Shown: in pieces, positions 1 to 64,000 of the stretch | Layout of the letters: the number at the start of each line of letters is the position of its first letter | Numbering within the stretch: position 1 is the first letter of the stretch | DNA from: Nitrososphaerales archaeon | Lineage (GTDB): Archaea; Thermoproteota; Nitrososphaeria; Nitrososphaerales; UBA213 | Reading direction: 5' to 3' | NCBI GenBank assembly: GCA_965197925.1 | Contig: CBDAOC010000013.1 | Span: 20,066-84,065 of the forward strand | Length of the DNA stretch: 64,000 nt | The notes under the pieces: model-generated | The model's input: only the letters and a program-made list of their open reading frames with translations | What the model was told of the DNA's origin: nothing | Database searches by the model: none | Program-made: the position numbers and the translations under genes

Positions 1-597
1 AAGCTTAAATTCGTACGATTCCATCACCTCGGTGGGACTACCGAGTGCAAACATGTTATATCCTAAGTTATTAAGGGAGTCCGCGGACAAAGCTATTAGA
101 TCTAGATGTTCTCCCCCTTGTATTGGACCAACCCAAATAGTTTTACTATTATTCATTAAGCCAATAGTTTCTTTCGCAGATTCAAGGGTTTGGTTAACAT
201 AAGATTCAGCAATATTGCGTTCAAGTTTAAAACCAGTTGGTTTGTCTAAAGGTATAGCAATGTCACTGCCTATACTCTCTTCAAAAAAAGCCATTTCTCT
301 TGGAGCGATATCTATATCTCCATACTCTAGAACTTGATAACCACCAGAGTCTGTCATGACAGCACCGCTAAAATTTATTATTTTATGTATGTCTTTGACA
401 TCATCACCGTAATACTTCTTAGTTATGTATGCATTTGTTATCAAAAGTTTGAATCCTAATTCATTAAACTTGTTAATTTCGATAGTCTGCTTTACAGGGT
501 GTATAACTGGAACAAAAGCGGGTGTTTCTACTGAACCATGTTGGGTTTCTAACCTACCTATTCTCGCGGCAAGATCAGTGTACCGTGCCTCAAACAA
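1..597 (-). CDS. tgtA: tRNA-guanine(15) transglycosylase (archaeosine TGT), 5' part; runs off the window
   Basis: Manual translation from TTG at 597, directly after the Lsm stop: MFEARYTDLAARIGRLETQHGSVETPAFVPVIHP; later has MTDSGGYQ and GPIQGG TGT motifs. Missing from the ORF track because it is truncated. Confidence 0.9.
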   Translation of the reverse strand, partial: MFEARYTDLAARIGRLETQHGSVETPAFVPVIHPVKQTIEINKFNELGFKLLITNAYITKKYYGDDVKDIHKIINFSGAVMTDSGGYQVLEYGDIDIAPREMAFFEESIGSDIAIPLDKPTGFKLERNIAESYVNQTLESAKETIGLMNNSKTIWVGPIQGGEHLDLIALSADSLNNLGYNMFALGSPTEVMESYEFKL

Positions 598-1005
598 CTA
601 CTTACTCTCCTTTGTGAACTGGGCATATATTGCTTTTACACGATCTGCAGCCAATCCGCTTCCCTGAACTCCTCTTTCAGTAATCTTGATGTTGTCCATA
701 ACTATTATGGTATTTTCAACTACCTTCACAAGACCAGGAAATAACTCATTCAGTCTTTCAATAAAGGCGCTCATATTCAATGACTTTATTAACTTTACTT
801 CCTTTACAAAATTTCCATTTATGATCAATCCATTGAATTCACCAGTAATATCTTCAAGTATAACATTCAAATTGTCATCAATAGAAACAAGCCGTCCTTC
901 ATATATACGACCTTCCGCCGTTTCTACACACACTCTCTTTCCTATGAACTGATATATTTCATCTTCAAATTTGGGCACTTTAGCTGTCATCTTGAAAGTG
1001 ATCAT
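598..1005 (-). CDS. Lsm/Sm-like RNA-binding protein with C-terminal extension (SmAP3-like)
   Basis: Sm1 motif GRIYEGRLVSIDDNLNVIL; Sm2-like IINGNFV; ~60-aa C-terminal domain. Confidence 0.85.
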   Translation of the reverse strand: MITFKMTAKVPKFEDEIYQFIGKRVCVETAEGRIYEGRLVSIDDNLNVILEDITGEFNGLIINGNFVKEVKLIKSLNMSAFIERLNELFPGLVKVVENTIIVMDNIKITERGVQGSGLAADRVKAIYAQFTKESK

Positions 1006-1020
1006 ACTTCTATTATAAAG

Positions 1021-1599
1021 TCACTTTTTAGGATAGCCCTTCTTATATTCAAAAAATTTCCACATATCATTATTTTCAATGATCAAAGACAACCAATCAA
1101 ATTTCCCTATAACGAATTTGGTCTTTCCTTTGAATGTATTTATTATTTTATCTGCTGTTGTTTCGGGTTTTAAAGCGGTGTTATTGAATTCTGCAACCTT
1201 ATTCTTCCCAAATTTCTTGACCGCATCGTACATGCATACACCAATTATCTCACTGGATAAATTACTAGCTATCTGTTGAGCTCCATAACCTCTTTTCTTA
1301 TACACGCTGGTCAATTCATAGGGAGAACGTCTTATTACAGCAACCATAGATGCATCACTCTTTTGCAGAACGTATGGAGCGAGATGCCCTACCAACAAAT
1401 TTTTCTTATTTACATGATCTCTTAGCGATACAGCTAACTTTCGCAGGTCAACCACATATCCTAAACTATCCTTTGATTTTATGGCATTATTTTTTATCGC
1501 AATAGTGTTTATTTCGATAAGGTCAAGAGAAAGTTTTCTTGCAACTATTTTAGCTAATGTGTGTTTCCCTACACCTGGATTTCCAGTTATTACCAACAT
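1021..1599 (-). CDS. Adenylate kinase, AK6/Fap7-like
   Basis: P-loop ITGNPGVGKHT; VGHLA motif; 192 aa. Confidence 0.85.
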   Translation of the reverse strand: MLVITGNPGVGKHTLAKIVARKLSLDLIEINTIAIKNNAIKSKDSLGYVVDLRKLAVSLRDHVNKKNLLVGHLAPYVLQKSDASMVAVIRRSPYELTSVYKKRGYGAQQIASNLSSEIIGVCMYDAVKKFGKNKVAEFNNTALKPETTADKIINTFKGKTKFVIGKFDWLSLIIENNDMWKFFEYKKGYPKK

Positions 1600-1741
1600 G
1601 TCTTATCAAAACAATTTATCAAAACAAAGTTATGTGAATCAACACTCTATTTATTTATTCAATGTTTGGTTAGAATTACCTTACCTAACATTGAAAATTA
1701 GTTACCATACCATTAAATCTAAGCATGAATGACCCATTGAT

Positions 1742-2938
1742 ATGATAATAGGATTATTGGGCAAAACAAATGTAGGAAAATCAACGTTATTTAACGCTGC
1801 AACACAACTGAATGCCCCTATTGCAAATCATCCCTTCACCACGATTAATCCAAATGTTGGTATAGCATATTCTAGGGTAAAATGTGTATGTAAAGAGTTT
1901 GGTGTCAAGGATAATCCTGTTCATTCTGTGTGTATTGATGGCAACAGATTCATACCTGTGAAACTCATTGACATCGCTGGCCTCGTTCCGGATGCACATG
2001 AAGGAAGAGGTCTAGGAAACAAGTTTCTTGATGATGCAAGACAAGCTGATGCCTTGATCCATGTTGTAGATGTATCGGGTTCTACAGATAGCGAGGGCAG
2101 GCCATGCACTCCAGGAACCCATGATCCCATGTTTGACGTAGAATTCGTTGAAAAGGAGTTTGATTTATGGTTGGCTGGACTATTAAATCGTGATTGGGAG
2201 AAGTTGGTAAAAGAGGAAGAAAATCAGACTCAAAAACTCGAGCAATTACTTGCTACCAAATTAAGCGGTCTATCCATAAACGAAAGTCACGTAGTAGAAG
2301 TTCTGCGGAAGTTCAAAGTAGGAAAATTATCTGTATGGAACAAGAATGATGTCTTTAACTTTTGCAAGGCTTTAAGAGAAATATCCAAGCCAATTGTAAT
2401 AGCTGCAAATAAGGCTGATATTCCCCCTGCAGAAGAGAACATATCGAAACTTCAGAAATCTGGCAGGATCATCATACCAAGTGCATCAGAAGCAGAACTT
2501 CTTTTGAGGAGAGCTTCGAGCAAAGATCTGATTGATTATAAACCAGGTGATGATCTATTCAAGGTAAAGAATGAAAGCATGTTGACGAGCCAACAAAAGA
2601 AGGCACTTGAATTAGTTAGAACTTTCATGGATAGATCAGGAACAACGGGGATTCAGCGGGTAATAAATGAAACATGTTTCAATTTACTTAACATGATAGT
2701 AGCATATCCAGTTGAGGATGAAAATAAGTTAACCGATAAAAAAGGTAATATCCTCCCAGATGCATATATGATAAAGGCAAACTCAACGGTAAAAGATCTT
2801 TCGACCATCATACATAGCGATCTGGCAAAGGGATTCTTGCATGCCGTAGATGTAAGAAGTAAGCAATTGATTGGCTCAGATCACAAGCTAAATGACGGTG
2901 ATGTAATCAAGATAGTCTCTACGATGAGCAGGGGATAG
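1742..2938 (+). CDS. ychF: YchF/OLA1 Obg-like ATPase
   Basis: GKTNVGKST, PFTTINPN, DIAGLV, GLGNKFL, ANKAD; C-terminal TGS domain. Confidence 0.92.
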   Translation: MIIGLLGKTNVGKSTLFNAATQLNAPIANHPFTTINPNVGIAYSRVKCVCKEFGVKDNPVHSVCIDGNRFIPVKLIDIAGLVPDAHEGRGLGNKFLDDARQADALIHVVDVSGSTDSEGRPCTPGTHDPMFDVEFVEKEFDLWLAGLLNRDWEKLVKEEENQTQKLEQLLATKLSGLSINESHVVEVLRKFKVGKLSVWNKNDVFNFCKALREISKPIVIAANKADIPPAEENISKLQKSGRIIIPSASEAELLLRRASSKDLIDYKPGDDLFKVKNESMLTSQQKKALELVRTFMDRSGTTGIQRVINETCFNLLNMIVAYPVEDENKLTDKKGNILPDAYMIKANSTVKDLSTIIHSDLAKGFLHAVDVRSKQLIGSDHKLNDGDVIKIVSTMSRG

Positions 2939-2940
2939 AG

Positions 2941-3933
2941 ATGCTTTGCCTAGGAATTGAGAGCACAGCTCACACTTTTTCATGTTCTATTATTGAGCTT
3001 ATTAATAAAAAGGGCAAGATTCTTTCAGATATCAGAAGTGTGTATAAACCCCCACTAGGTTCTGGCATCCATCCCAGGGAAGCTTCGAGACATCATGCTG
3101 ATATTAGTTCAAAAGTGTTGCTTGATGCATTGAAAACTGCAAAGATTAACTTGGGTGATGTTAACGTGATAGCATACTCGGCGGGCCCTGGACTTGGACC
3201 ATGCCTTAGAGTTGGTGCTGTGGTTGCTCGATGTTTAGCTGGATTTTATAAGAAACCGCTAGTGCCAGTAAATCATGCAATAGGCCATCTAGAACTTGGT
3301 ATTCTTCTTACAGGTGCCAAAGATCCTGTTGTACTGTTGGTCTCGGGCGGGCATTCTATGATACTTGCATACTCGAACAGGAAATGGCGTGTGTTTGGTG
3401 AAACTTTGGACATAACTATAGGGCAGCTGCTGGATCAATTTGGTAGAGCCGTTGGTTTTTCGTCTCCATGTGGATCAAAGATAGAGAAACTTGCGACAAA
3501 GTCAAATAACTATCTGCAATTGCCATATACTGTCAAAGGAAACGATGTATCATATTCTGGGCTGCTTACTGCTGCTAAGGTGGCTATCGAAAGCAAGAAA
3601 CTAGAAGATGTCAGTTTCTCGCTGCAGGAAACTGCATTTGCAATGCTTACGGAAACGACTGAACGTGCACTAGCTTTTTGCAACAAGAGGGAATTACTGG
3701 TAGTCGGTGGTGTTGCTGCAAATATGCGTCTTACTGACATGCTTAAAGGTGTATGTAAAAGGCAGAATACAAAATTTTTTGTAATACCAACGAACTATGC
3801 CGGTGATTGTGGTGCACAGATAGGTTGGACTGGAATGCTTGATTATAAGGCTGGGATCCGAGCCAAGATCGAAGAAGCATTTGTAAGACAGTCGTGGCGA
3901 CTAGATACCGTAGATATTAATCGGAAGAACTAA
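2941..3933 (+). CDS. kae1: KEOPS t6A synthase Kae1
   Basis: LGIESTAHT, GPGLGPCL, VNHAIGHLE, VSGGHS, GETLDI. Confidence 0.95.
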   Translation: MLCLGIESTAHTFSCSIIELINKKGKILSDIRSVYKPPLGSGIHPREASRHHADISSKVLLDALKTAKINLGDVNVIAYSAGPGLGPCLRVGAVVARCLAGFYKKPLVPVNHAIGHLELGILLTGAKDPVVLLVSGGHSMILAYSNRKWRVFGETLDITIGQLLDQFGRAVGFSSPCGSKIEKLATKSNNYLQLPYTVKGNDVSYSGLLTAAKVAIESKKLEDVSFSLQETAFAMLTETTERALAFCNKRELLVVGGVAANMRLTDMLKGVCKRQNTKFFVIPTNYAGDCGAQIGWTGMLDYKAGIRAKIEEAFVRQSWRLDTVDINRKN

Positions 3934-4255
3934 AAGTCTTCATCGCGTCATCTATAGTGTTCCTCCACTTGCCAGAGCTGAAAACGCCAAACTTGTATAA
4001 CTCACTTCCAACATCCCCGGAGACCTCTATGACTACCTTCTTAGCAAGCCAACCTTCAGTCTTAACATGTTTGATATTGTGTATGGGTACTTCAAGGACA
4101 ACTTCGTTTAATTTTTTGCTTAGTGTAAGCATGCGCACTTTACCCTTCTGGAATATTAGCCTCTGATTGGTGAGCGTGAGATAACCAGATCCAAGCTTGT
4201 CCTCACCACAGTCTTCCTGCATGATTATTTTTTCACCCTCTTTCTGCTCTACCAT
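3917..4255 (-). CDS. Hypothetical PH/GRAM-like domain protein
   Basis: GYLTLTNQRLIF beta-strand signature and a terminal W-containing helix. Confidence 0.6.
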   Translation of the reverse strand: MVEQKEGEKIIMQEDCGEDKLGSGYLTLTNQRLIFQKGKVRMLTLSKKLNEVVLEVPIHNIKHVKTEGWLAKKVVIEVSGDVGSELYKFGVFSSGKWRNTIDDAMKTFSSSD

Positions 4256-4293
4256 AAGTAGAGTTTAATTTGATGGCCTAAGTTATAACTTTA

Positions 4294-4911
4294 ATGATGT
4301 TGATCAAAAAGGGGGCGGAAGCAAATATTTACCTTGTTGACTGGTATGGTAAGAAAGCTGTGATGAAGATTAGAAAACCGAAGAGATACAGAAACAAGAT
4401 ACTTGATGTAGAGATCAATAAAAAACGTACAATACATGAAGCTGAAATGCTTTCAAATGCCAAAAGAGCTGGTGTCACAACACCTTTGCTTTATTTTGTA
4501 GATCCACAACGCGGAGAAATAATAATGCAATATATTAAGGGAAAGCTTGCCCGGGATATACTCCCAAAAGATCTACAAGTGTGTAAAAGGATAGGGATCT
4601 ATACCGCAAAATTGCATGAAAATAATATTGTGCATGGCGACTTGACCACATCTAATTTTATAATCAATAATGATAAACTTGTCTTGATTGATTTTGGTTT
4701 ATCATATCATTCTGAAAGGGTTGAAGATAAGGCCGTTGACATCCGCCTTATTAAAGAAATCATGAGCAGTGCCCATTCAGTTGTGTTCAAAAGTGCATTC
4801 GGGAATTTTATTAATGGATACAGAAGCATCTCTGGTGAAACGCTAACTTCAAAAATTGTTAGGAAAGTAGCTGAGATAGAAGGGAGAGGTCGCTATGCGA
4901 AAATCACCTGA
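4294..4911 (+). CDS. bud32: KEOPS kinase Bud32
   Basis: KGAEA, IVHGDLTTSN, IDFGL, VDI, RGRY C-terminus. Confidence 0.95.
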   Translation: MMLIKKGAEANIYLVDWYGKKAVMKIRKPKRYRNKILDVEINKKRTIHEAEMLSNAKRAGVTTPLLYFVDPQRGEIIMQYIKGKLARDILPKDLQVCKRIGIYTAKLHENNIVHGDLTTSNFIINNDKLVLIDFGLSYHSERVEDKAVDIRLIKEIMSSAHSVVFKSAFGNFINGYRSISGETLTSKIVRKVAEIEGRGRYAKIT

Positions 4912-5464
4912 ATTATACTTTGCTACAACAAATTCAAATAAGTTCAACGAGGTTAAGACTATACTTTCCTATCATGATATAGAAGTAAAGATGGCAAAAA
5001 TTGATCTATTTGAAATACAATCAGATAATTTGGAAAAAATAGCAATGGAGAAGGCAAAAGATGCTTGTAGAAGACTAAATTCAAACGTAATTGTCGAAGA
5101 CGACGGTTTATTTATAAAATCTCTGAATGGATTCCCTGGACCTTATTCTTCATTTGTATTTAGGACTATAGGAAACCTCGGTATTACTCAGTTGATGAAA
5201 GCATACGATGATTGCACTGCGACGTTCAGATCAGTAATTGCTTATATCGAGCCAAAAAAATTAAAATTAATCTTTGTGGCAAACGTTAATGGCAATATTT
5301 CCACAGAGATAAGGGGTAAAGGCTGGGGATATGATCCTATCTTCATACCTGATGATTCCGGAGGAAGAACATACGCGGAATTAGCAGACACAAAAAACGA
5401 ATTATCACATAGGAAGCTTGCATTAAACAAAATGATACAGTGGATGAAGAATTATGAACACTAA
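4895..5464 (+). CDS. rdgB: Non-canonical purine NTP pyrophosphatase (RdgB/HAM1)
   Basis: FATTNSNKFNE, EDDGL, LNGFPGPYS, GWGYDPIF, SHRKLA. Confidence 0.95.
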   Translation: MRKSPELYFATTNSNKFNEVKTILSYHDIEVKMAKIDLFEIQSDNLEKIAMEKAKDACRRLNSNVIVEDDGLFIKSLNGFPGPYSSFVFRTIGNLGITQLMKAYDDCTATFRSVIAYIEPKKLKLIFVANVNGNISTEIRGKGWGYDPIFIPDDSGGRTYAELADTKNELSHRKLALNKMIQWMKNYEH

Positions 5465-5696
5465 TTATTTTCTAGAAAATACTAAAATGGTGTATAATAT
5501 CACATCTTCTGATATCCTGTAGATTAACAAATCTTGGGTTCTATTTTTTAGATTAATAGCAAGACTTACCATAATTCAGAATGATATCTTTGGCAAATAG
5601 TATAAGAGTGAGTCGAAACCATTGCGCTTAATATTTATTCATCATCACAAAGGTTTGAATATTTACTAAAGTATATTCAGGAATTATTCTAACTTA

Positions 5697-6745
5697 GAGC
5701 CTATCTTAAAATTAACAATCATAGCCTAATTGTTTATACCGAAACAGATCTAGATCTGTTCTCTCTAGCTAAATTTGTGAGAAAATCAAAGAAAAAGAGC
5801 ATGCCGACCATATAGAACATACCAAATGATCTATGGGTAGAGTTCAAACTAGTGTTGCCACCAGAGAAACCAGCAAGAACAGTTGGAAGACCAGCTGTAC
5901 CATTTAGAAAAGTGTTGAATGGAATACTGTACGTATTAAGAACTGGATGCCAGTGGAAGAAGGTATCTAAAGAATTTGGTTCTGGTTCAACTTGCCATGC
6001 AAGATTTCAGGAATGGATTGGGATAGGAGTATTCAAGAAGGTATGGAAGAGGCTGCTGGAAATATATGATGAATTGAAGAGCATGGGATGGGACTGGCAA
6101 TCCATGGATAGCGTACCGAAGGCCCCATTAGGGGGAAAACAACCGGAGCAAATCCAACGGATAGAGGCAAGCTAGGTACCAAACGTCACATGCTGGTTGA
6201 TAGAAGAGGAGTACCTCTCTCATCTGTAATTACTGAAGCAAATAAACACGATATGAAATCAGCCTTTCCTACAATAGATAGCATTGTTGTTGATAGGCCC
6301 AAAGTTAAACAGAACATATGCATGAATAGGATATGATTTTCCAGAGATAGAGTATGGAGTATGAAATATGGAGTTAGGAAGGGGATATGTGGATCACATT
6401 CGTCATAAGGGTGAAGTGTTGAAAAAGAATTTATACAAAGCAAAGAGATGGGTTGTAGAAAGAACCGCATCTTGGCATAACAGGTTCAGAAAGTTATTGG
6501 TAAGGTTCGAGAAGAGAGAGGAAAATTATCAGGCGCTAGTAGAATTGGCTAACTGTCTAATAGTATACAGAGCAATTCACTGGTAAGCTCATATGATTTT
6601 GGAATTACTATAGCGTGCGCTTTCTACAAAATTGATAAAATCACACCCAGGAAGAGATGTATATATTTATTTTCCATCATTCCGATTTAATTATTGCTAG
6701 TATGAGCAGCGTACAATCTATGGAATAGGATTTTCGGATAGGCTC
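5697..6745 (+). mobile_element. IS5-family element 'A' (IS1031/IS427-like), transposase disrupted
   Basis: TIRs GAGCCTATCTTAAAAT (5697) and revcomp GAGCCTATCCGAAAAT (6745); TTA on both flanks (3-bp TSD). Fragments NGILYVLRTGCQW and KRWVVERTASWHNRFRKL; in-frame stops. Confidence 0.88.
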
Positions 6746-6849
6746 TTAATTCAATATGCAGTATAAATCTAATAAAATTAAAGTATCTATAACATTAAAC
6801 AATCTTACTAAATCTAACCGAATATATAAAACATTTCAGTCAGGTCTAC

Positions 6850-7458
6850 ATGGTTGTCAATGATGAAGATCGGGCTAAAGAATATCTTCGAAAATATTCT
6901 AGTTTAACTTCGATTCTATCACAGATACTACCCATTTTACTTTTGACACTTGTAAGTAGTATACTAACAGGGTTTTTGTTTTTGAATATGAAAGAGTCAC
7001 TTGAATTGTTACCAGGTCTACTATTATTAATACCCGCAGTCATGGGCACTAGAGGAGGTATTTACGGTGCATTCGGCTCCAAGTTAGCGACGGGGCTACA
7101 TCTTGGTATCGTTGAACCTAGGTTTGTGACTAACAGAAATGTAAACAATGCTATTGCAACAGCGCTGATCAATAGTTTAGTGATCTCAACTGTAATTCCA
7201 TTTGTTGCGTATGTATTATTGCTTCTAATTGGGCTTAACACAATCCCTCTTTGGGCGTTAGTAGTTATTTCTCTTCTTGCAGGTGTGATCAGTGGGTTGA
7301 TACTTTTAGGTATAGTTATTCTAATAACATTCAATAGTTTTAGGAGAGGAATAGATCCAGATAATTTAGTTGGCCCCTTAGTGACAGTGACTGGCGACAT
7401 ATTCAGCATTTTAGCTCTCTTAGCGTCTGCAAAAATAGTCTTGGTGTTTATTTCATGA
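6850..7458 (+). CDS. MgtE-type integral membrane transporter subunit
   Basis: PAVMGTRGGIYGAFGSKL and GIDPDNLVGPLVTVTGD SLC41/MgtE motifs. Confidence 0.88.
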   Translation: MVVNDEDRAKEYLRKYSSLTSILSQILPILLLTLVSSILTGFLFLNMKESLELLPGLLLLIPAVMGTRGGIYGAFGSKLATGLHLGIVEPRFVTNRNVNNAIATALINSLVISTVIPFVAYVLLLLIGLNTIPLWALVVISLLAGVISGLILLGIVILITFNSFRRGIDPDNLVGPLVTVTGDIFSILALLASAKIVLVFIS

Positions 7459-8027
7459 GTGAAAATTCTGATAGAATCTACTGGAGTATTGGAAGCATGC
7501 TCAAGACAACAATGCCAATACTGTTGGGAATGACAGTTCTAGGCATCTTAGCAGGGATAATATTGGAGTCATTCGCGCAAAAATTATTCGAATTTCCTTC
7601 CATCTTTGTGTTGGTTCCTGCTTTGATCGGCATAGGAGGAAACCTTGGTGCAATCTTCGGCTCCAGACTGTCTACTGGAATCCATCTTGGCATTCTTGAA
7701 TTCAGACTAGACAACTTAATGTTCAGAAATAACTTGTTAGCGGTTTCAATAGCAAGTATGTTCATTTTCGTGGTGCTGGGATTTGTTGGATACATCATCA
7801 CGAATGCTGTCGGTATTGGGATGTTGCCTCTTGTAACCGTGATTGTACTTTCTATCTTATCTGGGCTTATACTTATAGCAGCCTTGATACCCACCTCAAT
7901 AATTGTAGCATACATAAGTTATAGGAAGGGTGTAGATCCCGATGACACCATCATTCCAGTTGTAACTTCTATAGGAGACATAATTGGGCTAATGGCGCTC
8001 TTTATAGTGATCGTGTTATTATTATAG
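7455..8027 (+). CDS. MgtE-type integral membrane transporter subunit (second)
   Basis: PALIGIGGNLGAIFGSRL, GVDPDDTIIPVVTSIGD; 4-bp overlap with the previous gene. Confidence 0.88.
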   Translation: MSENSDRIYWSIGSMLKTTMPILLGMTVLGILAGIILESFAQKLFEFPSIFVLVPALIGIGGNLGAIFGSRLSTGIHLGILEFRLDNLMFRNNLLAVSIASMFIFVVLGFVGYIITNAVGIGMLPLVTVIVLSILSGLILIAALIPTSIIVAYISYRKGVDPDDTIIPVVTSIGDIIGLMALFIVIVLLL

Positions 8028-8055
8028 CTGTTTCACAAATTGAGTTGTATTAGTT

Positions 8056-9273
8056 ATGGGTTTGAAAAGAACTGGGCATCTGAAGTACAGACCTACAACT
8101 GTGAAGGAGATAATTTCAGAGATACGTGACACCGCAGAGCTAATGCTGGATTTATCGTATTCAAGCATACTATTCAAGGAGAAACACTTTGGTGAAGAGG
8201 TAATTGAACTTGAGAAGAAGATTGATGAGCTGATCTTCATGGGCAGAGCTTCTGTAATGCTTTCAGCCAGGGGAATGGAGGAGGTGCAGAGCTTGACTGG
8301 TGTTCTGCAAATAATAGATTCATCTGCCCAGATTAGCTATGGGGCAGTTGATCTTGCAAAGATACATGTATCAGATATTGGAATGCCTTCAACATTTCTA
8401 CATACCATACATCTGGTTGAAGAAACATTGGCAACCTTGATAGTACCAGAAGAGTCTAGAGCTGTGAAGAATAGTGTTCATACACTAGAACAAGAAACAG
8501 GTATGCGCATAATAGCCATTAAAAGATCTGTGGGTGAATGGATAATCAACCCTACGGGTGATGTTGTAATACACAAAAAAGATCGGATAATTGCAAAGGG
8601 ACCATTTGAAGCTTTAGAAGAGTTACAAGTCTTCTGTACAGGTAAGCATGAAGTGTTTCCAAGTTTGAACGAATTGAAGGAACCAAAAGTTGTTCGCACT
8701 ATAAGAGAAACTGTGGTGGAAATGATGACCTTATCTCAGTTATCAATTGATCTTGCATACTCTTCAGTGCTATTCAATAGCAACGAAATTGCACATGAGG
8801 TTGCCATGATAGAGGACAAATTAGAGGTTCTAAGAGGAGATCTAGAAGAACAAATTTTAAAATACGCAAAAACAGCGGAATGTTTGAAAGAGTTAAGAGG
8901 TTTGCTGCGAATTGCTACAGCTTCTGAAAAGATTTCTGATGCAAGCAAGGATATTGCAGATATTTTGTTGAGCGGTGTAGGTTTGCATCCTATACTTCTT
9001 TATGCTATAAAGGAGAGTGATGAGGTAATAACTAAGGTAGAAATTGAAGAAAAGAGCCCCCTTGACGGCAAATCAATAGCGGAATCCGAGATTGAAGTAG
9101 AAACAGGTATGGATATTATCGCAATAAAAAAACCAAATATCGGGAGGTGGCAATTCCATCCAAAAGGGGATCATAAATTAGAATCTAACGACATAATTAT
9201 TGCAAGGGGTTTGAAGGAAGGAGATCGAAGATTGCACAAATTGGCAAAGAGTAGGAACAGGTATGTAGATTAA
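8056..9273 (+). CDS. Tandem PhoU + TrkA-C (RCK_C) regulatory protein
   Basis: Duplicated LMLDLSYSS/LSIDLAYSS helical units, each followed by an ETGMxIIAIK RCK_C unit. Confidence 0.8.
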   Translation: MGLKRTGHLKYRPTTVKEIISEIRDTAELMLDLSYSSILFKEKHFGEEVIELEKKIDELIFMGRASVMLSARGMEEVQSLTGVLQIIDSSAQISYGAVDLAKIHVSDIGMPSTFLHTIHLVEETLATLIVPEESRAVKNSVHTLEQETGMRIIAIKRSVGEWIINPTGDVVIHKKDRIIAKGPFEALEELQVFCTGKHEVFPSLNELKEPKVVRTIRETVVEMMTLSQLSIDLAYSSVLFNSNEIAHEVAMIEDKLEVLRGDLEEQILKYAKTAECLKELRGLLRIATASEKISDASKDIADILLSGVGLHPILLYAIKESDEVITKVEIEEKSPLDGKSIAESEIEVETGMDIIAIKKPNIGRWQFHPKGDHKLESNDIIIARGLKEGDRRLHKLAKSRNRYVD

Positions 9274-9295
9274 TCACCACCCATAATCCCTAGTT

Positions 9296-10468
9296 ATGTT
9301 AAGAGATGCTATTGATAAAGTTGAAAGTAATTTTGATGAAATACTTCTTACAGCATCTGAGATGATAAAAATTCCGAGCAGGAACCCTCCAGGAGAAGAG
9401 AGGAAGTGTGCTGAATATATCTATTCAAGACTGAAAGAATTGGGGTACGAAACCTATATGATAAATGAACCTTTCGAAGATAGACCGCAAGTAATAGGGC
9501 TGTTGAGAGGAAGAAGTACCGATACCGTAATGTTAAACGGTCATATAGACACTGTGCCAGAAGGCAATCCAGAAAGCTGGAGCATGGACCCATTTTCAGG
9601 TGAAACAAGAGACGGTTTTCTTTATGGAAGAGGTGCGGTAGATATGAAGAGCAGCTTAGCAATAATGATGCATGCGGCAAAATTTGCAGAATCAGACGGT
9701 AGCCTGTTGCTTACCTTTGCAATTGGTGAAGAGAGGGCAGAACCAGGAACATCATTATTGTTATCATGGATAAATAGATTTGATCTTAAGATAAAATATG
9801 GACTGGTAATGGAACCTACAGGAATGCAAGTTGCTACCCATCAGAAGGGAGCTGTTTGGTTCAATATCAAGATTAATGGTAGAGCCACACATGCATCTTT
9901 GCCAAGTGAAGGGATTAATGCAATTGAGATCGCTAACTATATGATGCAAACAATTCAAGATTACAAAAATGAAATAGGAAAGAGATCACATAACCTTGAA
10001 GCCATTGAGACATGCAGTATCACTAAGATCAATGGAGGGGTAAAAGAAAACATGATTCCTGATAGGTGTGAAGTCGTTATAGACAGGAGGTTAGTTCCAG
10101 GAGAATCAACAAATCAAGTTGAAAATGAATTTTCATCATTATTTGATAAAATGCAAGTGGATTATAAAATTACAAAACTTGGCTCAAGAGAACCTGTAGA
10201 GCTGTCAAATGATTCCTTACTAGCAAAAACTATTCTGGATGTGATGCGTCAGTTGGAAATCCAAAGTGGTACCATATGTTTTACCGGAGCAACCGATAAT
10301 GAATATTTGGTTGCCAACGGAATAGAAAGTTTGGTTTGGGGGCCCGGAGAGCTGAGGTATGCTCATGCCATAGACGAACGAATAAGCATTAGTGATTTTA
10401 AAAATGCTACTACTACACTTGTGATTACATTGAACAAATTACTTCAAACCACTTCTGTAAACGGTTAA
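9296..10468 (+). CDS. M20 family metallopeptidase (ArgE/DapE-like)
   Basis: LNGHIDTVP, GRGAVDMK, GEE, MEP, AHAIDE. Confidence 0.9.
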   Translation: MLRDAIDKVESNFDEILLTASEMIKIPSRNPPGEERKCAEYIYSRLKELGYETYMINEPFEDRPQVIGLLRGRSTDTVMLNGHIDTVPEGNPESWSMDPFSGETRDGFLYGRGAVDMKSSLAIMMHAAKFAESDGSLLLTFAIGEERAEPGTSLLLSWINRFDLKIKYGLVMEPTGMQVATHQKGAVWFNIKINGRATHASLPSEGINAIEIANYMMQTIQDYKNEIGKRSHNLEAIETCSITKINGGVKENMIPDRCEVVIDRRLVPGESTNQVENEFSSLFDKMQVDYKITKLGSREPVELSNDSLLAKTILDVMRQLEIQSGTICFTGATDNEYLVANGIESLVWGPGELRYAHAIDERISISDFKNATTTLVITLNKLLQTTSVNG

Positions 10469-11231
10469 TCAGATATAATAAATACATTTCCTTCAATATC
10501 AATGAAGAAGATAATCATCTAGCACTAAAATGGTATATAGTAGTGTTAATGAGTTCAAGTTTATTTTGTTATAGCATTTGTGAGATCAAGGAAAAGTATA
10601 GAAAATATTCACATTTTGAGAACTTAAATTTCAGTATACATGATCGCAAAAGGCTAACTCTTGGGAATTATATAATCAATTAATAGTTAGGAAGTAATTT
10701 TTTCCTCTACCAAATATTCAATCTCAGAAAAAAGTCAGTCTTTCTTACACACATGATTTTATGGTTTACATTCTAAAGCAATTAGGATATCAAAAATTGA
10801 CAACAAATCCAGTATTAATGCAAGAACTGCTTGCACCTGGTTGTATTTAAGCTGCAAGATGGTCAGATAGTAATAGACAGGGGTTTTCAAGAAATATTAC
10901 AGACAGAGATGTGTTTGAATGGATTGGACCAAAAACGATCTATAGCAAATTTAGCACGACTCTATTTTCCCTATTTAACAAACGAGAAGATAATAGATTA
11001 TTCTTTTTTTATAGAGACATTTATTTTGCGGAATTAGAATTTACGTAATCGATACATTGATATTTTTATGTTAACGAATTATAACGAGGAATAGTAATTC
11101 CAAGAAAAAGTTGGATGGGTTAAGTTTACTGCTTGGAAAGTCCTTTGTAATCATATATTTTCTGGTAGTAGGTTATTCCTATATCCTTAACGTAATCTAT
11201 TTAAAATCCATACGGTCGCGCTAGATATGTA

Positions 11232-11453
11232 ATGTCAGAAGATAGAAGTGTCCTTTACAAAATAAGGTGGGAGATATTAGTTATAGCGGCTTCACTTGTG
11301 CTTTCTGCAGTCGTAGTGCTTGCCATACCTAATGACTTTACAGATAAAATGCTTAACCAGCAAAAAGAGGAAAGAGAAGCGAAAAAAAAGGTTATTGAAA
11401 TAGGAGATCGGGTTGGTTTTAATGAAAGTGGAATGGCTGTTACCACTCCCTGA
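11232..11453 (+). CDS. Small single-pass membrane protein
   Basis: 73 aa with one hydrophobic helix; TATA-like tatttaaa ~30 bp upstream. Confidence 0.55.
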   Translation: MSEDRSVLYKIRWEILVIAASLVLSAVVVLAIPNDFTDKMLNQQKEEREAKKKVIEIGDRVGFNESGMAVTTP

Positions 11454-11592
11454 TTAAATCACTCTTACCTTGAACATGTAATTAAGTTCACAAAAATTCA
11501 CCATACTACACGCAAATTTATCAAGTAAACCCTATTTTGTAAATCAATCTTATACATATCATTCCCTTCTTTCACAAGCTTTCCTATCTGCA

Positions 11593-11946
11593 TTAATTTA
11601 CCAAAGCAATCAATAACAAATACAAATGTGTTAATCCTGTAGGTTCGACTACGTTGTTTATTAGGAATCCTACTAAAGACCCCTGAACGGCACCAACCCC
11701 TCCAGTAGATTCTTGCAGGTCTGCATGAGCGCATTTGTTTTCCCAGCAGTAACTCCCAATCGTTCCCGAATAATGTTCATCCTCATATACCAGCCATATG
11801 CTCTGAGGACCCAAGTTTCCTGGCAGAGACTTTGTAAAATATCCATATCCAAAAATAAACCATATTATTATTACTGCAAGGAAAAGTACAATGATTACTA
11901 ATTTGGTAGAAAATCCTTCTTTTCTAGCGTAAGCATCTTCAGACAC
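11593..11946 (-). CDS. Hypothetical membrane-anchored protein, 3' end possibly degraded
   Basis: N-terminal TM helix, GSYCW motif; starts 3 bp after the HMG-CoA synthase stop. Confidence 0.5.
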   Translation of the reverse strand: MSEDAYARKEGFSTKLVIIVLFLAVIIIWFIFGYGYFTKSLPGNLGPQSIWLVYEDEHYSGTIGSYCWENKCAHADLQESTGGVGAVQGSLVGFLINNVVEPTGLTHLYLLLIALVN

Positions 11947-11949
11947 TTT

Positions 11950-13350
11950 CTAATTTAAGAAAGAATATTCCCTAAAACCTTCTGTTGTCACTCCACTCCC
12001 TATCTTTACTAACACAAATTCTCTCTTTGATGACAAGAACGTTTCATCTAAAAGCCTCTCTCCTTCATGTAATTTTTCATATTCATCTATAGAGATTTTC
12101 TTCCTCTCACCTATCTCATTTTCTAGATCCATTTGTTTTACAATTTCAAGGTTTGTTGGTTGAATTATCCCACTAAAGACCATTGCACTGCTACCACTTC
12201 CATAAGATGCAAAGCCTACTCTTTTTCCAGCAAGATCTATACCCTTTCTATGCTCAAATTCCAGCTCGCTCCTGAAGCCCATGTACAGTGATCCTGTGTA
12301 AAGGTTACCTACTATTTCTGACGCTTTTAATGAACTGGCAAGTTTCGCATTAAAGATGTTATTGTATTGTGGTGTTTGCATAAACTTCTTTCTAAATACC
12401 TCGTCCTTCTCCATGAATTCTCTATCAGTAAGTATCGATTCAATTGTACCATTATTGGTGTTTGGCTTGGGTTCCTCCATCCCAACTTCGTTGATAACAT
12501 CGGCCCATTTTGGAAGGGTTCTCCATTCATGACGTAGTAAGAAAGACAGAGCATTTTTTCCCATCTTGGCATACGGTAGATGAAGAGCTAAGTAGTCTAT
12601 GTGGTCTATAACCGATTCATTAGTTCCTAGTGTAAAAAGACCAGTTTTCAGTGCCTTCTCCTTGTACTTTATCATCGCCTTCTTCACCTGTATAAGGTAT
12701 GATAGATTCGAGTAAGCACCATTAACCAGTGGGGTTTGTCGTCCAAAAGGTCTGAAGAAATCATGCTCATTCTTTATCACAGTAGAGGTAACCTTTTGAT
12801 CAAACACAAGAATTCGAGGATCTTCTTTAACTAGCATCGCGACAGCACCAGCTCCTTGAGTGTATTCACCTGTGGAACCAATATCATACTTTGCTACATC
12901 ACTAACAACAATTATAGCAGCTCTTCCTTCATTCTCATCCGCCCTTATCCAATTAGAATTATCGTATAGAGCATATGATCCGCTAACGCACGCAAACTTA
13001 CACTCTATGCCACCACAATGCTCAAAGCTGTCATTCCCATAAATCTGTTCAAGCATGCCAACAACATAGGAGTTCATGGCCTTTGATTCGTCAAGCCCTG
13101 ATTCCGTTGCTACATACAGCCTACCAACATCTTCCGGTTGAAGGTTATTCCTCTCCATCAGTTTTAGGCATGCATTTGAGGCCATCGTGGCTGGATCCTG
13201 ATTAGTATCAACCATTGCCATCATCTTCACACCTATACCAAACTCAAGCTTTGCAGGATTTATTCCCCTTGCCTCGGCAAAGTCCTTAGAATCTATGTAT
13301 AACTTTGGTACGTATATGGCTATATCGTCTATGCCTACGAGCCTAGACAT
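11950..13350 (-). CDS. mvaS: Hydroxymethylglutaryl-CoA synthase
   Basis: ATES catalytic Glu, KFACVSG catalytic Cys, GEYTQGAGAVAML, HLPY, GNLYTGS, SYGSG. Confidence 0.93.
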   Translation of the reverse strand: MSRLVGIDDIAIYVPKLYIDSKDFAEARGINPAKLEFGIGVKMMAMVDTNQDPATMASNACLKLMERNNLQPEDVGRLYVATESGLDESKAMNSYVVGMLEQIYGNDSFEHCGGIECKFACVSGSYALYDNSNWIRADENEGRAAIIVVSDVAKYDIGSTGEYTQGAGAVAMLVKEDPRILVFDQKVTSTVIKNEHDFFRPFGRQTPLVNGAYSNLSYLIQVKKAMIKYKEKALKTGLFTLGTNESVIDHIDYLALHLPYAKMGKNALSFLLRHEWRTLPKWADVINEVGMEEPKPNTNNGTIESILTDREFMEKDEVFRKKFMQTPQYNNIFNAKLASSLKASEIVGNLYTGSLYMGFRSELEFEHRKGIDLAGKRVGFASYGSGSSAMVFSGIIQPTNLEIVKQMDLENEIGERKKISIDEYEKLHEGERLLDETFLSSKREFVLVKIGSGVTTEGFREYSFLN

Positions 13351-13873
13351 TGGACATCAATCCTTTAGCTGTCATATATATCTATTTAGACAATTTCTTT
13401 AGTTCTCTAACAGAAATATGATCAATTACAAGATTTTACATTTATTTATCTTTATAGCCTTAATATTGAAAAATTTATCGAACCATGAGAGGCAATTCAC
13501 TTCTATAAAGGTCTTGAATCTCTAGCAATATAATTTGGTATTTTTTGGAGAGATTGTATTCTGACGAATATACTGATATTCACTGTTATGGCAGGTCTAG
13601 AAAAAAAATTATGTTAGATATAGAACGGATTTTGGATTATAAGATATTTGGATGTGTAATAACTGACGAAGTATTTTCACTACAAGGTAAGACGATCTAG
13701 ATGATCCAGCAGCAAAAACCAAAAAATGATCCACCATATTGATCTTCTATACCAGATTAAATTAGGCTAACACCGTGGATCGAAGAACTATTCCACCAAT
13801 TGAGGAAATTAGAACACTTCGGGAATGACATTAATGATGCTATAGTTCTTATACAATATTCTTTTTCTCACAT

Positions 13874-14740
13874 ATGCTTATTTCAAATAATAGGTGCCCT
13901 AGGTGTTGCAGTGGTAAAATAATATTATTATACGAATCGGAGAAACTAACTTGCAGCGGCTGCGGCTAAATTCCTCACAAGATTATTAATAGAAAGCTAG
14001 ATTGGGAAGCATTTACAAAAGCGGACAGAAGAAATAGAGAGAAGCCGACTCATATTTTACAAAAGCTGGTAAGGGATTTCAGCAATCATTGGAAAAGCGT
14101 CTATGACCGCAAATGGAAGATCATTGATGTTAAGAGTATTTGTTTACAGTATGCAGATATGGGATACTAATATCAAATTCCATCCCCAAGCAGAGAAATA
14201 TTATACATGTGATGAATTTCCTATCAAGACTTTGGACATATACTACTATAATCCCCTAATGAAGGAAGTTACTATACACATCTATCGGAAGATGTTAACT
14301 TGTATATTAATGATGAACAGATCGATAAAAGGGAAAATATTATCTTCCGTGTTAGTTGGGAGTAGTAATCATGGTGACCAGAAAAGTGACGCGGTGAAAA
14401 ATTAGTTATCTTAACAATAGTGGGTAAGCAAAGTGTTACCATGTATTGTTGAACGAGCGTGGAAAGAATATGCTTGTCATAGTTGCATTGAGGTAAATAT
14501 CAGGTATAACAACCGGAGTTGTACAAAAAAAATGAAAATACAGAGGTAAGCATTGGATTATAGATAACCAAGCAAAGAAAAAGGATGCTAATGGAAAGAA
14601 TCCGATGGATATTGCACCCACTGCATCAATACAGCACTAATCCTAGGAGAAGAAATAATCACACATTACAAGCTCGACAATTGTGTATGGATAACCGGTG
14701 TAAAACCAGGAAAGAATCACTCTCACCTATACCAAATATT
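13874..14740 (+). pseudogene. tfb: Heavily decayed transcription initiation factor IIB (TFB) relic
   Basis: Colinear fragments across several frames: CPRC..TCSGCG Zn ribbon, WEAFTKAD, ISAIIGKASMTANGRSL, MQIWDT, HIYRK..IKGKILSSVL, GKNPMDIAPTA. They match the intact TFB at 39704 in order. Confidence 0.75.
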
Positions 14741-14786
14741 GAATTCTAAATAGTAAATATTATATCTAGTATTAATCGTTGTTAAC

Positions 14787-15833
14787 TTGGATTTGGTTAC
14801 TGTATTTGTTAATGGTTTTGGTAACATAGGGAGGAGACTTGCGAGCGCATTATCTGTAGATAAGGAATTCAAGTTTTTAGGTATATCAAAATATACTCCT
14901 GATGAAAGAATAAGGGAAGCCCTAGACCAGAACTTTAGCATATATGTTCCAGATGATAATATTGCTGCTTTCGATGGTTATAATATTACGGGAACAGTGA
15001 GGGATGCTATTGAGCAGAGTGATATCGTTGTAGATGCAGCTAAGGAAGGTTTGGGATTTGCAAATAAAGTAAAATATTACTTACCAATGTCAAAGACAGC
15101 AATATTTCAAGGTGGGGAGGACAGGAATGGGGAGAGAAGCGTTGCCGATATGATCCATAATTCACGAGTAAATTATGAAAAAAGTTTCGGTAAAAAATAT
15201 GTCATACAGGGTAGTTGTAATGTGACTGGTTTGGGAAGGGTTATGCAACCATTAATAGAGAAGTATGGAGATGCTATAGAGAGGTTTGATGCCACGCTTA
15301 TCAGACGATGGGCCGATCTCGAGGATAAAAAAGAAATAAAGGATTCGATAGAGTGGACCAGTAACCCGCATCATCAGGACGATGTAGCTGATTTTATAGA
15401 AAAGCCTCCATTATACGTTGATGTTTATAAGGTACCCTCAAGGATGATGCACTTGCACCAGCTTTATGTTAGATTCAAAAAAGGTTACTCTCCTAGTATT
15501 GACGAAGCAATGGATTTATTAGAAAAGGAATTTGGTATTGTTGTTCTTCAAAGTGCGAAAGGAACTGCAAGTGTCAGAAATAAAGCAAAAGAATTAGGGT
15601 TTCCTCACGGTGATACCAACGCAGTCCATATACATGCTGATGTGTTTAAGCTTCAGGGTGATACTTTAAAGATAGTCTATTCTGATGATCAAACAGGTAT
15701 GGTGATACCTGAAAATCATATGCTGCTACAGGCAATGGCATTTAAGCGTAATAGAGAAGAAGCAATTAATAGAACTGATAGACTTTTTAATATGAATAAG
15801 CAAAAGAAAATCCTAATGGAAGAATTCCGATAA
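14787..15833 (+). CDS. gap: Archaeal type II glyceraldehyde-3-phosphate dehydrogenase
   Basis: VNGFGNIGRR, FQGGE, GSCNVTGL catalytic Cys, RRWAD, VIPEN. Confidence 0.92.
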   Translation: MDLVTVFVNGFGNIGRRLASALSVDKEFKFLGISKYTPDERIREALDQNFSIYVPDDNIAAFDGYNITGTVRDAIEQSDIVVDAAKEGLGFANKVKYYLPMSKTAIFQGGEDRNGERSVADMIHNSRVNYEKSFGKKYVIQGSCNVTGLGRVMQPLIEKYGDAIERFDATLIRRWADLEDKKEIKDSIEWTSNPHHQDDVADFIEKPPLYVDVYKVPSRMMHLHQLYVRFKKGYSPSIDEAMDLLEKEFGIVVLQSAKGTASVRNKAKELGFPHGDTNAVHIHADVFKLQGDTLKIVYSDDQTGMVIPENHMLLQAMAFKRNREEAINRTDRLFNMNKQKKILMEEFR

Positions 15834-15951
15834 TTGAGAATAAAATATTTGATATTATACACAACAATCTTCAACGATGTTCATGAGACCCAATCTAAAT
15901 CATAGCTAACCTTTATTTATTACAAATGGGTGATTATTTTCATCTAGAAAG

Positions 15952-17253
15952 ATGGTTGATATAGCATTACCGATTGATATAGCATTACCAATAGCTGCAT
16001 TGATTGGATTAATAGTGCTCTCCGGATTTTACAGCGGTCTCGAGGTAGCTTTTGTGTCTATAAGTAAAGGGCAGCTAAAAAGGTTTCTAAATGAAAATAG
16101 GCGGGGAGCGAAATCCCTTCAAAAATTAAAATCAAATCCTAGTAGGATGTTGACAACATTATTAATTGGTAATAATCTGGTGAACGTAGCAGCAGCTGCA
16201 ATTGCGACCAACCTAGCAATAATCTTGGTTGGTGATTTAGGCGTTGGTTATGCGATTGGAATAATGACCTTCCTATTACTCGTGTTTGGAGAGATAACCC
16301 CAAAAGCATACTGTAATGCACATGCCGAATCCATATCACTCCGATGGGCAGGAGTTATGATGGTGCATGAATATGTTATATTCCCAATAGTAAAAATGTT
16401 CGAATTAATTACTAAAGGAATCTTTAAGGTAATGGGAACACAAGAACATCCTCCACCAATTAGCGAAGAGGAGGTAAAAGCATTCATAGACGTTGGTGTA
16501 GAAGAAAAAATATTGCTGAAAGAAGAAAAGAAACTCATCGATGAGGTTCTAGAGTTTTATGATATACCTGTTAGAGCCGTCATGACTCCTAGAAAGAACA
16601 TGTATGTGCTTAATGCACATACGTTAATTCGGGAATCGATCCCCCTTATAAACAAGGGGGTATATTCCCGCGTCCCGATAATAGAAGGAACTAAAGACAA
16701 TGTCGTTGGAATCGTTCATAACAGGGACCTTCTTCGAGAGTTGGAGCACAAAAATATGGATGCTATGTTGAAGGACATAGCACGAAAGCCATTATTTGTC
16801 TCTCAGGAAAAAAGGATCAGCGAACTTCTTAAGGAATTTCAGAGCAGGCGGATGCACATGGCTATTGTTGTTGATGAGTTCGGAGGAACAGAAGGATTGG
16901 TTACTCTTGAAGATATAATAGAGGAACTTGTAGGAGAGATTGTTGACGAGACAGATATAGATAGGCTATTGATTGTTACAGTAGATAAGAATACAGTAAT
17001 AGTGCATGGAGATGTTGAAATTGATGATGTAAACGAAGCACTAAACATCCATATACCCAAAGGAGAAGATTACTCCACACTTAATGCCTTCCTTCACGAA
17101 AAGCTTCATGATATTCCGAAGCAAGGAGACAAGGTAACAATAAGCAATGTAGTTATTAGTGTGGAAGAAGTGAAACAAAATGCTCCCTTAAAAATCAAAG
17201 TGCAAAGGCTTCATTCTGATTATTTGGACAAATCAGCTATAGAACAACGATAG
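15952..17253 (+). CDS. CNNM/CorB (HlyC/CorC) family Mg2+ transport protein
   Basis: FYSGLEVAFVS, LIGNNLVN, FGEITPKA, CBS pair, VVDEFGGTEGLVTLEDIIEE, CorC domain. Confidence 0.92.
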   Translation: MVDIALPIDIALPIAALIGLIVLSGFYSGLEVAFVSISKGQLKRFLNENRRGAKSLQKLKSNPSRMLTTLLIGNNLVNVAAAAIATNLAIILVGDLGVGYAIGIMTFLLLVFGEITPKAYCNAHAESISLRWAGVMMVHEYVIFPIVKMFELITKGIFKVMGTQEHPPPISEEEVKAFIDVGVEEKILLKEEKKLIDEVLEFYDIPVRAVMTPRKNMYVLNAHTLIRESIPLINKGVYSRVPIIEGTKDNVVGIVHNRDLLRELEHKNMDAMLKDIARKPLFVSQEKRISELLKEFQSRRMHMAIVVDEFGGTEGLVTLEDIIEELVGEIVDETDIDRLLIVTVDKNTVIVHGDVEIDDVNEALNIHIPKGEDYSTLNAFLHEKLHDIPKQGDKVTISNVVISVEEVKQNAPLKIKVQRLHSDYLDKSAIEQR

Positions 17254-17339
17254 CATAATTTTCTATTACTATATTTTTTGTATTAAAAGCTAATAACTAA
17301 ACTATAGAGAAGACGAATCAGTCGTTCTTTAAGAATTAT

Positions 17340-17970
17340 TATTTTTTATAATCTCTTATTATTTTTATTACTTCATCATCACTTATCTAAGCAAAATCCT
17401 CATAGAATTCACCAAAAGTGCTAAATTCTGATGGCGTATGTAAAAACCAGAGTTCTATCAACAATTTCTTTAAATTTTCTAACCACTTGGCTTGGAGCAA
17501 CAGATATTGCAAGTATTACCATCCTAGGTTTTTTGTTTTTTGATCCATGTTATTGCTACCATCGTTGTTGCAACGGTAGCTATACCATCATCAATTATTA
17601 CAATGGTTTTATCCTTCAAATCATATTTACCGCTTCCATGGAAAACTACTAACCTGCGTCCTGCTTCGGTCTGGACCTCAATATCTGGGAACACTTTTCC
17701 CTGTTTTATGCCCAATATTTTGATCACATATTCATTAATGTAAGAGCTGCCATCAAGCATTATAGCAGCTATTACCAATTCTGAATTGTGTGGTGCACTA
17801 AGCTTTCTTGGCACAACAACATCTAGTAGTGCATCTAGTGACTTTGCAACAACATCAACAACAACTATACCTCCTCGTGGTATAGCAAGAATTGTTATGT
17901 TTTCATTTTTCATTCCGGATAACTTTGCTACTAGCTATAACCCAGCATCATTCCTGTCTGTGAATCGCAT
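17340..17970 (-). pseudogene. Phosphoribosyltransferase pseudogene (paralog of 44952-45587)
   Basis: MRFTDRNDAG then TAG; LAIPRGG, VPRKLSAPHNSEL, IIDDGIAT; further stops downstream. Confidence 0.85.
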
Positions 17971-18343
17971 ACTGGTTCAAAGGGTCAGTCAGTTCATTAT
18001 AAGCTAAGTCATGCTCTTTTTTCAATTAATATAAGTATAAAAAGTGCTATAAGGTCTTATTCAGTATAAATTCAAAACTGCTTATTTTACAGATGTCTAT
18101 ATTGATTTTGGTTGAACACACTTCATTTTTTGAGTATTCTAAGAAGTATATACTTGCAGTATTATAGCATATTTTTATGTTATAAATTAAATAGAAGATG
18201 TCAAAATCGTAGGGCAAAAATGTTACAATTGCTCACATAACGTATAGAAGTGAAAAAAGTATCATGATCTTATTCATTGGTTCTAAAAAATACTTTAGCT
18301 AATAACAGGAAATGTTTTTTACCATCTACTATTTCAAAAATAT

Positions 18344-18985
18344 ATGGAACGAACGTTAGGAATAGCTATTGTTGGTAGTGTTGTTATATTAGTTGCATTA
18401 GCAATGATTCTAGTTGTAGTACCAGATATAACCTTCGTCGAAGTTACTCCGACCTCAGTAAAGGTTGGTGCATTAGGAGGAGAAGCGCCAGTACATTCTG
18501 AAAATAAAATACAACAATTAGAACCTAGCTCTCTAGACGATTTGGAGCCCACACAAAGAGAACATCTACAGCAACAGTTAGATGACTTGAAGAAACAACA
18601 AACAAGAGATAGTCAAGAACAATTAGAAAATCTACAACAACAAATAGATGATCTGAAAAAACAAGATGTGAAAGAGCAACCAGACTTGGAACGACAGATG
18701 TTAGATTATCAAGGGACTTGGAATGTTAGTGGAAATTCTTATGGTTACTCTCTCTCTGCGAGGATAATATTATATGATAATACAGAATACGAGATGGAAG
18801 GAAATATAGGTGGTGCACCCTTACAAAGTGTTGGGATTTATAATATTGATACTAACAATGGAATATTTACGATGATTAATGAAATAGGTCAAATTTCAAG
18901 TTATTATATAACAGATCAAAGAATTGATTCCTTTTTGTTATCCAATCCTCTTACTGGAGAATTTTATTCATTTATGCGAAATTAA
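18344..18985 (+). CDS. Membrane-anchored hypothetical protein with coiled coil and C-terminal beta domain
   Basis: N-terminal TM helix; LQQQ(L/I)DDLKKQ occurs twice; intact 213-aa ORF. Confidence 0.7.
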   Translation: MERTLGIAIVGSVVILVALAMILVVVPDITFVEVTPTSVKVGALGGEAPVHSENKIQQLEPSSLDDLEPTQREHLQQQLDDLKKQQTRDSQEQLENLQQQIDDLKKQDVKEQPDLERQMLDYQGTWNVSGNSYGYSLSARIILYDNTEYEMEGNIGGAPLQSVGIYNIDTNNGIFTMINEIGQISSYYITDQRIDSFLLSNPLTGEFYSFMRN

Positions 18986-19283
18986 GGATTATGAGAGAAA
19001 AACTGATCACTCATTTTGTTTCTAGATAATCAATATAGAACAAGGGTAAATAAGTTATTTATTCTTGTTCCTTTGAAATTGAAACTTTATTTTCGAAAAA
19101 GTAAGTATATTTATAAAAAGTTAAGTTTCTATAGGGAAGGCATCATCCTTTTCTGAGTCCTTTGGTACAGAATAGTAGGGCTAGTAAGCATGTTCCTTTT
19201 GTACATGTGAATTATAGGCTTTTTTTCCAGAGCAAAGTACCCTATGCCTTTCACATACTTCGTAAATATGCCCATACTTAATT

Positions 19284-20374
19284 GAGGCATGGGCATTATT
19301 CCATATAACAAAAATAACTTGATGCCTCTGATTGATTAACTTCCCAACATGTGCTTCAATGCCCTTAATGGTCTTCCTGTTAGATGATTGTAGTACACCA
19401 TTACCTGATACAACAATACTGATAACAACACTATACTCCTTACCTTATCAAATCCTCTAACTGGCAATGGATCTATGGTAAATACATCCTTCATATGCTC
19501 TATCAATGGCTCAACGCTTATGCTCCTCCGAGAATATAATGCTGCCCATATTCAGAGTTATAGAACTGCAGCAATGCCAGTCTATTATTATCTGTAGTAT
19601 GCCTATACCTTTCCAATGGGAATACTGGATGCCCTCTATACCTGCTGAAATCACATAACTTGTGATCATCATATCCTTCATCTCCTACAACATACTTTAC
19701 CATTCCTGTAGGCAATGAAGATGTTATGCTTTCATACATCTTGTTATCAGTAATGTTAGCTGTTGTGAAATCAGCTGATAATGGAACTATCAATGAACCT
19801 GTGCTACATGCTAGATGCAGTTTGTATCCGAATATCCATCCCTTGGTTCTGCTGTAGCCCCATCGAGCATCTGTATCTATACCCGAGCGTGGCACTTCAT
19901 TCTTCTTCATGCTAGATTTGTGCCATACATGTCCCTTTGCTTTCAACAATGAACTATCAACGGATACTATGGCTGGTCTACCAACCCATCTTTTATGAAG
20001 AGCATACCCATAACATCTATCCTTGATCTTATGTCAATTGATACGGCCTTGACCTTCTGTCGAATGTTCTTCTGTCTGGTAATCTATTAAGACCACATGC
20101 CTTCATTACCTTCCTGTTGTATGGCATATCTATCGAAAAATATTGATGTAACACATTGTTGCTTGGTATTCTTATCCATACTCTAACGATGAAGCATCTC
20201 ACCATAACTGTAGGAGAATAGTAGAATGGTCTACCCCTTTTCCTATTAGGTTTTGACTAGAATCACGTCAATCAAAAATAATATACGAAGGAGTATCGAG
20301 TCTGAGCTAAACACATTACCAATATGAACTGGAACCTGATCTTATCGTTTCGAACTAAATTACGCCCAAGCCTC
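19284..20374 (-). mobile_element. IS element 'B' (DDE transposase, IS982/IS4/IS5-like), full-length copy with frameshifts
   Basis: TIRs GAGGCATGGGCATTATT / GAGGCTTGGGCGTAATT; near-identical to 40707-41803; DARWGYSRTKGWIFGYKLH; no TSD. Confidence 0.88.
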
Positions 20375-20737
20375 AAATATATATCAAATTAGATCGAGAT
20401 GAATAAGCACCAGTATCGTTCTAATAAGATTTAGCGGTTATTAGATATTGTTCTACTTTTTGTTCTGACTTTTTGGAATTCTTGTATCTACCCCGTGAAT
20501 TATTTTTTCGTGTTGGTCACAAGCCTTGTGTGGTTTTACACTTTCATTCTTAAGTAACTTGTTGATACGTACATTTGATCCCACCGTTAATAGAACTAGT
20601 TATCAGGAAGTAACCCGTTTCCTCGTGAGAAGGCAAAGATTATCATATTGAATATCTAATTGCGTAGAAATAAATAATATCTATGATTGAATGAATATTC
20701 ATAACTTATTTATGGCCTACTTCAATTTTGTGTAACA

Positions 20738-21175
20738 ATGAAAAGTATTAGACTCGAGACTGGACTAGCAATTGCCTCTCTTGGACTTCATATAATGTTC
20801 GTGGCATATTTGTCATCATTTTACCATGCCCTGTCACGTCCTATAGAAGGTTTTAATATTATATTTTATCCTTCACAGCTTCTATTGGTTGGCGTGTTCC
20901 TTTTTGCGCTACCAGGTTTTGGGTTAGTCATTATAACATATTTTTTATCAAAAAGAGATGCGCCAAGGGAGACTAGCATCTTACTTATAGCTCATGGTAT
21001 AATGATGCCGTTGGGAATGTTTTATGCGTCGACCCTTACAAGTAACATTAATGAAGCCTATAGATCTTTTGAACTTTTAATCATTCCACAAATATTCTTG
21101 ATCGTTGGTGTTATACCAATAGCATTTGGTATTCACATTGCGAAACTCAAACCAGTAAAACAACGTTATGGCTGA
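20738..21175 (+). CDS. Hypothetical 4-TM membrane protein
   Basis: 145-aa hydrophobic ORF with an upstream TATA-like box. Confidence 0.7.
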   Translation: MKSIRLETGLAIASLGLHIMFVAYLSSFYHALSRPIEGFNIIFYPSQLLLVGVFLFALPGFGLVIITYFLSKRDAPRETSILLIAHGIMMPLGMFYASTLTSNINEAYRSFELLIIPQIFLIVGVIPIAFGIHIAKLKPVKQRYG

Positions 21176-21213
21176 CATTACCTTTCTATTACGAAGTTCT
21201 AGAATCTCGAATT

Positions 21214-22128
21214 ATGAGGTTTTTGGTGACTGGTGGTGCAGGTTTTATAGGTTCAGATATTACAGAAAGAGTATCAAAAGATCATGATGTTATTGTTCTT
21301 GATGATCCTCATCCTGGACATAAGAAAACATTGATGATTATGATGTGAAAGTTGTCAAAGGTTCCGTAAGGGATGTACTGAGTATGAATAGATTATGCAA
21401 ACAGTGTGATTATGTCTTTCATTATGCTGTGAAGAGCTTATCTCCAATGTTCAAGGAACAACCAAAACTGGGAATGGAAGTGAATCTGATTGGTTTCATG
21501 AATGTTATGAAATCCCCTTTTGATATGGTGTAAAGAAGGTCATTTACGCTTCACATTCTCAATGTATAATGATAACACTTTGCCATTCAGCGAAACTCAA
21601 CCTATAACAGCCAAGACTCTCTACGAGGCGTCGTTTCGCAGCGAGGAGATAGATGCGCAAACGTACTATGAAAATGACTTTATTTCCATAGAGATTGAGA
21701 TACTTTAGTGAGTATGGACTTAATGAACACCATAAGGGGCATTGCCAATAATATATCATAGTTCCTTTGGGATATGATGGAGAATAAATCACTGTTAATC
21801 TACGGTAATATCACCCAGAGAAGAGATTTTACATTAGTGCGAGATGTTGTTGATGCAAATATAATGACAATGACCCCCAACATAAATTTCGGTATTTTCA
21901 ATGCCGGGACAGGTATAGGAACGACTTTCACCAACTTTGTATCATTGATCAACAAATTTCTAGGTACGTCCATAAAACCTAGATTTATTGAAAATCCACT
22001 CGAAAATTATGTACATGATATAATAACAGATCTAGCTCAAATGTCAAGATCTCTAGGTTTTAGACCAAAATGGAACTCTTGAGAAGGAGATAAAATTCCT
22101 AATTGATTATTATAGAAATGCACAATAA
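21214..22128 (+). pseudogene. NAD-dependent epimerase/dehydratase pseudogene
   Basis: MRFLVTGGAGFIGS at 21214; later frames give LYEAS, IYGNITQRRDFTLVRDVVDAN, FNAGTG; several frameshifts. Confidence 0.88.
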
Positions 22129-22240
22129 TTATCCTGTAATATGGATGTAAATGGTATCTTGATATGATGATAATCCCCTCAACAACCATACAATTTATTT
22201 CCAAACCAAGTTTAAATCATCATACTTCACACTTATAACG

Positions 22241-22540
22241 ATGCCAGACTCAGGTGCAATGAGGCTATTCTGGTATTTATTTGCGGGAACTAGGGGAGGC
22301 GGTACTAGAATTGAAATTATTATGCGCCTAAGGGACAAACCATCTAACAGAAATCAACTTGCAGAGGAAATGAGACTGGATTACAAGTCAATTCAACATC
22401 ATTTGGGTGTACTTGAAAAGAACAATTTGATTACGCGGCAAGGAGAGAAGTACGGTATTATGTTCTTCATCTCCTCATATTTGGAAGTTAATGCTGGAGC
22501 TTTTGATGAAATATGTAAAAAATTGGAAAAAAGTAAATAA
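22241..22540 (+). CDS. ArsR-like winged-helix transcriptional regulator
   Basis: LFWYLFAGTRGGGTRIEI..NQLAEEMRLDYKSIQHHLGVLEKNNLI. Confidence 0.85.
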   Translation: MPDSGAMRLFWYLFAGTRGGGTRIEIIMRLRDKPSNRNQLAEEMRLDYKSIQHHLGVLEKNNLITRQGEKYGIMFFISSYLEVNAGAFDEICKKLEKSK

Positions 22541-22564
22541 ACAAATTTGAATTATTAACCATGA

Positions 22565-22846
22565 ATGTCTATAGTAATGGATGCGAGTGCAGTAGTAAGT
22601 TTAGCCAATGTTGGGATATTGGTTGGCTTGATAATTCTGTATGCAAAAACGTACAACAGTTCTAGAGCTCAATTTACTCTGGGATTGATCTTCTTCGCTT
22701 CACTTTTGCTCATACAGAACGCTATAGGTATATACTCATATGTAACTATGGCTCCTTTCTTTTCAGAAGCTGTTCTTCCATACGTATTGGCCATTAACAT
22801 TGCAGAATTAGGAGGGCTCTCTATCCTATTAAAAATCACTTGGTAA
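22565..22846 (+). CDS. Small 3-TM membrane protein downstream of the wHTH gene
   Basis: 93 aa hydrophobic; FTLGLIFFASLLLIQN. Confidence 0.7.
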   Translation: MSIVMDASAVVSLANVGILVGLIILYAKTYNSSRAQFTLGLIFFASLLLIQNAIGIYSYVTMAPFFSEAVLPYVLAINIAELGGLSILLKITW

Positions 22847-23005
22847 AATTGTTTAGGTGATTAAATAGTAAGAAAATACCTAATATTCTATAAATTTACG
22901 AACAATCCAGACATTGTGAGACGAACCTCTAATTTGGTCAAATGTATGAATATTGGCTTGTTTTTTTAGAATAAGATTTATTCAACTTCATGATTAGCAA
23001 TATAC

Positions 23006-24100
23006 ATGCTCACGTCTGACGAAATAAAAACCGTTGATAAATCATCTATCTGTGATTCGTATGACAAATGGCCTGAATACTGCAAAATTTCATTTGGGAG
23101 AAGTACAAATATAGATGACAAGTTGTTTGATAATGTAAATTCAATTGTTTTTTCAGGTATGGGAGGTTCTGGCACAACAGGGGATATTCTTTCAGATTGG
23201 ATGCAGCTAAAGTGTAATGTTCCCGTTGTCGTTACAAAAGGTTACCATATACCTGCGTTTGTTAATCAAAACACATTATTCATCGCTATGAGTGTATCTG
23301 GAAATACTGAAGAGACATTATCAACGCTGATTGAAGCTGCATCTGTTAATGCCAAGGTTGTAGGCATCTCTCATGGAGGTAATATGGAAGCCATTTGTAA
23401 GAAGAAGATGTTACCATTTGTAAAGATTGAGCAAAGACTTTTGCCACGTATAACCCTGCCAGAAATTCTGTTTTCTGTGCTGAAGTTACTTACATACACG
23501 CCTTTCGTACACGATATACGGCTTCAGATAGATGATTCCATTAAAACAATGATAGATGTGAGAAAGAAGATTTGTAGAGAATGCAGCTTTGAAGAAAACC
23601 CATCAAAGCAACTTGCTGAAAGGATGTTTAAAGGTTTACCAACAGTTTATTGTGCCCCCTTACAAAAGGGTGTTGGAATAAGGTTCAAAAATTCTGTGAA
23701 TGAAAATGCTAAGATAAATGCAATAACGAGTGAACTCTTGGATGCCTGTCACAACGAGCTGGTATCATGGGGTTACAAAAATACAAATCGAGAAAAGCCG
23801 ATCTTTAAACCTATACTTGTAAGAAGTAAATTCGATCCTGTGGAGATAAAAACTAGATTCGATATATTCAAGGAGATCCTGGAAGGAAATGGTCATGAAG
23901 TGAATGATATTCCCTTGTACGGCTCAACACCCCTTGCAAATATAATATCATCACTCTATCTTCTCGATTACTCAACTATATATCTTGGAATATTACAGAA
24001 AATTGATCCTACGCCCATCACTGCAATATTCCAATTCAAGGAGGAGATGAAGAGACGTTTGGATTATTTTACAAGAACAATAAAACCAAAACTGACATAG
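23006..24100 (+). CDS. Bifunctional phosphoglucose/phosphomannose isomerase
   Basis: SGMGGSG, SVSGNTEETL, RFKNSVNENAK, CHNEL, DPTP. Confidence 0.9.
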   Translation: MLTSDEIKTVDKSSICDSYDKWPEYCKISFGRSTNIDDKLFDNVNSIVFSGMGGSGTTGDILSDWMQLKCNVPVVVTKGYHIPAFVNQNTLFIAMSVSGNTEETLSTLIEAASVNAKVVGISHGGNMEAICKKKMLPFVKIEQRLLPRITLPEILFSVLKLLTYTPFVHDIRLQIDDSIKTMIDVRKKICRECSFEENPSKQLAERMFKGLPTVYCAPLQKGVGIRFKNSVNENAKINAITSELLDACHNELVSWGYKNTNREKPIFKPILVRSKFDPVEIKTRFDIFKEILEGNGHEVNDIPLYGSTPLANIISSLYLLDYSTIYLGILQKIDPTPITAIFQFKEEMKRRLDYFTRTIKPKLT

Positions 24101-24572
24101 AACTATAGGAATTCATAAAACTCACCAAGGACATCAATAATCAAAAAGGAAATAATGATTCCAAGGTGTAAATTAAGGGATTAGATTTACTAAAATCTTA
24201 TATGATGTACAAATCTCTCCATGAAAAATAGAGTAACAGTTAGGGAAAAACAGTTATCTAATAATTGAACATCTTGAAGAACATTACAAGAAATATCCTT
24301 GGTTATACACATTGGATTAGGGGGGTGGATATTGAGATATTGGAACCTTTAAGGTTCTCTTAAAGCTATCGTATTATCGGGAAGCAATGAAAAACTTTTG
24401 AAATCCGAGATGAACTCAATGAGATATAAAAAAAATATTCTGATCAAAATCATTTCAATGAATTATAGGGCCTTGCCTTTGGTTAATTCAGGAGCTGATG
24501 AAATGATTTTGATAACACTAAATGAAAGTACTACAGAATTATCCTAGTTATTTGAGGCATGGGCATTATTCC

Positions 24573-25266
24573 TAATTTATCCCAAAAAAATCATGATTGA
24601 TGTTAACCAACTTTCTGCTCTTCTTTCATAACTGATTGCCATTCTATGGGAATCCAAACTTGAGCAAACGCAAAGAATCTCTGTAACGTGTCAATGGTTT
24701 GTTGTCTTGTTGTTCTTTGTCTTGAAATTTCTGTGTGAAATGGTCAATCTAGAATATTTCTGCTTTTCAAATCTGCTTTAGAATCAAAATAAACTGATGT
24801 AATTTGTTTTATTTCATCAATGAATTATAGGGCCATTTGCCAATAATTATTGATACTGGCAGGGAATTACAATCAACTGCAACATGTATCTTTGTGCCTG
24901 TAATCCTCTTGAATCCATCATGTCCAAACATTGCCTCTTTTTTGGCAGGAACAGTTGAGGAATCAACTGATATCCTCTGAGTTGTAGATTGCCAGATTTG
25001 TATGCAGATTTTATTGCACCTGACAGAATCTTTTTCCATACTTTCCTTTGCTGCCAGTTCTGTGCATGATTTTGAAATACTTTTCTGGCATCTCACGCCA
25101 CCTGCATCCAGTAACTAGAACAAACATGAATTTATCGTGACACGGTCATTACTCCTTGGTCTGCCTGTTCTTGCAGGTTTTGGAATGTATTTTTGCATCA
25201 TCCTCCATTGCTTGTCTGTTAATTCTTGAAATTGCATGAGAGTTCAATGACTAATTGCAAATAGAT
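24573..25266 (-). mobile_element. Degraded IS5-family remnant (relative of elements C and D)
   Basis: MQFQELTDKQWRMM..PKPARTGRPR, VDSSTVPAKK, GFKRITGTKIHVAVD; many indels; left end missing. Confidence 0.8.
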
Positions 25267-25289
25267 CTACAGAATTATCCTAGTTATTT

Positions 25290-25892
25290 GAGGCATGGGC
25301 ATTATTCCATATAACAAAAATAACTTGATGCCTCTGATTGATTAACTTCCCAACATGTGCTTCAATGCCCTTAATGGTCTTCCTGTCAAGTAGTTGTAGT
25401 ATACCATCAGCTGGTATAGCAATACAGAAATCAGAACGATGCTCCTAGCTTTATCAAATCCTCTAACTGGCAATGGATCTATGGTAAATACATCCTTTAT
25501 CTGCTCTATCAATGGTTCAACACTTATGCTTCTTTGTGAGTATAAATGCTGCCCATATTCAGAGTTATAGAACTGCAGCAATGCCAGTCTATTATTATCT
25601 GTAGTATGCCTATACCTTTCCAATGGGAATACTGGATGCCCTCTATACCTGCTGAAATCACATAACTTGTGATCATCATATCCTTCATCTCCTACAACAT
25701 ACTTTACCATTCCTGTAGGCAATGAAGATGTTATGCTTTCATACATCTTGTTATCAGTAATGTTAGCTGTTGTGAAATCAGCTGATAATGGAACTATCAA
25801 TGAACCTGTGCTACATGCTAGATGCAGTTTGTATCCGAATATCCATCCCTTGGTTCTGCTGTAGCCCCATCGAGCATCTGTATCTATACCGG
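25290..25892 (-). mobile_element. IS 'B' 3' half, cut by IS 'C'
   Basis: TIR GAGGCATGGGCATTATT at 25290; identity to B stops at 25892, where the C TIR begins. Confidence 0.88.
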
Positions 25893-26766
25893 CAACTCAT
25901 CTCAAAACTAACCATTTAGACAATTTTTAGCGACCATTTAGATCCATGAATAGCGACATCTAAAATTATTTTATGAAATTCCAAGAATTATCAGACAAAC
26001 AGTGGAGTATGATAGAATCACACATACCGCCACATGCAAAAACTGGCAGGCCTAGGGATGATGATAGAAAAATCATTAACGGAATAATCCATGTTCTAAC
26101 TACTGGATGCCGATGGGACGATATGCCAAAAAGATATGGTGATGATTCTACTGCAAACAGAAGGTTAAACAAATGGCAACAAAAAGGAATCTGGAAAAAG
26201 ATTCTATCACGTACTATTCACTCAGCACATAAATCTGGCAAAATTAATCTACAAAAAATATCAGTTGACTCTTCATCCATTCCTGATAAAAAAGGGGCAA
26301 TGTAACTGGATATAATGGATTCAAGAGAATAACAGGTACAAAAATACATGCCGCAGTAGAGAGTAACGGATTTCCAATATCCATACTGTTGAGTCCAGCA
26401 AATGAACATGACAGTACAAAATGCATGGATGTTACAGGATCAATTTCAGACTATCTTGATGATGATTCAATACAACAGATAGAATCAGTTTATGCAGACA
26501 AAATGATGCAAAATACATCAGAATGTATTTGTGGGATAGAAATATTGCATGTTGCATCCCATACAAAATAAATTCCAAGTTCATCTTGCAAAATAATGAT
26601 TGCAAACATTACAACAAGACAAGATTTGTAGTTGAGAGATTCCTTGCATGGCTCAAGAATGGATTTCACAGAACAAGAATCAGGTATGAAAGAACGGCAG
26701 AAAACTATCTGGCATTTGTTAATCCTGCATCATTTTTGATGTATTGTAGGGTTTTGAGATGAGTTG
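25893..26766 (+). mobile_element. IS5-family element 'C', copy 1
   Basis: Perfect 16-bp TIR CAACTCATCTCAAAAC; NGIIHVLTTGCRW; A-run/GGGG slippery site between ORFs; TRFVVERFLAWLKNGFHR; extra frameshifts; no TSD. Confidence 0.92.
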
Positions 26767-27084
26767 AATGGGGTACTATATCTAGATGTAGAAAGATCCT
26801 CAGGTAGTATGCTTCATGCAGCCATTCCACAAACCTCCTGTAGCTCTTCCCTTCATACTGCCTTAATACCAGAAGGATTGTATGCTGCCATACAATGTAG
26901 ATATGATTGCTCTTCTTGTGTATGTACAGGGGTATCCTGGCCTTTATCAAAACATTGAGCATGGTTCTAGCAAGTTTGACATACCTTGACTCTTTCATGC
27001 ATAGGCAGGAGTTATATGTGATACATTGATCTCATGGTGCAATTCCGTGCACAACAGGCTAAAATCTATGGTTTCTACACAGCC
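26767..27084 (-). mobile_element. IS5-family element 'E', left end and N-terminal transposase fragment
   Basis: Terminus GGCTGTGTAGAAACC at 27084; LLVLRQYEGKSYRRFVEWL..IVPH is cut by element C. Confidence 0.8.
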
Positions 27085-27147
27085 GTTAAGGACATACTTT
27101 TGAATAATGAAGGAACTCATTTACGGTGGTCAAAGAAATAGATAAAG

Positions 27148-28911
27148 TCAGGAGCTCACTGCGAAGAAAGCCTCTGCTCTAGATTCTTCATCCTGAACAA
27201 TTACTCGGTAAGTACCAGAATCTGCAGTTTTCTGGATCAACCATAATGCACTATAAGTTCCATCCTCTTTAATATTAGCAGACATCGGAATGCGGTCTTC
27301 ATTAGGAGTGAGGATAACTATCGATAATCTCTCACCCGGCTTTCCTTTTCCACTGATCCTTACAAGCTCTCCATCCCTGTATTCACTCTTGTCTGTTTTC
27401 ACGGTTAGAGCAACTGAGCCTCTTACGACTGAGAATGTTAATGCTAGCTCCTCATCGCCTGCCTTGGCAGTTACAGAATATTTGCCTAACTGGGAGTTTA
27501 GAGGCACAAGCATTGTTGCATTGTATTGCCCATTGTTATCTGATATTACAACCGTTGTGAACATTTCATTATCATTGGGATCTATAACCGTAATACCAAT
27601 GTCTTTATTTGACAATGTCTGCCCTGTTATTATCACGCTCTCACCCTGTTTGTACTCGAACTTGTCGGTAACTATTGTCATCTCAAAGCCAGTTTCTGTC
27701 TTGACATTGAACTTTGTTGTAATTGTCATACCTTCCTGCAAGGCACTTACTAGATACTCACCTGTCATAGTTGTAGAGCCTAGTGGTATGAATGCTGTAA
27801 ATTTGCCATCCTTATTAACTGGAACCGCTGAAAAGAATATGGAAACTCCAGAAGGATTTGCAGCTCTCAATGAAACAGCGGCTCCCCCTTTTCCAACACC
27901 AACTATCTTTACAAGATCACCTTGTTTGTATGTTTCTTGTTCGGTGGTTACCATAAAAGAAATTTCTTTTTCCTCAATTGTTACAGTAATGGGTAGATTT
28001 GCAGCCCTTCCACTACTATCTGAAACAGATAACTGATGAGCACCATCAACTACATCCTGGGGAATTGTTATTCTATCCATAATTGTTCCGTCAGATGCTG
28101 TCTTCAGAGTCTCTATCAATTTTCCATCGAACAGAATAGTCAGCCTCGAATCTGGCATGAAGCCTTCACCTAATATTCTCATGACAAGACCAGGTCTTGC
28201 TGTATCCGGTATCACCGCAAATGCAGGTTTCTTGTCGAGAATATCTGGAATCTCTTTAACGTTTGATCCATTAGTTGGAGTTGAATTATTTTTTTCTGCG
28301 TTGATATTGTCAGTGGTGGACTTCGCAGCTTCCATTACAGCTTCCATTACAGCTTCCATTGCAGCTTCCATTGCAGCTTCCATTGCAGCTTCCATTGCAG
28401 CTTCCTCCGTTGCGGCCTCTTCCTCTATTGCTTTGACTACGTCTAATAGGCCACTCCCAAGTTCGTCGCCCTCTTCGTCAATGACAATCCACTTGAAGAT
28501 AGGGTTTGATTGATCTGACTTGATACCGAACCTTGTGGATTCTCCGGGTCTTATCGAGTTTGTCTCCGTACTAAACTGTATGGTATTCGGATTTGATGAT
28601 GATTCTTCCGTACTCCATCCATCCACTGCTTTATAGGATTGAATGTTACCATTTTCCAGTGTTAGCCAAATAAGCTTGGCGTTGTAAATGTTATCTTCAC
28701 TATTGTTAACCTTTAAAACTGTGATGGTCTTCCAGCTCTTGGCAGTAAGCTTTACTAGTGAGTAGTCAGTTAAATCCGACTGCGTATAGCCCACAGGCAA
28801 AATCATTGTAAATAATAATAGTATTATTACTATAGCAGGATATTTTAAATTAAACAAATACATCTTCCTACAATAGGGATGATTATCCTTTTTATTTCTT
28901 GTTGTAAACAA
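27148..28911 (-). CDS. Secreted/surface protein with repeated Ig-like beta-sandwich domains
   Basis: Signal-peptide-like N-terminus; repeated TDKxEYxxG(D/E)xVxIxG units; low-complexity linker. The true start may be the ATG at 28863. Confidence 0.8.
   Translation of the reverse strand: MFTTRNKKDNHPYCRKMYLFNLKYPAIVIILLLFTMILPVGYTQSDLTDYSLVKLTAKSWKTITVLKVNNSEDNIYNAKLIWLTLENGNIQSYKAVDGWSTEESSSNPNTIQFSTETNSIRPGESTRFGIKSDQSNPIFKWIVIDEEGDELGSGLLDVVKAIEEEAATEEAAMEAAMEAAMEAAMEAVMEAVMEAAKSTTDNINAEKNNSTPTNGSNVKEIPDILDKKPAFAVIPDTARPGLVMRILGEGFMPDSRLTILFDGKLIETLKTASDGTIMDRITIPQDVVDGAHQLSVSDSSGRAANLPITVTIEEKEISFMVTTEQETYKQGDLVKIVGVGKGGAAVSLRAANPSGVSIFFSAVPVNKDGKFTAFIPLGSTTMTGEYLVSALQEGMTITTKFNVKTETGFEMTIVTDKFEYKQGESVIITGQTLSNKDIGITVIDPNDNEMFTTVVISDNNGQYNATMLVPLNSQLGKYSVTAKAGDEELALTFSVVRGSVALTVKTDKSEYRDGELVRISGKGKPGERLSIVILTPNEDRIPMSANIKEDGTYSALWLIQKTADSGTYRVIVQDEESRAEAFFAVSS
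28325..28405 (+). repeat. 12-bp coding tandem repeat, 6.75 copies (encodes MEA[A/V])
   Basis: (g/a)cagcttccatt x6 plus gcagcttcc. Confidence 0.97.
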
Positions 28912-29417
28912 TAGACTTCCTATAAGGATTATATAGATAATTTCTAGTTTATAATGGTAAATATCAATGATTTGAGATAGTTTATCAAATAAAATATACC
29001 TATATAAATGCCCAAAATTGTAGTTACATTATTCTTTATCTCTAAAAAAATTGAAAACTTTCGCTTTTGCCAAATGGATCATTAAAGTGGAAGAAATAAT
29101 ATAATTCTTTTATCTGTACATATTGTACCAATAAAAAAGTTGCAAAATTTCTATGTACTTATACTACCCTTGAATGTTATTACTCTTTATATTACTAAGA
29201 ACAGTATTTTTAGGTAATTATCTTCACTTGTAATAACTAAATTGTAAGAGCTTGCTCGTAAATCGCTGATAATATAAAATTAGTCTGAATATTCATCTCT
29301 TTAATTAATTTGAGGTCCTTTAGACCACTAGGTTGGGCTAAAGCTACCAACAAATAGAACAGGTAAACAATTATTTACTGGTACATTGTATTACAAACTG
29401 CGGAGTTATGTTTCCTT

Positions 29418-29837
29418 TTGAGTGAAGATGATTATATTGAGGACTTGACAACAAAGGTGTTCCGAATGGTTGCGGAGAATGGGAAGGCTGGCATCCATCA
29501 AAGTGAATTATGGAAGAAACTTAATCTGACAAGCAGGGATGGTTCTCGGATGTCTATAAGGCTGGAAAGAAGGTCACTGATAAGGCGTGAAAAGGTTCTA
29601 GAAAATGGAAGATGGACTTACAAACTAATAGCAATAAAACTCCCTGTTGATACTAATTGCATAGAACAAGCTCCTTGCTTGACGTGCCCGGTTGAACATA
29701 TGTGTTCGATCGACGGTACTGTAAGCCCCAACACATGTTTGCTTATTGAAAATTGGATATTAAATGAAAACAGTAGGTCAGAACAATTAATTAATGTAAG
29801 TGTAGACGGTAAGAAACATGCGTCTGCAAGAGGCTAA
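29418..29837 (+). CDS. Rpc34/TFE-beta-like wHTH + Fe-S/Zn cluster protein
   Basis: GIHQSELWKKL wHTH followed by PCLTCPVEHMCx6SPNTC cysteine cluster. Confidence 0.8.
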   Translation: MSEDDYIEDLTTKVFRMVAENGKAGIHQSELWKKLNLTSRDGSRMSIRLERRSLIRREKVLENGRWTYKLIAIKLPVDTNCIEQAPCLTCPVEHMCSIDGTVSPNTCLLIENWILNENSRSEQLINVSVDGKKHASARG

Positions 29838-30423
29838 ACACGACCTATACAGACGGTTAGCTAAAGATCATGGGTATAGAAGCAGAGCGGCATTTAAATT
29901 AATGGAAATTAATAATTCATTTCATATAATAAATAGAGGAATGCTCGTTGTGGATCTTGGCTGTGCACCCGGTGGATGGTTACAAGTTGCAAGAAGGTTT
30001 GTAGGTGGACAAGGAATGGTCCTTGGTGTTGATAAACGTATTGTTATGCCAATGCCTAATGTAGAGGTTATCGAGGGAAGCGTTGATGATAATTCATTGG
30101 CTCAAAAAATCCTGTCAACAATGGGAGCGAAAGTAAATCTGGTATTATCAGACCTAGCGCCAAATATTACTGGAATCTGGCAGCTGGATCATACTAGGCA
30201 AATAGCATTAACAGAAAATGCAATCTCCGTAATGGACACAATTCTTGCAAAAAATGGTAATGCTGTATTCAAGGTGTTTGAAGGCGCCATGTTAAATGAA
30301 GTGAGAGATTTTCTCAAGGTAAAGTTCAACAAGGTGCGTCTTTATAAACCGAAAGCGAGTAAGAAGGCTAGTAGTGAGATTTATCTCGTTTGTCTAGGTT
30401 ACAATTTGTCTGAACAAATCTAG
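29818..30423 (+). CDS. rlmE: 23S rRNA methyltransferase RlmE/FtsJ
   Basis: GYRSRAAFKL, VVDLGCAPGGWLQ, SDLAPN, KVFEG, SSEIY. Confidence 0.95.
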   Translation: MRLQEAKHDLYRRLAKDHGYRSRAAFKLMEINNSFHIINRGMLVVDLGCAPGGWLQVARRFVGGQGMVLGVDKRIVMPMPNVEVIEGSVDDNSLAQKILSTMGAKVNLVLSDLAPNITGIWQLDHTRQIALTENAISVMDTILAKNGNAVFKVFEGAMLNEVRDFLKVKFNKVRLYKPKASKKASSEIYLVCLGYNLSEQI

Positions 30424-31563
30424 AATTTCATTATGTTTTGCATCTGTCCTGAAGCCTGTATAGCATAGACTTGTTCGCGCGGCTGAAAAACCTGAAGTTT
30501 TTAGTCTGTCTATGATTTCAGATATAGAAGGAGGAGTTAACCTTGCCCTTTCTGAAACTTTGTCTACAGAAAAGTAAGCGGGAGGCATACTTATCTCTTC
30601 CTTAGCCACTGAAAGCAATTTTCTGCACTTTTTATCAATATTACAACTATCAACATATTGTAACATTTGTTCAATAAAATCTTTATCAAACATATCCTCA
30701 ATCCATAATTGGCCAGCATGCCTCATTTCTTTTTCACACGATTCACAAATTTTACTATTATCGGTATTGTACGAATAAGCTCTATGGCTGCAGGAAAAGC
30801 AGTGATAGATGTATCCTAGCTTGCTTGGCATTGCTTCAGCATACCTACTGCCAATATTTACTCTTGCATAAACACGTAAGTAATTTCTGTTGCTGTGAAC
30901 GAATAAAGGCTTGATTCCAAGTTCAAGTCTGGAGGCAATCATTGATATTAGACCCACTATTAATCGCAAACTAATTTCATTTCCATATTCAACATTCAAT
31001 GATCGACCATAATACCTTCTTTTGCATACATTTGGGTATATGCCGCAAAGAACAGCAGTATCTGTAGCTGTGACGCTTAAAAGTCCTTCATTGTCCAGAG
31101 CTCTGAGTGCACAGTCAATGTATGGTGCTGGTGTCCCAAAGGGATCTAGATCAATTATTCCAAATCTGGACCCTTTGGAAGAATGCCTGATGAGGAACCT
31201 ACACGCTTCATTCATACTAAACTTGCACTGTTTCTCAACGTTATTGAGCCTGCATGATTCCCTCCCCATCCCAAGGGCAATCGGGTTTGCGTCATTGACG
31301 TATATCTCATCAAGCTCCCTGACCTCAACAGCAGTTCTAACCCCTCTTGCACAAACTCCCGCAAGTGCATCAGCCATGCTTTTTTCATTCAACTTTTTGA
31401 CATAGGATTTGTATGCAATGATTGAAAAATCCCTGCTTAATCTTGCATTTGGATTGAAAAATGCTGGATTTCTAGGAGGAACTTTACTGGTAAGAGAATC
31501 TGCAGGTACAACCAGTTTAGTGTTACCTTCCACTATAGTTTGAAGACTTCTCATAACATGCAC
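30394..31563 (-). CDS. trm1: tRNA (guanine26-N2)-dimethyltransferase
   Basis: FFNPNARLSRD, IDLDPFGTPAPY, VTATDTAVLCG, Zn finger, GQLW, GFRTDA. Confidence 0.95.
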   Translation of the reverse strand: MHVMRSLQTIVEGNTKLVVPADSLTSKVPPRNPAFFNPNARLSRDFSIIAYKSYVKKLNEKSMADALAGVCARGVRTAVEVRELDEIYVNDANPIALGMGRESCRLNNVEKQCKFSMNEACRFLIRHSSKGSRFGIIDLDPFGTPAPYIDCALRALDNEGLLSVTATDTAVLCGIYPNVCKRRYYGRSLNVEYGNEISLRLIVGLISMIASRLELGIKPLFVHSNRNYLRVYARVNIGSRYAEAMPSKLGYIYHCFSCSHRAYSYNTDNSKICESCEKEMRHAGQLWIEDMFDKDFIEQMLQYVDSCNIDKKCRKLLSVAKEEISMPPAYFSVDKVSERARLTPPSISEIIDRLKTSGFSAARTSLCYTGFRTDAKHNEILDLFRQIVT

Positions 31564-31779
31564 GAGCCGCGCATAAGATAAGAACGTTTAAGATCATATT
31601 TCAGGCATCAAAGCAAATAGGACATTTCGCAATCCCAAATATGATTGATGTATAATAATTGGATCAGGGTCTATATTGACGAGTTCCCTCTTGTAATTTC
31701 TGATTTTTATCAAACCATCGTTAGTAATAATTTCTTTTCCGTATCTCTTGCCAAGTTCGATGATTATCCTGTCAAAGTA

Positions 31780-32036
31780 ATCAAGATGTCTTCAATTAAC
31801 ATGTTACCTGCTCTCTCACTTCAGTACCTATCGATAGCTTGATGTACTTTTTCCTTATTCTTGTTCTATCCGTATAGTATGACGATGCATTGCTCGACCT
31901 GAATCCAAAAGCATCTATTGCTACGAACAATTTCCTAATCTTGGTTAGTATGAAAGAAGAAATTATTCTGTAAAGTATGTTGCCATCTATCCTAGCAGCA
32001 AACTTCTGAAGAGTTGTATAATGTGGGACTAACTGT
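31780..32036 (-). mobile_element. IS 'E' internal transposase fragment
   Basis: VPHYTTLQKFAARI..FVAIDAFGFRSSNASSYY..KYIKLSI; abuts the D right end. Confidence 0.8.
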
Positions 32037-32914
32037 GAAGTCATCCCAATACTCTCCAATACATCATAATCGACGAAATGATAACAAATGCCAGATAGTT
32101 TTGTGCATTCTTCTCATATCTGATCCTGGTTCTGTGGAACCCATTCTTCAACCAGGCAAAGAATCTCTCCACAACATAGCGCGTCTTGCCGTATAGGTAT
32201 TGTTCTGTATTATCATTTTGTTGTTGTGTCTTACTGTTTTTTCTGTAAGGTATGCAGTCAGAGATTTTTCTTTTGGTGAGGTATTTCCTGATGAATTCTG
32301 CATCATAGCCCTTGTCTGCTTGGCACCGCGCAATTTTTCTGATAGATCTCTCATCCAGATATTGTGAGATGCCATCCATCACGTCTACAAATCTTGCAGA
32401 GTCATGCTGATTTGCAGGACATTACTACTGAGACTGGCAGTCCGTTTTGTTCCACCGCAACGTGTATTTTTGTGCCTGAAATCCTGTTGAATCCGTTGTA
32501 TCCTATGACGCTTCCCCTTTTTTGGCCGGAACTGATGACGAATCGACCGTTTTTTGCAGCTGCATCTTGCCTGATCTGTGGGCTGATTTGACTGCAGCGG
32601 AGAGGATATTCTTCCATATTCCACGTCGCTGCCAGTTCTGCAGTCTGCGGTGCGCAGTTGATTTGGAGCCGTACCTTTGTGACATCCCAGTCCACCTGCA
32701 TCCTGTTATCCCGACAAACAGGATTCCGTTGACTGTCTTTCTGTCGTCTGCCCTTGGCCTTCCGGTTCTGGCTGGCTTGGGGAGATGCGGTGATATCATC
32801 TTCCATTGTTCACCTGTTATCTCCTGAAATTTCATGATCTGCTACGGGCAGCATTGCAAATAGATCCAAATGATCGTCAATTATTCACTAAATGATCAGT
32901 TTTGGGATCAGTTG
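32037..32914 (-). mobile_element. IS5-family element 'D', copy 1
   Basis: Ends CAACTGATCCCAAAAC / GAAGTCATCCCAATAC; near-identical to 47188-48066; AAAAAAGGGG slippery site; extra frameshift. Confidence 0.92.
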
Positions 32915-32936
32915 AGTATCAAGCGGCAACTAAACT

Positions 32937-33377
32937 TCACCCTACCACCATCACAGAGCAAGGAGCATAGCTTGCTATCCCGCTTGCAACACTACCCAAT
33001 AGAGTCTTTCTATATTGTGTCCTCCCACTGGTACCTAGAATTATAAGATCGATATCATTCTTCGCTGCAAACTCGGCTATTGGGAAGATAATAGAATCTT
33101 TTGATTTCAATGCCACTGCTCTAAATTTCACGTCTTCAGCCTCAGCCTTTCTCTGCAAACTGTTTAGCCACTTGCAAGCTTCTTTCTCAGCATGCCTGTA
33201 AATTTTCTTGGTTGAACTTGATAAACCGGGAGATGAGGGGATGAATATGATATACAAAGCTATTATTTCAGAATGCTTCTTTGTAAGTTCAAATGCCCGA
33301 TATGCAGCTTCCAAAGAGCATTTTGATCCATCTTTAGGAACGAGTATTCTTGTAAGAAACGTACTTTCCTTTTTCAA
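32937..33377 (-). CDS. Universal stress protein
   Basis: RILVPKDGSKCS, DIDLIILGTSGR, LLGSVASGI..APCSVMVV. Confidence 0.92.
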   Translation of the reverse strand: MKKESTFLTRILVPKDGSKCSLEAAYRAFELTKKHSEIIALYIIFIPSSPGLSSSTKKIYRHAEKEACKWLNSLQRKAEAEDVKFRAVALKSKDSIIFPIAEFAAKNDIDLIILGTSGRTQYRKTLLGSVASGIASYAPCSVMVVG

Positions 33378-34372
33378 TTTACTACATATCGATGATAGAA
33401 GTTTCTATCCTTTGTTGTCCCCTGTCACCAATATCAATCCTACTAAATATCAATCCAATTAATTTTCGTGCAATCATACTATCGAAACTTTCACTCGGTT
33501 GATTATGACTTTGCCCACACATTTCTAGTAAACATCTACAATGCAAAATCTATATGAGATAACCGGATAAGATATTAGTATACTATAAGCAAACATTTCG
33601 CCTTTCCTAAAAACTATTTTATTTTCCTAGGTTGATGCATCATGAAATGATCACAAATCCAAAAATGAATTTTCGTTATGATATAATAAAGAATGAAATA
33701 GGATTAGGCCGAGGTTTTGATATGTATTATGGTTAAGGCAATGGCATATCCTATTCCGTTGTTGACCAAATGGTGTTTATACAGTAGAGTCAAAATTACT
33801 AAAACATTCTGTAAGAATCTACCTAATCCTTCAAATTGAAGATTTTAACGGTTGAATTTCTGGGTTGTAACAAATTGATATGCCCTTTAAACATTATTAC
33901 AAGTCAGAATTACATCAGTAAGATTACGGAGAGTGGTTTGTAATAATTTAGTAATGCACTCACTTGCAATGAATACAAACTGAATATATATGATTTCATA
34001 GATGGTAGAATGAGGCACTCTGGTACAGGTATGTGTACTATCTCTAGCGTCCCCCACTTTATCTTTACATGCCTGTGCCAAAGGGCATCGTCATTAGTAA
34101 TTTGCACAAGAAAACACTTTAATAATTTGAAGTCATTTTGCCGAAATCTACACAAGAATTAATGTTGGGTGTATTATTATTTTCAGAATGTGACGAGAAT
34201 TATGTATGTATATCAAATTGCATGGTTATTGATTTTGAAAATTCACTCAATAAAAAACCTTATTCTAATATCAACACAATGATGATTTCTATAACTGGTT
34301 ATCAATAATGGAAATTGTATACTAAAATTATATCTTTCAAGGAGTACATGGAAATGATGAATTATGGGTGAA

Positions 34373-34490
34373 ATGGCAAATGAAACATATATCAAACGAT
34401 GTTTAAAATGTGATAAGAAGATTCAGTAACCTGTGTTCTACAAGGGATATGTGTTCTGTTCGGAAGAATGCAAATGAGATTTCTTGAGTA
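34373..34490 (+). pseudogene. Small TRASH/YHS-like Cys-rich metal-binding protein relic
   Basis: MANETYIKRCLKCDKKIQ*PVFYKGYVFCSEECK*DFL; two in-frame stops. Confidence 0.55.
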
Positions 34491-34572
34491 ACCATCCAAT
34501 GTAGTATGATTCTAAACTCTATTCAATGAAAAGACCGTAGTGTTAGAATTCAAATGAATAATTCTATGATAT

Positions 34573-35760
34573 TCAACTTGTGTAATGATCTGTTCTGTAC
34601 CTTACGGAGCTTCTTTTCTTTCTTGTTGGTCTATGAGCTAACTTTTTCTTGAGACCATCACTAATCTCATCAAATATTTTTGCTAGATCCCATCCTGCGT
34701 TGGTATAAGTATGCCGTTTGGTTGGTGTTATTATGTTAACACCCACCTCGTACCTTCTTCGCTGCCCCTGCATATTTCTTATTTTCATAGAACATCTAGC
34801 CTCCTCTATATCTGGAGATACTTTTCTTAACAATTTGATTAGCCCAGTGAATTTTGTCTTGGCAAGCTCCGCATCGAAAGGATCTTCTGGCAAACCAACA
34901 ATGAAAGAAGGTATATCTTCTTCGATCCTCTCTGCCAGCAATGCAACTATATCTCTGTATGTGATGATTCCCTGAATCTCGTCCCATACCTTGACCACGG
35001 AATAAGTCGAATTCATATCTATAATCGAACCTATAACAGATTGCAGAGTATCTTGAGGTTTCGATGTTATAACATCCCGATCTGCTATGCTTATCACAGG
35101 AAAATCTAGCCTGATTATTTTATCAACCCCCAGAGACCTTCTACCTATCCTTTCAGATGGCAGTGTTGCTCTCACCATGTGAGACGAAGTGACTATTCCT
35201 GCAAGCCTCTTCTCTTCCATAACGGGAAGATGATCAATTTTATGCTTTATCATCATGCCTTTTCCACTTGATGCCTTGTCATTCGCTCTAAGCACAATCG
35301 GATTTGGAGTCATTATATCTGAGGCTTTACCAACTTTAATTCCCGTATCCTTGATACTTTTAGCTATGGATTTTACATTAACCTGACCAATGATCTTGCT
35401 GTCTTGGACTACAGGAAGGGACCTCAACCCATAGGAGCTCATTATCCTTGCGGCATATCCAAGATTACTTTCATAGGTTAAACTTGGAACTAACTTGCCG
35501 ATTAATGATGGTTTTGTAGAAGTGATGTTCCTGATCCCAAGTATATCCCTCAAGTTTATACTTGCAACTTTGTTTGATACAGGAATAAAGGCCTCATATG
35601 CATCTTGTTCCATTAAGATTCCTATAATTGTAGAAAACGAGTTGGTTGCCTTTACATCCAGAGATCCTTCGATTATTTTCTTGACAGATTTGGTACGTAG
35701 ATTATTCAGAGAATTATAAAGTGCGTCACCCATTCTTCTTATAACCATTCTAGATAACAC
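34573..35760 (-). CDS. Four-CBS protein with C-terminal HPF/RaiA-like domain (candidate ribosome hibernation factor)
   Basis: CBS motifs (LRSLPVV, IDHLPVM, GIITYRDI), then a ~100-aa beta-alpha-beta-beta-beta-alpha segment ending GWDLAKIFDEISDGLKKKL and a basic tail. Confidence 0.75.
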   Translation of the reverse strand: MLSRMVIRRMGDALYNSLNNLRTKSVKKIIEGSLDVKATNSFSTIIGILMEQDAYEAFIPVSNKVASINLRDILGIRNITSTKPSLIGKLVPSLTYESNLGYAARIMSSYGLRSLPVVQDSKIIGQVNVKSIAKSIKDTGIKVGKASDIMTPNPIVLRANDKASSGKGMMIKHKIDHLPVMEEKRLAGIVTSSHMVRATLPSERIGRRSLGVDKIIRLDFPVISIADRDVITSKPQDTLQSVIGSIIDMNSTYSVVKVWDEIQGIITYRDIVALLAERIEEDIPSFIVGLPEDPFDAELAKTKFTGLIKLLRKVSPDIEEARCSMKIRNMQGQRRRYEVGVNIITPTKRHTYTNAGWDLAKIFDEISDGLKKKLAHRPTRKKRSSVRYRTDHYTS

Positions 35761-35777
35761 CTATTGATAATATACAT

Positions 35778-36196
35778 CATTCTCTGCTTACCTCGTTATG
35801 GTTTCTCCCATTAGGCAACCAAATCTCGAGTAGACCATTATTGAATGTAACCTAGCCATTGTGACATCAACTGCATAGCATAACCTTATAACCTTTCTGA
35901 ACTCTTTGAATCATAATTCCTTTGTAGAATTGGGGGTGTTAACCAATACCCATTCATTATAGGTACATTATTTTTGAACATCTTCTTCAATCGTTAGATT
36001 CATGTCTCCTCTTCTAACTCATGGTGGATAGAATTTTACTATCAATTCATCAACATTTTCAATTAATTCGGTTATTGATACCAATTCTCTTTTTTCTAGA
36101 GCATAAAGAAATTCGAATATTGACAAATCCATATAATCCGCAGTGATTGGTCATATATGTAAGGTCATTTTCTTGATAACTTTTATCGTTGCTCAA
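35778..36196 (-). pseudogene. Hsp20/alpha-crystallin pseudogene
   Basis: ELIENVDELIVKF, FKEFRKVIRL, TFNNGLLEIWLP; stops and a frameshift. Confidence 0.7.
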
Positions 36197-36249
36197 TAAA
36201 TCACCTATACATGGTGTGGATCTTTTCTTTCTTTAATATTTGAGATTTT

Positions 36250-36921
36250 TTATTGACTGTTCGATAAGTAGTATCAGCTCTCGAACACATATCATTATTC
36301 TTTCGCTTTCCTCTTCTAACTGTTTAAAATTAATACGAATGTTAAGAATTTTGCTTACAATGAAAGGTGTTTCTAAACAGGAAGTTGTATCTGGGAAGTT
36401 TAGATAGAATTCTACGATTAATGTGAGATTTGGAATATTTTGTCTAGTACATTCTATGATAAGCCATGGCCAAATCCCAGAGAAAACACCCGCTAAGCAA
36501 GCTTACATTTGCTTCGTCAGGATGGACCTCTATACCCTTTGTTGTTGTTATTCCCACTACCGGGTTGTTTATCTTTATCCAGTATGTACAGGACAAGCCT
36601 ATCATTGGCTTTGGAGTAAGTATTTGAACCCATGCTAGAAGAGTTCTGAAGAATTGATTCAACACAGATGCTATTAAGGGAACACCAGAAATGGTTGCTA
36701 TTATATTGTCCTTGGCGTAAATTCTAAAAATATTTTTGAGTACTGTTTCCTTGACAATAATCAAGGTTGGAAATATTGGAGTCAATATTACCTAACTCCC
36801 TCATCTTCATTTTATCTATGATATATGATACTGTTATTGTATCCACCAAACCAACATCTGGCAAATCAACCAAAACAATTAGCTCTTCAGTATCTAATGA
36901 TTCTAAAAGTCTTATCTCCAA
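36250..36921 (-). pseudogene. PAC2 (proteasome assembly chaperone) pseudogene
   Basis: LPDVGLVDTITVSYIIDKMKMRELGNIDS, FPTLIIV..FRIYAK; frameshifts. Confidence 0.75.
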
Positions 36922-37055
36922 CCACAGTTCATACCCAACAAATTACTTCTTACCATGTATAAACACAATGATAGTTACTTTCAGTTGTCAAAGTTGATTC
37001 CCAATTTTAGAAATCGTGTTTACTTTTTAAATAACGAAAGCTTGAAAGTGATATC

Positions 37056-37503
37056 ATGTTAAGGAAAAGAGTTAGAAATAATGACAGAAACTCCGGTTGA
37101 CACTATTGAAGGAGGGCTAACGGTGGCTTTTGCAGCGAACGTGATGAAGGAAAGAGCCAGAGGTTCTCTTGTAGTTGTAGAGGGTGGAAAACCAATTGGA
37201 ATAGTTACTGAAAGAGACATGGTAAGGCGTGTCTTAGCTGAAGATAGAAGTCCTTCTGCAACCAAGGTTAGCGATATCGTATCCAAGCCCATAATAAGCG
37301 TTGGGCCTGAAGCCACAATATCTAGTGCTGCCAACGTGATGTACAAGTATGGGATATGAAGACTGCCAATTATTGAAGAGGGCACATTATTTGGTATAGT
37401 AACCACGACAGACCTTGCACGGGTAATGCAGAGGGAAACCGAAAAAGATGATGTTCTACTTGCCATGGGAAGGTTCAAGATGATCGAAGAGACCAATTTG
37501 TAG
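37056..37503 (+). pseudogene. Two-CBS protein with 5' frameshift and internal TGA
   Basis: GSLVVVEGGKPIGIVTERDMV; GI*RLPII..GIVTTTDL; TGA at 37357-37359. Confidence 0.85.
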
Positions 37504-37579
37504 ATTTTTTTATAAAATTGTGTTGGACAAAAAAAGTTCCTATATCTTGTATAGAATGAAAACTTCTTAAATAAATTGA

Positions 37580-38446
37580 ATGGAGAACAAGAATATGAAA
37601 AAGTATATGCGCCTGAAGGCGAAGGACGCGCGAAGGAAAGCCATCACTCTTGAACCTACTAAAACTCTTTACGATGCACGTAATGCTTTGCTCAGATATG
37701 ACATAAGTAGAATCATAATCACAAAAAAAGGAAAACCCGTAGGAATCATTACAGAGAAAGATATTGCACGATTTCTTTATGGAACTGCGGCTACTAGGCG
37801 TCTTGACGAAATCAGAGTAGACGAGGTGATGAGCAAAGACCTAGTGACAGTTAAAGAACAATTTGATTTGAATAAATCCGCCAAGTTGATGATAGACAAG
37901 GAAATAAGCTCATTAGTAGTTACCGATAGTAAGAACAACCTGAATGGAGTATTCACTAAAAGTGATTTGATGGCTGTCTATGCAAAATATTATGCTGGAA
38001 AAAATTTGGTAGGAGATTATATGACTAAAAAAGTCCTGACAGTAACACCAGATGAAAATACGCATATGGTTCTATTATTAATGACGAGCAATAATATATC
38101 GAGGGTAGTTGTTGTAAGAGGCCATAAACCTGTAGGTATAATAACAGGGCGTGATATACTTCCTGTGAGTTCACTAGTTGGTCCTGATACCTCTGAGACA
38201 ATTAAAGAAGTTTTCTCTTCACATAAAGAAGTCCAAATGATCATACCATCGGGCATAAGTGCAATATTCCTCGCCAAGGATTTAATGAAGTTTGATCCCA
38301 TAACAATTAACAGCGACTCTGATCTTGCTGAATCTGCACAAATAATGACAAGGAATAGGATAACTGGCCTTCCAGTAGTTGATTTAAAAGGTACTCTGGT
38401 TGGTATTATTACTAGAACGGACATAATAAGGGCCCTTACTATTTAA
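37580..38446 (+). CDS. Four-CBS-domain protein
   Basis: GIITEKDI, GVFTKSDL, GIITGRDI, GIITRTDI. Confidence 0.92.
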   Translation: MENKNMKKYMRLKAKDARRKAITLEPTKTLYDARNALLRYDISRIIITKKGKPVGIITEKDIARFLYGTAATRRLDEIRVDEVMSKDLVTVKEQFDLNKSAKLMIDKEISSLVVTDSKNNLNGVFTKSDLMAVYAKYYAGKNLVGDYMTKKVLTVTPDENTHMVLLLMTSNNISRVVVVRGHKPVGIITGRDILPVSSLVGPDTSETIKEVFSSHKEVQMIIPSGISAIFLAKDLMKFDPITINSDSDLAESAQIMTRNRITGLPVVDLKGTLVGIITRTDIIRALTI

Positions 38447-38911
38447 TAACTTTAATATTAGATTGATATCGGCTATTTTTAGCAATATCAATTGCTTCTT
38501 TTCGCTGCTAGTAGCTAAAAACCAGAACCCCAAACTCACGGATTTCATTATAGCAATTGTTGTAACGGTATCCTGAAAGTGTATAAACATACCCCACATT
38601 GATGTAAAATCTTCTATCTACCTGTATTTTTCCAATATTAAATAAAGAACATAATTTCCATATAGATTTTCGGTCATGACTATTAACCGATAACTTGTGT
38701 GACATTATGTGTTATTGGACAAGAAGCTAAATAAATTAAGTTCTTTTTATTTATAAAAAGATAAACAAGATTTTCTGAAATCCATAATATTCTATCACAC
38801 TAGAATTACTCTTATCATAGGATCTTTATTCGATTCTTTGATATTTAATACAAGGAACTTTGTTTAGTATAAGACATTATATGAGTCGTTCAATAATTTA
38901 ATATTCCAATA

Positions 38912-39386
38912 ATGAAACATATATACGATAAAAGAAAGAAGAAGATGATAAGAAAGATACTGGTTCCGGTTGATTCTTCTGAATGTTCATTTGCTGCTGC
39001 AAATTATGCCGTAGGTCTAGCCAAAACTCATGGAGCAAGTATTATTTTGATTCATGTTGTCGAGATACATCCATACTCCTCTACAATACCGTTTTACATG
39101 ACTGCGGGGGGATGAAGCTTTTGAAAAAGATGTTAGAGAAACAGCGAAAGACTGGTTTGCAAAGATCGAAAAGCCTGCCAAAAAGCAAGATGTGATTGTC
39201 AAACATGAGGTACTGCTTCGCAGTAAGTCGGTAATAGAATCCATAGTTTCATATGCCGATAAGAACAAAGTAGATCTCATCGTCATTGGTACCAAGGGAC
39301 TCACTGGATTCAAGAAGTTATTACTTGGGAGTGTCGCTCGGGGAGTGATCGATCATGGTCATTGTCCAGTGTTGCTAGTAAGATAA
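38912..39386 (+). pseudogene. Universal stress protein split by one extra G in a G6 run
   Basis: KILVPVDSSECS in frame 1; DLIVIGTKG..LLLGSVA..HCPVLLVR in frame 2; G5 in place of G6 at ~39106-39111 restores the ORF. Confidence 0.88.
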
Positions 39387-39414
39387 TGAAATTTCAAGAG
39401 ATATAAGAGCACCA

Positions 39415-39648
39415 GTGAGGAGTAATGATCGTGTGATATCTAAAAATAGATGTTCTACCAAAAACATATTTGAAGCCCCTCTTCCCTTTGACGATCAAGA
39501 TTATTACGATGTTATGTTCACATTCGAGCCGCTTTCGACCTTTAGATACAGGGATGTTAAGGACAGGCTGGACTGGTATTATCAAGTTATGCAAAACACT
39601 AAACCTGCAAAATTACTGAAAATTTATCAACTACTTGTGAGATGGTAA
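39415..39648 (+). CDS. Small hypothetical protein
   Basis: 77-aa ORF co-oriented between the USP and tfb genes; no motif recognised. Confidence 0.4.
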   Translation: MRSNDRVISKNRCSTKNIFEAPLPFDDQDYYDVMFTFEPLSTFRYRDVKDRLDWYYQVMQNTKPAKLLKIYQLLVRW

Positions 39649-39703
39649 TGATTTATATATCTGAAAAGCACCATGGATATTACAAGTAATTTTATGTGAC
39701 ATT

Positions 39704-40618
39704 GTGATGACAAAGAATATTTCTATTTTAGACGAATGTACTAATTGTAACAAGGGTCCTATGGTGACAGATGATGTTACAGGTGAGACTTTTTGTAGTC
39801 ATTGCGGGTATGTCCGTACAGAAAGAATAGAAGCCTTCGGTCCGGAATGGAGGTCATTTTCCAAGGAGGATCATGAAGCTAAAAGTAGAACTGGTCTCCC
39901 AACGTCTTTGGCAATGCATGATATGGGTCTTGCCACAATAATAGGTAGAATTAACAAGGATGCGTCTGGCAAACCTTTAACAGCATCTATGAGGAGCACG
40001 GTAGAACGCCTACGAACTTGGGACGATAGAAGTCAGCTTCATAAATCAGTCGATAGGAACTACAGGCAGGCCTTTAACGAATTGAATAGACTAAAGGATA
40101 AGTTGGCTTTAAGTGATGTGGTAATAGAAAAAACAGCCTACATATACAGAAGAGCGGTAGAGAAGAGCCTAATTCGTGGGAGAACCATCTCTGCATTACT
40201 TGGAGCAACACTTTATGCCGCATGTAGAGACACAGAGACACCAAGAACACTTAAGGACATCTCAAGTATCAGCAATGCAAAGAAGAAGGATCTTTCTAGA
40301 TGTTACAGACTTTTGGTTAAGGAGCTTGATCTTAGGATGCCTGTAGTAAATCCTATGAATTGCGTTGCAAAGATAGCGAGCAAAGCTAACCTGAGCGAGA
40401 AGACAAAAAGGAAGGCTCTTGAGGTTTTGGAAAAAGCTAGGGAGCTCAGAATATCCGCGGGAAAAGATCCAATGGGAATTGCTGCAACTGCACTTTATAT
40501 AGCTACCACGTTAAACATGGAAAACAAGACACAGAAGAAGATTGCTGAAGCCGCTGGTATCACAGAAGTTACAATAAGAAACAGGTGCAAGGATCTTAGC
40601 ATTGCCCTTGAACTCTAA
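39704..40618 (+). CDS. tfb: Transcription initiation factor IIB
   Basis: CxxC..CxxC Zn ribbon, GPEWRSF, HDMGLAT, cyclin repeats, GKDPMGIAA, TEVTIRNR. Confidence 0.96.
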   Translation: MMTKNISILDECTNCNKGPMVTDDVTGETFCSHCGYVRTERIEAFGPEWRSFSKEDHEAKSRTGLPTSLAMHDMGLATIIGRINKDASGKPLTASMRSTVERLRTWDDRSQLHKSVDRNYRQAFNELNRLKDKLALSDVVIEKTAYIYRRAVEKSLIRGRTISALLGATLYAACRDTETPRTLKDISSISNAKKKDLSRCYRLLVKELDLRMPVVNPMNCVAKIASKANLSEKTKRKALEVLEKARELRISAGKDPMGIAATALYIATTLNMENKTQKKIAEAAGITEVTIRNRCKDLSIALEL

Positions 40619-40706
40619 GGTTTCATTTGTAACTCCAATGACTATAGAGAATCCAATATTAATGGATTAAATTGCCATTTGTCTTCTTAGCTTTTGATAA
40701 TTAGTT

Positions 40707-41803
40707 GAGGCATGGGCATTATTCCATATAACAAAAATAACTTGATGCCTCTGATTGATTAACTTCCGAGCATGTGCTTCAATGCCTTTAATGGTCTTCC
40801 TGTTAGATGATTGTAGTAAACCATTACCTGATACAACAATACTGATAACAACACTACACTCCTTACCTTATCAAATCCTCTAACTGGCAATGGATCTATG
40901 GTAAATACATCCTTCATATGCTCTATCAATGGCTCAACGCTTATGCTCCTCCGAGAATATACATGCTGCCCATATTCAGATTGATAGAACTGCAGCAATG
41001 CCAGTCTATTATTATCTATGGTATGCTTGTACATTTCCAATGGGAATACTGGATGCCCTCTATACCTGCTGAAATCACATAACTTGTGATCATCATATCC
41101 TTCATCTCCTACAACATACCTTACCATTCCTGTAGGCAATGAAGATGTTATGCTTTCATACATCTTGTTATCAGTAATGTTAGCTGTTGTGAAATCAGCT
41201 GATAATGGAACTATCAACGAACCAGTACTACATGCTAGATGCATCTTGTATCCAAATACCCATCCCTTGGTTCTGCTGAATCCCCATCGAGCATCTGTAT
41301 CTATACCGGAGCGTGGTACTTCGTTCTTCTTCATGCTAGATTTGTGCCATACATGTCCCTTTGCCTTCAACAAGGAACTGTCAACGGATATTATGGCTGG
41401 GTCTACCAACCCATCTTTTATGAAGAGCATACCCATGACATCTATCCTTGATCTTATGTCAATTGATATGACCTTGAACCTTCTGTCGAATGTTCTTTTA
41501 TCTGGCAACCTATCAAGACCACATGCCTTCATTACCTTCCTGTTGTATGGCATATCTATCGAATAGTATTCATGCAAAGCATTGTTGCTTGGTATTCTTA
41601 TCCATACTCTAACGATAAAGCATCTCACCATAACTGTAGGAGAATAGTAGTAGGGTTTACCCCTTTTTCCTATTAGGTTTTGACCAAGGAATCACGTCAA
41701 TCAAAAATAATATACGAAGAAGTATCTAGTCTGAGCTAAACATATTACCAATGAAAATTGAAACCTGATCTTATCGTTTCGAACTAAATTATGCCCAAGC
41801 CTC
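40707..41803 (-). mobile_element. IS 'B', most complete copy, with 8-bp TSD
   Basis: TIRs GAGGCATGGGCATTATT / GAGGCTTGGGCATAATT; AATTAGTT at 40699-40706 and 41804-41811; 290-aa DDE ORF. Confidence 0.93.
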
Positions 41804-41869
41804 AATTAGTTAAAGTATTAACTTACAGCTGTAGGTTCATGACAAAATGAAAAAACTTTCTGATGAACT

Positions 41870-42541
41870 TCATACATTCAGATGCTGAACAAACCAATTG
41901 GTCGCAAGCCTTGCAACCTCTTCCAACGTCCCTGATTCCTCAAAGGAGTCGCTCCAGGTATGATCATAATTTCCTTTTTCGCCCGGAGTTTTTCCAATGC
42001 TTCACGGTTCATACCAATCACATCAAAGTCTTTTCCCCTACAATGAGAAGTGTTGGTGCTTTGACATTAAACAATGCTGATCCTGCAAGATCTGGACGTC
42101 CACCCCGTGAGACCACTGCATTGATAATGTTAGGACGGCCTGCTGCCGCAACTATTGCAGCAGCTGCACCTGTACTCGCACCGAAGTAACCGATACGTGG
42201 ATTTTGAATGGCCTTGCTTTGTATAATCCAATCTGTAGCTCCCACGAGTCTTTCAGCTAATAACCCAATATCAAACCTTAGGTGTCTTGTTTGAATATCC
42301 ATCTTCTCCTCATCAGCTGTGAGAAGATCTATCAACAAGGTCCCAAGTCAAGCTTCATGGAGTACTTGCGCAACATATAGATTTCGTGGGCTGAATCGGC
42401 TACTTCCACTACCATGGGCGAACAACAAACACTGCCTGATCTTTCTGGTTCGACCAAGTTTCCTTTCAGAATAACCTGTCTAGTAGATACTTCAACCGAG
42501 CGTCCTTCTTCCACTCTTGCTGATCCGTTCATTGAAATCAT
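41870..42541 (-). pseudogene. Dienelactone-hydrolase-like alpha/beta hydrolase pseudogene (PRT-associated type)
   Basis: DLLTADEE..RFDIGLLAERL, GYFGASTGAAAA, VVSRGGRPDLA, APTLLIVG; frameshifts. Confidence 0.87.
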
Positions 42542-43211
42542 TCCCCACTAGAGTTACAAAATTCTTAATGATATATAACCTACCAAAGTTCTTACAATCT
42601 CTGCTATTAAACTGGCTCCAGAAATACAGGTTTGTTGCCTTTGATTTTTATTCCTCATAACACCTTCCCTAAGAATATTAACCACCGGTTCAAAATTGGT
42701 AATCTCAATATAGGACACATTCGCCATCACTATAATGGTAAATATGAGATGAAATGATTTAAAACTAACACATGTTTATTAATTTTAAGAATAGCAATTT
42801 TCTATTTTCCTTACAAGTATTTCTCATTGTTTCACACCTGCCTGCCTTTCACAATAAAATAAGGAGATCATTTTCGTTTGAATCACTTTTTAATTATCAT
42901 TTTTAATTATCAATATAGAAGCTCAGTTAGAACCAAATTTACATCCTAAAATATATTTTAGTCAGAATACTTTCCCCTCGCTAGAAGCGTTTATGCCTTT
43001 GATAAATATCTTGAAGTATACATATCTAAGGATGATGATTCTTGCAAAAATCCTCCAAATTAGGACTTACCAAGATTCCCCCACTGGTTGGTAACTCTTG
43101 AAGATTCACTATAGGTGAAATGAAATAACCGTTATGGCCAGAAGAATATTCGAAAAGGGTTAAGAGGATGCAATAAAACAAGGTACATCACTTGAGTCGT
43201 ATATCGAAGTC

Positions 43212-44402
43212 ATGTATGCGTGCGACGATGATCTGCTACGTTTTTATTCGTTAATAGGGAGAGGATGGAGGATGAAACAGACAATTAGTGTGATAGGATT
43301 TATAACTATTATATTATCAATTATGTTATTCTCACTTGATAACAATTTATTTTCAAATGAAGAGTTAAAGCTATTACAAATTGAACAGAAAAAAATTGAG
43401 ATCTTCATCCTCTCACGTAGTTTTATGTTGGCAAATCCTTATTATGAACCAGTAAATGCTACTGCTACGGTTGGAACCTTAGTTGAATGGGTAAATGGTG
43501 ACATTGTCCAACACACGGCGACCAGTGATAGAGGTATACAGGGAAAGCTTGAAGGACAAATATTTGATTCTGGTCCTATACCACCTAAATCAATTTTCCA
43601 GTTAGATACGTCAGGGATGCTGGATGATGCCTATTCCTATCATTGTACCCTACATCCTTGGTCCAAAGGTGTACTTACCCTTGTCACCGAACCTATAAAC
43701 ATTACAACCGACAAGAAACTATATTTTGTTGGCGAGAAGGTTACGGTATCAGGAACTGCAAACATTCCTACATTATCATCTGATGCGTCCAATACCCTAC
43801 CAGAAAACTTTGTCAATATAACAACTGTAATGCCTATATTTGTCAAGGTATTTACCGCCGAGAATGAGCTGTATTTGTCAACAGAGATAATAACTCTTAG
43901 TGGTGGAACATTCAGCTATACATTTACAGTAAAAGATCCTGGCATGTACACGGCAACGGCTACGATAAATGGTTTTTCGGCCAGCGACGTCTTTGAGATC
44001 AGGCAGCCGGTTGTAGAGAAGGTGTCAGTTTTGGAGATGGAATTCACAGATGTCACTTCCAATAGTTTAAACTTCGCAAAAGTTGGACAGAAAGTCTTCA
44101 TAAGGTCTCAGATAAAGAATATACAAGAGATAAATCAGGATTATACCTACGCGGTTCAGATCAAGAATAGCGATCAGGAAACAGTTTTGCTAATAAGGAA
44201 GAATGCTTCTATTGAGCCGCTTGCCCTTTCGACACCAGCCATTACTTGGATACCAGAAAGCGAAGATACATACGGTGTCGAGATATTCATCTGGAATAAT
44301 ATGATACTTCCTGAATCACTTTCTAAGCATGTGGGAAAGATTAACTTATTTGTTCAGAAATCATTTTCATTCAATTCTTTGTTCTTATTAGGTATACATT
44401 AG
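43212..44402 (+). CDS. Cupredoxin (plastocyanin-like) domain surface protein; likely start 43272
   Basis: WVNGDIVQHTATS, FDSG, YHCTLHPWSKG (usual axial Met replaced by Ser); Ig-like C-terminal domains. Confidence 0.85.
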   Translation: MYACDDDLLRFYSLIGRGWRMKQTISVIGFITIILSIMLFSLDNNLFSNEELKLLQIEQKKIEIFILSRSFMLANPYYEPVNATATVGTLVEWVNGDIVQHTATSDRGIQGKLEGQIFDSGPIPPKSIFQLDTSGMLDDAYSYHCTLHPWSKGVLTLVTEPINITTDKKLYFVGEKVTVSGTANIPTLSSDASNTLPENFVNITTVMPIFVKVFTAENELYLSTEIITLSGGTFSYTFTVKDPGMYTATATINGFSASDVFEIRQPVVEKVSVLEMEFTDVTSNSLNFAKVGQKVFIRSQIKNIQEINQDYTYAVQIKNSDQETVLLIRKNASIEPLALSTPAITWIPESEDTYGVEIFIWNNMILPESLSKHVGKINLFVQKSFSFNSLFLLGIH

Positions 44403-44691
44403 ATGAACTATAATCATAGTGATATACTAAATGTTATTCTGAATTTTTAATAACTTTCTTCAACCCTACTTAAAGTCAAGGTTTGGGAAATTCTAATACA
44501 AATCAATATTTTATTTAATTTGTTTAAATAATGTTGATAAAAACAAAACGGCTGAAAGCCCAGATGAAGTTCAAAGTAAAGCGCTCGAAGCAAACTCACT
44601 CAAATTGTATATAAGGTAGCCCATTTGATTATCAATATTGAAAAACATATGTTGTTTTTAAATTATGATAAGTTGAATAGAATATTGCATT

Positions 44692-44955
44692 TTGATGGGA
44701 ATGAACAAGGAAACATATACGCAACTCAAAGAACTTTCCTCACTCTTGCCAGTTATTACTTTGGTAGCTGTTCTCATAATGGCTCCTAGTATTGTTGAAT
44801 ATAGACCTGCTGCATCAGAGGTTGATGTAACACTGGTAGTTTTCTTGCTCCTGACAGCTGGTGTAGGAACCCTTTTTGTTTTGTTAGAAAGGCGCAAGAA
44901 GTTAGTATCCTACCCCTATAGCAATTTGATTGGAGAAGATGGGAGACGTAGTTGA
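44692..44955 (+). CDS. Small 2-TM membrane protein
   Basis: Two hydrophobic helices; 4-bp overlap with the PRT gene. Confidence 0.6.
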   Translation: MMGMNKETYTQLKELSSLLPVITLVAVLIMAPSIVEYRPAASEVDVTLVVFLLLTAGVGTLFVLLERRKKLVSYPYSNLIGEDGRRS

Positions 44956-45587
44956 TATTCCAAGACAGAGAAGAAGCAGCTAGGATGCTTGCTGAGAAGC
45001 TAGTTTGGCTGAAGAAAGAAGAGCCTATAATATTAGCCATTCCACGCGGCGGTGTAATTACTGGTGATGTTATTGCCTCTATGCTTGATGCTAAACTTGA
45101 TGTTATAGTTCCAAGAAAGCTTGGTGCTCCTTACAATCCAGAACTTGCAATAGGTGCTGTAATGCACGATGGTAGCTATTTCCTCAATACAGATGTAATT
45201 AATGCGTTGAATGTGTCAAAAGATTATATAGATGCAGAGAAATCCGCACAAATGAAGGAGATAGAGAGACGATTGTTTCTTTATAGAGGAAGTAGAAATT
45301 ATGATCTAAAAAGCAAGACTTTGGTTTTGGTGGATGATGGTATTGCAACAGGAGCTACAATGTTCGCGGCTGCTCAGTGGCTGAATAAGCAAAATCCCAC
45401 CAAACTTGTAATAGCTGTGCCAGTAGCGCCAAAGGATACTGTCGATAAGCTTATTGAGGTGAGAAATGTAGTGGTTCTTCAATCGCCAGTAATGTTTGGC
45501 GCAGTTGGAGAATTTTACCACAATTTCATTCAGATTAGCGATAAAGAAGTGCGAGAACTAATGAGTAAGTATGGGTATAAGATATAG
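44952..45587 (+). CDS. Phosphoribosyltransferase-like protein (Rv0571c N-terminal type)
   Basis: FQDREEAA, LAIPRGG, PRKLGAPYNPELAIGAV, LVDDGIATGAT, AVGEFYHNFIQISD. Confidence 0.9.
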   Translation: MIFQDREEAARMLAEKLVWLKKEEPIILAIPRGGVITGDVIASMLDAKLDVIVPRKLGAPYNPELAIGAVMHDGSYFLNTDVINALNVSKDYIDAEKSAQMKEIERRLFLYRGSRNYDLKSKTLVLVDDGIATGATMFAAAQWLNKQNPTKLVIAVPVAPKDTVDKLIEVRNVVVLQSPVMFGAVGEFYHNFIQISDKEVRELMSKYGYKI

Positions 45588-45985
45588 TTTCCAGATTATA
45601 TAATATTATATTTATGCACAAGGATCCAGATGTGGATTATGATGTACAATTCGTATGGAATCCCTGTAGGCAAAAAAGAATTTAAACCCTCTTCATTTGT
45701 ATGAGCCACTTTGAATTTTTGGATATATACTCAATGCTTAAGACAGAAGAAAAGTTATAGATATATCGAAAACAGTTTGAAATGGTGTTATATCCTTTTC
45801 ATAGCCACCCAGATAAAATATGTAAGCATGTCATAAGTAAAACCATTGTGAGTGACTAGAAATCTTGTCTAACAAAGTAGATGAATTGTGTAGATTCGGA
45901 ATATGCCAAAAGAACTTGTTTATTTTGTGTCACAACTTGCTGAGTTGGTAAAGTAACATTCTTTTCAGAGTTGGAAATTACAAAA

Positions 45986-46002
45986 AGCAATATATTATTG
46001 CT
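45986..46002 (+). promoter_or_regulatory. TATA-like box inside a 7-3-7 palindrome upstream of hsp20
   Basis: AGCAATA-TAT-TATTGCT at -34 to -18 from the ATG, preceded by a purine-rich BRE-like run. Confidence 0.55.
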
Positions 46003-46019
46003 CAGCACTGTAAAGATTT

Positions 46020-46601
46020 ATGGCATGGGATGACTGGTTCAGGAAAAAAATGCGAAATTTAGGTCCATGGTACTATGATATCGAGGAGATGATGAGGGAA
46101 ATGGAGAAGATGTTTGAAGAAAGTATGAAGGAGTTTGAAGGAAAGGTTCCCAAGGGGCTTGTTAGGGAGAGAAAGTTACCAGATGGTACTGTGCGCAAAG
46201 AGTGGGGTCCGTTTGTATATGGATATTCAGTAACTATAGGACCTGATGGAAAACCTATGGTAAGAGAATTTGGAAACGTAAAACCTTCACTTGGAGCTAG
46301 GGGTTCAATATCATTAAAGGATGAAAGAGAACCATTAGTAGATCTAGTCAGTACAGATGAAGAGATTAGAGTTGTAGCTGAAATTCCTGGTACTAGCAAG
46401 GAAAACATAAAGGTTACAGCTTCAGAAAATGATGTTGTTATAAACACTGATACCCCTGAAAAGAAGTATCATAAACAGATTGATTTACCGCATGCAGTCG
46501 AAGCAAGCAGTGCTAAATCAACTTACAGGAACGGGATATTAGAAATTACTCTTAAAAGAAAAGGTAAGAAAGAATCAGGTGTATCGATAAAGGTCGAATG
46601 A
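46020..46601 (+). CDS. hsp20: Archaeal small heat-shock protein
   Basis: GPFVYGYSVTIGPDGKPMVREFGN, EREPLVD, STYRNGILEI, IKVE. Confidence 0.95.
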   Translation: MAWDDWFRKKMRNLGPWYYDIEEMMREMEKMFEESMKEFEGKVPKGLVRERKLPDGTVRKEWGPFVYGYSVTIGPDGKPMVREFGNVKPSLGARGSISLKDEREPLVDLVSTDEEIRVVAEIPGTSKENIKVTASENDVVINTDTPEKKYHKQIDLPHAVEASSAKSTYRNGILEITLKRKGKKESGVSIKVE

Positions 46602-46602
46602 A

Positions 46603-47187
46603 TTGAGCAAGGTAAATGTTGATGTGGTAGAGACTGGTAGTATAGATACCAATTCACCATATGTTTTTATTGGATTGCCAGATGCTGGTTTAGTTGGAAA
46701 AATAGCTGCAACTTATTTGGTAGATTGCTTCAATTTGAAGGAAGTTGGTTACATTGATTCTGAAAGATTTCCCCTGTAGTAATTGTTCAACGTAACGAGG
46801 TAAAATATCCTATTAGGATGTATGCAAAGGATAAATTTGTGGTAGTTATATCAGATATTCCATTAGCACCTTCTTTATCGGTCCCCTTTTCCTCTAGGTT
46901 ATTAAGCTGGGTGAAAAAACTAGAACCTGAACTTGTGATAAACATCACAGGTCTACCTGTTCAAAACCGTATGCAGCTAAAAAAACCTGAAGTTCTGGAG
47001 CTGACAACAAACAAGGCTATGATAGAGCTTCTTCGCACCCGTAATGTGTCTTTGTTCAGTGATGGCGTTCTATTTGGCCCATATGCAACCATAATTAAGG
47101 AATCTGTTTCACAGAAGTACCATCTTTAACTTTATTTGCACAATCACACCTTAACTTTCCTGATCCTATAGCGTCTATAGAAGCATT
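46603..47187 (+). pseudogene. PAC2-family pseudogene, frameshifted and truncated by IS 'D'
   Basis: FIGLPDAGLVGKIAATYLV, YPIRMYA, FPDPIASIEA then the IS terminus. Confidence 0.85.
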
Positions 47188-48066
47188 CAACTGATCCCAA
47201 AACTGATCATTTAGTGAATAATTGACGATCATTTGGATCTATTTGCAATGCTGCCCGTAGCAGATCATGAAATTTCAGGAGATAACAGGTGAACAATGGA
47301 AGATGATATCACCGCATCTCCCCAAGCCAGCCAGAACCGGAAGGCCAAGGGCAGACGACAGAAAGACAGTCAACGGAATCCTGTTTGTCGGGATAACAGG
47401 ATGCAGGTGGACTGGGATGTCACAAAGGTACGGCTCCAAATCAACTGCGCACCGCAGACTGCAGAACTGGCAGCGACGTGGAATATGGAAGAATATCCTC
47501 TCCGCTGCAGTCAAATCAGCCCACAGATCAGGCAAGATGCAGCTGCAAAAAACGGTCGATTCGTCATCAGTTCCGGCCAAAAAAGGGGAAGCGTCATAGG
47601 ATACAACGGATTCAACAGGATTTCAGGCACAAAAATACACGTTGCGGTGGAACAAAACGGACTGCCAGTCTCAGTAGTGATGGGTCCTGCAAATCAGCAT
47701 GACTCCAAGATTTGTAGACGTGATGGATGGCATCTCACAATATCTGGATGAGAGATCTATCAGAAAAATTGCGCGGTGCCAAGCAGACAAGGGCTATGAT
47801 GCAGAATTCATCAGGAAATACCTCACCAAAAGAAAAATCTCTGACTGCATGCCTTACAGAAAAAACAGTAAGACACAACAACAAAATGATAATACAGAAC
47901 AAATACCTATACGGCAAGACGCGCTATGTTGTGGAGAGATTCTTTGCCTGGTTGAAGAATGGGTTCCACAGAACCAGGATCAGATATGAGAAGAATGCAC
48001 AAAACTATCTGGCATTTGTTATCATTTCGTCGATTATGATGTATTGGAGAGTATTGGGATGACTTC
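47188..48066 (+). mobile_element. IS5-family element 'D', copy 2
   Basis: Near-identical, inverted copy of 32037-32914; no TSD. Confidence 0.92.
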
Positions 48067-48426
48067 GACATAAGATCAAGGATAGATGTCATGGGTATGC
48101 TCTTCATAAAAGATGGGTTGGTAGACCCATTAGTATCCGTTGACAGTTCATTGTTGAAGGCAAAGGGACACGTATGGCATAGAGATCTCACGGGTGCCAA
48201 CCTCTCCAGAGCTAACATTTCAGGAGCCGATCTCACGGGTGCCACAATAATAGGGACAAGAACTGATAATGTGCGGGTAGACGAGGGTACCATGACAAAC
48301 GGCATAATACTAGCGCCAGGAGACTCCAATAAGGAGATCGAGAAAGCATTATCTTCGCTTGACCCAAAACTAAGAGACAAAGTGCTGAGGGATAATCCAA
48401 AACTAAAGGAAGTCTATCGAGAGTGA
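48067..48426 (+). other. Chimera: IS 'B' internal fragment joined in frame to a pentapeptide-repeat 3' fragment
   Basis: 48067-48180 matches B (VDSSLLKAKGHVWH), then RDLTGANLSRANISGADLTGA. Confidence 0.75.
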
Positions 48427-49243
48427 CGCAGTATGCCCAAGTTTGCCCTTTATCCAGGGCCTTATCCCGCAATTCAATATGATAGCCAATGTCTAGTGGG
48501 AATGATGACGAATTCTGCGGGCTGCCCATGAGCATACCCGGTATCTAGGTCGCGCCTGTACAGGTTGCGGGCCTCACGAGTCCTGTACAGTAATCCAGGG
48601 ATCACGATCCTTGCCGCCATTGCAACGGGCCCATTCACGGCAAGATTCTTGGATGTGGCATGGCATCGTTAGCCTGGACAGGCCCTGGCTGAACCGGGCA
48701 GCCCGATATCTGGCACGGCCCGTAGATCATTGCCATGACCGAACCTGATTTAAAAAAACAACACGAGCGGGTAGTTTTAATGGAAATGTCCAATTTGTAA
48801 CGGCCCAGACCGGTGCCCGGGGCAAAGGCGGGCCCGCGCCTTATGTGGGTTGGGAGCGAAGAAAATTCCATAGACCAACCGTCAAGGCGGGCATGTGAAG
48901 AATACCGGAGAGAATGTTCCCGGAAAAATACCGTGGTGCCAAAGTTTCAAGTTTGAAAAAAAAATAAGTGATAAAGGGGGGAAGAAACTTCGCGGGGATG
49001 ATTAGAACCTTATCGGGGGTTTACTGTACATCAGGTATATTTGTTGGAAAGGTTAGCACCGAATGCTACCGGCAAGGTAAAGACGAGAAGGTAAGTAAGA
49101 GTCAATAGCATATTGGCTTTATCTAGGAAGCACACTAATTATAGTTACTATAAAGTCATCCCAAAACTATTTGGCGGCTGGTGAAACCCCCATGATCGCC
49201 CGATCTATTCGCCACCACCACATATTGTAATGACATTTTAGCA

Positions 49244-49352
49244 TATTGTTACCAATGACCAGTAACATATTAGAAAATAATGCTGCACGGACTTGTAGCT
49301 GCTGGCTGGAAGACCTGTTTCCGCCTGATAAAGGAATCTAATGGCTTCTGTC
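49244..49352 (+). repeat. Diverged direct repeat, copy 1 (partner at 63553)
   Basis: Shared blocks attgttaccaatga---gtaacatattagaaaata and tgataaaggaat-taatggcttctgtc. Confidence 0.85.
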
Positions 49353-49611
49353 CGGTGGGCGATAATTCCCCGTGTTAACTGTCGGGGCTTTTTGAGTCTT
49401 CGCTAGCTTATCATGGATTCGGGTGCGCGAACATGATCCCGTTTATATCACGGTGTTATCAACTCTAGCATGGCAGATCATGTTTTCCAAGTTTTGTAGA
49501 GGAAGATCTTGATCCAGCAAACCTGTTTCGCGGCCGGGCAAAAAATGAAAACTTGGATCTAGAGTCTGATGATTATTAAGCTTATATACAAATGTCAATC
49601 AGCCTATAGCG

Positions 49612-50133
49612 ATGAAGATTCTATCTGCTAAAAAACTGAAACTGTATGGAAGTCTTCGATATTTGTTCGGCGACATTGATACAAGTACATTATCTAAGAG
49701 AATCGAGTCACAGAAAAGGGCTTATTTTATTCGTGAATTTGGAGTGAGTATTCCTTACTATTTTAGTTGGTATGTACATGGTCCTTATTCCACGGATCTT
49801 GCTCGTGACTTATTTGCCTTCGAGGAATTCAAACCGACTATACCTGAGCCTAGAGTTTACCGGGATTCTATTTTGAAGGACAATTTACAGAGTATAGAGA
49901 AGGCAAGAGAATTCTTTGATGAAATTAAGAGTCCTCCCCTTCCAAGTAGGACTGACAAGCATTATTGGATCGAGCTTCTAGCAGGATTGCATTATCTATA
50001 TACACATTGTGGAGAAAAGAAAATTACTAAAGAGAAGGTCTTTAATAAAATAAAATCGTACAAACCGCAGTACGCTGTAGGGGATAAGGAAACTGCGTGG
50101 AAGTTACTGAACAAACATGGTCTTGTCTCGTAA
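49612..50133 (+). CDS. YwgA/Panacea(DUF4065/SocA)-like protein
   Basis: RIESQKRAYF..YYFSWYVHGPYSTDLARDL motif; C-terminal WIELLAGLHYL. Confidence 0.65.
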   Translation: MKILSAKKLKLYGSLRYLFGDIDTSTLSKRIESQKRAYFIREFGVSIPYYFSWYVHGPYSTDLARDLFAFEEFKPTIPEPRVYRDSILKDNLQSIEKAREFFDEIKSPPLPSRTDKHYWIELLAGLHYLYTHCGEKKITKEKVFNKIKSYKPQYAVGDKETAWKLLNKHGLVS

Positions 50134-51469
50134 AAAGAAATCGGTGTCACAAAATAAGCGTTTAAAATTCAAAAAGTATGTTTACGACGCGGTACATGGT
50201 TACATTGGAATCACTGAACCCGAGTTAGATATAATTGATCATAAGGCGTTTCAAAGAACGCATCACCTTAGGCAGTTAGGTCCTGCATACTTGGTGTATC
50301 CAACGGCTACACAGACACGATTTTCACATTTACTGGGTGCAATGTTTGTTATGACAGAGTTCTGTAATAATATTCGCTACCAGGGAACGACTGCACCCGT
50401 AATAACAAATGCTGACGGGTTACAAAAACTTAGGTTGGCTGCCCTTCTTCATGATATAGGTCATTATCCACTCTCCCATGTTGTTGAATACGTTATGGAA
50501 AATGAAGATCCCAATGCCTGTCATGAAAAATTTGGGCAGCATATAATAACAAAGACCGGGATAGCAGACGTGTTAAACAAGAATTCGTATAAACCCGCAG
50601 AAATTGTGGAAATAACCACCGGTTTAGCTAATAAGCCATCCTACGCACCTGTGTTGTATAAATTCTTGCTGGACTCTGATTTGGATGTAGACCGCGTTGA
50701 TTACCTACTCCGCGATTCCTATTATACCGGTGTTGGGTATGGAAAAATTGATGCGGGCAGACTTTTAAATACCATAACATATGATTCCAGGCATGGCGTT
50801 GTATTCGAGAAGAGTACGGAAGCTTTAGAGAACTTTTTCCTCGGTAGATATCATATGCATAAATCCGTATATTATCACAAGGTGGTGACGGGTTTCGAAA
50901 TTCTGATAGAACTCATTTACAAGCAATTCCTAAATGAAAAGCTGGTCCCAAATGCTACGGAAGTTTTTCAACTCGATGACGATGGGCTATATAATTATAA
51001 CGATAATTTATTTTTCAATGAAATTACTTCCTATAATGGAGATTCAACCATTACCAGGGAAATGATAAAGATGTTCTTAGAGCGTAAACCCCTAAGTTCG
51101 GTTTTTGCGGAGTTGAGTCTTGCCGAGAAAAACGACACTGCAAGCCATCATCAATTCGTAGTCAACACACTTTCCTTAAGCGAAAGCCAGCTAGGCAGTA
51201 TTGCCACTGATGCAGGGATTCCACCTGAATGGATCTTTCCAAAGACCATGGAATACAAAAAACTTCTAAATGACGATGATTCAAGACTTGCAGTCCACGT
51301 TATTCGGGATGGAAAAATTATCGCCTTATCACAAGATCCGCGAAGCATGATTTCTATTCTCCAAGATTACAATTTCAACGAACCACGAATTTACACCAAG
51401 AGGAACTATAGAACCAGAGTTAGAGATTCAATCACCAAGTTATTTCCACGTACTTCAAGGGCAACTTGA
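50117..51469 (+). CDS. SAMHD1/YwfO-like HD-domain dNTP triphosphohydrolase
   Basis: DAVHGYI, FQR..LRQLG..VYPTA..TRFSH, LLHDIGHYPLSH, HE, LDVDRVDYLLRD, VYYHK. Confidence 0.9.
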   Translation: MVLSRKKKSVSQNKRLKFKKYVYDAVHGYIGITEPELDIIDHKAFQRTHHLRQLGPAYLVYPTATQTRFSHLLGAMFVMTEFCNNIRYQGTTAPVITNADGLQKLRLAALLHDIGHYPLSHVVEYVMENEDPNACHEKFGQHIITKTGIADVLNKNSYKPAEIVEITTGLANKPSYAPVLYKFLLDSDLDVDRVDYLLRDSYYTGVGYGKIDAGRLLNTITYDSRHGVVFEKSTEALENFFLGRYHMHKSVYYHKVVTGFEILIELIYKQFLNEKLVPNATEVFQLDDDGLYNYNDNLFFNEITSYNGDSTITREMIKMFLERKPLSSVFAELSLAEKNDTASHHQFVVNTLSLSESQLGSIATDAGIPPEWIFPKTMEYKKLLNDDDSRLAVHVIRDGKIIALSQDPRSMISILQDYNFNEPRIYTKRNYRTRVRDSITKLFPRTSRAT

Positions 51470-51602
51470 TTTGCTTGGTTATAAGGTGCGATTAACCAAT
51501 GCCGTCTTTGCCAATACGATTTTGGCAGGGCCGATTGGGCAGTACCCAAAAAAGGCGTGCCTAGGTGTAGGCGTCAAAAAGCTTCCAAAGCAGAACTACA
51601 CT

Positions 51603-52037
51603 CTATTCTTCTATAACGTAAATCTCTAAAAGTCCATTTTTAGTTTTCTTGATGAACACACCGTCACTTAGCTCCCGCACTTCTTCAAACTTAAGATCCA
51701 ATGTTTTTGGTTCTACATGAAACTTGGCTAAAATATCCTCCATCCTTGCTTTCCTCCATTCATCAATGTCAATTGGCTCCTTAACGCCAGCGATAGAGAA
51801 CCTGTGGATAAACTCCATTTTAGGTATTGGATATCCTGATTGAGGAACTTTTGCAAAAAATTCAAAATTTGTTAAGTCAAAACCTAACTTCCTGGATTTA
51901 GGGAATTTTGGCTCCTCAACTGCCCCGGGGAAGATTTTGAGCGAGGTATCTAGAGATAAGGTGGGGTACTCTGGTGCTTCTCGTGTTAGCATTAGCTTAG
52001 GAGTATCAACAGGCTCCTCTTCTAACATCGATTCCAT
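51603..52037 (-). CDS. Hypothetical protein
   Basis: Intact 144-aa ORF 10 bp downstream of the DUF3467-like gene. Confidence 0.6.
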   Translation of the reverse strand: MESMLEEEPVDTPKLMLTREAPEYPTLSLDTSLKIFPGAVEEPKFPKSRKLGFDLTNFEFFAKVPQSGYPIPKMEFIHRFSIAGVKEPIDIDEWRKARMEDILAKFHVEPKTLDLKFEEVRELSDGVFIKKTKNGLLEIYVIEE

Positions 52038-52047
52038 TTTAGATCAC

Positions 52048-52386
52048 TTACCCATTAGTTGCTTGCGTCTTAAATTCCTTTATCTTTTCATTAATCATTT
52101 TTTGGAGAACATCCACATTTTCTGGTGTCATTACTATCTGCACCTTAAGATCCCTTTCATAATCCCACTCATTTCGGCTTATATCTTCTTGTTTATAGCT
52201 ATTCTTGTCTGGATTCCAGACATACAATTCTTCTGGCAGAGTAAAATGGCCAACATAAAAATCAAGGGTAATGGCTTTGCCATCAGCATATCCCACTGCA
52301 GCACCATCCGCATAAACCATACGATAATCCTTGTCCTTCATATAACGTACTCTTACTTTTTTGCGCACTGTTCCACTCTCAGACAT
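52048..52386 (-). CDS. DUF3467-like protein
   Basis: YRMVYADGAAVG..ITLDF..QIVMTPENVDVLQKMINEKIKEF. Confidence 0.6.
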   Translation of the reverse strand: MSESGTVRKKVRVRYMKDKDYRMVYADGAAVGYADGKAITLDFYVGHFTLPEELYVWNPDKNSYKQEDISRNEWDYERDLKVQIVMTPENVDVLQKMINEKIKEFKTQATNG

Positions 52387-52477
52387 ACCATCTAATACAT
52401 GTTGGCGTATTTAAAAACTTGAACGTATAATCGGAGTAGCAACCATTACAGATATTCTATAAGAAATAAGAAATACT

Positions 52478-53348
52478 CAACTCATCTCAAAACCCTACAA
52501 TACATCAAAAATGATGCAGGATTAACAAATGCCAGATAGTTTTCTGCCGTTCTTTCATACCTGGTTCTTGTTCTGTGAAATCCATTCTTGAGCCATGCAA
52601 GGAATCTCTCAACTACAAATCTTGTCTTGCTGTAATGTTTGCAATCATTATTTTGCAAGATGAACTTGGAATTTATTTTGTATGGGATGCAACATGCAAT
52701 ATTTCTATCCCACAAATACATTCTGATGTATTTTGCATCATTTTGTCTGCATAAACTGATTCTATCTGTTGTATTGAATCATCATCAAGATAGTCTGAAA
52801 TTGATCCTGTAACATCCATGCATTTTGTACTGTCATGTTCATTTGCTGGACTCAACAGTATGGATATTGGAAATCCGTTACCCTCTACTGCGGCATGTAT
52901 TTTTGTACCTGTTATTCTCTTGAATCCATTATATCCAGTTACATTGCCCCTTTTTTATTAGGAATGGATGAAGAGTCAACTGATTTTTTTAGATTAATTT
53001 TGCCAGATTTATGTGCTGAGTGAATAGTACGCGATAGAATCTTTTTCCAGGTTCCTTTTTGTTGCCATTTGTTTAACCTTCTGTTTGCAGTAGAATCATC
53101 ACCGTATCTTTTTGGCATATCGTCCCATCGGCATCCAGTAGTTAGAACATAGATTATTCCGTTAATGATTTTTCTATCATCATCCCTAGGCCTGCCAGTT
53201 TTTGCATGTGGTGGTATGTGTGATTCTATCATACTCCACTGTTTGTCTGATAATTCTTGGAATTTCATAAAATAATTTTAGATGTCGCTATTCATAGATC
53301 TAAATGGTCGCTAAAAATTGTCTAAATGGTTAGTTTTGAGATGAGTTG
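52478..53348 (-). mobile_element. IS5-family element 'C', copy 2
   Basis: Perfect TIR CAACTCATCTCAAAAC; near-identical, inverted copy of 25893-26766. Confidence 0.92.
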
Positions 53349-53495
53349 GTAGAATTGCAGTGGGTTCATTCTGATACATACCTTTTATGCCTATGCATGA
53401 AATATTCTAGATACGCCAAACTCGCCAAAACTATGCTGATTGTGTTTTTGAAGGCCAGAATGCCTTACTACATACACAACAGAAATAAACATGTG
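53349..53495 (+). mobile_element. IS 'E' 5' fragment
   Basis: MKYSRYAKLAKTMLIVFLKARMPYYIH is similar to the 26998 ORF start. Confidence 0.7.
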
Positions 53496-54105
53496 GTAGA
53501 GATCATCAAACCCGATTGCTTTCTGCTGATATATGATTTCTTTTCAAAAGTGATTCATCCCTCCTGTGGAAGCGGGCCGGAGGCATTAGTGACGATAGCG
53601 GTGCTCAATGGATTTTTGTGTAACGACTTTAAACAGGGTCTCCTCCCCCCGCGATCGAAGAGAGGATATATACAGAAACGCAATTTTGGACTATTGGTGG
53701 TCGCTAATACTATCCATATGTATCAACATATTGACCAAACTTCATAGATAAACTTGTCATCTCCGTAATTCCAACTTATAATAGAAAAGGACAAATCATA
53801 AACCTGTTAGTAGGCAGAGTTCACGTTGGAACATAAGAAAAAAATGGATGGTTCGGTATTTTGAAGATCCGACATATTCGTGACAATAACTACACATGTT
53901 CTTAGGATAGATGAATCAACTGCTATTAATTTAATCGAAAGCTTCTTGTCTCAAACACTTTTATCTCATATCCAAGGTGATAGGAGAAAAGGAGAAGATC
54001 CTGTGTAACATGGACAAAGCCCCATCTAGTGATACAGAATGTCAGAGGGTTCTGTTTAATTATAGAAACAGTATGATTTTTTAGTGCGACTGGGACTATC
54101 TATGT

Positions 54106-54888
54106 GTGCTTGCGAACTGGCTCAAGTGGAATTTAAGAAATCCTAATCCCTATTTGAGGTTCCAAGTAATAGATGTATCTGAACACGGAGATAAGGATAA
54201 TGCGGTAAAGTCTCATTTAAAGAAAATCTTTCTTGATAGCACAGTTGACCTCAGCTTTGTTGCAAATCTCACCAAACGAATTGGTTGGTCTAAAGCAGAA
54301 GTGTTTATTGCTAACTCTGTTCCTTCTTCCCCGAGAATGCGTAAAGGTCGCTTCGGTGAGGTTCTTACAGCTGCTCTTCTCCTTGAATTTTTCAAGTATG
54401 TTATTCCTGTACAAAAGTCTCAATACGCGATGACGGCTAACCAAAGTCTACCTAGTACTGATGTGGTAGCCATAAAGAAAACAAATAAGGGAATATCAGA
54501 AGTGTGTTTTTTAGAGTCCAAACTACGTACTAAACCTGATACAGGAGTTGTAGTAGAAGCATATAAACAACTAAGAAATGATCAATCCAAAAGAATTCCC
54601 GATATGCTTATGTTCATAATCCATCGTTTGTACGACACCGGAGACCCACTTTATCATGATTTTCTAAATTATCTTAAAGATCGGGATGATACTAGCGTTA
54701 ACAGAGAAACTCTTCGCGTTGGAATTGTATGCGAACAGGAATCTTGGAAAGACTTGGCGTTGGATAACCTGCAAGATGAAATTGATGATTCCACACCACA
54801 GAGAATCACCACTGATATTATTCGTATTACTTGCCTAGAGAATTTTATGCGAGAATTCTTTAATCACTTGGAATCGGGGAGATCTTAG
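54106..54888 (+). CDS. hamA: Hachiman HamA-like (DUF1837) PD-(D/E)xK nuclease
   Basis: RKGRFGEVL, STDVVAI, FLESKLR motif spacing; stop codon abuts the helicase ATG. Confidence 0.75.
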   Translation: MLANWLKWNLRNPNPYLRFQVIDVSEHGDKDNAVKSHLKKIFLDSTVDLSFVANLTKRIGWSKAEVFIANSVPSSPRMRKGRFGEVLTAALLLEFFKYVIPVQKSQYAMTANQSLPSTDVVAIKKTNKGISEVCFLESKLRTKPDTGVVVEAYKQLRNDQSKRIPDMLMFIIHRLYDTGDPLYHDFLNYLKDRDDTSVNRETLRVGIVCEQESWKDLALDNLQDEIDDSTPQRITTDIIRITCLENFMREFFNHLESGRS

Positions 54889-57800
54889 ATGACTAAGAGT
54901 GAGCCAGATTTTATTAAACTAATAAGTAACATTTCTGACAATGAAACATTTAAGACTGAAGTAGCTCAGATTAAATCCAAAGCTCTTTTTAAAGAAGTAT
55001 CCCAGTCCTATGCCGCAGATCGATTGGAGCTATGTAGAATCTCGAGTCGTAAGGAATGCCATAGCTGCTAGCTTCATGCTCGAAATGCTGTCTATATCCG
55101 ATCCTTCTAAGCTAGATGAAATTGAGAAAGCAAGCCTAAGGCTTGCACTTATTTGGGAAAGTCTCGGAAAACTCGGTGAAAAGACAGACGTGACAAAAGC
55201 TTTAATGAATGCGGCTATAGTGTACGAATTGGCTGGGTATCAGGCTAATGCTACATGTCTAGCTCGACAGATTTATCGGAGTTTTTCAACTAGCATGAAG
55301 CCATCAGTGGAGATACTGGCTAGTGCCTTTTTGCAAAGGCTTTTCCTACGTGTGTACTCATTAGGAGATTTGCTTCGTAAAGAGCCTGAGGAGATGACTG
55401 ACCCATTCCAAATAGCTGTGGCTTCGGCGGAAGCTTTAGCTGCCGAGGGATTCATGAAAGCCAGTAACTATTTCCTCAGTGGTGATGTAAAATCAAACGC
55501 GAAAGCCAAGGAGATCTTTATTGATTCTGAACGTATTTTTGCGGATATTGGACGTTTTGAAGACTATAATATTATTCGTAGCATCAGAAGTTTATTGCCC
55601 GTAATGGAGCGTAGGTCAACTTGGATCTTTCTTGCTGGTGCATTAAAAAATAATCAGCTGTGGCATCGCTATCTACTATTGTTAGCAAGAGGAACTGGAG
55701 CCTCCGTTCTCAATAGCCCTTCTGTGTCTGAACTCTGGCCATCACAGATACATGCGTTGAAGAAGGGTCTGCTAACCTCGGCTTCTAGCAAAATTATTAG
55801 GATGCCAACAAGTGCCGGTAAAACTAGAGTAGCGGAACTATCTATCGTTCATACACTAGTGACAGAGCCCGGCGCAAAGTGTGTCTACATAGCACCTTAC
55901 AGAGCCTTGGTGTGGGAACTTGAACAAGTGTTCCTTGACCTGTTTGGAGATCTAGGATTCAGTGTGTCTTCTGTTATCGGTGCTTACGAAACAGATGATT
56001 TTGAACAACTACTAATTGGTGATGCGGATATTCTGGTGATGACTCCTGAGAAACTTGACCTCCTTCAACGAGCTCAGCCAGAATTCCTTAACAAAGTGCG
56101 GTTATTCATCTTGGATGAAGGACATATTATTAATGATAATAAAAGAGGAATTAAATTCGAACTTCTTGTCACTAGACTGAAAAGGAAATTAGCAAATACG
56201 CGTTTTCTTTTTCTATCTGCCGTAATACCACGAGAAACCTTAGAGGAATTTGCTAGATGGTTCAACACAGAGACAGACGCTATAATAGAATCTAAATGGC
56301 GACCCTCAATCCAACGTTTTGCCAAGTTTAATTGGATGTGATAAAAATGGAATCATACGATATGATGCAAGCGAGGATAATCCAATTCTCAGAGAATTCC
56401 TGCCTGGTGTTATCGAACAGAGAGAATATGAGTATCATAATCCGAAGACTGGTAGAATCAACAGAGCACGCTTTCCAGAAATATTGAACAGATCGCAGAC
56501 TGCAGCCGAACTAGCTTTCAAATTTGCAGAACTTGGAGCTGTTCTGGTTTTTTGTTCCCAAACAAACTATGTAGAGTCCGTAGCCAATGCTTTGTTAAAA
56601 AGATTGGACTATACAATACTAGGAGAGAAACCATTACCTGAATATTTTCAGATTACAAAACCATTGCGCTCTATAATGGTTGCCGAAGACTGGTTGGGCT
56701 CTAATCATCTTGTCACGAATTCGCTCAAGAGAGGAATTGCAATACATCACGGGGATCTGCCTGAAGCTGTCCGTAAATCAATAGAAACAGATTTCCGTAA
56801 TAGGAGATTCCGTGTTATGGTAGCAACAAATACATTGGCACAGGGCGTTAACCTTCCGATTAGGACAGTTATAGCGCATACTTGTCGCAGATATATTGCC
56901 AGTACTAGTTCTACTGAAAGAATCCCAAGTAGAGATTATTGGAATATCGCAGGAAGAGCTGGTCGTGCGGGGGAAGAGACTGAAGGTACCATAATTCATG
57001 TGGTTATGAACGCAACCGACGAAACAGATTATTTGTATTACAAAAAACAAAGAGACGATCTAGATCCGATCAACAGTGCTCTGTTCAACTTGCTGGATGA
57101 CCTAGTACATGATCGGTTGACTGAGGATGCTTTGCGAAAGAAATTAGATCCCGAAATACTAGCACTCCTGGTCGAAGAGGGGGGTACTGAAGGTTTACTC
57201 AGCTCAGTTGAAATGATCCTAAACGAATCGCTAGTTAAAGAACAAGTTCATCGAACTAGAAAATTGAATATAGCACCTCTTAAGAAAGCTTTTCGAGAAA
57301 CTATAGATACAATCAACCAAATCTGTCCCGATACTTCCTATTGGTCTATTTACAGTTCTACTGGATTAAGCAGTCACAGTTGTGAGCTACTAAGAGAGTA
57401 TATTGCGAGTAGGCAAGAGGCTCTATCTTCGTCTCTCAAGGAAACTAATGCAGAAAATCTCGTTTCGCTTGTAACAACAATCATGGAAGCTATAGGAAAA
57501 TTGCCAGAAATGGAACCTGAACGGCAGTATGACGGCGATTATGTCGAATTGCTTAGAGGTTGGCTGGGTGGCGAAAGCGTTTACACACTTTCTAGAAACT
57601 CCACGTTACCCACTGGGGATGTTGCGAAATTTATCGAGGAGTTTTTTGCATATTTATTGCCCTGGGGGATATCAGCTTTTAACAAGATTGCGATGTTTCT
57701 ATTCAAATTAAGTAATAACGATATTTCGGATTATACGAAATTCCTTCCCGCAATGGTGAAGTATGGAGTACACTCTCCTGCTTCTAGTTGGGCAATGACG

Positions 57801-58319
57801 GCAGGCCTCCCATTCAGGAAAACCGCAATGAACATTGCTGCAAAATATATGAGTGAAACCGAATCACCCAGTTATCAAGAGTTTCTTGAGTGGGTAGGAA
57901 AGATTGACTCCGAAACGCTACATAGAAAGTATAACTTAGAAAGTCCCATTCTTGAAGATGTTACTAGGGCACTCTCAAGGGCTGGTCATAATCCTTTGCT
58001 AAGAGAAACTCTCTGCCTAAAGAAATCATTGAAAGAAGGTACATGGATTCACGGTATTTCATATGACAACCGTAGAATAGTTGCACAGAGTACCAAGATA
58101 AACCAGTTTGTACAGCTAGTTAGAGATTACGATAATCTTATCGATCGTAACGCCATCAAGGTGTTATTAGATGGTCACGAGCTTGGCTTTGTAGATAAGC
58201 ATCTGGCGCAACTTGTTGCAATATATATGGATACTGGACTCAAATTCAGTGCAACTATCGTTAACATAGAAAGACATAGAGTACCACAGATTAAGATACG
58301 AATTGATGTTAAGGACTGA
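54889..58319 (+). pseudogene. hamB: Hachiman HamB-like Ski2-type helicase with C-terminal HIRAN-like domain; two frameshifts (~55009, ~56337)
   Basis: MPTSAGKTRVAE, TPEKLD, DEGH, LSAV, HHGDLP, ATNTLAQGVNLP, NIAGRAGR; three ORFs join to about 1140 aa. Confidence 0.8.
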
Positions 58320-58699
58320 AACGAGTGCCCCAAATGAAGTCCTTCAATCTTACCAACCAGTTCTTAACGGCATACCATCCTGCCTTCAACTACTTAACAA
58401 CTCTAGAGTTAACAGAACCCTCCGATCGCTATACTAGTGGCTTTATTTTTTTATTTTCTTATATTGATGTGATCTATTGCAAAGATCTATTAAAGAAGAT
58501 CAAAGAAGATACGCTTAGATGAACGATCCAATATATTGCCTGCACAGTACGTTCAAATCCTAAGGCACCACTTGCCTTCAGGTATAGTCGGTTTAGGTTC
58601 ATCAAAATTGACATGGTCTAATCTATTATCAAGTGCATCATAAGCTCTCTTGTCTTCATTTCAATAATAATTGACCACTTGATCTTTTTATTCTTGTAC

Positions 58700-59452
58700 A
58701 TAACTCTCATTCCAAGAAGAAAACTTATCGTGAGTTGATAAACTATTATGGAGAAGAATTAGCCGCCAAATTAAGAGAGGATGCTCTTACATCTGAAGAT
58801 TTTGAAGGCAAGAAGGGTGAATTGTTCATCAACCGCTTGGCGAAAAAAACAATACAATTTCAAAAAAAAGTCAATAAACCTAAATCTGAAATGCAGAAAT
58901 CTGTTCAACTCCTTGAGAAGAGGATGGAAAAGCTTGGTTTAGATAAATACTCCGAAAGAGGTCCAGAATTTTTAGTCGCACCATATTTCTACTTTATAAG
59001 ACTTGATCATGTATGGTATTCATATTCGCTAAGGGTAGCTAAGGCTGCATTGAAATACAAGGGGAGAGATAAGAAACTTTATGCTGTAATTGCCTTTCAT
59101 AAGGATCTACTTGATGATCCTAAAGAGTCTGCAAGCAGGTTAATAAAAGACTATGCTGCGATGGTTTGCTTTATTGGGTATCTGATTTGAGAGAAGAACG
59201 AGAACCACAGGATGTCCTTCTGAAATACAGGAATTTTTTGGAAATCCTCTCTAACGGTAAAAAACCTTTGTTTAATTTGTATGGGGAGTATTTACCCTGC
59301 TGCTGAGTAAGGTGCCTTCTGTAAGGCTTGAGTGTTGTTGTAAAGGAATGTGTTGGGGGGATTTTAAAAATATCAATGCAGGATCAACAGGATTTGCAAT
59401 GCCGCGTTACTATCTACCACAAAGTTGGATCAAACTACCATTGCCTACAGCT
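58700..59452 (+). pseudogene. Frameshifted internal fragment of an uncharacterised alpha/beta (TIM-barrel-like) protein
   Basis: PEFLVAPYFY, DGLLYWVSD, KPLFNLYGEY, MPRYYLP in successive frames. Confidence 0.5.
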
Positions 59453-59650
59453 AAATTACTTCTAGTTGTCGCAACAGGTATCATAATTGGTATCCTGATC
59501 TACTCCAATATTGACGGAGCAATCGCTTGCCCAACAGAGGGCGACGGTGTCAGGGCATGTGCCAATGCAAAGTCCTATGCTTGGACTGTAATAGGAATAC
59601 TCCCAGTGGGATTATTCTTTGCGCTGTTTAGCATGTTTGGTGGATTTGCA
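59453..59650 (+). other. Two-helix hydrophobic fragment resembling a spindle-shaped-virus coat protein
   Basis: LLLVVATGIIIGILIYSNIDGAIACP..ACANAKSYAWTVIGILPVGLFFALFSMFGG. Confidence 0.4.
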
Positions 59651-59669
59651 GATACCGGTAAGCGAACCA

Positions 59670-59835
59670 AACCCTATCTCTTTTTTAGTCAAGTTTATGG
59701 TAACTTCATCAAACGGTGTATAACTGGATAAGCAAGTACGTAAGTCTAATGAAGGAATATGCTGAGAAACTCCAACCAAACGTTAGCGATACATGGAGGG
59801 CTGATGAGTTGTATTTGAAAGTAAGAAAAAATACG
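59670..59835 (+). mobile_element. IS6-family transposase remnant
   Basis: HQTVYNWISKYVSLMKEYAEKLQPNVSDTWRADELYLKV. Confidence 0.75.
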
Positions 59836-59873
59836 ACCATTGTTGGAATATCTGAAGGGGTTATCAATTAAAC

Positions 59874-60013
59874 TGCCTTGTTGCATAACTATGAAATCCA
59901 TTACTGAATAACGAAAATATTCTATAATTGTGGTGAGAATTTCTGAATTGGGTTTTTAATTATTTAATCATAAGACGAAAAATTACAGAATTTTTGAGTT
60001 GTGCAACAAAGCA
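59874..60013 (+). mobile_element. 140-bp MITE, copy 1
   Basis: TIR TGCYTTGTTGCAYAACT; 8-bp TSD AATTAAAC at 59866-59873 and 60014-60021. Confidence 0.9.
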
Positions 60014-60260
60014 AATTAAACAAAAACAAAATGCCAAATCCTAAAACAGAGCGTATGAAATTATTGAGACCTTGCATGTTTAATCACCTTATGATAGTTC
60101 GAATCCTAATGTTCTAATCAATGAAATCGGCCAAATTCTATTATTCCACAATCTCATTTTATCTTCATTCGTAAGGCTTTGCTCAAAAAAATTCATCTAT
60201 AAAAATAATATCAAAAATGTGGCTTCATAGACGTTAACTGTGAATTACTTTAACAAATGG

Positions 60261-60400
60261 CACTTTGTTGCATAACTCAAAGATTCTGTAATTTTTTGTC
60301 TTATGGTTAAATAATGGAAATGTAATTCAGAATTTCATACCACAATAACAGAATAATTTCGTTATTCAGTAATAGGATTTCATAGTTATGCAACAAGGCA
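60261..60400 (-). mobile_element. 140-bp MITE, copy 2 (inverted)
   Basis: Reverse complement aligns with copy 1 over its full length; flanked by (A)CAAATGG on both sides. Confidence 0.9.
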
Positions 60401-60770
60401 CAAATGGACAAAGACGGTAATGAGAAACAAATCTCGAATGGGTAATTGTCTGTTCAAACAAATCTGAAAAAGAAGTGAGGCATATATTCTCAGTCAATAC
60501 TATTATCTCTCTCACAAAAAACCAAGTAATCTTTAAAAACAATCCACATGAGTAACGAAATTTTTACCATAGCACAAGCTAGACTGTTCTTAATGATTTG
60601 CCTGGGAGTCGATGATTTACTGCCTTGTACAAAGGCGACCCTGTAGACTGACTCACAGTGAGCGGAAAACAAAATATCGCAACAGACGTGATGGATGGCA
60701 TCTCTGAGTACCTAGACGAGAAAGTTAGTCAAAATAAATAAATAAATAGCAGTTGTTGGTATCTTAACGT

Positions 60771-60899
60771 ATGGGAAATGATAATGATCAAAACTCAAAA
60801 AAGGACACTAAATCTCAATACAAGATTGCTGAAACAGTAACAGCATCTAGCGCAAAACGTGAAAAACCTAGAGATAACGATTCACCAGATTCAAAATAG
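60771..60899 (+). CDS. 42-aa hydrophilic peptide upstream of the DUF6338-like gene
   Basis: MGNDNDQNSKKDTKSQYKIAETVTASSAKREKPRDNDSPDSK*; 11 bp before the next ATG. Confidence 0.5.
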   Translation: MGNDNDQNSKKDTKSQYKIAETVTASSAKREKPRDNDSPDSK

Positions 60900-60910
60900 A
60901 TTAAATCTCA

Positions 60911-61516
60911 ATGGCTCCAATACCATCTCTTACGGAAGCTTACACAGTCATAATTCTTCTGGCTCCAGGATTTCTGGCTTTTAGATTGTTTAGCTGGAGG
61001 GCTTCTTACGAGTTCGTTTTCAGTAGTTTGCAAATAAGCCTATGGAGTATAATTTCCAGCGTAATCGTCTTTATCCCGTTTGCAGCAATTTTGCAATTTC
61101 AATCGATGACGGATTTGGAAACTAGAGTTTTGCAGTATGATGCTATGATCCTTTATTTTGTGTTGGCAGTAGTAATCGGATTTGTATCTGGAGAGGTGAC
61201 CCGTCGCACCTGGAGAAAAGGCATAACCAGCGGTAGTGTGTGGGCAAATTTTGCTTTCAATAACGTTGGTGACTGGGTGGATGTTCATACAACTAATGGA
61301 GCAGTTTATCGAGGATGGATTAAGCAAATGTCAACTCATGAAACATCCAAGCGGGAACTAGAACTAGCAGTACCAGAATTATTACAAATCAAAAATAACA
61401 AGAGAAGCTGGGTGGGAGTTGGAGATTCTATTGTCTTTACAGAGAAAGACGTTAACCGAGTTATTCTCTTAAAGCATCCAACTGATCCCAAAACTGATCA
61501 TTTAGTGAATAATTGA
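60911..61516 (+). CDS. DUF6338-like membrane protein; last codons and stop supplied by the IS 'D' end
   Basis: LLAPGFLA, three TM helices, VW..F..WVDVHTTNGAVYRGW. Confidence 0.65.
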   Translation: MAPIPSLTEAYTVIILLAPGFLAFRLFSWRASYEFVFSSLQISLWSIISSVIVFIPFAAILQFQSMTDLETRVLQYDAMILYFVLAVVIGFVSGEVTRRTWRKGITSGSVWANFAFNNVGDWVDVHTTNGAVYRGWIKQMSTHETSKRELELAVPELLQIKNNKRSWVGVGDSIVFTEKDVNRVILLKHPTDPKTDHLVNN

Positions 61517-62030
61517 CGATCATTTGGATCTATTTGCAATTCTGCTGTAGCAGATCATGAAATTTCAGGAGATAACAGATGAACAGTGGAAGATGATATC
61601 ACCGCATCTCCAAGCCAGCCAGAACCGGAAGGCCAAGGGCAGACGACAGAAAGACGGTCAACGGAATCCTGTTTGTCGGCATAACAGGATGCGGATGGAC
61701 TGAAATGCCACAAAGATACGGCAAGTCAACTGCGTACCGCAGACTGCAGAATTGGCAGCGACGTGGAATATGGAAGAAGATCCTCTATGCCGCAGTCAAA
61801 TCAGCCCACAGATCAGGCAAGATGCAGCTGCAAAAAACGGTCGATTCGTCATCGGTTCCGGCCAAAAAGGGGAAAGCGTCATAGGGTACAACGAATTCAA
61901 CAGGATTTCAGGCACAAAAATACACGTTGCGGTGGAACAAAACTGACTGCCGGTCTCAGTAGTGATGGGTCCTGCAAATTAGCATGACTCCCAGATTTGT
62001 AGACGCGATGGATGGCATCTCACAGTATCT
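61479..62030 (+). mobile_element. IS 'D' copy 3, 5' part only, degraded
   Basis: Starts CAACTGATCCCAAAAC; similarity ends at ~62030. Confidence 0.9.
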
Positions 62031-62209
62031 AGTAACATACAACTATTCTTTTGTACCACTGAATAAATCAAGTTATTCTAAAAGTCTTCATGGTAATGTT
62101 GGTAACGTCTGATAACGATCTAATATAACAGCTCAAGCTAAAGAAGAACATCAGAATGGAGCGAGTTAATAATTCCATATTCCAATAAAGGTGCAGTTGG
62201 CGTAACGTT

Positions 62210-63054
62210 TTGTTTTGTAGTTACAGGACTGCTATACTTGTAGCGTTTGATGTTATTACTATCAATGAACCACCATCACTATTTCCACTTCCACAACTAA
62301 GATCAGAAAAAGATGAAGAACCTAAACCAATACAAATAGAAGAACTTAAAGCAGTACCAAAGGAAGAATCACTAATACCAGTACTTGATGAACCAAGTCT
62401 CAAACCCAAGACGCCAAAGGAAACACCACTAATATCTGACGAATCGAAAGGATCTATCTCCAGTAAAATGAGTAAATACGAATGTACAAAAATTTCGGAG
62501 CAAGAAACTAAATGTGAGATTGTTTATGATGATAAATATGAACCAATTACTCCTATCACTCCTTCCTCAAACTATTCTGTAGCGGAATTAAAGAGGTATG
62601 CCTTTGATTTAATAAATCAAGATAGAAAGGCTTTCAACGTGCAACCTGTGCTATTAGGTAACAAAGCTAGCTGATGATCATGCAACTTATCTAGGGAAGA
62701 CGATATATCATTGTAGAACTACACCGCATATGGGGACAGAACTTTGCAGTGAGAGGATATGACTATAATGTTCCAGATTTTGGAATATACTGCCCTAACA
62801 ATGATTTTCATTTACCAAAGGTTAAAGACAGAGTTCCAGATGTATGCAAAGGTACGCATGGTTACTGTAAAGTAATCGATCCAAAAAACGCTGTAGCATC
62901 TGCACAATATAATTTCATGTATGATGACGCTGAGTGGGATTGGGGACATAGGGATACTATAATCGATAAACAGTTTAACTGTGTCAGCATCTGTATTGTA
63001 TATGACAAGTATTTTTTTGTTCTAGTTCAAGATTTTGAAAGGTGGTGTAGATGA
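62210..63054 (+). pseudogene. CAP (SCP)-domain surface protein pseudogene
   Basis: YAFDLINQDRKAFNVQPV; MYDDAEWDWGHRDTII..FVLVQDF; frameshifts. Confidence 0.75.
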
Positions 63055-63458
63055 TAAAGCTGAAGTCAGGAATGAAGAAGAAGAATGAATAACTAGCTGC
63101 ATTGCTGAAGTAAACATGGTAGTAATATTGAACAATAATATTGAACAAATTGCGAAGAATGCGAGGATCCTAATTGTAAGCGTATTAGATTCAAACCAAA
63201 ACTTGATTCATCTATAGATATGTATGTAGAAGATAAACAAGTTAGAATTTTTGATTTAAGCAATCCAACAATATCCAAGCTCTACCATTAGGTAAATTAT
63301 ATTATAAGGCTCTGATTCAATCACTTGGTCAGATTAAATTGCTAAAGTTCATCATGACCTGACCTTGCCTTCATGATTCATTCATTATTTTTACTCACTA
63401 TATAATGGTTATCAGATTTGTCAAAATTTTAAAATAGCTAGTTTACGTTTTCGTATAT

Positions 63459-63515
63459 TCTAGATCTGTTTCGGTATAAACAATTAGGCTATGATGTTAA
63501 TTTTCGGATAAGCTC
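63459..63515 (-). mobile_element. Solo left end of IS 'A'
   Basis: Reverse complement matches 5697-5753 apart from a few mismatches. Confidence 0.85.
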
Positions 63516-63552
63516 TTAGATATATAAAGGAAAAGAAAGAGTTCATTTAGAT

Positions 63553-63660
63553 TATTGTTACCAATGATTGGTAACATATTAGAAAATATGCTAGCTAGGA
63601 TTTAGTAGGTTAGCGGGAAGACTTGGTTTCGCTTGATAAAGGAATTTAATGGCTTCTGTC
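63553..63660 (+). repeat. Diverged direct repeat, copy 2, with perfect palindrome TGTTACCAA-TGA-TTGGTAACA
   Basis: Aligns with 49244-49352; palindrome at 63556-63576. Confidence 0.85.
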
Positions 63661-64000
63661 TAATTAGTGGATTATACTTCTCTCTGTTGTGTCGGGTGGT
63701 GACTCTGATACTCCCGAGCAGATGGGTGGTCTGATCAGACAGAGTTCAGACTAATTTGTAAAAAAAAATAGGAATTAATTATCCTTCTTAGTTACCGTTA
63801 GTCGGCGCCGCAGTATGTATTAGGGTGCACATTGCATCTTTTGATGTTAGTAAGGAAATCCCTACGACTGTCTCTTCATTCCCATCTGCCGGTGATTATC
63901 CAGATGTGGATGACAGGCAAAGATTTTTCGCTGAGAGGATTGAAGGTCTGATTTCTAGGGAAAGCACAAAATGGCCATGGTTTCAAAAAAAGAAGAAATG

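Follow-up and report, generated by a model that had tools for sequence, protein, structure and literature searches.

What holds together the stress-related genes in a 14-kb stretch of this archaeal genome (G000), and what controls them? The stretch occupies positions 32,937 to 47,187 of the window, by which we mean the full 64,000 nucleotides analyzed, and the initial annotation had read it as a clustered, DosR-like dormancy gene set driven by its own TFB. All gene families named there were located at the coordinates below by Pfam, by tblastn with proteins of relatives, and by an HPF profile. Pfam matches comprise two USP genes, three CBS genes, PAC2 (twice), TFB, PRT, and Hsp20; the second, Hsp20-like gene and a hydrolase with the motifs GASTG/SRGGRPDLA were recovered by tblastn. 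The observation that the 14 kb contain no ordinary housekeeping genes also holds.

32037..32915, minus: left-boundary IS of the IS5 type (Pfam match on the right copy, which is identical)
32937..33377, minus: USP1, intact (Pfam)
34364..34477, plus: remnant of a small Cys-motif ORF (TRASH/YHS-like, by inspection), in-frame stop
34573..35748, minus: hibA/AHA, four CBS domains plus HPF, intact; ORF open to 35760
35780..36189, minus: Hsp20/Hsp14-like pseudogene, six stops, two frames
36239..36921, minus: PAC2a pseudogene, three frames/pieces (Pfam and comparison with relatives)
37081..37500, plus: CBS2 pseudogene, in-frame TGA at 37357-37359
37595..38446, plus: CBS4, SriC-like with a low-charge loop, intact
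38912..39386, plus: USP2 pseudogene, frameshift (Pfam)
39707..40618, plus: intact accessory paralog of TFB, from within the core-TFB radiation
about 40696..41810, minus: internal IS (DDE_Tnp_1, Pfam), recent insertion
41879..42541, minus: dienelactone-hydrolase-like alpha/beta hydrolase pseudogene, three pieces
43260..44402, plus: exported cupredoxin-like protein, intact (label from our own profile and inspection)
44692..44955, plus: 87-aa membrane protein, with box-bearing homologs in G008 and at C19:170272
44952..45587, plus: PRT-like protein, intact (Pfam)
46020..46601, plus: archaeal Hsp20, intact (NCBIfam NF041800, above cut-off)
46603..47187, plus: PAC2b pseudogene, three frames, truncated by the right IS
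47187..48066, plus: right-boundary IS of the IS5 type, in opposite orientation to the left copy (Pfam)

The initial annotation had missed the exported cupredoxin-like gene and the 87-aa membrane protein gene, as well as the internal IS, the two flanking IS copies, and the fact that six of 14 genes are broken. Pfam gave no match for the cupredoxin-like gene at 43260-44402, which is divergent from the hydrolase, an arrangement also present in G007. The Hsp20/Hsp14-like ortholog is intact at the same place in the relatives G003 and G007.

The suspected fusion of CBS domains to an HPF-like domain proved correct, since its C terminus is an HPF domain and the protein falls in the HibA family of proven hibernation factors. 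By sequence, we identify it as the HibA/AHA ribosome-hibernation factor, a family already described. Its top PDB match is P. abyssi HibA (9sr9_H, E 4.4e-12). Four N-terminal CBS domains are recognized by Pfam and by alignment to HibA 23-274, and the predicted fold of this part matches 4xCBS proteins (TM 0.8 by target). The C-terminal profile (A2) matches HPF 6qbz (E 0.0029) and five more HPF entries in the PDB, and this domain is modeled with a beta-alpha-beta-beta-beta-alpha topology. The long PTC loop between the third and fourth CBS domains (residues about 200-222) aligns gap-free to HibA, and residues 204-215 form a low-confidence loop in the structure model.

The stand-alone CBS4 protein aligns end to end with 9zni_6 (E 3.6e-20), its best Sri match, which is taken as SriC by elimination (9ZNI is SriC plus SriD, 9ZNG is SriD). 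In this similarity search, made with no tree, MJ1225 outscores SriC (2.6e-22 vs. 3.6e-20). The CBS4 loop holds two K/R and four D/E in 36 residues, compared with eight K/R in the aligned SriC stretch; by this composition, the positively charged SSU-binding loop of canonical SriC is absent.

Motif discovery in upstream regions, which the initial annotation had proposed, returned GATT-N12-AATC de novo in 15 of 57 cluster promoters (a count inflated by orthologs and divergent pairs) and in none of 380 controls. The complete box is a 20-bp palindrome, GATT[ACT]TCA-N4-TGA[AGT]AAT[CT], that precedes a TATA box (TTAAAT) by 11 bp and the start codon by about 55-65 bp; the BRE of these promoters is poor in purines. 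In 54 promoters drawn from 14 genomes, the TATA box appeared at offsets 31-36 without having been selected for. Their BRE is atypical, with a purine fraction of 0.22-0.59 against 0.49-0.67 for 69 control promoters, but its sequence is not conserved, and the conserved element lies upstream of it. The genes behind the box are non-orthologous (CBS, USP, Hsp20, PAC2, hydrolase/PRT, some hibA, and a winged-helix regulator), and box-bearing promoters occur in several Nitrososphaerales families. This palindrome, which was not found in the literature searched, is what is new here; the HibA/AHA hibernation factor was already known. The sites in the stretch are as follows.

34284..34316, plus: tandem box, three half-sites with a 13-bp period, 11.3 and 13.8 bits
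36996..37015, no strand assigned: strong box in the divergent PAC2a/CBS2 promoter, 17.6 bits, 36.6 with TATA
near 42774-42794: degenerate box and TATA (hydrolase pseudogene)
44627..44646, plus: strong box of the membrane-protein/PRT operon, 18.2 bits, 30.6 with TATA, 65 bp upstream
45960..45979, plus: degenerate box at -60 of hsp20, 6.5 bits (orthologous promoters 17.7 and 25.9)

The island holds just two strong boxes and one tandem pair. The tandem pair is upstream of the broken, zinc-finger-like (CxxC...FCSxxC) small ORF. At PAC2a/CBS2, the TATA box lies 11 bp downstream, towards CBS2, and the leftward third half-site and TATA of G003 and G007 are eroded. The CBS4 promoter retains its TATA but has lost the box (-11.7 bits vs. 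17.0-20.6 in nine orthologous promoters). Scans of the USP1, USP2, CBS4, TFB, and cupredoxin-like promoters of G000 revealed no box, and the strictest pattern has no match in this genome.

Searching 61 genomes with the exact pattern gave 148 strand-matches, spread over 30 of them, vs. six for a reversed control, a control that understates chance at one mismatch. Matches with one mismatch in G022, G033, G036, G045, G052, and G056 are largely within ORFs, so a Fisher p obtained with these matches is unreliable. In a held-out test, a matrix from 12 relatives' sites gave eight G000 sites of at least 20 bits vs. 0, 0, and 0 for shuffled controls. These eight represent six distinct sites, of which three are in the island and five precede CBS, membrane/CBS, or island genes. 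One of the six precedes a histone gene. The palindromic core alone is modestly enriched in G000 (15 vs. 3-4 at 16 bits). When unseen f12 genomes served as a second held-out test, nine of 10 strict matches were intergenic, adjoining USP, CBS, PRT, VIT1, winged-helix, or permease genes. In G019, a complete genome, eight of nine distinct sites fall within a 25-kb hibA/CBS4/USP/PRT cluster. Of 159 sites, 147 avoid the deep interior of long ORFs, and the distance from site to ATG is 55-64 bp in 31 of 86 cases; many of these loci had been selected for the presence of a site. In two f15 genomes, G022 and G046, the USP/CBS4/Hsp20 clusters lack the box: none of their 18 promoters carries it, and the highest score is 4.8 bits.

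The shared promoter box and the recurrence of the same families in relatives support the proposal of a co-regulated, DosR-like gene set. The box likely marks a low-oxygen/low-energy shutdown program run by a DNA-binding activator, not by the neighboring TFB. Our best reading is a DosR-like regulon, activator-driven, only partly clustered, and eroding in this ammonia oxidizer, whose signal and regulator we infer. We consider it fairly likely that a dispersed gene set shares the box, probably as the binding site of an activator that would induce the set at low oxygen or energy, and that this stretch, now in decay, is the largest piece of that set. By analogy with the architecture of TFB-RF1, a dimeric regulator on the box would quite probably recruit TFB to the weak-BRE promoter. 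Since further box targets identified with Pfam include POR, ADP-forming acyl-CoA synthetase, carbamate kinase/arginine deiminase, hemerythrin, Mo-oxidoreductases, and ferredoxin, we lean slightly toward low O2 or low energy charge as the signal. As output, HibA and the SriC-like CBS4 would park ribosomes and sense AMP/ATP, Hsp20 and PAC2 would handle proteins, and USPs would bind nucleotides.

The best candidate for the regulator of the box genes, with a chance just short of even, is a small winged-helix protein (wHTH) with the pattern ALADEYSR...STxYRR. Among the 17 genomes with at least three exact box matches, 16 encode it, and the 23 genomes without it hold only seven of the 148 matches; 11 of the 13 rows of the profile used came from box-rich genomes, and the 38 of 61 genomes that encode the protein include ones with few or no sites. 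The box occurs in 10 of 37 wHTH promoters vs. none of 380 background genes, and in six of the 20 loci that were retrieved solely on account of the wHTH. The nearest solved fold is Phr (PDB 2p4w; E 2.4e-5, 22% identity). One of the two copies in G000 is frameshifted.

It is unlikely, on present evidence, that the box responds to nitrogen, metal, or general stationary phase instead, or that it marks a repressor. Box targets with other associations do exist: amt and PII in G019, PII in G003, SufB, VIT1, Dps, and histone. VIT1, Dps, SufB, and hemerythrin suggest iron, and amt, PII, SufB, and histone are equally compatible with nitrogen, iron, or growth signals. However, fermentative and anaerobic targets are broadly represented across families, which better fits a single low-O2/low-energy signal. 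A repressor would agree with the f14 genomes, where the wHTH start follows the site by 22-23 bp, and with the nearest fold being that of a repressor, but most sites are upstream of BRE/TATA at a fixed spacing.

A regulon run by the island's own TFB, in the manner of an alternative sigma factor, is improbable. A TFB paralog is found in the cluster of G000 and in four of six cluster-bearing family relatives (G001, G003, G006, and G007), and regulon promoters have a non-canonical BRE. Expanded TFB sets in AOA and a TFB-directed heat-shock promoter in haloarchaea are documented in the available portions of PMC7554672 and PMC2396416, respectively. However, the island TFB shares 71% identity with the core TFB and is nested in its radiation (tree support 99/98), separate from a TFB clade of three relatives' clusters (100/100). 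TFB phylogeny had been suggested as a check, and grouping the island copy with that clade is rejected (AU p=0.018). The cluster TFBs represent at least three lineages, with no single orthologous clade tied to the gene set. The island TFB promoter carries a generic TFB-paralog element, not the box, which is present in two of nine relatives' TFB promoters. Moreover, a 20-bp palindrome upstream of the BRE has the geometry of a dimeric regulator rather than of TFB, and no TFB adjoins the box regulons in the f6, f12, and f17 loci. The island TFB would be a co-located accessory paralog rather than a master switch, and a second-tier role in the regulon is possible.

Synteny supports the proposed clustering, because the same families recur together in six of eight family relatives and in other families, which places it beyond chance. 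The unit is not closed, since more USP, CBS4, CBS2, and Hsp20 genes and box-bearing promoters are found at several other loci of the same genome. Among the 33 other hibA-bearing genomes, hibA is inside such a cluster in only five and outside in 28, in a count where about eight loci were under 10 kb.

A functioning, self-contained island is unsupported; here it is decaying, and members of the regulon occur at several loci. The genome is rich in IS, and three IS copies break up this stretch. The losses include six of 14 recognizable non-IS genes (Hsp20-like, PAC2a, CBS2, USP2, hydrolase, and PAC2b), the CBS4 box, and the leftward PAC2a-hsp20-hibA promoter. Contigs from runs X2 and X4 of two studies, one of which may be the source sample, match the lesions across 32890-40728 and 41779-47213/47214 with no other letters and no gaps, so the broken genes are not assembly errors. 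The internal IS is missing from its 40696-41810 site in run X10, and a sister strain has an IS inserted in CBS2 at 37351-37353. By one automated rule, the pseudogene share is 5/12 in the island vs. 15/102 elsewhere (p=0.035), a contrast that weakens under a stricter rule (2/8 vs. 10/146). The whole genome is eroding, beyond the island.

The edges of the island may have been set by IS-driven rearrangement. That it is an IS-bounded composite transposon or a horizontally acquired stress island is very improbable, even though two 99%-identical inverted IS copies bound it exactly and its GC content is 36.6% vs. 38.1% genome-wide. The boundary element has 38 near-identical copies in the genome, which form 11 adjacent pairs within 20 kb, six of them inverted; the outer IS ends share no target duplication, and PAC2b is cut short by the right IS. 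Family relatives that lack these IS retain the gene order, with proteins 54-80% identical. Neither joined flanks lacking the block nor the block at another site was among the run-contig matches listed. A cluster formed only by drift among dispensable stress genes of a variable region, with the motif an artifact of comparing orthologous promoters, is largely refuted and hardly credible: the first motif seeds were mostly CBS4/CBS2 orthologs and gene order is shuffled between families, but many unrelated gene families lie behind the box in GC-rich and AT-rich genomes, and the box passed two held-out tests.

How does the proposed activator-driven regulon compare with known systems? The candidate wHTH is likened to Phr of P. 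furiosus by its fold. Phr is a repressor of about 200 aa that controls hsp20; the candidate is shorter (about 115-155 aa), and the geometry of the box is suggestive of activation. TFB-RF1 of Pyrococcus furiosus, as described in the available part of PMC5937170, likewise has a palindromic site that precedes a weak BRE and TATA at a conserved spacing, and it activates its own gene. In the same text, its motif is TCTGAANTTCAGA, not this box, and it controls two operons rather than the tens of genes here.

For HibA/AHA, 70S ribosome binding and translation inhibition have been shown with the P. abyssi and H. volcanii proteins, which share the 4xCBS plus HPF fusion and the length of about 390 aa (PMC13324472 and PMC13728122, available parts). 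Here the gene occurs alongside a SriC-like CBS4, a co-occurrence called rare in those parts of the two papers. In some genomes hibA is under the box. Haloferax AHA, by contrast, is reported to have similar expression levels in the exponential and stationary phases (PMC13728122, same part). Clusters of CBS-module genes are also described for the Sri system in the accessible text of PMC13004131 and PMC13324472, where the low-charge CBS4 loop would fit the "SriC-short" Nitrososphaerales clade, whose function is not known. The sriABD partners are absent from this stretch.

The DosR/DevR set of M. tuberculosis includes HspX (alpha-crystallin), several USPs, the CBS protein Rv2626c, the probable translation factor Rv0079, Rv0571c, Rv0574c, and a ferredoxin, and has tandem palindromic boxes a few tens of base pairs before the start (PMC3177182, part available). 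The box-bearing set here likewise contains Hsp20, USP, CBS, translation factor, PRT/hydrolase, and ferredoxin genes. The half-sites differ, with GGGACT in the Dev box (PMC3177182, same part) and GATT[ACT]TCA here; the Dev box is absent as an enriched element, and the enriched box is unrelated. The promoters here are archaeal (TATA/BRE), and the protein proposed as regulator is a wHTH standing alone rather than a phosphorylated response regulator; Pfam detected no DosR-type response regulator among the island genes. The DosR/DevR regulon is induced by hypoxia, NO, or CO; here low oxygen would be one candidate signal. At locus L171 of G057, boxes precede an RNR with ATP cone, PGA_cap, hydrolase, PRT, a QRPTase/nicotinate-PRT-like gene, and CBS4. 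This domain make-up would resemble that of Rv0570-Rv0574c in M. tuberculosis. More tentatively, Nitrososphaerales, both ammonia oxidizers and heterotrophs, might possess a dormancy switch convergent with DosR, in which a wHTH activator on GATTnTCA-N4-TGAnAATC induces hibernation, chaperones, and fermentative ATP supply when oxygen fails, and lineages losing the switch shed the regulon. If this is true, then hibernation by HibA and SriC-short would come under such a master switch, and the IS-riddled G000 would now be shedding its counterpart of the DosR regulon.

The island, a stretch of stress and hibernation genes flanked by two IS5-type copies (window 32937..47187), contains the gene families named in the initial annotation. 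Fourteen non-IS genes are recognizable, of which eight are intact and six are broken:

Intact: USP1, hibA (a 4xCBS + HPF fusion), CBS4 (a stand-alone SriC-like gene), TFB, a cupredoxin-like gene, an 87-aa membrane gene, PRT and Hsp20
Broken: an Hsp20-like gene, PAC2a, CBS2, USP2, the hydrolase and PAC2b

Intact coding sequence makes up 6,006 of the 13,137 non-IS bases. Sequencing error as the source of the frameshifts is ruled out by contigs from two studies (runs X2 and X4), which show zero differences over the unique island parts. Another strain (run X10) is ∼96% alike and has a gene order over 32915-47187 identical to that of the window's genome, G000; it lacks the middle IS, carries its own IS within CBS2 and differs by 58 gaps. 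By one automated rule, 5/12 genes are broken in the island versus 15/102 elsewhere (p=0.035), and by a stricter rule 2/8 versus 10/146. These counts indicate that gene decay is raised in the island, yet is not unique to it. The cluster is real but half-dead, and its stress and hibernation genes are of known kinds.

G000 (2.91 Mb in 20 contigs), whose contig C13 contains the window at positions 20066-84065, carries amoA, as do 8/8 family relatives, and its IS copies are very numerous. The flanking IS has 38 near-identical copies in the genome, with 11 neighbors within 20 kb, six of them inverted, and the outer ends of the flanking pair have no target duplication in common. The inverted pair is therefore unremarkable, and the same statistics and lack of a common outer duplication rule out a composite transposon. 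No tRNA genes were found in the window, nor any Rfam match across 31000-49500.

Several other features of the window and its contig were observed. The contig start (C13:1-12653) is an inverted copy of window 25893-38545 (12.6 kb, 99.94%), whose eight differences fall in IS-containing stretches (window 25933-26651 and 32251). It is probably an assembly artifact or a population inversion, since contig depth is not doubled over it. C13:32792-44637 is 100% identical over 11.8 kb to the end of another contig (C18:342561-354406); these are probably overlapping assembly ends. A second, broken PRT-like gene at window ∼17350-17965 adjoins an HlyC/CBS gene, and a 12-bp tandem repeat, (EAAM)n, lies at 28313-28420 within a large exported MG2-domain gene. 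A block at 54106-58319, adjoined by an HD-domain gene (50117-51469), holds a small-protein gene plus a DEAD-box helicase divided between two ORFs, and might be of defense type. At 59900-60373, inverted repeats of 50-58 nt are nested around 250-370 nt of sequence, possibly a MITE or structured element.

Motif discovery in upstream regions, recommended by the initial annotation, recovered a common box. When 256,800 patterns were enumerated, GATT-N12-AATC was found in 15 of 57 cluster promoters versus 0 of 380 controls. The sites read GATT[ACT]TCA-N4-TGA[AGT]AAT[CT], and some consist of three half-sites with a 13-bp period. Among 54 promoters from 14 genomes, picked by box and ATG alone, TTAAAT is located 11 bp downstream from the box, and the BRE contains few purines. 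This box–BRE–TATA geometry is that of TFB-recruiting activators, as described in PMC5937170.

A matrix built from 12 relatives' sites finds eight sites of at least 20 bits in G000 and none in three shuffles; two fall in the duplicated contig start, leaving six, of which three are in the island. The boxes of the island are:

window 36996, strong box
window 44627, strong box
window 34284, tandem box
window ∼42774, degenerate box
window ∼45960, degenerate box

The CBS4 box, kept in all nine orthologous promoters, is lost in G000. The island offers a snapshot of a decaying regulon, genes and boxes alike.

The exact pattern gives 148 strand-matches in 30/61 genomes, versus six for the control, with peaks in families f6 (24, 20, 16), f1 and f17. 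For the complete genome G019, 8/9 box sites are within its hibA cluster. The strictest palindrome has 13 hits across 301 phylum genomes (10/45 in f12, 3/12 in f25) and none in G000; the f12 hits are intergenic in 9/10 cases and adjoin the same gene families, and those of f25 sit inside coding sequence. In the f15 clusters 0/18 promoters have the box, and the amoA region has none (best score 5.9 bits). Hits with one mismatch in six genomes lie largely within coding sequence, and this overcounting census was excluded from the evidence. The cluster probably belongs to a wider box-marked regulon that extends beyond the island. A literature search with sparse coverage of subscription journals found neither the box nor the cluster, as a regulon, described in print.

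Clustering across relatives holds for gene content, which recurs, but not for order, which is shuffled, and more modules of the set occur elsewhere in G000 (C19 and C20). hibA was detected in 34/61 genomes. Among the 33 other carriers, all of whose neighborhoods were examined (∼8 loci being short), five (G003, G006, G007, G019 and G057) have at least two USP, CBS, Hsp20, PAC2, PRT or hydrolase neighbors; the others have at most one and are mostly amid housekeeping genes. The order in G007 is hibA-hsp20-PAC2 <> CBS2-CBS4 ... cupredoxin <> hydrolase, and hsp20-PAC2-hsp20 is common to G001 and G007. CBS4-centered clusters are present in 6/8 family relatives and also in f12 and f15. The analysis leaves out 44 distant loci (L023-L066). 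An RHH-SnoaL-wHTH-USP module (G000:C20:930084-932397; also L141, L217, L283, L286) stands within the cluster in relatives and separately in G000; its f12 form is wHTH-RHH.

The best PDB match of the 395-aa CBS fusion is Pyrococcus abyssi HibA (9SR9). The whole-protein fold search matched 4xCBS proteins, and the HPF call comes from the C-terminal profile, which matches bacterial HPF. CBS4 aligns end to end with a chain that is SriC by elimination; it is without the basic loop of SriC and in this resembles the "SriC-short" of Nitrososphaerales (PMC13004131). Because of these likenesses, the protein components of the cluster are already known. According to PMC13324472, 47% of archaea carry HibA and 10% have CBS-module clusters. 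The hibA box is at -61 in G019 and -62 in G057, and in G006 hibA shares a box. Such a regulon would reveal transcriptional control of archaeal ribosome hibernation; work on Haloferax, where even expression of AHA is reported (PMC13728122), suggests none there.

Three regulator candidates recur near box sites: a winged-helix protein (wHTH), a Cys-rich Lrp and an RHH protein. The wHTH is present in 38/61 genomes and in 16/17 of those with at least three exact box matches, counts that include kin genomes and so are not independent; it also occurs in box-poor genomes. Its own promoters carry the box in 10/37 cases versus 0/380 in the background. This candidate is uncharacterized, its nearest fold is Phr, and G000 has one intact copy and one, at C20:693060-693399, that is frameshifted as assembled.

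As universal regulators, the Lrp with a Cys-rich (Fe-S-like) C terminus (16/61 genomes; missing in G039, G048, G024, G019, G029, G013 and G002) and the RHH protein (13/61; 0/5 in f6) are rejected, both being absent from the box-richest genomes. The Lrp/AsnC-family protein, with its C-terminal cluster PC...PCxxC...CxGCP (G000:C20:688598-689154, L188:362-952, L001:15692-16273), is possibly an Fe-S sensor. It is often near wHTH or hibA, and the G000 copy is frameshifted in the HTH, as assembled. CBS4 as an HhpR-like activator is disfavored by a score far below the HhpR cut-off; the HhpR site is AT-rich and nonpalindromic.

The initial annotation held that the island is driven by its own TFB. G000 has five TFBs, of which C20:570404 is the core copy (five genomes each have a single ortholog, at 92-95% identity). 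The island TFB is 71% identical to it and falls within the core radiation (support 99/98) in a tree of 28 of 61 rows, from which the remote clade at 33% identity, long branches and additional paralogs were omitted. The TFBs of the G003, G006 and G007 clusters fall in a clade of their own (100/100), some members of which lie outside clusters, and a tree constrained to join the island TFB to this clade is rejected (p-AU 0.018). "STRESS" tags of the L096, L098 and L106 TFBs were discounted as due to an unrelated PRT or distant Hsp20. A weak box at the TFB (39650) is actually the GATTTATATATCTGA element, which is common to other TFB paralogs and distinct from the box. The trees reject a dedicated TFB as island driver, and with this generic element the outcome that the initial annotation named as refuting its idea is largely observed. 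A decayed TFB pseudogene lies between HMG-CoA synthase and GAPDH (window ∼13890-14370); at this place G003 and G007 carry an intact TFB from a different clade.

Recurrent box targets are CBS (four families, 10 genomes), USP (three families), wHTH (three), Hsp20, hydrolase, carbamate kinase, Mo-oxidoreductases and permease. Others include POR operons, ADP-forming acyl-CoA synthetases, arginine deiminase genes, hemerythrin, ferredoxin, VIT1, amt and PII. This list seems to read as an anaerobic or low-energy program. Much of global nitrification is the work of ammonia-oxidizing archaea, which endure long spells without oxygen or ammonia, a state for which our search, sparse in subscription journals, found no regulon or binding site. 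The conserved box, together with the candidate regulator named here and the list of targets, makes the dormancy question directly testable.

Locus L171 (G057:C4:1033000-1047500) has several boxes and encodes an RNR with ATP cone, PGA_cap, hydrolase, PRT, PolX-PHP, CBS4 and a QRPTase-like protein; we take this block to parallel Rv0570-Rv0574c. The box target set overlaps the Mycobacterium tuberculosis DosR set (PMC3177182). The gene set had been called DosR-regulon-like, and this stands for its content and logic, but the island is half-dead and the regulon, not itself a DosR member, is DosR-like in those two respects.
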